Shown: positions 1-64,000, counted from the first letter of the stretch. The stretch: DNA of 64,000 bases from Macrostomum lignano (GCA_002269645.1 NIVC01003305.1:1-64000), one strand, 5' to 3'. Translations and numbers: made by a program. The notes: generated by a model from the letters alone, not told the origin.

Positions 1-42
1 GAGGATCTGCTGTTTCGCGCTCATTGTTGGGGACGAGAAAAG
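1..42 (+). CDS. PPM1H: PPM1H/J/M-like PP2C phosphatase, internal exon (partial, runs off the window edge)
   Basis: Reads EDLLF then (frame change) LIVGDEK, matching PPM1H DLKFPLIYGEGKK. Ends at AG|GCGAGT, a GC donor at 43-48. Needs compensating 1-nt indels to stay in frame. Confidence 0.6.
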
Positions 43-280
43 GCGAGTAAATAGAAAGTTGAAGAATGATTGATTGTGCTCGCTTCAAAAGAATTGTTTG
101 AATAAGCTTTAAATAATGAAATTTTCGCCATTGAAGTTGTCTCGCGCAAACGCGTAATAACTGCCCTATTAAACTTGCCTCTGTGCGAGCACCCGAAGGA
201 GAATTCCCTACAATCGCCCCAACTAATCTGCAAGCGCAAAAGCCTGGCTCTAACAGTTGCCACCCCGCCACACGCTGCAG

Positions 281-543
281 TCCCGCCTGCTGGCCACAAT
301 AGGCGTCGCCCGCGGCTTCGGCGATCACGACCTGCGCGTGTTCGACTCGCCAATTCAGTTGAAACCTTTTCTGAGCTGCGTGCCTCAGGTGACAGTTGTA
401 CAGACTGCTGAGCAAGACGGCTGCGAAGATGTGCTTGTCATGGCAACAGATGGTCTATGGGACGTGATCAGTTGCGAGGCGGTCGCCAAGACGGTGCAGA
501 GAGCTGCCTGAATCAAGCCGAGAAGCCGCACTGCGGCTAATAG
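281..543 (+). CDS. PPM1H: PPM1H-like PP2C phosphatase, catalytic-domain exon
   Basis: After ctgcag acceptor (279-280) it reads SRLLATIGVARGFGDHDLRVFDSPIQLKPFLSCVPQV...VLVMATDGLWDV, matching PPM1H ARVMATIGVTRGLGDHDL...KPFLS...ATDGLWDV. Donor gtgagg at 544. In-frame TGA at 509-511 suggests an indel. Confidence 0.85.
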
Positions 544-699
544 GTGAGGCGGCCGCTGTGCGGTCTGGGGCCCTGGTCAGTCTTTTAAAATAAGGTTTAA
601 AATAACATTTTTTGTGGAAGCAACATAGTGTCAAAACGAATTTCCTGGGATTTGAGATCGTTGCTGCACTGACCGTCTTGGGGTGTATGCGTGTCCTTG

Positions 700-870
700 C
701 AGTCCAGCAGGTGACATCGTAAAGGTGATACTTGAGCTGCCTCTGCGCTAGGTGAGGCTACCAGGCGAAGGAGCCAATAAATAGACCACCTGGAAGGCAT
801 CATGCCTCATAAGCTGGTGTTATCGGACACCTGAAGGCATCATGCCTCAGAACTGGTATCCTGCCAGTAA
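700..870 (-). repeat. Dispersed repeat fragment (family also at about 1990-2050 and 4060-4150 on +)
   Basis: Reverse complement ccaggtggtctatttattggctccttcg...cacctagcgcagaggcagctc aligns with ccaggtggtccatttaccagctcctttcg...cgcctagcgcaatggcagctc at 4089-4148 and gaccaggtggtccctttaccagctcc at 2021-2046. Confidence 0.6.
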
Positions 871-2195
871 GACCCACCTGGAATTCGAGGATCCTAGGCT
901 TATGAGATATGTTCAGAGTGTTGCGCTGCTTCCGAGTTCTTGATGATGTACCTAAATTTGAACTCGATGCTCCGGAAGTAGCTAGATAGTACCGTTGTAC
1001 TACCTATCGATTTGCCTGTGAAAACCTAAAACGTTAGCCTTAGACTTGGTAGGGTTGCTGCACCTTGGTTTGCGGACTCGACGCGTCCGTAACCTGAAAT
1101 AAAATAACGAAGTCGCTTGGAGCAGGCAAATCTGAAAATGTCTCGACAGTTTGATCGTTTCTAAAATAGCTGCTAGAACCTGAAAAACCTGAAATCCTGA
1201 AATGAGAGATGAGTGCTCGGAGGCAGAGAAGCAGCTCCGGACGAGGCCCAAGCGCGGCGGCAAGGATGCAAGGTCTGGGGAAAAACGGCTCCCAGATGCT
1301 CTGTATTTATAGCCGATCGGACCCCCAAAAGTCGTGAGTCTCAAGGGGTTGAGCGCGTGAAACTTCCTTATTTGAGCCTCGAGTCATGCAAGAGATGCGT
1401 GACTCAAGGCCAACTTCCAAATAAGGTAACCCTGTCACGCCGCCGTGGCGTGACTCAAGGTCAGCTGCCACGCACAACTAGCGTGCAGTCACGTGCTTTT
1501 CTGTGCTAAAAATAGATTTGGGCGGATGAGTCATCCTGTTTACTCCCTCTAGACAGCCATTACACTCAGGGCAGGTGATAAGTCATCCTGCTATGCCTCC
1601 TCAGCGCGGGTGGGAAGACATTGTGTGTGGCTGCCCACGCCTGCTCGGGCGATGAGTCATCGGGAAGTAAACACTCAGGCCCAGCACAGGGTAACTCTCT
1701 CTCTAGGTCAGGTGGACTGAGCTGCTGTGCAGCGGAACACAGAGCTCTTAAGGAAAGCTAGTGAATGCTGCTGAAAAGCCAGTTAGCACCAGTCACTACA
1801 AGAGCTCTGGTTGATAGGCTGTCACCAAAAGCCTAGAATTAGACCAATTAATTGTTCGCTACTCCCCTAGAGTAATAACTCATTGGATGCCAAGAGTAAG
1901 TTGTGAGTATAATCTCCTAGACGGCCCCTCTCTCTTCAGCCGATCCGCTCCGGCACAGGGAATCCCGTTTGTTTCCAGTGGGTCACACTGCAGGGTACCA
2001 GCTTCTGGGGCGCGAAGCCAGACCAGGTGGTCCCTTTACCAGCTCCCTGCACGGGTAGGTGAGCAGGCACACGCTCACACAGACTTAATAATTGTGTTTG
2101 GGTGTGCAAGCGACTTATTCTATTTATTCTATTCTTACTACTAGCCCCATTCTTCGAGTAGCCAGTTGAGGTTTTCTGTTTACAATTGTTTACAG

Positions 2196-2419
2196 CCAGA
2201 GCGCATCTATTCCAGCCTGACCATTGTCGCCCAAGAGCTGGTCGGAGCTGCACGAGGCGCCTGCAGAAGCCGGAGCGACCCGGTGGCGGGGGCGGCGGCA
2301 GCTGGCGACTCCCAGACGGCGAGCAGGCGTCAGTTGACGACATTTCCTGCTTTGTGATCCCGCTGGATCTGCACAGCCGGCTGTCTCGAGCTGAGCGGCA
2401 GGAGGACGGACAGTATTGA
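2196..2419 (+). CDS. PPM1H: PPM1H-like PP2C phosphatase, terminal exon (1-nt frameshift near 2258)
   Basis: TIVAQELVGAARG in one frame continues as LQKP...GSWRLPDGEQASVDDISCFVIPL in another, matching PPM1H TLAAQDLVMRARG...WR...SGDDISVYVIPL. Acceptor is 2195 or 2215; stop at 2417-2419. Confidence 0.8.
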
Positions 2420-2807
2420 ATTATCAGCATTCCATATTGTGCTGCGATGAAGTACTTACTCGAGATTCCAGAGTTTATGTTTCTATTCCGGATATCTCTA
2501 CATACATTACTAGATTATTTACTAGCACACACGCTTTTAGTGCTGATTGCATTACTTGCGTTTATTCGCATATAATATTAGCATGCTTTTATCAGCGATT
2601 AGAATTGGAATATTGTTGGATTATATCTTGTCACATGGTTAAACTGTGATCATTTCTCTGTATGAAACTTATACAGATTTGCTGAGACAATAATAACTAG
2701 TTTCTATTTCAACTGCTACGCTGAACTTGTCTTTCATTTATATTTCTTTCTTCCCTTCGATTTCACGTTAATAAATATGCTGTTTAGCTGTGTGCAGGTT
2801 GCTCTAA

Positions 2808-3315
2808 GGGTGAGGTGGGTGCAGGGTGAGTTAGGAGCAGGGTGAGTTGGGAGCAGGGGTGAGTTTGGAGCAGGTTGAGGTGGGTGCAGGGGTGAGTTAG
2901 GAGCAGGGTGAGATGGGTTCATTAGGGAAATGGGAGCAGGGGTGAGGTGGGTTTATTGGTGAAGTGAGAGCAGGGGTGAGTTAGGAGCAGGGTGAGGTGG
3001 ATGCAGGGATGAGGTGGGTGCAGGGTGAGTTAGGAGCAGGGTGAGATGGGTTCATTAGGGAAATGGGAGCAGGGGTGAGGTGGGTTTATTGGTGAAATGA
3101 GAGCAGGGGTGAGTTAGGAGCAGGGTGAGGTGGATGCAGGGATGAGGTGGGTGCAGGGGTGAGGTGAGTTTAGAGCAGGGTGAGGTGGGTGCAGGCAGGG
3201 GTGAGGTGGATGCAGGGGTGAGGTGGGAGCAGGGTGAGGTGGGTGCAGGGTGAGGTGGGTGCAGGGGTGAGTTTGGAGCAGGTTGAGGTGGGTGAGTTAG
3301 GAGCAGGTTGAGGTG
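2808..3315. repeat. G-rich minisatellite (about 17-18 bp units GGTGAGGTGGGTGCAGG / GGTGAGTTAGGAGCAGG)
   Basis: Tandem units directly visible. Confidence 0.9.
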
Positions 3316-3352
3316 ATTGCAGGGTCACGCAAGCCCTCACTGACCCGATGCA

Positions 3353-3753
3353 ATGGACCCATCTGGCACGTACTCGCCCCCGAGCGCGGAGGCAGCGAAG
3401 CGTGCAGGTCATCAGGGTGGCACCCCAGCCGGGCCGCACCAGGGCAGTCCCGTTCCGCTCTGAATGGCGCAGCCCTGCAGCACAACGCCTTCCTGCTAAC
3501 GTACTGCCGCACAGCCCTGGCCGCAGTGTCGGGCTGCACGGCCGGCATTCTGGGCCTGACCGGTCTGCTGGGCTTCGCATTCTACATGCTGGCGAGCGGC
3601 TACCTGTCCTGCCTGCTGCTCGCCAAGGCGGGCCGGGCCAGGTGGCGGTATTTTCCCTCGGCCTGGGCTCTGGCCTCCTCCGGCGTTATGGGCGAGCTCA
3701 TCACCTACATCACGTTCTGGACTTTCCTATACGGAATGGTGCATGTGTACTGA
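3353..3753 (+). CDS. EMC6: ER membrane protein complex subunit 6 (TMEM93)
   Basis: [39 protein letters not shown]...[12 protein letters not shown] matches EMC6, including the terminal [12 protein letters not shown]. The matching frame has no upstream ATG. ATG 3353 ([10 protein letters not shown]...SPVPL) joins it if 1 nt is missing near 3459. Confidence 0.92.
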
Positions 3754-4445
3754 CACTGGCGGCAATTCGTTATTATTCATAGCTTGCTAGTAGTCAATGT
3801 TTCTGCGTTATTGTTTCGTTGTCAGTTTGCATGCCCACTGGCTTTGGTGCACTTATCGGTAGGGGTTTCTAATTGTTGTTAAACGGGGTGCCGTAAGGCG
3901 CGGATCAGCCTAGTCAAGGGCCCTACCAACGAGAATAGGGGTGGGTCTTCAAAGGCGAGAGGTTTGGGGTCCTCACTGCGAAGCTCTTTATTATTTGCCA
4001 AAGGCCTGGCATCACCAAGCCGCTTAGTGCACCTGCTCCGATCTCCTCAGAGATCTAACTACCAGTACTTCTGGGCACAAGGGCTGACCAGGTGGTCCAT
4101 TTACCAGCTCCTTTCGCATGTAGCTTCGCCTAGCGCAATGGCAGCTCAAAGCAGCGATGCAAGATGGTCGGCCAGGCGGCCCCAGGTCGCACCACAGCCC
4201 TCCAGGATTAGTGCACCCATAAAACCTCAGATACAGACCGCCTTCACGATCTCTAATTGCTGAAAACTGGGGACTCTGAAACTTCTTTATGGCCCATTTA
4301 TCAACGGATTCTCATGCCTCAGCACCAAGCATTGTCCATAGGGTTGTTAGTCACGCTGCTCACTTTGAAACTCTGCTCTGTTCGTAATTATAAGATTAGC
4401 GACGCGGTCGGCTATAAATCAGCTACCATTGACAGCTACCATTGG

Positions 4446-4902
4446 TGGTGATTGACATTATCAACCAATAGCTAGCTCAACGCAAGTGCAGTGCAGTTCG
4501 ACTTTTTAATTTTAACTAGCGCCATCCCATAAAAAGTTGTACAATTGTACATGTACTCGTATATAGTCATAGAAGAGCAAATGATCTAAAAAATACATTT
4601 CATTATGGCAAATCGATCCAAGAGATCGAGCCTGCACTGTGTACTGCACACCGCGATGCGCTCGCTGTATTATGTGTCTCTTGATGCTGCTGGTGCGACT
4701 CGAGGGCGAATGAATAATCATTATTTATTGTACACACGGATAATTATTAATAATCAATTAATTTAGGCTTTGTTAGGCAGCCGCGAAAGTGCGGCTTGTC
4801 AAAAATTGAGTAGATCGCTCAATTGGATCCACGCGGTGTCTTACCATGCAAAATTAAGAGTCTTCGCAGTAAGAGACCGTCAAAACGGCAAAGAGAGTGG
4901 AA
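4446..4902. repeat. About 455-bp segmental duplication containing the SL RNA gene (copy 1; copy 2 is 5885-6360)
   Basis: Near-identical from tggtgattgacattatcaacc through caaaacggcaaa, plus a shared agagtggaat. Confidence 0.95.
4778..4889 (-). ncRNA. Spliced leader (SL) RNA gene, copy 1
   Basis: Minus strand: 45-nt exon GCCGTTTTGACGGTCTCTTACTGCGAAGACTCTTAATTTTGCATG (4889-4845) ending in ATG, donor GTAAG, hairpin AATTGAG-cgatcta-CTCAATT, Sm site AATTTTTGA (4807-4799), terminal hairpin GCCGC..GCGGC (4795-4780). 5' and 3' ends approximate. Confidence 0.93.
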
Positions 4903-5397
4903 TGGAAAACGCTCTCCAACAGTGCACAGCTCTGCGCTTGAGCCGCGAGCCCTAGGGCAAATGATTATGTTGAATTTCATCTACTCCAAGTAAGTTATGC
5001 CGACTATAGTGCAGCATTCTTGTGCACTGCAGCTTGAAAAGACGCGCCAGAAAGTGCATGTGCAGCTCTGCCTTTCGTTTCTTTTAGCCGACGACATGTT
5101 TAGACAGTGTGTACAAATTATGCGCCGCCTAACTAATTGATTAATATATTAATATAAATTAAATAAAACTATAGTTGCCGTGTTAGAGAGATACGATCGA
5201 AAAACTACTGAAGTGCATCGCGTCACCGCGTGGAAAGTGCGCATAGAAAATTATAAAGCACCACGGGGAATCGCGAATTTCTCCGTGATCGAGACCGAGT
5301 CGAAGCCGAAGGGAGCATATAGTAGTGTATTAATGCGTGCAGCAGCTGCATGGAATTAGTGTTTTAATGAGCGCGCGGCAGTTAAAGAGGCAAAAAA

Positions 5398-5514
5398 GAC
5401 AACAGCATTTGGTATTCCCAGGCGGTCACCCATCCAAGTACTAACCAAACCCAACGTTGCTTAACTTCGGTGATCAGACGAGAACCGGTGTTTTCAACGT
5501 GTATGGCCGTTGCC
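5398..5514 (-). rRNA. 5S rRNA gene
   Basis: Minus strand GGCAACGGCCATACACGTTGAAAACACCGGTTCTCGTCTGATCACCGAAGTTAAGC...AGTACTTGGATGGGTGACCGCCTGGGAATAC...GCTGTTGTC, followed by a T6 Pol III terminator (5397-5392). Helix I pairs fully; 117 nt. Confidence 0.95.
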
Positions 5515-5575
5515 ACTGGCTAATAGGAGCTTAGCTCATAATTAACCTGAAACCTGCAGCTATACATAATAACAT

Positions 5576-5823
5576 TAGTGGCGGCGCAGCACCAACTCCG
5601 ATTAGAGGGGGTGGTTGTTGGGTGGTCACCCCCCTTCGCCGGCGAATTTTTAGAGCATCGCATAAAATCTCACAAAAACGCATATAACGAGCTCGTACTA
5701 AAGAAATTATTGTGGGTCAGACCACGGAGGGATGGGAGGTACATGTAAGTCACCAACCCCAGGAGGGTAGGTAGGAGGTCGCCCGGGGCAGCAGCACCCT
5801 CTGCCCCCCCGCCGCCACCACTG
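5576..5823. mobile_element. Possible decayed MITE upstream of the 5S gene
   Basis: Imperfect inverted termini tagtggcggcg... / ...cgccgccaccactg; no convincing TSD. Confidence 0.3.
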
Positions 5824-5884
5824 ATACCTAATAGGTAGTACGCTTAATTACGGGGCGTCTCGTCTCATATATACGAGCAACAGT

Positions 5885-6360
5885 TGGTGATTGACATTAT
5901 CAACCAATAGCTAGCTCAACGCAAGTGCAGTGCAGTTCGACTTTTTAATTTTAATTAGCGCCATCCCATAAAAAAGTTGTACAATTGTACATGTACTCGT
6001 ATATATAGTCATAGAAGAGCAATTGATCTAAAAAATACATTTCATTATGGCAAATCGATCCAAGAGATCGAGCCTGCACTGTGTACTGCACACCGCGATG
6101 CGCTCGCTGCTATTTTGTCTCTTGATGCTGCTGGTGCGACTCGAGGGCGAATGAATAATATTATTCGTATTTATTGTACACACGGATAATTATTAATAAT
6201 CAATTAATTTAGGCTTTGTTAGGCAGCCGCGGAAGCGCGGCTTGTCAAAAATTGAGTAGATCGCTCAATTGGATCCACGCGGTGTCTTACCATGCAAAAT
6301 TAAGAGTCTTCGCAGTAAGAGACCGTCAAAACGGCAAATTCGTTAATAATAGAGTGGAAT
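5885..6360. repeat. About 455-bp segmental duplication containing the SL RNA gene (copy 2)
   Basis: Near-identical to 4446-4902, with a short local duplication (aattcgttaataa at 6337-6349 and 6358-6370). Confidence 0.95.
6224..6335 (-). ncRNA. Spliced leader (SL) RNA gene, copy 2
   Basis: Identical 45-nt exon (6335-6291), GTAAG donor and Sm site. The 3' hairpin differs at two positions (GCCGCGCTTCCGCGGC). Confidence 0.93.
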
Positions 6361-6419
6361 TCGTTAATAAGTTTGCCACGGGAGTGTCAAGCAGACAGCT
6401 TCCGGGCCACGCGTCAGCC

Positions 6420-8270
6420 GTTTTAAAATTGGCTCTTGCGCCTGTTTATTTAAAATAGTAATTTGGCGGTGTAAAAGACTGAGGTTAGACTTAGACTGCA
6501 TTGGTACTGCAGGGTAGTAAAACAGGTGCAAGAATACAGTAGTAAAATTAAGGTGCAATAAATGTAGAGCATTTAAAATGGAGAGCATAAGTCAATAGAG
6601 ATTACATTAATTGAAAAAGTAAATTAAATTGAGTAGATGCAATGAAAGTATAAGTTAATAAAGTAAAACAAATATATAAAAGATGAGTAAAACTGGTGCA
6701 TGAAGCTAAAACTAAAAAAGATGTGCAGAAATACCGTATGGGAGGAAGGCTCACAAAGAAGGCATCACAAAGTAAAAAAATAGGGCATCTGCAGGGTGGG
6801 TGATTCGCTCAGGTTGCGGATCTAATTAGACTGGGGAGTAGACAATCCTGTGCCATAATTGGCCAGCCCGGACCCTAGGTCCCAGCAGTGCCCAGGCGGA
6901 ATTATGAGCCTTCCTCCCTTACACAAGAGGACGCGCATTTATAGAATAATAGGGTGTAAATTGTCGCAGTTAGAAGAGCGTTAGCCAGTTGGCAATAGAA
7001 AGGCACTGTAAAAGCAGCATCGACTAGATGAGTAAAAATAAAAAGCAGCAAGGACTAGATAATAGAGAGCTGCATGGACTAGATTTACATGGTTTTGGCG
7101 GCGAGATCTACTATCCTGCAGCCTTCTCCATCAGCTCGGTGAGTTTGACTAATGTGTCTAATGGGGGATCTGGGAGCTTATGGTTTCTCCAGGCTTGCTT
7201 TGGAGGGGGGATTTCGAATCCGTGGATGGCGTTAGCTATAACTTTTTGGTACCATTTGGTGGCTACCTTTTCTACCCTGGGCTTAACCATGGGTATGTTA
7301 GCTATTTTGTGCAGATAGTTGATTCTGGTGAATTTGGGGGCATTGTAGCAGAGTCTGAGGTTGGTGTTTTGGATATGCTGGAGTTTGGTAAAGTTGGTGC
7401 TTCCCATGGACAGGAGAACTTGGGGGGCGTAGGTCATGGCACTCTCAATGTAAGCTCTGTGCAGGAGTCTGAAGGTTCTGCTGGGGACCTTGGTTAGTCG
7501 GGCAATCCTCCTGATCTGGAAGGTTCTGACCTCGCATTTATTGTGTATCTTTTGGACGTGTTGGTTAAGGCTGAGGTTTCTGTCCAAGGTGACCCCAAGC
7601 TGGAATGTAACGGAGTCTGTGTAGGGAATCTCTTCCCCATCGAGTTTAAGGGCTGGGGGGTCGTGTCGAGGTCCGGATTTGCACCGATTGTCGTAGAATT
7701 TGACTGCCTGACTCTTTTTGGCATTAACTTTGATGCCGTACTTCCCCAGCCAGGGTTGAAGGTTTTCTATGTATTTTTGGAGATGCCCTGCGGCATACTT
7801 GGGGCTAATAGACCTGGCCCAAATGGCCATATCATCCGCATATTGACTAGTCTGGACGCAGGGACCCGAGGGTTTGGGCATCGTGCTAACATAGAGGTTA
7901 AAGAGGAGTGGGTTGAGGACCCCGCCCTGGGGGACCCCTGCCTGGGGGACGAAGACCTCACCCAGGCTCTCGCCCACCTTTACTATGATCCTTCTGTCAT
8001 GCATGTAGCTGGATGTAATTCTGACTAGGGTACGTGGCATTTGTATTTCTGTGGTCCTGTGTCTGAGCATGTCATGCCTGACTGAGTCGAAGGCTGCCTC
8101 AACATCTAGGAATAGACCCAAGTGTTTATAGTTTCTGTGTCTCTCTTCTTTGACATCTTGAACTAGTCGGAAAACATTGTCCGGGGCCCCGTGATAGGCG
8201 CGGTATGCACACTGGTTGCTGCCCAGGACCCCCTTCTCTTCCATCCACGGGATGAGTCTTTTTTTCTGGG
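6420..8270 (-). mobile_element. 5'-truncated non-LTR retrotransposon (LINE; Jockey/I-group-like)
   Basis: RT ORF followed by a long T-rich 3' UTR with AATAAA at 6450-6445. The 3' boundary is approximate. Confidence 0.7.
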
Positions 8271-8277
8271 CTGGCAT
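7111..8277 (-). CDS. Reverse transcriptase (LINE ORF2, N-terminally truncated, uninterrupted)
   Basis: Motifs NQCAYR, FLDVEAAFDSV, GVPQGGVLNPLLFNLY, QYADD, LGVTLD. No endonuclease and no RPISL-type motif upstream. Confidence 0.93.
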   Translation of the reverse strand: MPAQKKRLIPWMEEKGVLGSNQCAYRAYHGAPDNVFRLVQDVKEERHRNYKHLGLFLDVEAAFDSVRHDMLRHRTTEIQMPRTLVRITSSYMHDRRIIVKVGESLGEVFVPQAGVPQGGVLNPLLFNLYVSTMPKPSGPCVQTSQYADDMAIWARSISPKYAAGHLQKYIENLQPWLGKYGIKVNAKKSQAVKFYDNRCKSGPRHDPPALKLDGEEIPYTDSVTFQLGVTLDRNLSLNQHVQKIHNKCEVRTFQIRRIARLTKVPSRTFRLLHRAYIESAMTYAPQVLLSMGSTNFTKLQHIQNTNLRLCYNAPKFTRINYLHKIANIPMVKPRVEKVATKWYQKVIANAIHGFEIPPPKQAWRNHKLPDPPLDTLVKLTELMEKAAG

Positions 8278-8908
8278 CCCAGCGCGCTTTTATACCCTGT
8301 TTTTATCTGGCCATAGTTGCCTCCAATTCTTCGGAGTTATGAGCTCTGCCCTCCCTGCCCGGTCCATCCTGCTCTGTCCTTGGTCCATCTGCTGGCTCCT
8401 CTGGTTGTCTCCCTGCCTAAGTGTCTCTGGCTCTCATCCTGACAGGATTGGTGTCCTGGGGAATGAGTTCGTCCCGAATCGGGGATACCGGCTGAGTTCG
8501 GGTCCTCTTGCTCCTTGTGCCCCTTCCTGACCCCTTGGCCTGGCCTCCAATATTGAGCTGGTTAGGTGACACCCTTGTGGCTTGCAGCCCTATAGGTAGT
8601 AGCAATATCCTGCCTGATAGGAGACTCGCCCTCGGAAACAAGCCTTCCAGACTCGCTCCAATAATTAAGCCATTTCCGTAGACTTCGGGGTTTCCCCGCT
8701 CTCGGACCGCTTTCAGTAGTAACCCAAGCTTTTTTCGCTTTTTCAATTTTTTTCTGCGCACTCCCGAAGACTTGTCTGCTGTGTGGTGGCCTGGGTGGAC
8801 TCGGTCCTAGTACCGTCCCTGATTCCACTAATATTGGGTTGGCGGTGTCTTAGTCCATAAGGCTTGGGTTAGTAGCTCCAATACACCTTTTTCTCACCAG
8901 AGTCTTGA

Positions 8909-9873
8909 AATAATGGTATTAAATATACTCACAAAACCTTGGTACTGTGTTCGACAATTTGAGTTAGAAGCCTTTTAGGATGTTAAAAAAGACATTCAGT
9001 AAAATTTGGTAAAGGCTTAGTGGGCTGTTAAAAAACTTAAGTAGCAGCAAGAGTTTAGTGTATGGTTTTGTCTCGCATAGAGACGCCTAACCGCAGTACC
9101 CCTGTGACACTTGTCTCTATGGTTTTGTCTCGCATAGAGACGCCTAACCGCAGTACCCCTGTGACACTTGTCTCTGCCTGGCTGAAAGCTTGTAATGAGT
9201 TAGTAGGCTGGGTTGGAGGGTAATAGTCGATCCGCGAAGGGCTGTGGGTAGCTGTATAGGAAGGCAGGCCTATACCTGTTCCAGTTGATGCTCTGACGGT
9301 CTCCCTCGGAGTGTCCTCTGAGCGAACAGCCAGCGACTCTATTAAAGCTGGAGTGTGCCAGAACCAGGACTGAGTCTGAGCAGGACGGGACCGTTGGCAC
9401 GGCCTAGTAGAAATGGCGGGTTGGCGAAGCAAAGAGTGAAATAGTTCCGGCGATTAGCCTTCCTGCCGCTTCAAAGATAAGAGACTGTCTGGCAAGAGTA
9501 CCCGGGGTTTAGTGGGTGGGGAGGCTCCTTCGGGTTGCCACGGCCGTGGGGGCGGTCATTTTACCGGTTTTTTGGCATTCCTAACCCAGGAGAAGGCACG
9601 GGCTTCCCTGAATGGTTCACTCAACCCCCTCTAGCCCCAGGGAGGTTTTGATTTGAGCTTGGAGTAGGCTTAACGCCTCGAAGGCAGGGGGTAGGGCCCG
9701 CCCTTTGCCGCGACTGGTGTTGCCTGCTCAGCTTGTTGGCCACAGTCACTCTCACTCTAGCTTAGAAACCTTTTGTACCTGGATACACTCCGAATCTGAA
9801 ACCTTAAATATTACTAGTGGCGTAAGAGCCTGATCAATGGCCGAGGCGCCGGAATACTTATTTAGTTAGTTAG
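8909..9873 (+). mobile_element. Non-coding non-LTR-type insertion (SINE-like or truncated LINE) with 18-bp TSD
   Basis: Flanked by ttctcaccagagtcttga at 8891-8908 and 9874-9891. Ends in a (TTAG)n-like tail tatttagttagttag. Internal 57-bp tandem duplication at about 9061-9176. Confidence 0.6.
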
Positions 9874-10486
9874 TTCTCACCAGAGTCTTGAGCTCTGGTC
9901 CCAATAGTGGCCTCTCGGGCTATATGCCCCTGGCAGTATGGCCCAATCAGATCCCTGCGGTAGAGCCCCCTTTCGGGCTGATCCGCGGCAAGCCCCTGGC
10001 TTTCCACCCCGTTTGAGAAGAAGAAAAGGCCGTCGACACAGCTTGCTGGAAGACGTGTGGTTGCATTGTGTGCACAATTTTCTTTCGTACACGCTGTGTC
10101 CAAAAGTTTACTGCGTGGAAAATGCCACGAGGGCTTAGTAAATTCCCACATAACTTTTTCCCTACAAAACTTGTAGGGAATAACAAGGATACGCAGAGGT
10201 GGGCGGTAGGATTTGGGGATGAGGCTGCATACGAGTTGTGCATCATTGCAGACCTCGTCAATGTGCAAACTCTCTGCATTTATGTGCGGGACTCCTGCGC
10301 ACGAGCCATGCGTGTACTTATTGGGAACTTTCATCCCGGGGTGCAACGGCCGCTGCGTACTTTATTTTATTTTCAGCTGGTTGCTTTGTGCAGCCCAGTC
10401 ACAACCAGTCAGGTACCGATTTAAGAATGTGTGTATGAGCGAGGATTTTGCTGAAATCATAAGCTGAGTGAAAGTCTGCGGTAGCA

Positions 10487-10769
10487 ATGTTCTCGAATAC
10501 CGGTAGAGTTTCCAGTCAGCTCGATTCCAGCGGCCCACCGATCGATGCTGGCCAACTGATTGACAGTTCGGCAGATAAAACTGCCGTGGAACTTCCGACA
10601 TTTTTAGCGGCAGAACAGCCTGGTTCACCATCGGATACGCCTGGGATTCTGATGGAAACCCGCTGTTTAGGACTGAGCTACGAGGAGAGACACGAGATCA
10701 ACTTGATGTACCACCAGCTGAGGGACCATGGCGAGCAGCTGCGACTGACAGGATGGAGACCCTTGCTAG
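10487..10769 (+). CDS. Unidentified protein, exon 1 of 2
   Basis: gcaATG start, open frame to a strong donor ag|gtgagt (intron starts 10770), phase 1. Confidence 0.6.
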
Positions 10770-10840
10770 GTGAGTGTTTGAGGCCAGTGGGTTGTGAAGT
10801 ATCTTCGAGAAAATGAGTAAATAAATTTTTCTTCCTTTAG

Positions 10841-11115
10841 ACTGCGAATATGTCAAGGATTGTTGCCATAGCGACAGATGCGACAACTGTAACGAAGCCA
10901 CAGAAGATGAAGAGAACGACAGCTCGTGTTGCAGCAGCAGCGGTAGCAGCAAAAGCTCCTGCAGCTCGGACAGCGGCAGCTCGGTATGCGGCACGAGGTT
11001 CAAGCACCGGCGTCGTACCGAGCGCTGGAACCAGGAGTTCGACGAGGAGGTGCGCGAACTGCAGGGCTTCATCGACCGCTCCTATTATCCGACTAAAGTG
11101 TACAGGGTGAAGTGA
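10841..11115 (+). CDS. Unidentified protein, exon 2 of 2 (Cys cluster, Ser-rich tract, charged C-terminus)
   Basis: Acceptor ttttcttcctttag at 10840; phase matches exon 1. Reads DCEYVKDCCHSDRCDNC...RTERWNQEFDEEVRELQGFIDRSYYPTKVYRVK*. Spliced CDS is 558 nt, 185 aa. Confidence 0.6.
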
Positions 11116-12507
11116 TTCGCGAACGGGAATAGGCAGTGTGTTCTTGTACGAGTAGTAGAGGATGTTTCTCTCCATTAATGAAATTATAGTTTTATTTGTC
11201 TTTCAATAGGAAGCATTAGGAAGATAATGAATTTGGACAACTGCAGTAGCAGGACGCTACAATTGGCTTTCTTAGAAATCAGCTGCAGCCCGGTAAGGCA
11301 CCTATAATTATCGTAATGTTGTCGAGAAGTCGCGGATTTTTTCATCAATCTCACTGACCCTATGGCACTCTGCTTGCGATCGCGGAGTAACGCATCATAT
11401 CGGTTTTTATAATCTTTGCTATCGACTCTGAGAGATCCATATACTAAAAATGGTCTGTCGGTAGGTAGGTAGGTTTTTTTCGCAAATGAATTTCATCCAA
11501 ACAGAAGCAATGTCCGAACAGAGTGTGGAGGTTCGGGTTTGCCGATAAATGCTCGGGACCGGGGTAAATCCCGAATGCCGAAAAATGTCCATTTCCGAAC
11601 ACCTCTAGTCTGCATCAGGGCGGAGCAAAGCTATTTAATGAGTTTAATAAAGTTGCCCCATAAAGATATTGCTAAGAAAACCGATTAAAACGCAAAGTCG
11701 TTTAACTCATGATAATTCATTTGCAAAAAATGCTTACCTTGACCCCGGGGAGTCGTATGAGAGTTCGCACGAAAGTTCTCGAAAGTATAAAGTACATTTA
11801 ACTACTATTAATTGAAGCTGTTCAGCTGTTTCACTCGTACTACCTGATGACTCATTTGTTATTTTCAAGTAGAGACAGTTTTTGCAAGTAGTTTTTACGT
11901 GTACATTTTACACTTTGTATACATTTAATACAAGTACAATAATACACATGCGTTCATTATTAGCTGCGCGTAGACTATACTAAGCTGCATGTAAATTTTC
12001 GTGTTAAATATAAAACAGTGCCGTCTAACTCCGGTTTAACAGTAAACAAATTAAAACACAAACAGCCACTTTGCCTGTCTCTCCCTCCGTGGCTCTAATA
12101 TTAGAATCCCATGTACGCAAATATGAAAAATTCCAATGGGGTTCCCATTAGTCACCGACTTTACTGTATGGTTGCAGCCCAGGTTTAACCAATGCAATCC
12201 TTTATCAAGGAAGCCATGACGAAATAGGAGTTATTTCTTCTGCGGCCCAGCCTCTTCGATGAAGCATCGCCAATCCAGCAAATCTTTTAACAAAAACGGC
12301 TTCAGCGATTTGCCGCCGCATTCCGCATGCAACAGCTGGCCTGCCAGTCAGGGATGCACTGGAGGCGCAAAACTGATCGAAATCACCTAAGTATGTCAAA
12401 TTCCCAACTAAGGCTTCAATGCTTTTATTGTAGCTTAAAAATAGTTACTGTATATAACTATCTCACTGCCCAGGCTCAAAATTCCTTTGTAGTCCACTGT
12501 TTACATG

Positions 12508-13020
12508 TAGATTCAAAATCTCTGTTTAGATCAGAAATGGCACTGTTTAGATCAGAAATCCCAGTGTTTGGATCCGAAATCCCAGTGTTTAGATCCGAAA
12601 TCCCAGTGTTTACATCCAAAATATCACTGTTTAGATTCAAAATCTCACTGTTTAGATTCAAAATCTCACTGTTTAGATCCAAAATCTCACTAATTAGATC
12701 CGAAATCTCACTGATTAGATTCAAAATCTCACTGTTTAGATTTAAAATCTCACTGATTAGATCCAAAATCTCACTGATTAGATAAAAAATCTCACTGTTT
12801 AGATTCAAAATCTCACTGTTTAGATTCTAAATCTGACTATTTGGATCCAAAATCCCCGTGTTTAGATCTGAAATTTCACTGTTTAGATTCAAAATCCCAC
12901 TTTAGATCCAAAATCTCACTGTTTAGATTCAAAATCCCACTTTAGATCCAAAATCTCACTGTTTATATCCGAACTGTCACTGTTAAGATACAAAATCTCA
13001 CTTTGAAGCTTCAAAATCTC
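12508..13020. repeat. 21-bp minisatellite (TGTTTAGATTCAAAATCTCAC)
   Basis: Tandem units directly visible. Confidence 0.9.
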
Positions 13021-13537
13021 GCCAAAGCGACTTGATAGCAGCTACCAGCAGCGCCAAAAAAGCTTGAAATGCGCACAAAATCTGGCTGACAGTACTTTAA
13101 GGAACTATTTTTTCCCGGCAAAACCGACGCATTTTCAACTAGTTTCGGCACAATAACATTTATTTCTAATATTTTTATAGTCTATTATAACTGCGTATTG
13201 GCTAAGCGCCTGCATGGCAGATGACATAACCGAGATTGAAGTTTTGTTACAAGTAGCAGTTTCACAAATCGAATTGAGCCTTTAGACTGGCATGAAAATT
13301 GAGGGTAGCGAGTTTGCAACAGCAGCAAGCGGTGCTATGGGGATGAGAGAAACGATGCGAAAAACGACAAAAAAATGCAACCAAAATTCTCTGCTCAAAG
13401 GCAATTCAGCCGGTGCCAGTAAGGCACGGTACACCGTGCCGGTGACACGGCACTGCTCCTGCCAAGCATTACGGAGGAACAGAGATTGCAGCATTGGGCA
13501 ATTCCTCGGCAGTATCAACTGCTTGGATACTCTATCC

Positions 13538-14746
13538 AACTGATCCCACATCGGAATCCACTGATCCCACTCTCGGATTCCACTGAATCCACACTCGGAT
13601 TCCACTGAATCCATACTCGGATTCCACTGATCCCATACTCGGATTCCACTGATCCCATACTCGGAATCCACTGATCCCACAATCGGACCCCACTGATCCC
13701 ACACTCGGAATCCACTGATCCCACAATCGGACCCCACTGATCCCATACTCTGATTCCACTGATCCCACAATCGGATCCCACTGAATCCACACCCGGATCC
13801 CACTGATCTGATACTCGGATTCCACTGATCCCATACTCGGAATCCATTGATCCCACAATCGGATCCCACTGAATCCACACTCGGATCCCACTGAATCCAC
13901 ACTCGGATCCCACTGATCTGATACTCGGATCCCACTGATCTGATACTCGGATCCCACTGATCTGATACTCGGATCCCACTGATCTGATACTCGGATCCCA
14001 CTGATCTGATACTCGGATCCCACTGATCCCATACTCGGAGTCCACTGATCCCACACTCGGATCCCACTGATCCCATACTCGGATCCCACTGATCCCATAC
14101 TCGGATCCCACACTCGGAGTCCACTGATCCCACACTCGGATCCCACTGATCCCACACTCGGATCACACTGATCCCACACTCGGATCCCACTGATCCCACA
14201 CTCGGATCACACTGATCCCACACTCGGATCCCACTGATCTCACACTCGGATCACACTGATCCCACACTCGGATCACACTGATCCCACACTCAGATCCCAC
14301 TGATCTGATACTCGGATCCCACTGATCTGATACTCGGATCCCACTGATCTGATACTCGGATCCCACTGATCTGATACTCGGATCCCACTGATCTGATACT
14401 CGGATCCCACTGATCCCATACTCGGAGTCCACTGATCCCACACTCGGATCCCACTGATCCCATACTCGGATCCCACTGATCCCATACTCGGATCCCACAC
14501 TCGGAGTCCACTGATCCCACACTCGGATCCCACTGATCCCACACTCGGATCCCACTGATCCCACACTCGGATCACACTGATCCCACACTCGGATCCCACT
14601 GATCTCACACTCGGATCACACTGATCCCACACTCGGATCCCACTGATCCCACACTCGGATCCCACTGATCCCACACTCGGATCACACTGATCCCACACTC
14701 GGATCCCACTGATCCCACACTCGGATCCCACTGATCCCACACTCGG
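13538..14746. repeat. About 22-bp minisatellite (GGATCCCACTGATCCCACACTC)
   Basis: Tandem units visible; source of the WDQWDPSVGSV ORFs. Confidence 0.95.
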
Positions 14747-15524
14747 AGCCAGTAACCTGAGTGCAGTATCGCGCACAGGCTTGTGCAGAAAATCCACAGC
14801 AGAAATCCATGAACAAAATTTAAACAACTGAAAGAGCAAAAGCATAAAATAGAAAGATATTTTTTGTCTATGAATATTTGAATTTTTAATATCTGATGAT
14901 GATATTCCAGCACAAAGGGGTGAATGAATTCAACAAATATATAAAAATGGTGCATTATAAAGTATTTACAGATTTTACACAGCTAAAGAGCTGACGAAGA
15001 AAATCTACAGGACTGTGGAACATATGCTCATACTTATACATAGTATGAAAAGAACAAATATTTATCATCTTTTTAATTGATTGGTTTTCAATATATAAAC
15101 AATTGAGTAAAAAATATTGTTTATAAGAGTGCCGCGGTGTTGACTGCAGGTCCATGCACCTCTCGACGCACTGGCCGGCTGTGGACAAATGCACAAAGGA
15201 AAAATATGACTAAGTACGAGTAAAACTGTATCAATTATTTTGCAGATTTTGTACTACTAACGCCAAGTCCAAGTAGTATACAAGTAAATTTGCGAAACTA
15301 CCAATCCAGCTATAATTACCTGTGCTTACCTGTGGTCCGTTAATCCATCCTAAAAGCTCTATGACGTTTGTTAATCTAGCCTGTTTAGATTAAAAATTAG
15401 GTCGCTAATTCGTTCGGTAGGTTTCAAGGGCTCGATAATTTATTCTGAGGATTTTGGGACTCGGTAATTCATTCTGGGGATTTGGGGGATTGTTAATCCA
15501 CCCTGTAGGTCTCAGAAGGTCGCT

Positions 15525-16685
15525 AATCCCGCTGTAGGTTTCAAGTAGGAAACTCTGTAGATTTCAAGGGGTCGCTAATCCCCTCTGTAGGCTTCAAGGG
15601 GTCAGTAATCCTCTCTGTAGGCTTCAAGGGTCGCTAATCCTCTCTGTAGGCTTCAAGGGGTCGCTAATCCCCTCTGTAGGCTTCAAGGGGTCACTAATCC
15701 TCTCTGTAGGCTTTAAGGGGTCACTAATCCTCTCTGTAGGTTTCAAGGGGTCGCTAATCCCCTCTGTAGGCTTCAAGGGGTCACTAATCCTCTCTGTAGG
15801 CTTCAAGGGGTCGCTAATCCTCTCTGTAGGCTTCAAGGGGTCACTAATCCCCTCTGTAGGCTTCAAGGGGTCACTAATCCTTTCTGTAGGCTTCAAGGGT
15901 CGCTAATCCTCTCTGTAGGCTTCAAGGGGTCACTAATCCTCTCTGTAGGCTTCAAGGGGTCACTAATCCTCTCTGTAGGCTTCAAGGGGTCACTAATCCT
16001 CTCTGTAGGCTTTAAGGGGTCACTAATCCTCTCTGTAGGTTTCAAGGGGTCGCTAATCACCTCTGTAGGCTTCAAGGGGTCACTAATCCTCTCTGTAGGT
16101 TTCAAGGGGTCACTAATCCTCTCTGTAGGCTTCAAGGGGTCGCTAATCCTCTCTGTAGGCTTCAAGGGGTCACTAATCCTCTCTGTAGGCTTCAAGGGGT
16201 CACTAATCCTCTCTGTAGGCTTCAAGGGTCGCTAATCCTCTCTGTAGGCTTCAAGGGGTCACTAATCCTCTCTGTAGGTTTCAAGGGGTCGCTAATCCTC
16301 TCTGTAGGCTTCAAGGGGTCGCTAATCCCCTCTGTAGGCTTCAAGGGGTCACTAACCCTCTCTGTAGGTTTCAAGGGGTCACTAATCCTCTCTGTAGGCT
16401 TCAAGGGGTCACTAACCCTCTCTGTAGGTTTCAAGGGGTCACTAACCCTCTCTGTAGGCTTCAAGGGGTCACTAACCCTCTCTGTAGGTTTCAAGGGGTC
16501 ACTAATCCTCTCTGTAGGTTTCAAGGGGTCACTATTCCTCTCTGTAGGTTTCAAAGGGTCACTAATCCTCTCTGTAGGTTTCAAGGAGGCGCTAATCCCC
16601 TCTGTAGGCTTCAAGGGGTCACTAATCCTCTCTGTAGGTTTCAAGGAGGCGCTAATCCCCTCTGTAGGCTTCAAGGGGTCACTAA
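15525..16685. repeat. 30-bp minisatellite (CTCTGTAGGCTTCAAGGGGTCACTAATCCT)
   Basis: Tandem units visible, decaying leftwards. Confidence 0.95.
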
Positions 16686-16821
16686 TCCACTTTGAAGATC
16701 CGAGGTGGCGTCTAGAATCGTTAGAAAACCTTTCTCACCTAAGCATCGCGACATCAAAAGCCCCCGGATAACCATGAACCCTCAACTAAGCCAGACTCAG
16801 GACGCACCTTCCGACGCAAGG

Positions 16822-17094
16822 CTACAAGGCGTCGGCTGGGCCGGCAGCCCACTCCCGATAGCGCAGCAGATCCGGCCCGGCTGACACGATGGAGGACAGG
16901 GGCGAACGGAACATGCCAGGCTGACTGGTGCTCGATAGCACAGCCCGGTGCAGCTGCAGGTAGGCAAACTCGAACGCCTGCTTCACCTGCAAGGCGCCAT
17001 AGGATGACCGGCCAATGTCATTGCCAGGCGTCAGGGGATCCTCGATGCACAGCACCGATGGCCTGGCTGAGTGGATTGCACCGTCCAGTTGCAC
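16822..17094 (-). CDS. TENT4: TENT4/PAPD5/Trf4 terminal nucleotidyltransferase, exon 4
   Basis: PSVLCIEDPLTPGNDIGRSSYGALQVKQAFEFAY matches PAPD5 [34 protein letters not shown]. Acceptor ccacag; TAG stop at 16824-16822. Confidence 0.95.
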   Translation of the reverse strand: MQLDGAIHSARPSVLCIEDPLTPGNDIGRSSYGALQVKQAFEFAYLQLHRAVLSSTSQPGMFRSPLSSIVSAGPDLLRYREWAAGPADAL

Positions 17095-17096
17095 CT

Positions 17097-17769
<673 letters not shown>

Positions 17770-17772
17770 CTA

Positions 17773-18363
<591 letters not shown>

Positions 18364-18377
18364 TTAAACAATAAAGA

Positions 18378-18760
18378 GGGATTAGGAAGCTACAGATCGG
18401 TTAGAAGGCAGACTAGGAAGGATTAGGAAGCTGCAGAATGGGATTAGGAAGCTGCAGAATGGAATTAGGAAGCTGCAGAATGGGATTAGGAAGCTGCTGA
18501 ATGGGATTAGGAAGCTGCTGAATGGGATTAGGAAACTACAGAATGGGATTAGGAAACTACAGAATAGGATTAGGAAACTACAGAATGGGATTAGGAAACT
18601 ACAGAATGGGATTAGGAAACTACAGAATGGAATTAGGAAACTACAGAATGGAATTAGGAAACTACAGAATGGAATTAGGAAGCTACAGAATGGGATTAGG
18701 AAGCTGCAGAATGGGATTAGGAAGCTGCAGAATGGGATTAGGAACCTACAGATGGGATTA
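18378..18760. repeat. 21-bp minisatellite in TENT4 intron 1 (GAATGGGATTAGGAAACTACA)
   Basis: Tandem units visible. Confidence 0.9.
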
Positions 18761-18902
18761 AGAGATCTGATAAGAATGGTGGGTTGAGAGATTCAGTAAA
18801 TTGCTGAGATAAAGCTGGACTCGGATGAAAGATTATCTAATTCTGAAACCGATCAGCCAATCGATTTCAGAAAGGATATTGATTGTCCAGTCCCAGACTC
18901 GC

Positions 18903-19340
18903 CTGCACGTCAGTAGCGCAGCCTTCCTCCCTGAGCGCCCTCTCTAGCGCTCTCAGCGGCAGCGCCTCCCAGCGGCCGAACAGCACCAAGTCGATGTCGG
19001 AGGTGGGCAAGTACAGGCCGGTTCGCGAGCTGCCGAACACCTCCAGCCGGGCGTCGGGCCACAGGCGCAGCACGAGGGCCCGCAGGCGGTCAACAACTCG
19101 GCACCGGATCGCCGCCTCGGCCGGGGTCGGCGCCACCCACTGGTTGAACAGTAGCAGCTCCTCGTGCAGGCCGACGACGCCCGGGCTCAAGCGTCGGGGC
19201 CGCCGCCCGTCGGGCCCGAGAAGCCACGGCGGCAGCGGTGGCGGCTGGTGCTGCTGGATGCTGAAGTAACGCCTGTGCTGATTGGAGTAGCGACGCGACC
19301 GGGCGTGAGTCTTGGCCAGCCGCTGCTGCTGCTGGTTCAT
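18903..19340 (-). CDS. TENT4: TENT4/PAPD5, exon 1
   Basis: ATG at 19340; GLHEE...FGSSRTGLYLPTSDIDLV catalytic GS/DxD motif. Ends CAG|GCGAGT (GC donor). The four exons total 1125 nt, 374 aa, in frame. Confidence 0.95.
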
Positions 19341-20534
19341 CTTTGGCAGGTTTATTATCTTCTGTTACGCTAATTTGCTATAAAAGTAGCAGAGGGACTG
19401 CGTGCTGCATCTATCAAAACAGAGTCACAAGCCAGTCAAAAAAGTATATATTTAGCCAATTTAAAACTATGAATAAGCTGAATGATTTGACTTATAGGCT
19501 TATCAACTTAAAATATTTAATATATGTAAAGTGTTTACATGCTAGTTTTTGTAATAGGTTGCCAAAATGAAATAGGAAAAGTTATTTTGATAGGATTTAT
19601 AAAAATGGGATTTCAATAAAGGGTGCAGGACTAGCCAATAAAAGCTTTATTGGAGACTCAGGGAGCCACTAATAGCCTTATCTCTATACAGCTATGTGCC
19701 ATTGTTTAAAATGCCTAGCTAGATCTAAAATCCTAATAATCTCTTATCTAAGACTACCAATGTCTATAAATACAATAAAGCCGCAACAGACTTATAAAAA
19801 GAACATAAAGTTCATTATACAATATAATGGACACTCATTTTTGCTTAGTAAAATTAGCTAAAACTAGCACATTAATTCCCCTATAATGGGCATTCAATTT
19901 CAAAATTGAAACATAAATAAACAATATACTAAAAATGAAAATCTTGCTTGCTTGTAATCGATTAGAGAAAAAATGGCTTAACCGATTTTCATGAGACTTG
20001 CACTGTTCGATCAGAAATTTTCCCGTGACTGTACATGCATCGTGGCTAAGAAATTGCTCGATGCTAAAGGCATTAAATATTCGAAAAACATGCTTTTTTT
20101 GCAAAGGTCAAGCAAACTTTTCGACTTGAAATGCATTGTAAGAATGCTAGAGAAAAAACTGACTGGTTGAATTCTGATTCTGAAATAGATTGCATCATAA
20201 CTGAATTGTAACTCCGACTTGAATTGAAAATGCAGTGTGGAAGCGTAGCACCAGACTTGATTTAAATTGCGTAACCATATTGTTAACTGATACTGACTGA
20301 CTGAGAAACTGATTATGTCATAACTGCTTCGTGTGATTTACTCTATGCTTGGATTTTAAAGTGTTGAATTATATAAGTGAAAAATTTCATGTTATCAAAA
20401 CGATGAGAGCTAGCCTAGAGGTGAACAAACTGAAATGCTAAATGCAGTTTGGTTCGAATTGGTTCGAATTTTCATAGAGTATAATTTTTTTAATTAAAGC
20501 TTTTCAACGTCAGGAAAACTAAAAGACTTTTTAA

Positions 20535-23500
20535 AAAGAAGCGTCATGTAAAAATCATAGAAGTGTCATATAAAAATGATAGATGCGTCATTTACAAAAT
20601 CATAGAAGCGTCATATAAAAATCATAGATGCGTCATTTAAAAAATCATAGAAGCGTCATGTAAACAATCATAGAAGCGTCATGTAAACAATCATAGAAGC
20701 GTCATGTAAACAATCATAGAAGCGTCATGTAAACACTCGTAGAAGCGTCATGTAAACAATCATAGAAGCGTCATGTAAACAATCATAGACGCGTCATGTA
20801 AAAAATCGTAGAAGCGTCATATAAAAATCATAGAAGCGTCATGTAAACAATCATAGAAGCGTCATGTAAAAAATCGTAGAAGCGTCATGTAAACAATCAT
20901 AGAAGCGTCATGTAAAAAATCGTAGAAGCGTCATATAAAAATCATAGAAGCGTCATGTAAACAATCATAGAAGCGTCATGTAAAAAATCGTAGAAGCGTC
21001 ATGTAAAAATCATAGAAGGGTCATGTTAAAAATCATAGAAGCATCATTTAAAAAATCGTAGAAGCGTCATGTAAACAATCATAGAAGCGCCATGTAAAAA
21101 ATCATAGAAGCGTCATGTAAACAATCATAGAAGCGTCATGTAAAAAATCGTAGAAGCGTCATGTAAACAATCATAGAAGCGCCATGTAAACAATCATAGA
21201 AGCGTCATGTAAACAATCATAGAAGCGTCATGTAAAAAATCGTAGAAGCGTCATGTAAAAATCATAGAAGGGTCATGTTAAAAATCATAGAAGCATCATT
21301 TAAAAAATCGTAGAAGCGTCATGTAAACAATCATAGAAGCGCCATGTAAAAAATCATAGAAGCGTCATGTAAACAATCATAGAAGCGTCATGTAAAAAAT
21401 CGTAGAAGCGTCATGTAAACAATCATAGAAGCGTCATGTAAACAATCATAGAAGCGTCATGTAAACAATCATAGAAGCGTCATGTAAACAATCATTGAAG
21501 CGTCATGTAAACAATCATTGAAGCGTCATGTAAACAATCATAGAAGCGTCATGTAAAAAATCGTAGAAGCGTCATGTAAACAATCATAGAAGCGTCATGT
21601 AAACAATCATAGAAGCGTCATGTAAACAATCATAGAAGCGTCATGTAAACAATCATAGAAGCGTCATGTAAACAATCATAGAAGCGTCATGTAAAAAATC
21701 GTAGAAGCGTCATATAAAAACATAGAAGCGTCATGTAAACAATCATAGAAGCGTCATGTAAACAATCATAGAAGCGTCATGTAAACAATCATAGAAGCGT
21801 CATGTAAAAAATCGTAGAAGCGTCATATAAAAATCATAGAAGGGTCATGTTAAAAATCATAGAAGCATCATTTAAAAAATCGTAGAAGCGTCATGTAAAC
21901 AATCATAGAAGCGCCATGTAAAAAATCATAGAAGCGTCATGTAAACAATCATAGAAGCGTCATGTAAAAAATCGTAGAAGCGTCATGTAAACAATCATAG
22001 AAGCGTCATGTAAAAAATCGTAGAAGCGTCATATAAAAATCATAGAAGCGTCATGTAAACAATCATAGAAGCGTCATGTAAAAAATCGTAGAAGCGTCAT
22101 GTAAAAATCATAGAAGGGTCATGTTAAAAATCATAGAAGCATCATTTAAAAAATCGTAGAAGCGTCATGTAAACAATCATAGAAGCGCCATGTAAAAAAT
22201 CATAGAAGCGTCATGTAAACAATCATAGAAGCGTCATGTAAAGAATCGTAGAAGCGTCATGTAAACAATCATAGAAGCGCCATGTAAACAATCATAGAAG
22301 CGTCATGTAAACAATCATAGAAGCGCCATGTAAACAATCATAGAAGCGTCATGTAAACAATCATAGAAGCGTCATGTAAAAAATCGTAGAAGCGTCATGT
22401 AAAAATCATAGAAGGGTCATGTTAAAAATCATAGAAGCATCATTTAAAAAATCGTAGAAGCGTCATGTAAACAATCATAGAAGCGCCATGTAAAAAATCA
22501 TAGAAGCGTCATGTAAACAATCATAGAAGCGTCATGTAAAAAATCGTAGAAGCGTCATGTAAACAATCATAGAAGCGTCATGTAAACAATCATAGAAGCG
22601 TCATGTAAACAATCATAGAAGCGTCATGTAAACAATCATTGAAGCGTCATGTAAACAATCATTGAAGCGTCATGTAAACAATCATAGAAGCGTCATGTAA
22701 AAAATCGTAGAAGCGTCATGTAAACAATCATAGAAGCGTCATGTAAACAATCATAGAAGCGTCATGTAAACAATCATAGAAGCGCCATGTAAACAATCAT
22801 AGAAGCGTCATGTAAACAATCATAGAAGCGTCATGTAAAAAATCGTAGAAGCGTCATATAAAAACATAGAAGCGTCATGTAAACAATCATAGAAGCGTCA
22901 TGTAAACAATCATAGAAGCGTCATGTAAAAAATCGTAGAAGCGTCATGTAAAAATCATAGAAGGGTCATGTTAAAAATCATAGAAGCATCATTTAAAAAA
23001 TCGTAGAAGCGTCATGTAAACAATCATAGAAGCGCCATGTAAAAAATCATAGAAGCGTCATGTAAACAATCATAGAAGCGTCATGTAAAAAATCGTAGAA
23101 GCGTCATGTAAACAATCATAGAAGCGTCATGTAAAAAATCGTAGAAGCGTCATATAAAAATCATAGAAGCGTCATGTAAACAATCATAGAAGCGTCATGT
23201 AAAAAATCGTAGAAGCGTCATGTAAAAATCATAGAAGGGTCATGTTAAAAATCATAGAAGCATCATTTAAAAAATCGTAGAAGCGTCATGTAAACAATCA
23301 TAGAAGCGCCATGTAAAAAATCATAGAAGCGTCATGTAAACAATCATAGAAGCGTCATGTAAAAAATCGTAGAAGCGTCATGTAAACAATCATAGAAGCG
23401 TCATGTAAACAATCATAGAAGCGTCATGTAAAAAATCGTAGAAGCGTCATGTAAAAATCATAGAAGGGTCATGTTAAAAATCATAGAAGCATCATTTAAA

Positions 23501-24200
23501 AAATCGTAGAAGCGTCATGTAAACAATCATAGAAGCGCCATGTAAAAAATCATAGAAGCGTCATGTAAACAATCATAGAAGCGTCATGTAAAAAATCGTA
23601 GAAGCGTCATGTAAACAATCATAGAAGCGTCATGTAAACAATCATAGAAGCGTCATGTAAACAATCATAGAAGCGTCATGTAAACAATCATTGAAGCGTC
23701 ATGTAAACAATCATTGAAGCGTCATGTAAACAATCATAGAAGCGTCATGTAAAAAATCGTAGAAGCGTCATGTAAACAATCATAGAAGCGTCATGTAAAC
23801 AATCATAGAAGCGTCATGTAAACAATCATAGAAGCGTCATGTAAAAAATCGTAGAAGCGTCATGTAAAAAATCGTAGAAGCGTCATGTAAAAAATCATAG
23901 AAGCGTCATGTAAAAAATCGTAGAAGCGTCATGTAAACAATCATAGAAGCGTCATGTAAACAATCATAGAAGCGTCATGTAAACAATCATAGAAGCGTCA
24001 TGTAAACAATCATAGAAGCGTCAATTAAAAAATCATAAAAGCGTCATATAAAAATCGTAGAAGCGTCATGTAAACAATCATAGAAGCGTCATGAAAAAAT
24101 CATAGAAGCGTCATGTAAACAATCATAGAAGCGTCATGTAAACAATCATAGAAGCCTCATTTAAAAACTAATGAAAGTGTCATTTAAAAAATTAAGAAGC
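20535..24200. repeat. 23-bp AT-rich satellite (AAACAATCATAGAAGCGTCATGT) with higher-order structure
   Basis: About 3.6-kb tandem array with recurring variant blocks. Confidence 0.97.
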
Positions 24201-24974
24201 GTCACGGTAGAATAAAAGAAACGTCATGTCAGACATGAAGGGTTCATGTAAAAATTAAGTGCAACTATAATGCTGTGCTGGGGAGAAAAACTGAGACGTC
24301 AAGGCTCTCAGAGAATAACTGAGATTACGTGGGGGGGGGGGTTCTGAGATGTCAAAGCAAAAGTCAGAAGCTACTTCAAAGTTCATGTACTTTACTCAAT
24401 TTTTTTATTGCATTCTTTGTTGGCTCGTCACGGGGGGGGGCGCCGATAGAAGAAAAGTCATGTAAAAAATAAAAGTACCACTATGTATACATAAAATAAA
24501 AGTCATGTCGAAGTTAAAAGATTCATTTGGGAATTGCTACGATGTCAAAGCTTGGTGGAAATCGTTATAGTGCTGTGATTCTTAAAGAAAAAATCACTAA
24601 AATGTCAAGGCTTAGGGGAGAAGAATTGCTGAGATTTCAATGCTTTAGGTTGGGTTAAAGTTAGGTTTACGTCAGGTTTGGGTTGAGGGTTAGATTTTAT
24701 CGGGTTTCAAGGTTAACAGGGGATTTTTTAGATTTCTAGGTTTATGGGGGCTATTGCTGACATGTTAAGGCTTACGGGGGGAATAGCTGAGATGTCAAGG
24801 CTCACGGGGTATAAATGAGATTTCAAGGCTAAAGTCAGAAGCTACATGTAGTTTATTGAAAACTTTTTATTACATTATTTGATGCCTCCTCAGGGGAGGG
24901 ATCGCTGATAGAAAAAGCGTAATGTAAAAAATAAAAGAAGCTTCATGTCGAAGTTAAGAGATTCATTTGGGAAG

Positions 24975-25002
24975 GTTAGGCTAGGGTTAGGGTTAGGGTT
25001 AG
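24975..25002 (+). repeat. Short interstitial (TTAGGG)n-like tract
   Basis: gttaggctagggttagggttagggttag. Confidence 0.5.
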
Positions 25003-28000
25003 AAGGTTGACAGATATTTTTAGATTTCCAAGGCTTATTGGGCATTGCTGAGATGTCAAGGGGGAAGTTGATAATATGTTAAAGCTTGTGGGGGGGGGGG
25101 GTAACTGACATGTCAAGGCTTACAAGGTTTGACAGGAGATTTTTTAAGATTTCAAGGATACATGTAGCTTATTAAAAAACGTGTATTGCATTTCTTTGGC
25201 TCCCCAACGGGGGGCGTAGATTGCTAGTAAAAGTATTAAAAACATTGTTTTTTTAATTTACCCATTTCCAAAATAAATCTTCAATGTTTAAAATTTTATA
25301 TAAGCATATTAAGCCCCCTATAAGGGCATTCAAATTCAAAATTAAAACAATGAAAGCATTAAAAAATGTTTTTTAAATATTTGACAAATTTCCTATTGCA
25401 ATTGATATAAATTTTATATACCTATTTGCCAACTGAATCTGAATTAATTAGGCCCATTAACTACTGCCACCATTTGCAATTGCACCACTTTCTTTGTGTT
25501 ATAAATTAATACAAACAAGATTAAAGCAATTTAGATACAATAGTTGATAAAAAGGCACATTGCATTTCAAGCTAGGCCTAGCTTTATAACCCAACTCTCT
25601 TTTATCAATTGTCTATAAGACTAGTAAATAATAAAATTCAATTATTTGATCAACACTATAAATTGCAAGCCTGCCAGGGTGCTAGTCACTTTGTCAACTA
25701 GTGTTTTGTCAAATTGTTGACAAAGTGATTGCTCATATTTAGCAGGGGTAGCGGTATTAGCTATTAACAAAGTGACCAAGTTTAGAGGTCTTACTGATTG
25801 GTCAATTGATGAAATGACCAAGACCAATGGCTCACTACTCACCTGTTACCAGTTGACAAAATGAAACTAATTTAGAATTATGGTTACTTGATTGCAAATG
25901 CATTTAAAAGCATTATTTCTAAACTCTTGATTTGTAAATTTTAACATTATACTTTACTAATGAATTATTTAGCTGTTTTTCATTTGCTTATCATTTCTTA
26001 TAAGAATACTATTTCCTTTGTTGTAATTCAATATAATTAAATTGTACATTCAAATGTACGATATATTGGTGCAATTTTGAAATTTTAATTGATTAACAGC
26101 TCAGCTGCTTTGGCACCAATACAGCTATGAACATATCATATATACACAATACTGCATTGCATAATATATGTACATGTATATAAATTCACAGTTGACAAAG
26201 TAACTACCATTTTAAAGTGTTACAACTGTTCATTGATGAAGTGACCATGTTTAGAGATCCACTTATTGGCCAATTGATGAAGTGAAGTGACCTGAGGGCA
26301 ATGGCTCCCCAGTTGACAAAATGCCAGTTGATGATTTGACTAGGATCTGCTTACCATGGGATAGCTAGGCCTATGCAAAGGATTATAAAACTCCTTATAT
26401 TATAGGCCTAGCTTTATTTAGAATATATATTCTACATTGGAATAATTCCAATTTTATCCACATGAATCCATGTTGATAATTTCTAGCTTATCCCCTTAGC
26501 AGCTTATTGGAATAGAGAACCTTACAATGAATCTGTTCAAAACTATCTATTTGTTTTCACTGTTTTACAAATCTTCTAAGTAAACTACTGAATAGTATCT
26601 AATATTTTATTAAAACTTTTTTGTCATTAAAAGGGTTAATTTTAAATATTTGCTTAGCTGTGAGCTTTGCTTAGAATGACCAAATAGACCTTAAGATCAA
26701 GATGAAAGAGATTTGCAAAATTCAAAATTTAAAATGTAATAATAATGAGTATAATATTAATAATACTAATAATAATGACAATATCAATTTAACTTCAATA
26801 CACAAAAATAAACACAAACAATTATATAATTTTATCTTAGCTATGGGGATAAGCTGAAAATTATTGACATAGGTCCGGGTAGATAAAATTGGAATTATTG
26901 ATATGGACTATAGACTTGAATGGTGGCAGCTATTTCAATAAGCTGCCGTGGGGATAAGCTGGAAATTATCAACATGGATCCATGTGGATAAAATTGGAAC
27001 TAAACCTATTGACATGGGACCATGGGGATAAGCACTTCCTTCTACATTGGCCAAGGAAAAGCTTGAATTCTTGAACTGAATAATTAAATTACTAAATTGA
27101 ATGCCTAATAAAAGCATAAAAAATATCATTTTTCAAATATTTGACCTACTTCCAAATAAAATTCTTTATCAAAAAGTTCTTTATGATTGCCAAAGAATTA
27201 TAATTTTTCAAAGTTAATTTAAAATGGCTAGATAATTTTCAGAAAATCAAAGACATAGATAGTGACAAACAGCACAAAATTAAATATATGGATCTGCTCA
27301 AAATATAATAAAAATATGTAAAATTTGAGAGATTTTGACTAACTATTAGTTAGTCTAACTTAACTATTAGTTAGTCAATTTATTATTATTTAGTATGTTT
27401 ACACTTTAGATATAGATAGATACCAACAGACCATTTTTAGTATGGATCATTAGTATTATTATACTCACTCATTTTTAGCTTTTACCTTGAAACTTTATCA
27501 AAAGAACAATAAATATCTATTTTATTGAATGGGTTGGGTTTTATTTCCATATAATTATACTGATCAAAGTAATAGGCCTAATCACTCAAAATAGTGATGT
27601 TTTGGATTGGGTGCCAATACATATTATGCATATGCTGATATGCATATAATGTTATAAACACAATTCTTTGTTTAATATTTTTTGTCTACAAAAGGGAACT
27701 GGTTACTTCGGTGACAGGTGACAAAAGAGTATGGAGCGTACATTGTTTAAAGTTAAAGTCCGACCGTTCGAACGATTGAAAATGAACCGCAATTCAATTT
27801 TGCGCCAAAAGAGGCATTGCTAAACGATTGTTAAGCACTCAAAGGCCAAAAGGCATACAATGCTTCAGTTTCCATAGCCACGTAGTGCCACCCGTTGAAG
27901 GTGCCGCCGGCGTCTGGATGACGACCGAATGCATAAGAGACTAGCTGCATTATGATTACATAGCAGTTGAGGATTGCCATGCAACTCGACAAGCTTGAGA

Positions 28001-29006
28001 CGTAAGGCTCGACCCAGTCCGGAGGGGCTGGGGACTTGATTTTTGTTTGAGGAGAAGGTACGAAAGGAAAAATAAGCTTCATGTTCTTGAATTTCATTTG
28101 CCTGCGTTGCTCCTCCGTTCCGGTGCAGCAAAAAAATTGTCAGAAAGAGACTTAATCCCCTTTAATTATAACATGTAGTTCGATGGGCGGAAAATGCATG
28201 GCTTGCATTGGTACATGTATGTACTGTACATGTATTCCAACTGATTTATTAGCAGAAAATCCAAACAAATTAAGGTACCAAAAAATATTGAAAATAGTAA
28301 GTCAAATTTTAATGAAAACAAGAATATAGTAAGTGTTGTGTATGCAGCTTGCACGCCGCCTAGGAGTTCTTGTTCTTGCGTTCTGATTGGCTGGGGGGTT
28401 TGTCTGTCTGCCCAGACCGGCCTAGGCCGGGTGGGGGGTTGATGTTTGCTGAATCATGCTGGTTAGTAGTTTAACTATATATAATATAAGTGGCGCACCG
28501 GCCTTCCAAGCCTTTGTGACTTTTTCTACCCTGCAATCGCTTCTTGCATCAATTATTCATTTGGCCACGCTGCCTCAATGTACAACAGTAAGTGCGAGCG
28601 TATATTACATTTTCTGTCACAATTGTCATGCAATGATGGACTTGACTCTCTGGATGTATACATGTACATGTTTACATCTTGTTGTTGTTTTTCATCCAGT
28701 CAAGGACGACAACTTGATGCAACTTAATTGATGCCATCAATTGCCTATATTTACATGTAACTGCCATTGTAATGGGCCAAGGACCACTGTAGCATATAAC
28801 AGCTTATCTTTTATTTCCACGGTGTTTTTTTCAGGAAATTGGCCTCCAAAAAATTACACGATCTTTGACTTTGATCTGACATCCTGTTATACTACTTTTA
28901 AAATTGAACGGTATTTACACAATATGTTTGCAATAATGTTTTTATCAAAGACATGCAATAATCAACTCAAGAACCACTAGCAGTATCGCTGATAGCAGCA
29001 CATATA

Positions 29007-29630
29007 CTCAGCAACAGTCAAAAGTTCCACCCTCCAAGCGAGATGAAAATTTTCTCACTTATTGCTACAACTTCTCACTTATCACAATTCAACCCTCAAG
29101 GTTACGCAACTAAGCAGCCGCGAGGAAAGGAAAGTTGATCGAATCTAACGTCAGTCGCACAAAATCATAAGTTTATTTTTTATGCAATATAAGCAGTTAG
29201 AATTGCGATGCTTAATAACGCGTGTGGGATCCCCTCGCACGCAGAAGTGCGGCGACACTGCGGGGTATCCTCAGGATGAGGCGCGGCGCAGAAAGTCCTG
29301 GAGAAGCTGCTGCCAAGCGTTTTCAATGGCATGACGCAGCTGCGCAACATTCTGTGGTGGATTCTCTTTTCGAATGCTGCGTTTTAGAAAGTCCCACGAG
29401 ACATGCTCGATGGGATTCATGTCTGGGGACCGGGAAGGCCGGCCAGCGTAGAGTGCTCAGCTTAGCTGTTCTTTTAGTTGACTAACAGCATCGGCTCGGT
29501 GTGGTGGCGCATTATTGTTATCCTGGTCAACTCAAGTAGCAAAAAGACTCGCGCGTGCCGTAAGTTGCGTCACTCGAAAAGTGAGAAAATTCATCTCGCT
29601 TAGAGGGTGGAACTTTTGACTGTTTCTGAG
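29007..29630. mobile_element. MITE, Tc1/mariner-type (TA TSD, about 54-bp TIR)
   Basis: TA|ctcagcaacagtcaaaagttccaccctccaagcgagatgaaaattttctcactt ... aagtgagaaaattcatctcgcttagagggtggaacttttgactgtttctgag|TA. Confidence 0.85.
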
Positions 29631-29674
29631 TATATATACTGCTGTGTGGTGACATGGATTTTAACTATGAACTA

Positions 29675-30209
29675 CACCTTTCACGTTCAATTTTGATCAA
29701 AGTCCAGTTCTAAAAAAACTAGCGGAAATTCAATTCAGACAATTTAGACTGGGGCTCAGTCTAACCCATGGAGGAAAGTATAGAATGGAGTGCTAATCTG
29801 AGCCAGTTATTTTTATCTCGCTCGATCTTAACTTTTAACATCCCTTCCCCCCCCCCGTTCTTTCCTATTGGCTCGTGACTGCCATAGACAAAGTATTTTT
29901 CGTCTCGTTTTCGTTTTCGTTCCCCTCTGAAAGGTCTGTCCCAGCATAGTATGAGCTCGCATCAAAATATGCTTTCAGCCAATAGGAAGGAACGGGGGGA
30001 AAGGGATGTTAAAAGCGAAAATCGAGCGAGATAAAAATAACTGGCTCAGATTAGCACTCCATTCTATTCTTTCCTCCATGGTCTAACCCCAGCTCAAAAA
30101 ATTCTAACCGAAGTAAGGTTTAGCCATAGACAAAATTAGCCTCAGTCTGAATTGAATTTCCGATATTTTTTTAGAACTGGACTTTGATCAAAATTGAACG
30201 TGAAAGGTG
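29675..30209. mobile_element. MITE, Tc1/mariner-type (TA TSD, about 65-bp TIR), interrupted by a nested MITE
   Basis: TA|cacctttcacgttcaattttgatcaaagtccagttctaaaaaa ... ttttttagaactggactttgatcaaaattgaacgtgaaaggtg|TA. Confidence 0.88.
29767..30080. mobile_element. Nested MITE with about 110-bp TIRs and 8-bp TSD (P- or hAT-type)
   Basis: gtctaacc|CATGGAGGAAAG...CTTTCCTCCATG|gtctaacc; TSD at 29759-29766 and 30081-30088. Confidence 0.9.
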
Positions 30210-30749
30210 TATTACGAGCGTACACATGCGATTGAACTATCTATGGACATAGATAGCAGAAGACCCAGCAGTTACTATAAAGAGCTGGGAGCACGAGGGA
30301 AAATGGAATTAACCAACTAACAAGCGGAGCGAGACAAGGGCTCCTACGATAACGAATTATTTCCGCTTAATTCCGGAATTACTTCCGTTAACACAAATAT
30401 ACGATCAGACGGAACGAACTGTCTTACCAATATACACATCACGTGGTCCTTGAATCAATAAAGAGATAATTACGCTCGTAGCGTAAAACAATGTTGGTTG
30501 TTCACATTGCTTTGTTCCTCATTATCATTGGAATTTTTTAGAATTGGCTCGGGACCCATGAGAATGATGCCACTAAATTATGCGAAATAAGCATGCAATG
30601 CACATGTACATTTACATGTCAATGACTACGCTCGTACTTAGAAAGAACGATGGAATACATGTGAGTCATCCTTAGTACATGTACTTATATGAAGGTGATA
30701 GAAAAGCTTCGTACATGTCACGACTTAGTTTGACTGCGGGCCAGAGGAG

Positions 30750-31172
30750 GGGAGAGAGGAGAGGGAATAGAGAATAGCAGAGACGAAAGATAAAAGATAG
30801 GAAAAAAGAGGCGAGCGCGAGAAGCGATGCTAGGCAAAAAAAGAGGAGACGAGAGGTTAGAAGAAATGGGAGAGGAGAAAGAGAGAATGGAGAGAAGAGA
30901 GGAGAGAGGTTAGATGAAATAGGAGAGGAGAAAGGAGAGAAGGGAGAGAAGAGAGAAGAAAGAGAGAAGGGAGAGAAGAGAGGAACGAAGAGAGGAGAGA
31001 GGTTAGAAGAGAAGAGAATGAGAGGAAGAGAGAAGAGAGAAGAGAGAAGAGAGAAGAGAGAAGAGAGAAGAGAGAAGAGAGAAGAGAGAAGAGAGAAGAG
31101 AGAAGAGAGAAGAGAGAAGAGAGAAGAGAGAAGAGAGAAGAGAGAAGAGAGAAGAGAGAAGAGAGAAGAGAC
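30750..31172. repeat. Polypurine tract ending in a (GAGAA)n microsatellite
   Basis: Pure GAGAA units at about 31027-31170. Confidence 0.95.
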
Positions 31173-31244
31173 AAACCTTTAAGGGGCCGGATTGCTATTG
31201 TGAAATTTCAATGGAGCCAAAGAGAGTTTTAAAGAGAGGCTTTG

Positions 31245-31292
31245 CATGCGGGCCGCATGTGGCCCGCCAGCTGGAGTTTGCCGATCCGCGGC
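31245..31292. mobile_element. Possible hAT-type terminal remnant
   Basis: gcgggccgcatgtggcccgc palindrome followed by gagtttgccgatccgcg resembles hAT non-autonomous ends; no partner end found. Confidence 0.3.
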
Positions 31293-31951
31293 TTGGTGCT
31301 TCAATTAAGTGACAGCGGGGCATATCTGCAAAAAATCAACGCGTTTAGGCACGTTCTCTTCGCCAAGATGTACCGGATACAAGTTGTTTGATCACGAAAC
31401 TTGTAAATCAAATTTGATTCCTTTGTACATTGGTTATGCGATTTGGTGGCTCAGTTAGTGGCAGTGTAAATGAGCCTTTTGCAAAGCTTTCTGATACGGG
31501 GCTTAGGCAACATTGTGAGTATGCGTTACTGCAGCGCAACATAACATGCATGTGCGATCTTTGCGCCTTCTATATCTAAACCAGAAAATCCTTGCGTCAA
31601 GACTTATAGAATGCATCATAGTTGGCTATTCTTGCCAGAATTTTTTCTTTCATCTCAAAGAAGCAAAGGAAGCGGCAAGACTAACTACACGAAATAAATA
31701 GCGCCTGCTCAGCAAGCCTACAAAGTGACTGCCGTTTTGGGCCCATCTGGTTTGCAGCAGCTTTCCAGGGCTTATTTTCTGTTAAATTTGGCTGATAATT
31801 GCTTGGGGGACAGCGGACACAAAAAACACTACCGTTGCTGCTCAGAAATATGCTCTCCGCGGATAGAATAAGCAGTCTTTGATCGACTATTTATCCGTGC
31901 AGATTTTGTTTGATTTCTGCCATTCGCAGCTTTTTTCCAGCGAGCTATAAT

Positions 31952-33195
31952 GGGTCTACGACGTTTGCCAGCCGACGCTTGCCAGCCGACGTTTGCCTGT
32001 GGGACTTTTGCCAGCCGACAATTTGCCAGCCGACGTTTGCCTGTGGGACGTTTGCCAGCCGACGTTTGCCAGCCGACGTTTGCCAGCCGACGTTTGCCTG
32101 TGGGACTTTTGCCAGCCGACAATTTGCCAGCCGACGTTTGCCTGTGGGACGTTTGCCAGCCGACGTTTGCCAGCCGACGTTTGCCAGCCGACGTTTGCCA
32201 GCCGGACATTTGCGGGCGGCAATTGGTTAAAGAAGTATAGGCCCTCTCTAGGCTTACATGTACTTGCATTTGAAAACTGTGGACACAGCACTAATCTAAT
32301 TCCACCTTGCTCCCTATATACTTCAGTACTACTGGTTACTAACAAACTACTGTTCAGGCTTGTTGAAGTTATTGCTCTTGTCTGCCTAAATATAAAGGTA
32401 AAAATACAAAATAGGAGTTTCCATCGTCCCGGTTGATGTCTATGTATGCCATGGAACGCCCCTTTCCATCTCAGTGGCCAAACAAGCTAAGTGTTTACAA
32501 GCTAAATGGGAAAAGACTGAGACATCCATAATGGTATTGGCTTAGTCTCGCCTATATATACTTAACTCAAAAGCCAAACTCTGCTTAACGGAGATTGGCC
32601 ATGACAGCGTACACTTGACAAGCTGCATTGGAATTAATTCGCTTAATTTTGGATCTCCCAATGAACTGGGAAATATACAAGCCAGAATTATCGTTCAGCA
32701 GGTCTTTTATTTGCCCAAAACTTGACTCGCTGGAGATTCCCGATTAAATTTGCGTGTCTTCATTCGCAAATCAAAAATCAAACATCTCAAACTGGGAAAA
32801 GCGATACAGAACTGTCAGAAGTAAACTTTATAATATTTTCACATTCAAAGAAATTGTTGTTAAACTAGGATACTAGATTGATGAACTGCATAATTTGTAT
32901 AGATTTTGTTTTCGAACTTCTATACATGCGAATAACCGTCAAAAAGTTGGACTGAAAAACCGGGTTTTTTTCAACCCGCTAAACTGCGAATATTTCAGTA
33001 TCAATTTTTTCACTCACTGACTTAATTTTGGCTGGCAAAGGTCAGCTGGCAAACATCGGCTGGCAAACGTCGGCTGGCAAACGTCCCGCAGGCAAACGTC
33101 GGCTGGCAAACGTCCCACAGGCAAACGTCGGCTGGCAAACGTCCGGCAGGCAAACGTCGGCTGGCAAACGTCCGGCAGGCAAACGTCGCTATCCC
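31952..33195. mobile_element. Non-autonomous DNA transposon with GGG...CCC termini, AT flanks and inverted subterminal 14-bp repeat arrays
   Basis: Left AT|gggtctacgacgtttgcc + (gccagccgacgttt)n to about 32215; right (aaacgtcggctggc)n from about 33050 + ggcaaacgtcgctatccc|AT. Confidence 0.8.
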
Positions 33196-33812
33196 ATAGA
33201 CATCGCTTTGAGATGTGTTTTAGCTGTATTTGCCGTGGGTTACTGCGACTCAAATAATGGACAGTTGAATGAGTGCTTACGATCGAGCGTATAAAATACC
33301 TGTAACTACGGTTAAAAAGCTATAGTCTTTGTCATGTAATCTGTAAGTACGGTAATGGATAAATCAGTAGTACAGTGCATGGATTATCGCTTTGTGTTGT
33401 GCTTGGTTTCATAAATTGAAAGCAATATGGGGAGTCGGAATGATCAGTCAGATAGGTACAAATGAACCTGTTTCTTAGGATAGGTAAAATTAATTGACAC
33501 CATCCATGAACTGCTCATTCGTAAGAGATATTGCGATGAGGACCTATTTGAATTGATCAAAACTATTGACATCTGCGGATATGAAGACAAGCTGAACCTG
33601 TTAATAAAGGCGCTGTACATTAAAGTGCACCGCTATTGGGGGCATAGCAGGCCGTCTACTCAGTGTAGCTCGGAGTTGGCCGTTCGTTCCTTATGCTTTT
33701 CTTTGTTGATATAAATAGCATTTATCTACCTTATCATGGTAGAGCGAGCCGCAGTTCCTGAACCAGCACTGCGGCTTAGAATGAAAGAGTCCAGTTACTT
33801 GCAGTAATGCAG

Positions 33813-34238
33813 TTACTTAAGTCCAAACGGCATCCTCCGTCTGATTTTCCTCTTTTTCCGTTGCTGCTTTTTATTGCCCCGCTTCTTCGACCCGCCGCCA
33901 GCTTGGTTGGCTGACGCGGTGGCGGTGGCAGCTGCTGCGTGAGCGGCTGCGGCCAACCGCCTGTGAATCTGTGAGTCCACCAGAGCGCCTGTGAAGGCCC
34001 GGCCTCGCCAGGTCACGGTGACAACCAGGGGGCAACCGCTGTCGCCACGCTGAGCATCCAGCCAGATTACGCCTTGCAGATGCACTCGGGTGCCAGGAGG
34101 CCGCGGAGTCGCTTCGTCGTGGATTTCTGCCGGCTCGTCTGGGAGGCTGGAGCTGGTTGGTGTGGCGTCCTGTTGCGGATTGACGCTGTCGACACAAATA
34201 CTTCTTGACTGCTGCTGCCACTGTTCGTTTTGCACCGT
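33813..34238 (-). CDS. Short ZNF608/609 (brakeless)-like paralog, exon 2 (terminal)
   Basis: Acceptor atttccag. PPGTRVHLQGVIWLD...PLVVTVTWRGRAFTGALVDS matches the family domain EPGTSVNLEGIVW...LVVNVTWRNKTYVGTLLD. Basic tail, then stop; no zinc finger. Confidence 0.8.
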   Translation of the reverse strand, partial: TVQNEQWQQQSRSICVDSVNPQQDATPTSSSLPDEPAEIHDEATPRPPGTRVHLQGVIWLDAQRGDSGCPLVVTVTWRGRAFTGALVDSQIHRRLAAAAHAAAATATASANQAGGGSKKRGNKKQQRKKRKIRRRMPFGLK

Positions 34239-34635
34239 CTGGAAATATTTTGGGGTTTGAAAAGCCTACAGGTTATTGCAGTGCACTGAATTTGGGTCAG
34301 AACGAGCGCATCACTCTACTTATAGGACTGGGAAGATTAGATTGCTCGAAAGGACCACTAGAAGTAACGCTAACTTCTACCTTAGTGCGTCCAAAAAGTT
34401 CTTAGACACCCCTCCTATCTCTGCATCCGTTCAATCGATTTTTATAAAAATTTACACAAACCCGGGCTTATATCTAATGAGTTCAGTGCTAAAGTTTCAG
34501 CTTAATCGGGTTGACAGAGCAAAAGCAATCGATCATTTACTAAGGGTGTCTAAGAACTTTTTGGACGCACTAAGGTAGTGGTATTTGAAATTTCTACTGT
34601 TGAAGTTCTATAAACACTAGAGATTCAAAGTGGAG

Positions 34636-35185
34636 TATGGAAGTAGATACCCAGTGTGTGGGCGGGAAGTAGATACCCAGTGAGCAGTGTGTGGGCGGGA
34701 AGTAGATACCCAGTGAGCAGTGTGTGGGCGGGAAGTAGATACCCAGTGAGCAGTGTGTGGGCGGGTAGTAGATACCCAGTGAGCAGTGTGTGGGCGGGTA
34801 GTAGATACCCAGTGAGCAGTGTGTGGGCGGGAAGTAGATACCCAGTGAGCAGTGTGTGGGCGGGAAGTAGATACCCAGTGAGCAGTGTGTGGGCGGGAAA
34901 TAGATACCCAGTGAGCAGTGTGTGGGCAGGAAGTAGATACCCAGTGAGCAGTGTGTGGGCGGGTAGTAGATACCCAGTGAGCAGTGTGTGGGCGGGTAGT
35001 AGATACCCAGTGAGCAGTGTGTGGGCGGGTAGTAGATACCCAGTGAGCAGTGTGTGGGCGGGAAGTAGATACCCAGTGAGCAGTGTGTGGGCAGGAAGTA
35101 TATACCCGGTGAGCAGTGTGTGGGTGGGGGTCGTAGATACCCAGTGAGCAGTGTGTGGGCGGGGATTTTAGATGCCCAGTGAGCA
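34636..35185. repeat. 33-bp minisatellite in the paralog intron (GTAGATACCCAGTGAGCAGTGTGTGGGCGGGAA)
   Basis: Tandem units visible. Confidence 0.95.
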
Positions 35186-35267
35186 GAGGAGTAGAATTGG
35201 GACCTGTACCCAATTCCCTATAAGGTCCGGCATGTCGCAGTCCAGCGCGGGAGTCATAATTAATTAC

Positions 35268-35423
35268 CTCGGAAGTTTCCCCAGGACAGCCGCACGCGTC
35301 CACTCCGTGGCCACTTCCTCCGCGTCCTTCACCGCCGCTATCATCATGGCCGGCGACCTTGAACTCGTGCTGATTGTCGAAAATCGATAAAAGGGATTTT
35401 CGAATTCGTATCTTCAACGGCAT
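35268..35423 (-). CDS. Short ZNF608/609 (brakeless)-like paralog, exon 1
   Basis: ATG at 35423; MPLKIRIRK...QHEFKV resembles the family LKMKIKR...KHEIVK motif. Ends SE|gtaatt in phase 0, like exon 1 of the long gene. Confidence 0.7.
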
Positions 35424-36647
35424 GCCGCGGCTTCAGTTCGGAGATTCTAGCAAATCTGGCAACGAGTCCTGGTGGGGATGGTGAAGAGCTGGGGTTAGCC
35501 TGTTTAATTCCTGCCTGGCCTCTGGCTGTGACAATCCTAGAAAAGAGGGGTTTGAGAGAGCAAGACAGACAGCTACGAGCAGGGAAGGTGCGGTGAATCA
35601 TACATAGCCCAGGATGGGGCAGAAAAGCCACGCCAAGATCGAACCAATGGCGGATGGATTTGAGAAAGAGGACTGAACTAGCAAACATCCCTCACCCCGC
35701 TCAGGACAGAAGAGTTGAGCTGAGAACATAATGTGTGGAAAAAATAACTGGGTGCAGAGCCAGCCAGCATCTGATGGGGAGGAGCAAAATATGCATGCAA
35801 CAGAGCGCAATAGCAAATTTAAGTCAGTTACTTCTTTTCAGCCACCGCAGGAGGGACCACAGTTTGTATTTTCATTCCGATTGTTCGTCAGAATAAACAC
35901 ACAGGCTGCATCTTCTCCCGATAAGAAGGAAACAATCTTGGAAACAATACTATGTTACTAACATCGAGAGCATGCCCTCTTAGTGCTTGGAAATTTATTG
36001 GCGTTGTTTTGTTAGGCCTATTTATAGAATTGTCTGTTTCTGGACAGTGTGACGTCAGTTTCTATTTTTAGGCACCCATTTAATCAATAGACGGCAATCA
36101 ATTCGTTGATAACACCACAGTGGAGCGCTTTAACAAATTAGAGAATTCTACTTTGGGATATGCAGTTATAGAATATAAAGTCCCGACTCAGCTTAACTGA
36201 TTTTTTAAAACTGATTAAATACAAAAGCCGCATTTCCTACTTATAAGTAGTGCTGAGCAAACGTTTCGAACAGATAATTTGCTTGTATTATGCCGATTAT
36301 TTCAAACAATTCGCTGGCATAAATATTTTACAATGAAATGCATTCGATCAGTAACCAATTTCTGAGCCGGGTGCCCCAGGGAAGCGACCCCGTTCAGTAG
36401 CGCAAGGAAGTCAGTGTTGGCGGCGCGGGCTGAAGAGCTGCATCGAGAGCAATCAAGTGAATCCCTGGAGGCTTTTGTAGGCCAGCAGCGCTCGATCCAC
36501 CGCATGCAGCATTGACCCGGATTCGTAATATTACGAGTCTCCCATATCCTCTGATGAGTCGCGTCGTATTTTAGCGAATACCCGCGAGCCTGTTGCGTAA
36601 CACCAGCCCACCAAACAGCATCTCCGCAATCTCCCGGCCGCTCGCTC

Positions 36648-37022
36648 ATTCATGTTCACTCAGTCACTCTTCACTCCCACCTCTTCATTCATGTTCACTC
36701 AGTCACTCTTCACTCCCACCTCTTCATTCATGTTCACTCAGTCACTCTTCACTCCCACCTCTTTATTCATGTTAACTCAGTCACTCTTCACTCCCACCTC
36801 TTCATTCATGTTCACTCAGTCACTCTTCACTCCCACCTCTTTATTCATGTTAACTCAGTCACTCTTCACTCCCACCTCTTCATTCATGTTCACTCAGTCA
36901 CTCTTTACTCCCACCTCTTCATTCATGTTCACTCAGTCACTCTTTACTCCCACCTCTTCATTCATGTTCACTCAGTCACTCTTCACTCCCACCTCTTCAT
37001 TCATGTTCACTCAGTCACTCTT
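36648..37022. repeat. 39-bp minisatellite (TCATGTTCACTCAGTCACTCTTCACTCCCACCTCTTCAT)
   Basis: About 9-10 tandem units. Confidence 0.95.
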
Positions 37023-37781
37023 TACAAATTCATTCTTCCTATCCTACCAGTTTCTATCAATCACTCCATACGCGATTTCCTACGTTTCCACTTGTAGTTT
37101 GTAATCATAATTTATTTCGTCAATAAAACGCAGGCGATGTTTTGCTTCCCTGGTTTTTCGTTCTTCCTTGTATCAAGTAGGGCTTCAAGCACCGGCATGG
37201 GGTGCTTGCCGGTCTTACAGAGGCCACACAGGGCGGCCTGCAGCCATGCAATGAGGCGCTGCACTCGCTATTCGACCGGCATAGGGATCCCGGACAGGGA
37301 AGGGGGCAAAGTGGGGAGAATCCGGGAGGGGAAGACAGACTTGGGAGGTTGGGGCGAGTATGGCGGAGGAGAGCGAAGGATTGGAGGAGCTTATCTACCC
37401 GTTCCGCAGCAGATGCCGAGGTGCTCGGAGGGCGCTGGTTGAGGCCGCTGAAAGCAGATCGCTGGAATGTCTTTAAATGATGAAGCCGGGTTCCATCCGC
37501 TCGGATTTCGATGACGAGGCCCTGCATTTGCCAGTGAGATCAGCAACTGATTTTTCTCTCAGCGAGCATCTGAGTCGAATTTGATATCCTGAAAATGATT
37601 GGGAATCGGCGTAGTGACTGACAACTTGAGTTAAAACTGAAGGGCTTTGGTATTTTAATTTTATATTCAACGGTCATAAATATAACTTGAAGAAGTTCGC
37701 CAGTTGCAGAACTTCAGCCCCATCATATCTCAGATCGCAATCCAGAACTGAGCAGAAAGAAGAGCTTGAAAGACAGAGAGA

Positions 37782-37782
37782 A

Positions 37783-37831
<49 letters not shown>

Positions 37832-38204
37832 GGCAGACAGACAGACAGACAGGCAGACAGACAGACAGACAGACTGACTGACTGACTGACTGACTGACTG
37901 ACTGACTGACTGACTGACTGACTGACTGACTGACTGACTGACTGACTGACTGACTGACTGACTGACTGACTGACTGACTGACTGACTGACTGACTGACTG
38001 ACTGACTGACTGACTGACTGACTGACTGACTGACTGACTGACTGACTGACTGACTGACTGACTGACTGACTGACTGACTGACTGACTGACTGACTGACTG
38101 ACTGACTGACTGACTGACTGACTGACTGACTGACTGACTGACTGACTGACTGACTGACTGACTGACTGACTGACTGACTGACTGACTGACTGACTGACTG
38201 ACTG
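37782..38204. repeat. Compound microsatellite (GACA)n then (GACT)n
   Basis: Directly visible. Confidence 0.97.
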
Positions 38205-38934
38205 AAAAGTAATGAGTGACACCCGTAATGATCACAAGAAGCCCCGTCAAAGCTCTGAGAGTGCTGCACCCATCGCGAACAAGCACCCATAAGCAGTGGC
38301 GAATGAGTTAAATAAGCAGAAAAGAGGATAAAAGACTCTTGCGTTTCCCGTTTCCACCCACCTCCGCTGCTCCCTATTCCCCTGAACTGATTCGCAGATC
38401 CTCTTGCATCCTCTCGCCCTATTTTTCACCGAGAGACCCGCAACAGTCTGGGGATAATCAATCTTAGTTACCGGGGCAGTCCCCGCTTCCCTGCTTTCGG
38501 ACCCTGAGCTGCCCCTCTTTTTCCCCTTGCTCCCCTCCCCCCAATCTCCCCACCATCCCCTCCGCGTCCCTCACCCCGTCAGGGCCTTCCGCTTCCTTCT
38601 CTTTTCGTTCGCGGCCTTCTCATTAATACGCATGGCCTGTCTTCAACTCCCCTCCATCCCCGGACCCCCGCTGTGCCGCGCTGCTCTGAGAGAGCCGCCA
38701 ACCCCAACCGGACCCTGCTGGAGTCGGCTTGAGAAACTTTCTCCATCTCCCCCCCCCAATTGCCGACGCTCCGTCTCTTTTATTCTGTCCGATTTTTGTC
38801 TTCTTGCGTCTCTCGCCGTCTCAGTGATATCACCGCCTCTCTGTCTGCGGCTACTTTCATCTCTCTCATCTCACCGATTCTTTAATTTCTAGGCGTCTCC
38901 TTCTCTCGCGTTCTCTCCTTTTACAACTTTGTTT

Positions 38935-39450
38935 CCTACTCTACTTCTCTTTACTTCTACTCTACTTCTCTCTCCCTCTACTCTACTTCTCTCTCCCTCT
39001 ACTCTACTTCCCTCTCTCCCTCTGCTCTACTTCTCTCTCCCTCAACTTTTCCTTTCCCACCCTCCACTCCCCTTCTCTCTCCCTCTACTCTACTTCTCTC
39101 TCCCTCTACTCTACTTCTCTCTCCCTCTTCTCTACTTCCCTCTCTCCCTCTGCTCTACTTCTCTCTCCCTTTACTCTACTTCTCTCTCCCTCTACTCTAC
39201 TTCCCTCTCTCCCTCTGCTCTACTTCTCTCTCCCTCAACTTTTTCCTTTCCCACCCTCCACTCCCCTTTTCTCTCCCTCTACTCTACTTCTCTCTCCCTC
39301 TACTCTACTTCTCTCTCCCCCTATTCTACTTCTCTCTCCCTCTGCTATACTTCTCTCTCCCCCTACTCTACTTTTCTCCCCGTCTACTTTTCCTTTCCCA
39401 CCCTCCATTCCCCTTCTCTCTCCCTGTACTCCCTTTTTCTCTCCCTCTAC
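38935..39450. repeat. CT-rich about 21-bp repeat (CTCTCCCTCTACTCTACTTCT)
   Basis: Directly visible. Confidence 0.85.
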
Positions 39451-40067
39451 TCTCCCTGTCTTCTACAATTCGAACTAAATTTCGCGCCTCAATACAACAG
39501 TTGCAATGCAGGTACCCTGTGCTGTGTCTTACAATGCCTACAATTTACAAAAAATACGAATTTCAGCGGCAGAAATCTATTAGCACAGCCTGGCAAACCG
39601 CCCCTGATCCCCACTTGGTGTTTTCCACAGTTGTTCCCTAATAGCGCCCCAATAACCTGCCTCTCTGTCCCGCGCCAACCCCGCCTCGCTTCTTTAAACA
39701 CCGGAAGAAAAGGGAGCCCGTTCGCTTTGGGGGGGGGGGTTGGCGATTCTTTTAGTAATGGAAGAGAGGAACTGGAAAACGGAGTGATCCCCATGCTGCC
39801 CATGAACCGTAATCTTAGCCTGATCCCTATCGCTCTTTCAAGCCAGCCAGTTCCTAACCCAGCCCGCCCTCCAACTCTTTAATCCACTTTGCATTCAGCA
39901 GCAGACCTGGCTCTCCCATATGGCTGGCAGAAACTCCACCCCAACTCCCCTCTCAGCTGATAGGCAATACCAAAATACTGGGCACAACTGGGCTTGTGAG
40001 AGTCCATCTGCTGTCCTATAGACGCGTGTCAATAAGTGTGCTGCAACCGCTACAACTGTATTGCATC

Positions 40068-40192
40068 CTAACACCCTTACATCCTCACATCCTAACACCC
40101 TCACATCCTCACATCCTAACACCCTCACATCCTCACATCCTAACACCCTCACATCCTCACATCCTAACACCCTCACATCCTCACATCCTAAC
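40068..40192. repeat. 24-bp minisatellite (CACATCCTCACATCCTAACACCCT)
   Basis: About 5 units. Confidence 0.9.
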
Positions 40193-40256
40193 ACACTCTA
40201 TACATTAATTGTAGCATTCTAATCTATAAATATTTCTATTAGGTATTAGTTCCTAC

Positions 40257-40942
40257 TGTCTGTCCCAGTGTCTGTCTCAGTGTCTGTCCCAGTGTCTGTC
40301 TCAGTGTCTGTCCCAGTGTCTGTCCCAGTGTCTGTCCCAGTGTCTGTCTCAGTGTCTGTCTCAGTGTCTGTCTCAGTGCCTGTCTCATGTCTGTCTCAGT
40401 GTCTGTCCCAGTGTCTGTCTCAGTGTCTGTCTCAGTGTCTGTCTCAGTGTCTGTCTCAGTGTCTGTCTCAGTGTCTGTCCCAGTATCTGCCTCAGTGTCT
40501 GTCTCAGTGTCTGTCCCAGTGTCTGTCTCAGTGTCTGTCCCAGTGTCTGTCCCAGTGTCTGTCTCAGTGCCTGTCTCATGTCTGTCTCAGTGTCTGTTTC
40601 AGTGTCTGTCTCAGTGTCTGTCTCAGTGTCTGTCTCAGTGTCTGTCTCAGTGTCTGTCTCAGTGTATGTCCCAGTGTCTGTCTCAGTGTCTGTCTCAGTG
40701 TCTGTCCCAGTGTCTGTCCCAGTGTCTGTCCCAGTGTCTGTCTCAGTGCCTGTCTCATGTCTGTCTCAGTGTCTGTCTCAGTGTCTGTCTCAGTGTCTGT
40801 CTCAGTGTCTGTCTCAGTGTCTGTCCCAGTGTCTGTCCCAGTGTCTGTCCCAGTGTCTGTCTCAGTGCCTGTCTCATGTCTGTCTCAGTGTCTGTCTCAG
40901 TGTCTGTCCCAGTGTCTGTCCCAGTGTCTGTCTCAGTGTCTA
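40257..40942. repeat. 12-bp minisatellite (CAGTGTCTGTCT)
   Basis: Tandem units; reverse complement of the 46137-47436 array unit. Confidence 0.95.
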
Positions 40943-41458
40943 AGTGTCTTTGTGTCCGCCCGTCCATCTGTCTGTCCCCCTGTCCCCAGTCGATCCCATG
41001 CAGTTCCTATGCAACACCTACCTTTATCCCATCAATTGCTTTCATCATTCCCCAGGCAGTCAGGCCGTCAGTACGCCAGTCACGCGGCCCACAGAAGAGC
41101 TGCGACCACCCCCTGCTTTTCCTCTCCTCTGGACCGGCGCACCAGCACTGGTTTATCCCAGGATGGGGTCTTCAGACCTCGAAGCGCATCTTCTTCAAGT
41201 ATTCCTTTGCTTAACTTTTCCCTCCAGGATTTTCTGCCCTCCAGCCGTGGCCGCCGCGTCTTTAATACACCCCACGAACCGCAGCCTGAGAAAGCAACCA
41301 GAGCGGCAGGCATGAACTGGGGGACCGGCACTGCACGGGCCTGGTGAGTGGCCCCACAAGGAGACAGGAAAAAATAAAGCTCTGCTCTCCAAGCGGTGAA
41401 GCTGATACTGAGATTCTTTAATATTTTCGTACGTGCAGTGTGGAAATAACTCAATGAG

Positions 41459-42252
41459 ATGATCAGATCCCGATGGGATGAGCACCTGTGGGAACACGGG
41501 ATCAGATCCCGATAGGATGAGCATCTGTGGGAACACGGGATCAGATCCCGATAGGATGAGCATCTGTGGGAACACGGGATCAGATCCCGATAGGATGAGC
41601 ATCTGTGGGAACACGGGATCAGATCCCGATAGGATGAGCATCTGTGGGAACACGGGATCAGATCCCGATAGGATGAGCATCTGTGGGAACACGGGATCAG
41701 ATCCCGATAGGATGAGCATCTGTGGGAACACGGGATCAGATCCCGATAGGATGAGCACCTGTGGGAACACGGGATCAGATCCCGATAGGATGAGCACCTG
41801 TGGGAACACGGGATCAGATCCCGATAGGATGAGCACCTGTGGGAACACGGGATCAGATCCCGATAGGATGAGCACCTGTGGGAACACGGGATCAGATCCC
41901 GATGGGATGAGCACCTGTGGGAACACGGGATCAGATCCCGATAGGATGAGCACCTGTGGGAACACGGGATCAGATCCCGATAGGATGAGCACCTGTGGGA
42001 ACACGGGATCAGATCCCGATAGGATGAGCACCTGTGGGAACACGGGATCAGATCCCGATAGGATGAGCACCTGTGGGAACACGGGATCAGATCCCGATAG
42101 GATGAGCACCTGTGGGAACACGGGATCAGATCCCGATGGGATGAGCACCTGTGGGAACACGGGATCAGATCCCAATGGGATGAGCACCTGTGGGAACACG
42201 GGATCAGATCCCGATAGGATGAGCACCTGTGGGAACACGGGATCAGATCCCA
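41459..42252. repeat. 39-bp minisatellite (GATCAGATCCCGATAGGATGAGCACCTGTGGGAACACGG)
   Basis: About 20 highly homogeneous units. Confidence 0.97.
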
Positions 42253-42844
42253 GTACTGCATTCTGGAGCAGGGATTAGAGACACACGAGTAGAACACCAA
42301 CACAGAAAACAGAAAACCAAATTCAGTAATGAGTCACACATTACAATTGTCAAACAAGTGGGTAGTCAGTTATTAATTTCAAATATTTTTACACAGCTTG
42401 TTGACAGTAGAGCAGCAGACACGGAAGAAAAGAAGCAACAAATAAAGCAGATTAGAATTGTTTGTTTTAATATGCAACACAAATATTTGTACAAACCAAA
42501 AGTGTCTGAGTAATATGGTTATAGCAATAGTAATAATAATAGAATAATAATATCAAGTGCGTGAAAGTGTCTAACTAAAATCAGTGCTCATTTATTATGA
42601 TAAAGTTTTATTGGGGCCAATCGGGCAGCGGGACATCACTGCCGCTCTCACGCACTCGGACCGCTGACTCGCACAGCTCGCTGAGTCATCCTTGGTTGAG
42701 TTCAGGTTGAGCAGCAGCTGAGATTGCCGTCCTCACTGCCGATTGGGGGGCCGCGCGTGCAAGCCTCACTTTGGAATGGGTGGGAAGGCCGCTGAAATGA
42801 GATCGCCGGGTGGCTTGTCAGCTGTCAGCTTCATCCTATGTATA

Positions 42845-43245
42845 TTCCCACTCTAGCTATCTCGTTTCTCTTATATCTATTTCCTTATCTCTATTCTCAC
42901 CCTATCTATCTCATTTCTCTAATCTCTATTCCCTTATCTCTATTCTCACCCTATCTATCTCATTTCTCTAATCTCTTATATCTATTCCCTTATCTCTATT
43001 CTCACCCTATCTATCTCATTTCTCTAATCTCTTATATCTATTCCCTTATCTCTATTCTCACCCTATATATCTCATTTTTCTTATCTCCATTCTCACCCTA
43101 TCTATCTCCTTTCTCCTATCTCTATTCTCACCCTATATCTATCTCATCTCATTTTTCTTATATCTATTCTCAACGTATCTCATCTCCTTTCTCCTATCTC
43201 TATTCACACCCTATCTATCTCATTTCTCCAATCCATCTCATTTCT
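42845..43245. repeat. Degenerate CT/AT-rich repeat (CTATCTATCTCATTTCTC...CTCTATTCTCACC)
   Basis: Recurring blocks of about 55 bp. Confidence 0.8.
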
Positions 43246-43458
43246 TGATCTACCCTCATCACATGGACTCCATCAAAGTCTCAAGGAAGTGGCCAATAGC
43301 GGAGCTCATCCTAAAGCGGCATGATAAGCCATCGAAGATGTCAAAACTGCTCTCATACAGGGGGGAGAGGGGACACCGGGCGGTGACCTCGAAGTCAAGT
43401 GGCCCCGCGGCAGCCGGGGTTTGCCACTCGCATGCCCGGCTCCCGACCGCCTCCTCCC

Positions 43459-43691
43459 TCACATCCGGCCGCTCGCCCAGACACTGAGGCAGGCCGTCTG
43501 GAGGCTGGGTCGGGGCTGAGGCCCAACCAAATATAAGATGCAGACGGAGGAACTGAGAACAAGGCGGAAGCCCTCGCCGCGTTTGAGAGGGAGAGAGGGA
43601 AATCCCATTGAGGACTGATGCAGCTGCATCGATGCGGCTCTCGGGAGTCTGGGTGATGCAGAAGAGGCGATGTGGGAGGATGAAGAGGCCT
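43459..43691 (-). CDS. Possible terminal exon of the ZNF608/609-like gene
   Basis: ttttgcag acceptor compatible with the phase-1 donor at 44149, open to a stop at 43459. No recognisable homology. Confidence 0.25.
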
Positions 43692-44072
43692 CTGCAAAAA
43701 CTAGAAAGGGGAGGAGGGAGCCAGCAGCTTGCCGGGCAATCATGCGAGCATTAGGGGAGAGACGGAGAGGGAGAGGTCTAAGAAGGCCTGCCATGCCCCC
43801 CCCCCTAATCTCAGAGCGCTGAGCCGGAGTGAGGAGCGGAGAATGGGAAGCCTTGATGCCACCTCACACTCCCACTGTGACACGCATCCCAAAACCGCAG
43901 CAATGCCTTACACAGAGGCAGTTGCAGCGCATTCAGTGAGAAGGCCTGTGTTTGTGTTTGCCGGGAGAAGTGATGAGGGAGCCCCGCTTCTGCAATGGAA
44001 ACTAAACAAGCAATCAATATCTCACAGAGTGAGTGAGAGCTGGGGATGAGCGCTGCGGGTGGTTCGGCTGCT

Positions 44073-44077
<5 letters not shown>

Positions 44078-44139
<62 letters not shown>
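44078..44139. repeat. (CT)n microsatellite
   Basis: Directly visible. Confidence 0.95.
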
Positions 44140-44144
<5 letters not shown>

Positions 44145-44149
44145 CTCAC

Positions 44150-44551
44150 CGTGGTGAAACCCGCCAACAAAGCCAGCAAACGGGTCGGCTGGGTACGGGG
44201 CTGGCGGAGGACCAGGCGGCAGAAACTGCGGCGGCGGCGGCTGCGGAGCCCCACTGCCCGTGCTGGCCGAGGAGCCGCCACCAATGGGAAATCCGGTCCC
44301 CGCGGAGGAAGAGACGGCGGCAGCGGCAGCCGCGGCCGCGGCGAAGGCGGCCTCCATAAAGCGGAGCTGCTCGAGCTCGTACAGCTTTCTGGGGTCGGCG
44401 GGAGGCCAGTAGAGCTGATGGGGCGGGAGCGGCGGCTGCGGCTGCGGCGGCTGAGGAAGGAGGCTGGCCACAGATGTTGGTGGGGGATCAGCCTTTGGCG
44501 ACTGTGGAGGCGGCGGGGGCGGCGGGGGTGCCACGGTAGTTCCGATGCACG

Positions 44552-44622
<71 letters not shown>

Positions 44623-45203
44623 GGATTCTTGGACCCGCCGGCCTCCCGCTGCTGCTGCTGACGCTTCGCTGCAGCCGAAACCGCTGGCTTCCGCTGCTCG
44701 GGACTTTGAACACGGGGTGCGGATCGGCGCCCCCTGAGGACTCGACGATGCCGTCGACGGCGTCTGCGGATCTGCAAGCGGTTGCGGAGGTGGCGGTGGC
44801 GGGCGCCTGCGTTCCGAGTGACAGTCGTTGTGGTGCCACTTCATGGCCAGCTCGTTGATGAATCGCTTGGAGCAGTCGGGATGAGGACAAGAGACTGGGA
44901 GAAGCTGCTGCTTGGTGGCAGCGCGGCTGTGCTGTGGCTGCTGCTGCGGCTGCGAGCGCCTCCGGTTGATGATGGCCCCGTTGGAGGCGGCGGCGGCCGC
45001 TGCTGCGGCTCGACGCTTTCGTCCAGTTGACGGAGGTGAAGATCGGTGAGTCTTCTGCTGCTGCTCTGCCTGCTGCTCCTGGCACTCCTGCTGCTGTTGC
45101 TGCTGTGCGCTTGGCTCAGAAGAGACCAGGTCGCGCTGAGACGAGTCTAGCAGGGTGCCAACGTAGGTTCGACCGCGCCAGGTGACGTTAACGACTAGCA
45201 TGC
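44150..45203 (-). CDS. ZNF608: ZNF608/609 (scribbler/brakeless)-like protein, exon 3 with atypical C2H2 finger and polyQ (frame disruption near 44.7 kb)
   Basis: GMLVVNVTWRGRTYVGTLLDS and CPHPDCSKRFINELAMKWHHNDCH (cf. ZNF608 [24 protein letters not shown]). The later polyQ/Pro-rich part lies in another frame and ends at g|gtgaga (44149). Confidence 0.8.
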
Positions 45204-45221
45204 CTGCAGTGCCAGATGCGA

Positions 45222-45548
45222 GATGAGTATGGGTGAGATGAGTATGGGTGAGATGAGTATGGGTGAGGTGAGTATGGGTGAGATGAGTATGGTGAGGTGA
45301 GCATGGGTGAGATGAGTATGGGTGAGGTGAGTATGGGTGAGATGAGTATGGTGAGGTGAGCATGGGTGAGATGAGTATGGGTGAGGTGAGTATGGGTGAG
45401 ATGAGTATGGTGAGGTGAGCATGGGTGAGATGAGTATGGGTGAGATGAATGGGGTGAGATGAGTGTGGTGAGATGAGTGGGGTGAGATGAATGGGGTGAG
45501 ATGAGTGGGGTGAGATGAGTGGGGTGAGATGAGTGAGATGAGATGAGT
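45222..45548. repeat. About 15-bp minisatellite (GAGATGAGTATGGGT)
   Basis: Tandem units next to the exon 3 acceptor. Confidence 0.9.
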
Positions 45549-46136
45549 CAATGGTGATGGCCGATCAGGGGCCAGAGGAAATCGAGTTATTCAACCAGAA
45601 TCGCCTAGCCGGCCACATGGGCCTCAGCGGCAGGGTTGCAAGATCGGCAAGCAGCGCAAAGAGCCCCCCCCCCGGCTGACAGCGCATTCGATATCAGACT
45701 AATCTGTGCCCCGGTGCACCGATCGATAAGAGGGCCTGCGCACCCACCAGTGCTGTCAATGTGGAAACCATGTTTTAACTCCTTAACTTGCTTCAACTAC
45801 CGCCCGGTGTGTTATCGCGGCCAGGCAGCAACCCCCTCCGCCTCCCGCCTCTGCAGGAGGTCGTAAATAATTAATTAGGGCGCGCTGAGCCGACAACAGA
45901 TTAAGATGCAGACAGCGACGAGAGGGAGGAAGTTAGGGAGGTAGCCAGGGCCTCTCAAGCAGGTATTGGTGGAGGCGCAAGTGCTTGCTAAACGAATTTG
46001 CTGTGCCGTCGGCCGGTTGGTGAAATTGCATTTGGATTGACTTTTAGCGCTTACCAGTGCGCAAGATCAGAGCTGGATTCAAATTATTGCCTGCCAGCTT
46101 AGTTTAGTTTAGAGAGGAAAGGAGATTAATGATACT

Positions 46137-47436
46137 CTGGCAGACACTGAGACAGACACTGAGACAGACACTGAGACAGACACTGAGACAGACACTGAGA
46201 CACACACTGAGACAGACACTGAGACAGACACTGAGACAGACACTGAGACAGACACTGAGACAGACACTGAAACAGACACTGAGACAGACACTGAAACAGA
46301 CACTGAAACGGACACTGAGACAGACACTGAGACAGACACTGAGACAGACACTGAGACAGACACTGAGACAGACATTGAGACAGACACTGAGACAGACACT
46401 GAGACAGACACTGAGACAGACACTGAGGCAGACACTGAGACAGACACTGAGACAGACATTGAGACAGACATTGAGACAGACATTGAGACAGACATTGAGA
46501 CAGACACTGGGACAGACACTGAGACAGACACTGAGGCAGACACTGAGACAGACACTGAGACAGACATTGAGACAGACATTGAGACAGACACTGAGACAGA
46601 CACTGAGACAGACATTGAGACAGACACTGAGACAGACACTGAGACAGACACTGAGGCAGACACTGAGACAGACACTGAGACAGGCACTGAGACAGACACT
46701 GAGACAGACACTGAGACAGACACTGAGACAGACACTGAGACAGACACTGAGACAGACACTGAGACAGACACTGAGACAGACACTGAGACAGACACTGAGG
46801 CAGACACTGAGACAGACACTGAGACAGGCACTGAGACAGACACTGAGACAGACATTGAGACAGACATTGAGACAGACACTGAGACAGACACTGAGACAGA
46901 CATTGAGACAGACACTGAGACAGACACTGAGACAGACACTGAGGCAGACACTGAGACAGACACTGAGACAGGCACTGAGACAGACACTGAGACAGACACT
47001 GAGACAGACACTGAGACAGACACTGAGACAGACACTGAGACAGACACTGAGACAGACACTGAGACAGACACTGAGACAGACACTGAGGCAGACACTGAGA
47101 CAGACACTGAGACAGGCACTGAGACAGACACTGAGGCAGACACTGAGACAGACACTGAGACAGGCACTGAGACAGACACTGAGACAGGCACTGAGACAGA
47201 CACTGAGACAGACACTGAGACAGACACTGAGACAGACACTGAGACAGACACTGAAACAGACACTGAGACAGACACTGAGACAGACACTGAGACAGACATT
47301 GAGACAGACACTGAAACAGACACTGAGACAGACATTGAGACAGACACTGAGACAGACACTGAGACAGACACTGAGACAGACACTGAGGCAGACACTGAGA
47401 CAGACACTGAGACAGACACTGGGACAGACACTGAGA
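46137..47436. repeat. 12-bp minisatellite (GACAGACACTGA)
   Basis: About 108 units in intron 2 of the ZNF608-like gene. Confidence 0.97.
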
Positions 47437-47893
47437 GAAAAGTAGCGCAGCAGCAGCAGCCATACCGGGCGCTAACGGGGGGACTGCATGGGCATTTGAT
47501 GTGGGCATTGAAGAAGACAGTTGCCGCGGTCCTTGAAAGGGAAGAGAGAAGGCCCGAGGCTCGCTGCCCACTTTCCAGTCGCCGTCACCCAGTCGGAATC
47601 CGAGGCCAAACCTGCCCGTCCCCGCCCCGGGTGTCCGATATTCTCGGCCATCGGCCGGTCAGCTGTTTGGATCTGATTCCTTCCCTTGCTGCGCCGGTGC
47701 CTCACTCTCGCTCCCAGTCTCCTCTCTTCCCCTCCCTTCACTCATTTCTCTCTATCCCTCGCCTGGTCTAAGTTGGGAATAATATACACACACTGCTGAC
47801 TGGAGTGGGCCCAGTTTAGATGAGCTCCACTAATCCTTTCCAGCAAATAATTTGAAACAGTCTTAACAGTTATTGTTAGTCACCACAGCTTAC

Positions 47894-48056
47894 CTGAGCC
47901 GGTCTCCAGCCATACAATGCCGTCAAGGTTAATATTGGTGCCTGGATCGCACGGGCCGAGGCACTCGGGCTCAATGTTGGTAGCCTTAGTTGTGCCCGAT
48001 GCTGCACTGACGGAGGCTGCTGGGTTGGCGGCGGCCTTCTTCATCTTTTTATTAGC
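47894..48056 (-). CDS. ZNF608: ZNF608/609-like protein, exon 2
   Basis: [24 protein letters not shown] matches ZNF608 [24 protein letters not shown]. Acceptor ccttttcag, donor gtaagc, phase 1. Confidence 0.92.
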
Positions 48057-48144
48057 CTGAAAAGGAATTTTAGCAGTAGTGAGTGCTGCATGCATGACTG
48101 CAGGTGTGTTCGCTGCTGAGCTTGTTCTTAACTGGTAATGCAGC

Positions 48145-49675
48145 TTTGCTGTAGCTATATTACAGCATTACTGTATTTACTGTAGCTATATTACAGCCTT
48201 ACTGTATTTGCTGTAGCTGCATTACAGCCTTACTGTATTTACTGTAGCTATATTACAGCATTACAGTATTTACTGCAGCTATATTACAGCATTACTGTAT
48301 TTACTGTAGCTATATTACAGCCTTACTGTATTTGCTGTAGCTGCATTACAGCCTTACTGTATTTACTGTAGCTATATTACAGCATTACTGTATTTGCTGT
48401 AGCTATATTACAGCATTACTGTATTTACTGTAGCTATATTACAGCATTACAGTATTTACTGCAGCTATATTACAGCCTTACTGTATTTACTGTAGCTATA
48501 TTACAGCATTACTGTATTTACTGTAGCTATATTACAGCATTACTGTATTTACTGTAGCTATATTACAGCATTACTGTATTTGCTGTAGCTATATTACAGC
48601 ATTACTGTATTTGCTGTAGCTATATTACAGCATTACAGTATTTACTGCAGCTATATTACAGCCTTACTGTATTTACTGTAGCTATATTACAGCATTACTG
48701 TATTTACTGTAGCTATATTACAGCCTTACTGTATTTACTGTAGCTATATTACAGCCTTACTGTATTTACTGTAGCTATATTACAGCATTACTGTATTTAC
48801 TGTAGCTATATTACAGCCTTACTGTATTTACTGTAGCTATATTACAGCCTTACTGTATTTACTGTAGCTATATTACAGCATTACTGTATTTACTGCAGCT
48901 ATATTACAGCCTTACTGTATTTACTGTAGCTATATTACAGCCTTACTGTATTTACTGTAGCTATATTACAGCATTACTGTATTTACTGTAGCTATATTAC
49001 AGCATTACTGTATTTACTGTAGCTATATTACAGCATTACTGTATTTGCTGTAGCTATATTACAGCATTACTGTATTTGCTGTAGCTATATTACAGCATTA
49101 CAGTATTTACTGCAGCTATATTACAGCCTTACTGTATTTACTGTAGCTATATTACAGCATTACTGTATTTACTGTAGCTATATTACAGCCTTACTGTATT
49201 TACTGTAGCTATATTACAGCCTTACTGTATTTACTGTAGCTATATTACAGCATTACTGTATTTACTGTAGCTATATTACAGCCTTACTGTATTTACTGTA
49301 GCTATATTACAGCCTTACTGTATTTACTGTAGCTATATTACAGCATTACTGTATTTACTGCAGCTATATTACAGCCTTACTGTATTTACTGTAGCTATAT
49401 TACAGCCTTACTGTATTTACTGTAGCTATATTACAGCATTACTGTATTTACTGTAGCTATATTACAGCCTTACTGTATTTACTGTAGCTATATTACAGCA
49501 TTACTGTATTTACTGTAGCTATATTACAGCATTACTGTATTTACTGTAGCTATATTACAGCCTTACTGTATTTACTGTAGCTATATTAAGCCTTACTGTA
49601 TTTACTGTAGCTGCATTACAGCCTTACTGTATTTACTGTAGCTATATTAAGCCTTACTGTATTTACTGTAGCTAT
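48145..49675. repeat. 31-bp minisatellite (TACTGTATTTACTGTAGCTATATTACAGCCT)
   Basis: About 49 units with an internal CTGTA...TACAG inverted motif. Confidence 0.97.
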
Positions 49676-51489
49676 GAAAGCAATAATGGTAATGAGTTTG
49701 AAATGACGAATAATGTAAGCTCGTCAGCTTTTAACAAATTCTCCGGAATGAATCCCGTTACATCTGGGGAGTTTCGAGTTCAAAAATATTCAAAGCCACT
49801 GATGCGGTACAGCTAACTGCCTGCCGATAGACCAATAGCGGCACTGAGCTGTGCTCAAGGGGAGGATATCCATTGCAGCACTTCCTGTTGTTTAAAGCCA
49901 TACGTAGTCCTCTCTAAATGCCTGTTTAAAACCACGCGTAGTCCTCTCTACGCTCGTAAATGCCGACCCTGCTCTCCGGCTGTCATCAGAGCGGTCCCAG
50001 TCAGAGAAAGAGAATGCGACAAGTGCCATGGATGATTGCTTGAGAATAGAGGGAAAAACAGGTACGTATCAACCTGAATTACAATTCCCCAAGTCTAATT
50101 CCCCGGCCTAAGGGACTTGCTATCCAAAGACGACGATATTCTATAGAAACCTGGACTAGATGGAAGACAGACAGGCGGCCTGAGGCCCAACTGCAATCCT
50201 GATTCACGCAAGTGGAAAATTGAAGCGCACGGAGAGGCTGCGGTACTGCATGAGGTGATTTTATTAACGGGTGTTTGCCCCTCCAATTTTTCACTTCCAC
50301 GGGCACTGGCTTCCAGTCCAGACAATCAGAGCTCCTTGGCTGGCTTATACGGCCCCCTCTACATGTATACAACGGCCGAGTTTCGACATTTGGGTCTTCC
50401 AATGTCCTGAAAACTTATTGTGCTGGACTAAAACTAGCAGGTAGGCTGGCAAGTGTTCATGTGTAGCTCTGGCTAATAAATGAAACGAATATTGAACTGG
50501 AAATTGAAACTGAAAGAAGTAAAATAATAGCTGTGCCAGGAACACCCCATAGAAACCTCCAGAGCCGCCTCCCTCGGGGAGGGGGGGGGGACGACACAAA
50601 GCTAGTCCCTTGATACTAAACTTTCCTGATCCGTGTTCTTTATCTTGCATTGAATGCAAACAGAATCCCCCCAGCGCATAGATATGACTGCGGCCTGGCC
50701 CGAGTGACAGCAGCGCGGAACTCGTCTGAGCAGTCAGCCCTCTCAAGCTTCAAAATGGGAAGAATGGGATTATAGAGCTCGCTATAGCGCGTGTATGTGT
50801 GGTTAGGGGAAGTGGGGAAATTGAGGGTGCAGGGGGAAGACTTGCCCCGGGGGAAAGGGCCGGGAGAATAGGGAAGAGAGACAGATGAGGAAGGGACGAG
50901 AGTGAGATCTTGCGTGGCGTGTGAAGTCTCTGGCGGGGACGACTGCTGGCCTCTCTGCTTTATAATACATAACACACACACACACTGGGCCCAGTGAGCA
51001 GTAGGGAGCTCTTTCATCATCCATATATACATAATCTGCAATAGGCAGCAGCCTGAGCGAAGTGTTAGTGTGTTGAGCATTCCCTATCCCTTACCGCCAC
51101 TCCCCAGCCAGCCAGCACAACAAAAATTGTTCCCGGGATCTGATCCCGGGAGGTGGCAGGCCGGGCGTTGAAGGGCAAATTGCCTAATCTCCCAGCTCCC
51201 CAGATGATGGCAGGGCGATAATCTGCATTCCTCAATCTGCTCAGCCACCACTGAGCTGTAGCTGAGCTGGGAGGGTTGGGGAAGGCAGTGACCAGACAGC
51301 AGGGGAGCGAGAGTCAATCGGGATGGGAGAATGACTGTGGGCTGTTACCAGCCAACCATATTTATTAATTGCCTCTGCATTTTCTAGTCCAACAATTCAA
51401 GAAGGTGAGTTGAGAGCATTGCTGCGATTCAGGTTTTATATTTTGTTGGCAACACTTAAACTCCTTCACATTCCTTCGCAATTAATGTC

Positions 51490-51925
51490 ATTTGATGAGA
51501 TGAGTGTGACTTTGATGAGATGAGTGTGATTTTGATGAGATGAGTGTGGTTTTGATGAGATGAGTGTGGTTTTGATGAGATGAGTGTGGTTTTGATGAGA
51601 TGAGTGTTGTTTTGATGAGATGAGTGTGGTTTTGATGAGATGAGTGTGGTTTTGATGAGATGAGTGTGGTTTTGATGAGATGAGTGTGGTTTTGATGAGA
51701 TGAGTGTGGTTTTGATGAGATGAGTGTGGTTTTGATGAGATGAGTGTGGTTTTGATGAGATGAGTGTTGTTTTGATGAGATGAGTGTGGTTTTGATGAGA
51801 TGAGTGTGGTTTTGATGAGATGAGTGTGGTTTTGATGAGATGAGTGTGGTTTTGATGTGATGAGTGGCTCCTTGATGTGATGAGTGGCCCCTTGATGTGA
51901 TGAGTGGCTCCTTGATGTGATGAGT
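51490..51925. repeat. 20-bp minisatellite (TTTGATGAGATGAGTGTGGT)
   Basis: Tandem units visible. Confidence 0.95.
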
Positions 51926-52044
51926 GGCGATTGGATCCTGTTGCAGATGCTGGACACATGCCAGCGGTCCTTACAGGCTAATATTGCAGTCTTGCTTAAT
52001 CAAATACCAGCTCGTACTCAGAGAATACTGAATCGTTTCCTCAC

Positions 52045-52234
52045 CTCGGACGGCTTGCCACCGCCGCTGCTCTTTCGTTTGTTCGACTGGGCTGAGGCTG
52101 AGGTTCTGTTAGTGCTGCTGTCGCCGCTGCTGTTGCTGCTGCTGCTGCTGCTGATGCTGCTGCTGTTGTTGTTCGTTTTGTCTAGTTTGGCGCCTTGTAC
52201 TTCTTCTGGCGCTGGAGTTGACTCCGACGGATGG

Positions 52235-52268
<34 letters not shown>

Positions 52269-52500
52269 GCGATTCGGGAGACGCCGGGGGTGTCAGCGGG
52301 GCGGAGTCCTCGCTGATGATTGCGGCGGCGGCGGCGGTCTGTTTCGGAGCGGCAGCTATCGATGCTTCCGAGCCATTGCGAAGGTCGCCAGCCGTCTCCA
52401 GGTCCTGACTGTCCTCTTGCTGCTGCGACAGCACCTCGCAAGTCTTGGATTTCCGTTTGATCTTCATTCTGAGAGCGGGGGAGTCCTTGTCTGTAGCCAT
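52045..52500 (-). CDS. ZNF608: ZNF608/609-like protein, exon 1
   Basis: ATG at 52500; PALRMKIKRK resembles the family LKMKIKR motif; Pro and Ser tracts. Ends SE|gtgagg in phase 0, in frame with exon 2. Confidence 0.75.
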
Positions 52501-53256
52501 GCTCTCCCGGCTGTGTGTTTAAAACTAGACGCGGATTTTATCGCACAGATTGACAGGCGGGTGAAATTTATTAATATGCAATCGCCAGCGCTGGGCCAGC
52601 GGGCTTGCAGAGGGGGGGGGGCACAAGTGGAGCGGCAATTACACAAAGGCCAGGACAGAGAGACTGTGAGAATTGCGGCCCCGCAGTTTTGGCTTGTGTG
52701 GCTTGAGTGAATGAGAGTGGCAGTGGGGTGGGGGCGGTCGAAAGGAAAAGGTTGGCAAGATGATCGGTAGAGGGTTGAGCTGCAACAGCAAATACGAATA
52801 GGGCACTGGAGTTTTTACTGCAAAGAGAGGCCACAAATGAGGGCGTGGTGGTGAAGGAAGGCTGTCTGCCAAGGCTGGCCCGCGGTTGGCTGAGTCGTGA
52901 CGAACCAATCGAAAGCGTCCAGGGTCTTGGTGGGTAGGGGTGGGAGAGTCAAAGCTGCAAGCGGTCAGGAAAGGAAGGGCCACAATCCAGCGTATGATAT
53001 TATTGATTCACTAATAAAGTGGCCAGCAAATCTTCGTGACTGACTGAGGGGCCGGCAGTTCTGCTTTGGTTAGCCTAATTCGACTGGCTTTTAGTAGAGT
53101 AAAATGTTGATCAGTTAGCAGAGTCAGCTGGTAAAATGTTTAGCACTTATAGATTATCAAGTCGGTGGAGACTTAGTGTAGTTTGACTGGTTCTTATCAA
53201 CTGAAGGCCTTGGGAAACCGAAATCATAAGCACAAATTAATAAAACCTTACGCCAT

Positions 53257-53672
53257 TCAGTGGGCGCCAGTACACCCCTCCGTCCTTCAGTGGGCGCCAG
53301 TACACCTCTCCATCAGTCAGTGAGAGCCAGTACACCTCTCCATCAGTCAGTGAGAGCCAGTACACCCCCATCAGTCAGTGAGAGCCAGTACACCTCTCCA
53401 TCAGTCAGTGAGAGCCAGTACACCTCTCCATCAGTCAGTGAGAGCCAGTACACCTCTCCATCAGTCAGTGAGAGCCAGTACACCCCCATCAGTCAGTGAG
53501 AGCCAGTACACCCCCATCAGTCAGTGAGAGCCAGTACACCCCCATCAGTCAGTGAGAGCCAGTACACCTCTCCATCAGTCAGTGAGAGCCAGTACACCCC
53601 CATCAGTCAGTGAGAGCCAGTACACCTCTGTATCAGTCAGTGAGAACAAGTACACCTCTGTATCAGTCAGTG
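53257..53672. repeat. 28-30-bp minisatellite (CAGTCAGTGAGAGCCAGTACACCTCTCCAT)
   Basis: Tandem units visible. Confidence 0.92.
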
Positions 53673-54321
53673 GTGCCAGTGCCTCCTCCCCATTATGAAT
53701 ATGTTATATTTTTAATTGCCCAGAGCAGACCCGATTGCAGCAGACTACACCGAAGTTTGCAGAAAAACTCTGCAGCAAAAAAACTTTCTCAAGAAATCGT
53801 ATTTTCCAACAAGTTTCAAAGCATTCTCCTGCCAAGCTCAAGTTCACGCAGACAGCTTGTATATGCGGCAGTGAGGCAGAGTCCCAGCCACTTGAATGGC
53901 GTGCTGGCGAGGCCCGAACAGCTATCTGCATTGTGCAAACACAGTATATTGGGCTTCTATTTCTGTGTTCTTATCTGCCCGGCTCTGTCTATTTCTTTAT
54001 TCGATTTTCTGTTCTCTGCACAATGCTCTGCAGTCCAGCAGTGCCTGACACCTTGAAGAGCGCGTTGAGTGACTATAGAGTGAGGTGGCGGCTGCCGAAT
54101 GAGAAAAATAAGTGGCTTCAGCACAAAGTGCCAGCAGCAGCAAAGTCTGCAGAGTGCAAAGAACAAATTGGACTGTCTAAGAGCCAGGTGCTGCTAGCTG
54201 AGGGCTTGAGGCTTTTTCAACATTCGTTCAATGACAAGTTGGAACCCTTAATTAAACTAATTAAAATGCAACTTCTTAATCCGCTTTTGCCCAGGCTCTC
54301 GATTTCTATTTATCGCGCTAG

Positions 54322-55520
54322 ATCTCTCCCCATCTCCCCACTCTCTTCTCATCTCCCCACTCTCTCCCCATCTCCCCACTCTCTCCTCATCTCCCCACTC
54401 TCTCCCCATCTCCCCACTCTCTCCTCATCTCCCCACTCTCTCCCCATCTCCCCACTCTCTCCCCATCTCCCACTCTCTCCCCATCTCCCCACTCTCTCCT
54501 CATCTCCCCACTCTCTCCCATCTCCCCACTCTCTCCCCATCTCCCACTCTCTCCCCATCTCCCCACTCTCTCCTCATCTCCCCACTCTCTCCCCATCTCC
54601 CCACTCTCTCCCCATCTCCCACTCTCTCCCCATCTCCCCACTCTCTCCTCATCTCCCCACTCTCTCCCCATCTCCCCACTCTCTCCCCATCTCCCACTCT
54701 CTCCCCATCTCCCCACTCTCTCCTCATCTCCCCACTCTCTCCCCATCTCCCCACTCTCTCCCCATCTCCCACTCTCTCCCCATCTCCCCACTCTCTCCTC
54801 ATCTCCCCACTCTCTCCCCATCTCCCCACTCTCTCCCCATCTCCCACTCTCTCCCCATCTCCCCACTCTCTCCTCATCTCCCCACTCTCTCCCCATCTCC
54901 CCACTCTCTCCCCATCTCCCCACTCTCTCCCCATCTCCCCACTCTCTCCCCATCTCCCCACTCTCTCCCCATCTCCCCACTCTCTCCCCATCTCCCCACT
55001 CTCTCCCACTCTCTCCCACCCTCTCCCACACTCTCCCACCCTCTCTTCAACTCTCTCCCACTCTCTCTTCAACTCTCTCCCACTCTCTCTCACCCTCTCT
55101 CACCCTCTCTTCAACTCTCTCCCACCCTCTCTTCAACTCTCTCCCACTCTCTCTCACCCTCTCTCACCCTCTCTCACCCTCTCACACTCTCTCCCACTCT
55201 CTCCCACACTCTCCCCATCTCCCCACTCTCCCCCACCCTCTCCCACCGTCTCTTATATTCTCTCCCACCCTCTCCCGCCCTCTTCCACTCTCTCCCACTC
55301 TCTCCCACCCTCTCCCGCCCTCTTCCACTCTCTCCCACTCTCTCCCACCCTCTCCCGCCCTCTTCCACTCTCTCCCACTCTCTCCCACTCTCTCCCACCC
55401 TCTCCCGCTCTCCCACTCTCTTTCACCCTCTCCCGCCCTCTTCCACCGTCTTTCACTCTCTCCCACCCTATCCCACCCTATCCCACTCTCACCCCCCTCT
55501 CCCACTCTTTCCCACTCTCT
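54322..55520. repeat. Polypyrimidine about 19-bp minisatellite (CTCTCCCCATCTCCCCACT), degenerating rightwards
   Basis: Directly visible; explains the 613-aa ORF. Confidence 0.95.
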
Positions 55521-56734
55521 CCCACCCTTGCAGATTTGCAATTAAAAATCATTGGCTACCCGTCTTCATCAAGTGACCTCACGTTCTAGGATTAGTGGAT
55601 CAGCAGGAAACCTGGTGTGGCAGCGAACTACCCAGGTCCAAACCATTAATTGTAATCCAAAAAGAAGCCAAATATGAATAGAACAAAATCAGTGACCGAT
55701 CACCCACCCCGCAAACATTGAGCATTTTCCCTGCTTAAGAACAGAGTAGCTTCTTAGCTTGTTGGCAGTTGCAGAAGAAGATAATTATCGCGGGTCGTCA
55801 TCGCGATCTAGGCGGGCTTGAGAGGACAGAAGTTGGCAGCAGGGAGGCAGCCACCCCCCCCCCAGCGCAGGCGGCCATTTGTTGTCGCCTTTCATTTGCT
55901 ATCCCATATTTGCCGGCGTCCCGACATGGGCGCGGCGCGCAGGCACGCGACAACTGTCACCGGAGCCGCGTGCCCCGCGTGTTTACTCAGGAGGCACCGC
56001 CGGCGCCCGGGGGGGGTAAGCAAAATGGGAGGAGTCTTCAAGAGAGTTCCCGGCTAAACCTAGGAGTCCCAGAGCTAGAATCTGGTTCGCACTCGGTTTT
56101 CAGACAACTAACGAAGCGTACATGTCCTATCGCCAGTAGAACGCCACAGACAATGGTGGACCTGACGTTGAAGAAAGTTGCGATGCAGATTTTTGTCTGT
56201 GCTGCATAAAGATTGGGGGAAGAGAGTCAGCAATCCAAGTTCCGGTTCTCGGGTCTCCCTGGCTGAACCCGCCGCCGCCTTCATTTGTCCCAGCAGAGAG
56301 TTTTTCCCCTCGGCTTTTCTAACTCCCCACCCTCCCCAGCTGCATGCTTCCTTGTCTTCCCAAACCCCTGGGGGGCCGTCGGGTGAAGTCAGATTTCGTT
56401 AACTTGCGGATTTTGTTGGGCTATCAGGCTAAATCTGTGTCCCACGGTCAGTGACGTCATGCCCTGCGAATGGACGATGGGCAAAGCTGATAGTATGTAG
56501 GGATGGGTCTGTGGAATCAGTGCTGATTGAACACATTGCCGCGTCAGCCTGTTTGTCATCCCACTAAGCAGGCTAGATTCCGAACTCTTACAGAGGCGGG
56601 CTTAGCAACTGCTGAAGGCAGGCTCAGTCACGGTGCCCTCTGGTTCTCCATTTCACTTTACTTGGGGATTTCAATGCGATTTTATTCAGTTCAAATTATC
56701 CTTACCCATTTCCCAATAGGTACTTTGGGATTTT

Positions 56735-57270
56735 ATAGTTGGGATTTTACAGTTGGGATTTTACAGTTGGGAGTTTACAGATGGGATTTTACAGTTGGGA
56801 TTTAACAGTTGGGAGTTTACAGATGGGATTTTACAGTTGGGATTTAACAGTTGGGATTATAAAGTTGGGATTTTACAGTTGGAATTATAGGTTGGAATTT
56901 TACAGATGGGATTTTACAGTTGGGATTTTACAGTTGGGAGTTTACAGATGGGATTTTACAGTTGGGATTTTACAGTTGGGAGTTTACAGATGGGATTTTA
57001 CAGTTGGGATTTAACAGTTGGGATTATAAAGTTGGGATTTTACAGTTGGAATTATAGGTTGGAATTTTACAGATGGGATTTTACAGTTGGGATTTTACAG
57101 TTGGGAGTTTACAGATGGGATTTTACAGTTGGGATTTTACAGTTGGGATTTTACAGTTGGGATTTTACAGTTGGGATTATAAAGCTGGGATTTTACAGTT
57201 GGGATTATAAAGCTGGGATTTTACAGTTGGAATTATAAAGTTGGGATTTTACAGTTGGGATTTTACTGTT
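56735..57270. repeat. 14-bp minisatellite (TTTACAGTTGGGAT) with repeated variant blocks
   Basis: Directly visible. Confidence 0.92.
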
Positions 57271-57715
57271 GAAATTTAGAATACCTTTAAATGATTTCTA
57301 GAAAAATGTTATGCTTTATGCATTTTACGAAACAGAGTTTAAAAATATTTACCAGCGAGATTTAATGTTCTTAAGCAAGTTGTTTTTGCTTGTTAATGTT
57401 TTCCCTAATATCTACCATGTCAGACGTTAATTTTATGCCCACCAAAGCAGAGACAAACTAGCCCAGCGGATGAAGCAAGTCCAGCCTCACTCTCTGAAGT
57501 TCTTTCTCTCCATTTTCTTTCTTCATCCTCCTAAGCCAGCAATCGATAAAGGCTAGAGATGAGGCCACCGGAGAGCGAGGACCTGCAGGGACTGATTGAG
57601 GACGAACTGCAGTCAGGCTTTTTTGGGCTCACAGCCACCGCACAGGGAGCGAGCAGCGAGGTTTGGCTGGCAATTTGAAGAATAGGTCGAATTGCTGGTG
57701 GGGAGCGGCTGGAGA

Positions 57716-58700
57716 CTGAGTGACTCACTGAGTGAGTGAGCCATAACTGATGAGTGAGTGAGTGAGTGAGCAATAACTGATGAGTGAGCGAGTGAGTGAG
57801 CAATAACTAATGAGTGAGCGAGTGAGTGAGCCATAACTAATGAGTGAGTGAGTGAGCCATAACTGATGAGTGAGTGAGTGAGTGAGCCATAACTGATGAG
57901 TGAGTGAGTGAGTGAGCAATAACTGATGAGTGAGCGAGTGAGTGAGCAATAACTAATGAGTGAGCGAGTGAGTGAGCCATAACTAATGAGTGAGTGAGTG
58001 AGCCATAACTGATGAGTGAGTGAGTGAGTGAGCAATAACTGATGAGTGAGCGAGTGAGTGAGCAATAACTAATGAGTGAGCGAGTGAGTGAGCCATAACT
58101 AATGAGTGAGTGAGTGAGCCATAACTGATGAGTGAGTGAGTGAGTGAGCCATAACTGATGAGTGAGTGAGTGAGTGAGCCATAACTGATGAGTGAGTGAG
58201 TGAGCCATAACTGATGAGTGAGTGAGCCATAACTGGTGAGTGAGTGAGTGAGCCATAACTGATGAGTGAGTGAGTGAGTGAGCCATAACTGATGAGTGAG
58301 TGAGTGAGTGAGCCATAACTGATGAGTGAGTGAGTGAGCCATAACTGATGAGTGAGTGAGCCATAACTGGTGAGTGAGTGAGTGAGCCATAACTGATGAG
58401 TGAGTGAGTGAGTGAGCCATAACTGATGAGTGAGTGAGTGAGTGAGCCATAACTGATGAGTGAGTGAGTGAGTGAGCCATAACTGATGAGTGAGTGAGTG
58501 AGTGAGCCATTACTGATGAGTGAGTGAGTGAGCCATAACTGATGAGTGAGTGAGTGACTGAGTGAGTGAGTGACTGAGTGAGTGAGTGACTGAGTGAGTG
58601 AGTGCCTGAGTGAGTGAGTGAGTGAGTGAGTGAGTGAGTGAGTGAGTGAGTGACTGAGTGAGTGAGTGACTGAGTGAACGAGTGAGTGAGTGAGTGAGCC
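57716..58700. repeat. (GAGT)n-based 22-30-bp minisatellite (GAGTGAGTGAGCCATAACTGAT)
   Basis: Directly visible. Confidence 0.95.
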
Positions 58701-59139
58701 AGCCATAACCAAGCCGTACTGGGACAATAACCGATGGAGATAAAAGAAATCTATCAATGCCGCACAGCATATAGAAAAGCAGAAACTGAACGAGAGAGGA
58801 GAGGCAGAAATGGGAGAAGTGGAAGCGAGACGGTCTGTGGGGAGAATTTGGCCCAAATATCAGCCAGTGTTTACTGCCTCTATTCCCAATTCACCGCCCG
58901 CAGCCTCTTTCCGGTTGAGCTTCCTCACCAAGCTTCATGAGCAGCTTGAGCCCAACTTCTGAGCACGCAGTCTGCGCCGCTCTCAGCCATCCACTCTTTG
59001 CAGCCCTCAGCAGACGAACCCACCAGGCAAAACCTCAGTGCAACAAACAGCCCGCTATGAAAGTCTGCTGCGATTGTTCAGAAAAAATAGCAATGAGAAA
59101 ATAGAAACCCTTAAGTTATTTCCTTTTGCGGGGCAACTG

Positions 59140-60714
59140 GCCCCTCTAGAACTATCCGGGGCAACTGACCCCTCTAGAACTATCCGGGGCAACTGACCCC
59201 TCTAGAACTATCCGGGGCAACTGACCCCTCTAGAACTATCCGGGGCAACTGACCCCTCCAAAACTATCTGGGGCAACTGACCCCTCTAAAACTATCTGGG
59301 GCAACTGACCCCCTATAAGTATCTGAGGGGCAACTGACCCCTCTAGAACTATCCGGGGCAACTGACCCCTCTAAAACTATCTGGGGCAACTGACCCCTAT
59401 AAGTATCTGAGGGGCAACTGACCCCTCTAGAACTATCCGGGGCAACTGACCCCTCTAGAACTATCTGGGGCAACTGACCCCCTATAAGTATCTGAGGGGC
59501 AACTGACCCCTCTAGAACTATCCGGGGCAACTGACCCCTCTAGAACTATCTGGGGCAACTGACCCCCTATAAGTATCTGAGGGGCAACTGACCCCTCTAG
59601 AACTATCCGGGGCAACTGACCCCTCTAAAACTATCTGGGGCAACTGACCCCCTATAAGTATCTGAGGGGCAACTGACCCCTCTAAAACTATCTGGGGCAA
59701 CTGACCCCCTATAAGTATCTGAGGGGCAACTGATCCCTCTAGAACTATCCGGGGCAACTGACCCCTCTAAAACTATCTGGGGCAACTGACCCCCTATAAG
59801 TATCTGAGGGGCAACTGACCCCTCTAGAACTATCTGGGGCAACTGACTCCTCTAGAACTATCTGGGGCAACTGACCCCTCTAGAACTATCTGGGGCAACT
59901 GACCCCCTATAAGTATCTGAGGGGCAACTGACCCCTCTAGAACTATCCGGGACAACTGACCCCTCTAAAACTATCTGGGGCAACTGACCCCCTATAAGTA
60001 TCTGAGGGGCAACTGACCCCTCTAGAACTATCCGGGACAACTGACCCCTCTAAAACTATCTGGGGCAACTGACCCCCTATAAGTATCTGAGGGGCAACTG
60101 ACCCCTATAAGTATCTGAGGGGCAACTGACCCCCTATAAGTATCTGAGGGGCAACTGACCCCCTATAAGTATCTGAGGGGCAACTGACCCCCTATAAGTA
60201 TCTGAGGGGCAACTGACCCCCTATAAGTATCTGAGGGGCAACTGACCCCTATAAGTATCTGAGGGGCAACTGACCCCCTATAAGTATCTGAGGGGCAACT
60301 GACCCCCTATAAGTATCTGAGGGGCAACTGACCCCTATAAGTATCTGAGGGGCAACTGACCCCCTATAAGTATCTGAGGGGCAACTGACCCCCTATAAGT
60401 ATCTGAGGGGCAACTGACACCCTATAAGTATCTGAGGGGCAACTGACCCCTATAAGTATCTGAGGGGCAACTGACCCCCCTATAAGTATCTGAGGGGCAA
60501 CTGACCCCCTATAAGTATCTGAGGGGCAACTGACCCCCCTATAAGTATCTGAGGGGCAACTGACCCCCTATAAGTATCTGAGGGGCAACTGACCCCCTAT
60601 AAGTATCTGAGGGGCAACTGACCCCCCTATAAGTATCTGAGGGGCAACTGACCCCCCTATAAGTATCTGAGGGGCAACTGACCCCCCTATAAGTATCTGA
60701 GGGGCAACTGACCC
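59140..60714. repeat. 28/29-bp two-monomer minisatellite sharing GGGCAACTGACCCC
   Basis: Type A ends tctagaactatccg; type B ends ctataagtatctgag. Confidence 0.95.
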
Positions 60715-61404
60715 AACCTCAAGAGTCAGAAGCAGTCGACTTCATTACCCCAGCCCTGTGAAAGTGTTTAGCAAGTTGTAAAAGGAACGCTTGTACTCAA
60801 GCATTAGTCGCATAACTGTTAACAATAGTAAGACTCAAGAACCTTGACAGCTGAGTGAGGCAAAGGCAATTTGAGAGCAACAGAAAGAAACGAAGCAGGA
60901 CGAGTAAAACAGTAAAGAAAAGTTGCTCTGGTTGCAAACAGCAAAGCCAATTTCAGCACGAGTGGCTCGCTTTCGCAATTGTCTAAAGCTAAAAGGCCTC
61001 CCTAGCCTCCAAGGCTCGCGCAGGGCATGTGCGACAGGCAGCCTCGCTGCTTAATCAAACAGGACTGGTTAACAAGCTTTTCCGAAGCACCGCGTGGGGC
61101 CCCGACATCTCAGCTTCTCTCTCTCTGTCCCCCACCTTCCCCGCTTTGGCCCAGCTGTGAGGGCGCACTGGAATGCAGACCATATAAGCTATTAAATGCG
61201 GGGCCAGGGGGAATGAGAGAAAACAGTTTCTTCAATTGCTTGCCAGCTCTCTCTCATTCTAAGCCTGTCTGCAGCACCACTGGGGCAGACGGAGTGTGCG
61301 GATTTAGCGGGTATACGGACTGCTGGCAGATAAGATATGCCATGGGGTGTTTACGGCCTTGACCAGAGTACAGGGCTGTCACTTCACAGTTCCTAGCTGG
61401 TCTG

Positions 61405-62590
61405 CTGTATGTGGTCTGGTGAGTGACCCATGTGGTCTGGTGAGTGTGTGACCCATGTGGTCTGGTGAGTGTGTGACCCATGTGGTCTGGTGAGTGAGTG
61501 ACCCATGTGGTCTGGTGAGTGTGTGACCCATGTGGTCTGGTGAGTGTGTGACCCATGTGGTCTGGTGAGTGTGTGACCCATGTGGTCTGGTGAGTGTGTG
61601 ATCCATGTGGTCTGGTGAGTGTGTGACCCATGTGGACTGGTGAGTGTGTGGCCTATGTGGTCTGGTGAGTGTGTGACCCATGTGGTCTGGTGAGTGTGTG
61701 GCCCATGTGGTCTGGTGAGTGTGTGACCCATGTGGACTGGTGAGTGTGTGGCCTATGTGGTCTGGTGAGTGTGTGACCTATGTGGTCTGGTGAGTGTGTG
61801 ACCCATGTGGTCTGGTGAGTGAGTGACCCATGTGGTCTGGTGAGTGTGTGACCCATGTGGTCTGGTGAGTGTGTGACCCATGTGGTCTGGTGAGTGAGAG
61901 ACCCATGTGGTCTGGTGAGTGTGTGACCCATGTGGTCTGGTGAGTGTGTGACCCATGTGGTCTGGTGAGTGTGTGACCCATGTGGTCTGGTGAGTCTGTG
62001 ACCCATGTGGTCTGGTGAGTGTGTGACCCATGTGGTCTGGTGAGTGTGTGACCCATGTGGTCTGGTGAGTGTGTGACCCATGTGGTCTGGTGAGTGTGTG
62101 ACCCATGTGGTCTGGTGAGTGAGTGACCCATGTGGACTGGTGAGTGTGTGGCCTATGTGGTCTGGTGAGTGTGTGACCCATGTGGTCTGGTGAGTGTGTG
62201 ACCCATGTGGTCTGGTGAGTGTGTGACCCATGTGGTCTGGTGAGTGAGTGACCCATGTGGTCTGGTGAGTGTGTGGCCTATGTGGTCTGGTGAGTGTGTG
62301 ACCCATGTGGTCTGGTGAGTGTGTGACCCATGTGGTCTGGTGAGTGAGTGACCCATGTGGTCTGGTGAGTGTGTGACCCATGTGGTCTGGTGAGTGTGTG
62401 ACCCATGTGGTCTGGTGAGTGAGTGACCCATGTGGTCTGGTGAGTGTGTGACCCATGTGGTCTGGTGAGTGTGTGACCCATGTGGTCTGGTGAGTGTGTG
62501 ACCCATGTGGTCTGGTGAGTGAGTGACCCTTGTGGTCTGGTGAGTGTGTGACCCATGTGGTCTGGTGAGTGTGTGACCCATGTGGTCTGG
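61405..62590. repeat. 25-bp minisatellite (GTGTGACCCATGTGGTCTGGTGAGT)
   Basis: About 47 units. Confidence 0.97.
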
Positions 62591-62594
62591 TCCG

Positions 62595-62670
62595 TGGCCT
62601 ACTCAGCGCCTGATGCCCATGGCCTACTCAGTGCCTGATGCCCATGGCCTACTCAGTGCCTGATGCCCAT
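62595..62670. repeat. 25-bp repeat x3 (GGCCTACTCAGTGCCTGATGCCCAT)
   Basis: Three tandem copies. Confidence 0.85.
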
Positions 62671-63389
62671 GACAGTGTTTGATGTCAAATGAAAATTCGC
62701 AATCAGACAACAGCAACCCGAATCCGAGTTTCATTTATGGTTCAGAAGGGAAGGAAAAGTGCTGTAGACAAAAATTGCATTATAAATTTATTAATATAGT
62801 AAAGTGAACATAAAAATGACAAAGTTGAAGGCATAAAACACACACTTAGACAACAGTCGCACAGTATAAGCTGAGTTAGTATCAAATAGTTAACAAAAGC
62901 AATTGGAAAGAGCTGATGCTCAGTATAAACTGTGTCATGTGTAAGCTTTTTTATTGTGCCTCAGGAAAGAAAAACTCGAAACAGAAGAAGACTATGCCAA
63001 AAAAAGAAATCAAGCTGTCAGTATGACATGTCAAGCTGTCAAGCAATCACTACTGTCAGTAGCCTATTGCACAATAATTCCGTGAATTGTTGTAAATAAT
63101 AGCAGAGTATTAAATTGAAAAATTAAGACTAATAAAGCTAAGAAACAGAGCTATGCATGTGTATAATCCAATCATAAGCGAGAGAGACAGACAGTCTATC
63201 CTATCTGTAATTACAGCATATTGTGGAGTAGGACAGGTCAAAACAGGGAAGGCCTGAGTCAAAACAACAAAAATCAATAGATAACTTGATTAGTAGTATA
63301 ATTAACAGCAGTTAAAGACAGTTTGACATGTCAAAAACGATTTTGAGTGGCAATGCCACGCCAAGTGAAAGTGAGGGAGGGTCACTATC

Positions 63390-63738
63390 AGAGGGGGCAA
63401 TGTCAGGGGGCAATGCAAGGAGGGGGCAATGCCAGGAGGGGGCAATGCAAGGAGGGGGCAATACAAGGAGGGGGCAATGTCAGGAGGGGGCACTGTCAGG
63501 GGCAATGCCAGGAGGAGGCAATGTCAGGAGCGGGCACTGTCAGGGGCAATGCCAGGAGGAGGCAATGTCAGGAGCGGGCACTGTCAGGGGCAATGCCAGG
63601 AGGAGGCAATGTCAGGAGGGGGCAATGTCAAGAGGGGGCACTGTCAGGGGCAATGTCAGGAGGGGGCAATGTCAGGAGGGGGCAATGTCAGGAGGGGGCA
63701 ATGCCAGGAGGGGGCAATGCCAGGAGGGGGCAATGCCA
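63390..63738. repeat. About 16-bp G-rich minisatellite (GGGGGCAATGTCAGGA)
   Basis: Begins right after the SH3 gene stop codon on the minus strand. Confidence 0.9.
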
Positions 63739-63739
63739 A

Positions 63740-64000
63740 TCAGAAGTCCTCGGCATAGGAGCCGGGAAAGATGCCCCTGTTGCCGAGCCACCAGCCGTCG
63801 GCGCACTTCTCCAGCACGCTGACGACGTCGCCCTCGCGCAGGCTGAGCTCGTCATCGCCTGTGGCTGGATAGTCGAACAGGGCGCGGGCCCAGCCGCAAA
63901 CTCGAACAGCTGCGTCCGCTGCATCAACCGACTCAGCTTCAGCTGGCGACTCTGACTCCGGCTCCTCAGCCGTGGTGCTCAGCTGAGTCGGGTGCGGGGG
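63740..64000 (-). CDS. C-terminal SH3-domain protein, last exon (partial)
   Basis: Not in the ORF track (no ATG in window). Frame reads ...[13 protein letters not shown]...[49 protein letters not shown], with SH3 ALxDY, ELS, GWW and GxFPxxY motifs. Stop at 63742-63740. Confidence 0.88.

Follow-up and report, generated by a model that had tools for sequence, protein, structure and literature searches.

Spliced-leader (SL) RNA genes are often found near 5S rRNA genes in many eukaryotes, as reviews point out. A 64,000-nucleotide stretch of the Macrostomum lignano assembly (GCA_002269645.1, NIVC01003305.1:1-64000; hereafter the window) contains two SL-type genes with a 5S rRNA gene between them. 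The locus raises two questions: (i) whether these genes encode a leader that this flatworm places on its mRNAs, and (ii) whether the SL-5S adjacency is a sample of a genome-wide repeat or a feature of a single locus. Flatworm SL RNA genes and SL-5S adjacency are both already known; what is new is a previously unlisted M. lignano SL RNA gene variant. We found no report of SL-5S linkage in Platyhelminthes in the literature searched (subscription journals lay outside the search), which agrees with an earlier reading of this DNA made from the sequence alone (the sequence-only reading), to which no flatworm case was known.

Two SL RNA genes flank a 5S rRNA gene

We identified two SL RNA genes, SL-A and SL-B, and a full-length 5S rRNA gene, all on the same strand (Table 1). 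The 45-mer GCCGTTTTGACGGTCTCTTACTGCGAAGACTCTTAATTTTGCATG, which is the SL exon and ends in ATG, occurs exactly twice in the window, both times on the minus strand, and had no match in 100 shuffles. Directly after both exon copies comes GTAAGAC. In the MFE and centroid folds of both RNAs, stem-loop I is formed by pairing of the exon segment UCUUACU with the donor segment GGUAAGA, and it is followed by stem-loop II, an unpaired Sm site (AAUUUUUGA), and a GC-rich stem-loop III. The fold z-scores of the two ~112-nt RNAs are -3.4 and -3.8. Past the variant exon the SL RNA sequence continues as GTAAGACACCGCG. The exons of SL-A and SL-B are identical, and the genes differ at two positions, both in the loop of stem-loop III. 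Both copies have several structural features of a flatworm SL RNA gene: a homologous AUG-ending exon, a paired GU donor, and an unpaired Sm site. Scans with Rfam models, under gathering and E-value thresholds, gave no match at the SL candidates; Rfam apparently holds no flatworm SL model, so the absence of a match is uninformative.

The 5S rRNA gene matches the Rfam covariance model over model positions 1-120 (E 2e-22), with a score far above the gathering score of 38, and a T run lies directly 3' of it. It would be a separate Pol III unit, with an internal promoter and a stop at the T run. The two SL genes are spaced 1446 bp apart.

The gene structure proposed in the sequence-only reading proved accurate in all its coordinates: two minus-strand SL-type genes, each with a 45-nt exon ending in ATG, a GTAAG donor, an Sm site, and a 3' hairpin, about 1446 bp from SL to SL, with a T6-terminated 5S gene between them in the same orientation. 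Its attribution to a Macrostomum-like flatworm was also borne out, as these are SL-RNA-type genes of Macrostomum, and of M. lignano itself: bases 1-13753 of the window agree without exception with contig NIVC01003305.1 of assembly Mlig_3_7.

Table 1. Features of the SL-5S cluster and its neighbours, with positions counted from the first letter of the window
Feature	Position	Strand	Remarks
EMC6 gene	3352..3753	(+)	Pfam EMC6; convergent with the cluster, 690 bp from block R'
Duplicated block R' (copy B)	4446..4892	(-)	SL-B plus ~340 bp of 3' flank
SL-B, second SL RNA gene copy	4778..4889	(-)	3' end predicted
SL-B Sm site	4799-4807	(-)	
SL-B exon	4845-4889	(-)	
Unique spacer	4893..5884	(-)	992 bp; carries the 5S gene; its 3' part is the SL-B upstream region
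T run TTTTTT (T6)	5391..5396	(-)	Pol III terminator type; read from the sequence
5S rRNA gene, full length	5397..5514	(-)	Rfam RF00001, 106.5 bits
Duplicated block R (copy A)	5885..6338	(-)	SL-A plus ~340 bp of 3' flank
SL-A, variant SL RNA gene	6224..6335	(-)	~112 nt; 3' end predicted
SL-A stem-loop III	6225-6242	(-)	
SL-A Sm site	6245-6253	(-)	AATTTTTGA
SL-A GT donor	6289-6290	(-)	
SL-A exon	6291-6335	(-)	
5'-truncated non-LTR (LINE-type) reverse-transcriptase ORF	7111..8277	(-)	Pfam RVT_1, 5.7e-27

The exon differs from the published leader

The leader present on M. lignano mRNAs is CCGTAAAGACGGTCTCTTACTGCGAAGACTCAATTTATTGCATG (PMC5173321, PMC8629364). The window exon, here termed v2, has the same length and is identical to it at 37 of 45 positions. 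The eight differences consist of TTT for AAA at exon positions 6-8 and TTAATT for AATTTA at positions 33-38, and, being clustered, amount to two or three events and should not be counted as eight. A second variant exon, v1, occurs in sister loci of the window (see below); it differs from the canonical leader at 5 of 45 positions and includes the diagnostic 18-mer GACTCAATATTTTGCATG, the corresponding 18-mer of v2 being GACTCTTAATTTTGCATG. The canonical SL is absent from the window and from every M. lignano locus that we fetched, and the variant exon strings had no occurrence in the literature searched.

Three transcriptome studies reported a single SL. The variant genes were missed earlier because the published search for SL RNA genes demanded a 100% match to the canonical 35-mer (PMC8629364) and the published SL discovery retained only the most frequent 19-mers (PMC5173321). 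Given an exon that departs from the published SL at eight of 45 positions, occurrence of the variant at mRNA 5' ends is less likely than the sequence-only reading assumed.

Addressing the first question, we consider the chances about even that the variants are genuine SL RNA genes of minor importance, in a mini-cluster that stands by itself, and our best guess is that their RNAs contribute to trans-splicing to a minor extent at most. The non-canonical exon, and the recovery of only the canonical SL from transcriptomes, also suit another reading, possible if doubtful, in which an older SL-5S arrangement has decayed to leave this cluster as a fragment, its SL genes being untranscribed pseudogenes and its 5S a stray copy. 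Against such decay, the changes relative to the canonical SL spare the donor, the Sm site, and paired positions. Seven of the eight v2 differences (positions 6-8 and 33-36) are unpaired in the predicted fold, and A38U adds a pair, a pattern such as a functional paralogue would show.

Canonical SL RNA genes in environmental sequences

Environmental sequence collections were scanned with the 22-nt core common to the variant and canonical exons, and three sequences were returned (L001, L002, and L003). The metagenome scan with this core recovered canonical-SL sequences only and no variant, and the viral contigs scanned gave no match. L001, a metatranscriptome contig, has the canonical SL on a CNBP-like mRNA. 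The genomic contig L002 is Macrostomum-like; ~1.1 kb downstream of its canonical SL RNA gene is a long open reading frame, and no 5S occurs within 0.6 kb upstream or 2.4 kb downstream of the SL gene. L003, a eukaryotic and likewise Macrostomum-like sequence, contaminates a Flavobacteriaceae MAG. It carries a U1 snRNA gene (151.7 bits) followed after 300 bp by a canonical SL RNA gene in the same orientation; this SL gene, too, has no 5S near it. The exons of L002 and L003 are identical and the intron halves differ. By folding, these two SL RNAs and those of the window have a common architecture of three hairpins and an Sm site.

The canonical Macrostomum SL RNA (M. lignano, M. cliftonense, and M. 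hystrix; 109-nt gene; Ustyantsev and Berezikov 2021, PMC8629364) and the variant are alike in total length, at ~110 nt. They have in common a 45-nt exon of the form GCCG...AUG with an identical 24-nt core (GACGGTCTCTTACTGCGAAGACTC), a GTAAGAC donor paired with the exon, and an Sm site placed between the last two of three stem-loops. The 3' halves are less alike, in a comparison that uses L002 and L003 and not the canonical M. lignano intron, so that species and paralogue divergence stay mixed. Stem-loop II of the variant has a larger loop, a shifted register, and a different 3' arm around the common GAUCCAAU; stem-loop III is longer and GC-richer; and the Sm site is AAUUUUUGA, nearer the consensus than the UAUUUUUAG of L002 and L003. 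That stems II and III still form despite the sequence change, together with this Sm site, speaks against the SL genes being dead.

A further reading, which we think unlikely, is that M. lignano, reported to use a single SL, expresses from 5S-linked genes a second SL class (v1 and v2), set apart by its exon loops and by the 3' half that forms the snRNP, and uses it on a subset of mRNAs, like nematode SL2; the main 5S spacer may carry such genes. If true, this would extend the recurrent SL-5S association to Platyhelminthes.

The cluster is a small mini-cluster in a single-copy neighbourhood

The duplicated blocks R and R', of 454 and 447 bp, are 96.5% identical. A search of the window for a second copy of the spacer, for more divergent SL or 5S copies, and for further units found none, and the flanks of the blocks are unique. 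With a period of 1446 bp, a block, a 5S-bearing spacer, and a second block between unique flanks make up 1.31 units and do not form an array. The gene order is PP2C, EMC6, SL-5S cluster, LINE, and TENT4 (TENT4/PAPD5-like), a single-copy neighbourhood.

Addressing the second question, the sequence-only reading had taken the locus for an SL-5S linkage unit or its orphon. The linkage is real here and is kept in three of four assembly copies; no array accompanies it, and "orphon-like mini-cluster" is a better fit. The recurring 1.44-kb unit that was raised with it did not hold up, as there is one 5S gene in 1.3 units with unique flanks, and all four assembly copies represent a single locus, one of them without 5S. 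We take the adjacency for a small linkage confined to one locus, not a genome-wide repeat.

Alternatively, the cluster could sample, or lie at the edge of, an SL-5S tandem repeat found throughout the genome, in which case the spacers of the main 5S array would hold SL genes. FISH shows the main M. lignano 5S rDNA as a terminal cluster on chromosome 2, and outward primers on the 5S gave a product of 1645 bp, corresponding to a unit of ~1.65 kb and a spacer of ~1.5 kb (PMC5704211). Such a spacer is long enough for an SL gene, and the common orientation and the period of 1446-1450 bp would suit a repeat. We nevertheless regard this as improbable: both flanks are unique, with one 5S per locus in three assembly copies, ordinary protein-coding genes lie on either side, the exon is not that of the major M. 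lignano SL, and no 5S occurs within 0.6-2.4 kb of the canonical SL genes on L002 and L003. Our best guess is that the 5S adjacency in the mini-cluster is a remnant or by-product of small-RNA-gene clustering and is not part of the main SL or 5S array.

SL and 5S genes share a strand at the M. lignano locus, whereas the SL1 and 5S genes of C. elegans are divergent. The C. elegans SL1-5S rDNA repeat comprises ~110 tandem units of roughly 1 kb each, compared with 1.3 units and one 5S here, and the M. lignano locus differs further in its unique flanks, its protein-coding neighbours, and an SL that is not the major leader of the species. Neither a multi-copy head-to-tail array nor the principal SL, as in the C. 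elegans SL1 type, was found in the window or at the three sister loci. As in the SL-5S units of C. elegans, Oikopleura, euglenozoans, and dinoflagellates, SL and 5S genes alternate, within ~0.5-0.7 kb of one another.

The SL clusters of parasitic flatworms (the 595-bp repeat of Schistosoma mansoni, and those of Echinococcus and Taenia; PMC12582326, PMC2770079) resemble this locus in having same-strand SL genes <5 kb apart, homogenisation consistent with concerted evolution, and several SL variants per genome. Those clusters contain tens of copies with no 5S reported, whereas the M. lignano locus has two, separated by a spacer that carries a 5S. The SL-U1 pair on L003 also places an SL gene within a few hundred bp of a small-RNA gene on the same strand; it differs in pairing the SL gene with a Pol II gene, U1, instead of the Pol III gene 5S, in having a canonical SL, and in coming from a different species.

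Sister loci and gene conversion

Three more M. lignano assembly contigs with this locus were fetched via EMC6 and TENT4 protein anchors. In the window (NIVC01003305.1), SL-A and SL-B, on either side of the 5S, are both v2. L005 (NIVC01001162.1) has the same arrangement with v1 in both genes and a spacing of 1450 bp. L009 (NIVC01000629.1) has v1 in SL-A, a 5S, and v2 plus G28T in SL-B, and L008 (NIVC01001163.1) has a single v1 SL gene without a 5S. Over the LINE region the sister loci are ~99.3-99.4% identical to the window, so they are recent duplicates or haplotypes, as expected in the hidden polyploid M. lignano. The four copies are one locus by descent and thus are not independent evidence for linkage, and their similarity is too high to allow a measurement of selection on the RNA.

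The SL gene of L008 combines an A-type 5' flank with a B-type 3' flank. This is the exact product of recombination between the two blocks, which would account for loss of the 5S. Over ~3.2 kb of aligned sequence from the LINE, spacer, 5S, and distal flank, the window and L005 agree without a mismatch. Their SL exons are an exception, SL-A and SL-B each showing one and the same difference of three adjacent bases; block A has a further small patch of differences. This pattern and the mixed state of L009 bear the mark of short-tract gene conversion between the two blocks, with mis-polishing of near-identical repeats as a possible alternative source.

Mis-assembly or polishing of repeats might likewise lie behind the SL-5S arrangement or its exon variants. 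Indel errors are present in the window contig (71 gap columns against ~12 mismatches over 8.5 kb, and a frameshift in EMC6), and v1/v2 mosaics occur among copies that are ~99% identical. An artefact is nonetheless very improbable, given that three contigs, assembled independently, agree in their SL-5S-SL order and flanks, that a fourth has a clean recombinant form, that v2 is present on two contigs, and that three adjacent substitutions are atypical of long-read error.

Several differences among the copies bear on whether the genes are decaying. Compared with the sister loci and with a published M. lignano 5S primer (PMC5704211), the window 5S lacks one nucleotide (CC to C near 5500); this 1-nt deletion costs it 10 bits in Rfam score, the sister-locus copies scoring 116.5 bits. 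The deletion, the additional G28T of L009 SL-B, which falls in stem I, and the loss of the 5S and one SL gene from L008 all favour dead genes. The 5S is, however, perfect in two sister loci, where it agrees with the published primers (PMC5704211), and the window deletion may be a long-read indel error, to be counted as real only given read support.

Origin, predicted function, and implications

A local duplication generated the order of SL block, 5S-bearing spacer, and SL block, and recent genome or haplotype duplications in M. lignano then spread the cluster to at least four assembly contigs. Short tracts have probably been exchanged between the two SL blocks, giving v1 and v2 in all combinations, and recombination between blocks removed the 5S from one copy; otherwise ~99% identity has been kept. 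Each SL gene would produce a ~110-nt RNA of the Sm class, in which stem-loop I would hold the 45-nt AUG-ending exon against its own 5' splice site. The variant exon could then be donated to 3' splice acceptors of pre-mRNAs, as with the canonical Macrostomum SL RNA.

As a flatworm, M. lignano serves as a model in work on regeneration and transgenesis, and its gene models and operon calls depend on reads with one SL sequence. Should the variant SL RNAs be in use, current annotation misses some trans-splice sites and operon boundaries, and the claim that flatworms have no specialised leaders becomes testable in a tractable species. If the genes are silent, the finding reduces to a curated pseudogene annotation. 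The adjacency of SL and 5S genes in nematodes, tunicates, and several protist groups feeds arguments on how trans-splicing arises, and a flatworm example, though small, is an added data point. The four copies, with <1% divergence, also offer a view of short-tract gene conversion and repeat-mediated deletion at SL genes, processes that have been invoked for the concerted evolution of SL clusters in parasitic flatworms.

Flanking sequences and the neighbouring LINE

Upstream of SL-A and SL-B, common sequence is limited to TTCCACTCT(C/A)...TTT, within which SL-A has an 11-bp insertion. Past about -14 the two upstream regions are unrelated, so at most one of the genes retains an ancestral distal promoter. 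The SL-A side runs to the LINE ORF region, and replacement of its upstream region by LINE-adjacent sequence is a further point in favour of untranscribed pseudogenes. Enumeration of k-mers upstream of SL-A, SL-B, the L002 and L003 SL genes, and the L003 U1 gene gave no convincing motif for an snRNA-type promoter element.

The stop codon of the LINE ORF is ~770 bp upstream of SL-A. Other copies of the element were sought to place its 3' end, and only syntenic copies were found. A retrotransposon of the SL-targeting NeSL type was considered and set aside: the ORF has RVT_1 only, with a typical LINE C-terminal tail and without a restriction-like endonuclease region, and the SL exon is uninterrupted. 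The protein matches of this reverse-transcriptase ORF are just 24-28% identical, and transposable-element ORFs are unannotated in the M. lignano record.

On the 3' side, the 9-mer CCTAACAAA is present in the flanks of both window SL genes and of the L003 U1 gene, a weak hint that it may be a common 3'-end signal.

Spliced-leader exon variants

In both spliced-leader (SL) RNA genes of the window, SL-A and SL-B, the 45-nt exon is of variant v2 and differs from the published (canonical) M. lignano SL in two blocks. When the exon is folded by itself, these two blocks are mutually complementary in the canonical sequence, where they form the pairs U5-A38, A6-U37, A7-U36, and A8-U35. The same exon-only comparison for v2 shows two of these four pairs swapped to U-A and the other two lost. 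Such changes could mean that a long-range helix within the exon has partly covaried, or they could be coincidence.

Features located in the window and on an environmental contig
Feature	Location	Strand	Remarks
SL-A exon, positions 6-8	6328-6330		differs from canonical SL
SL-A exon, positions 33-38	6298-6303		differs from canonical SL
SL-B exon, positions 6-8	4882-4884		differs from canonical SL
SL-B exon, positions 33-38	4852-4857		differs from canonical SL
LINE-type reverse-transcriptase ORF	7111-8277, extending to about 9500	-	5'-truncated; directly upstream of SL-A
TENT4/PAPD5-like non-canonical poly(A) polymerase gene	16784-19601	-	NTP_transf_2 and PAP_assoc exons
ZNF608/609-like exon ORFs (three)	33816-34265, 44488-45363, 47883-48167	-
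Dense minisatellites	2796-3310, 9061-9174, 12477-13041, 13462-13989		also in numerous stretches of the 34-62 kb region
U1 snRNA gene	L003:1121-1283	same as SL RNA gene	Rfam 151.7 bits
Canonical Macrostomum-type SL RNA gene	L003:1589-1696	same as U1	300 bp downstream of U1

Genomic neighborhood and assembly quality

Compared with the sister loci, which are near-identical copies on other contigs, and with the 5S primer published for M. lignano, the 5S gene between the SL RNA genes lacks one base at about 5500 (GCCATACCACG becomes GCCATACACG). Its Rfam score is 10 bits lower for it, and the deletion may stem from the assembly rather than from a real mutation. The first ~35 codons of EMC6 (5' part, 3340-3460) are frameshifted relative to the three sister copies (protein P0128 versus P0248), and the DNA retains the same ATG GAC CCA TCT start; this is probably residual long-read indel error in contig NIVC01003305.1.

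The LINE-type ORF is ~99.4% conserved across all four sister loci, and its nearest database proteins are just 24-28% identical. The poly(A) polymerase gene, which shares the strand of the SL cluster and lies some 10.5 kb upstream of it, corresponds to M. lignano BOX15_Mlig013717g1. Three further ORFs, surrounded by Q/A-rich low-complexity sequence, resemble exons from genes for ZNF608/609-type proteins: the motif VTWRGR.(Y/F).G.L(L/V)D occurs in two of them, and one contains a C2H2-like CPHPDCSKRF...H...H. None of the three had a significant Pfam match.

Minisatellites in the window repeat every 21, 22, about 33, or 57 bp, and are accompanied by long microsatellite-like tracts. They give rise to long spurious ORFs encoding repeated peptides and, lying in some cases within TENT4 introns, lower the apparent identity between paralogous loci.

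Canonical SL sequences in environmental data

The genomic contig L003 (JAGQZA010000190.1) is filed under a Flavobacteriaceae metagenome-assembled genome; it is eukaryotic and represents contamination of that genome. Its U1 and SL RNA genes constitute an SL-U1 linkage, and TTAGGG-like repeats are also present. The metatranscriptome contig L001 opens (1-40) with canonical Macrostomum SL sequence, starting at position 8 of the 45-mer and joined to a CNBP-like zinc-knuckle mRNA, which shows that environmental Macrostomum transcripts occur in JGI data. A stop-containing leader follows the SL AUG, and the ORF starts ~100 nt downstream.
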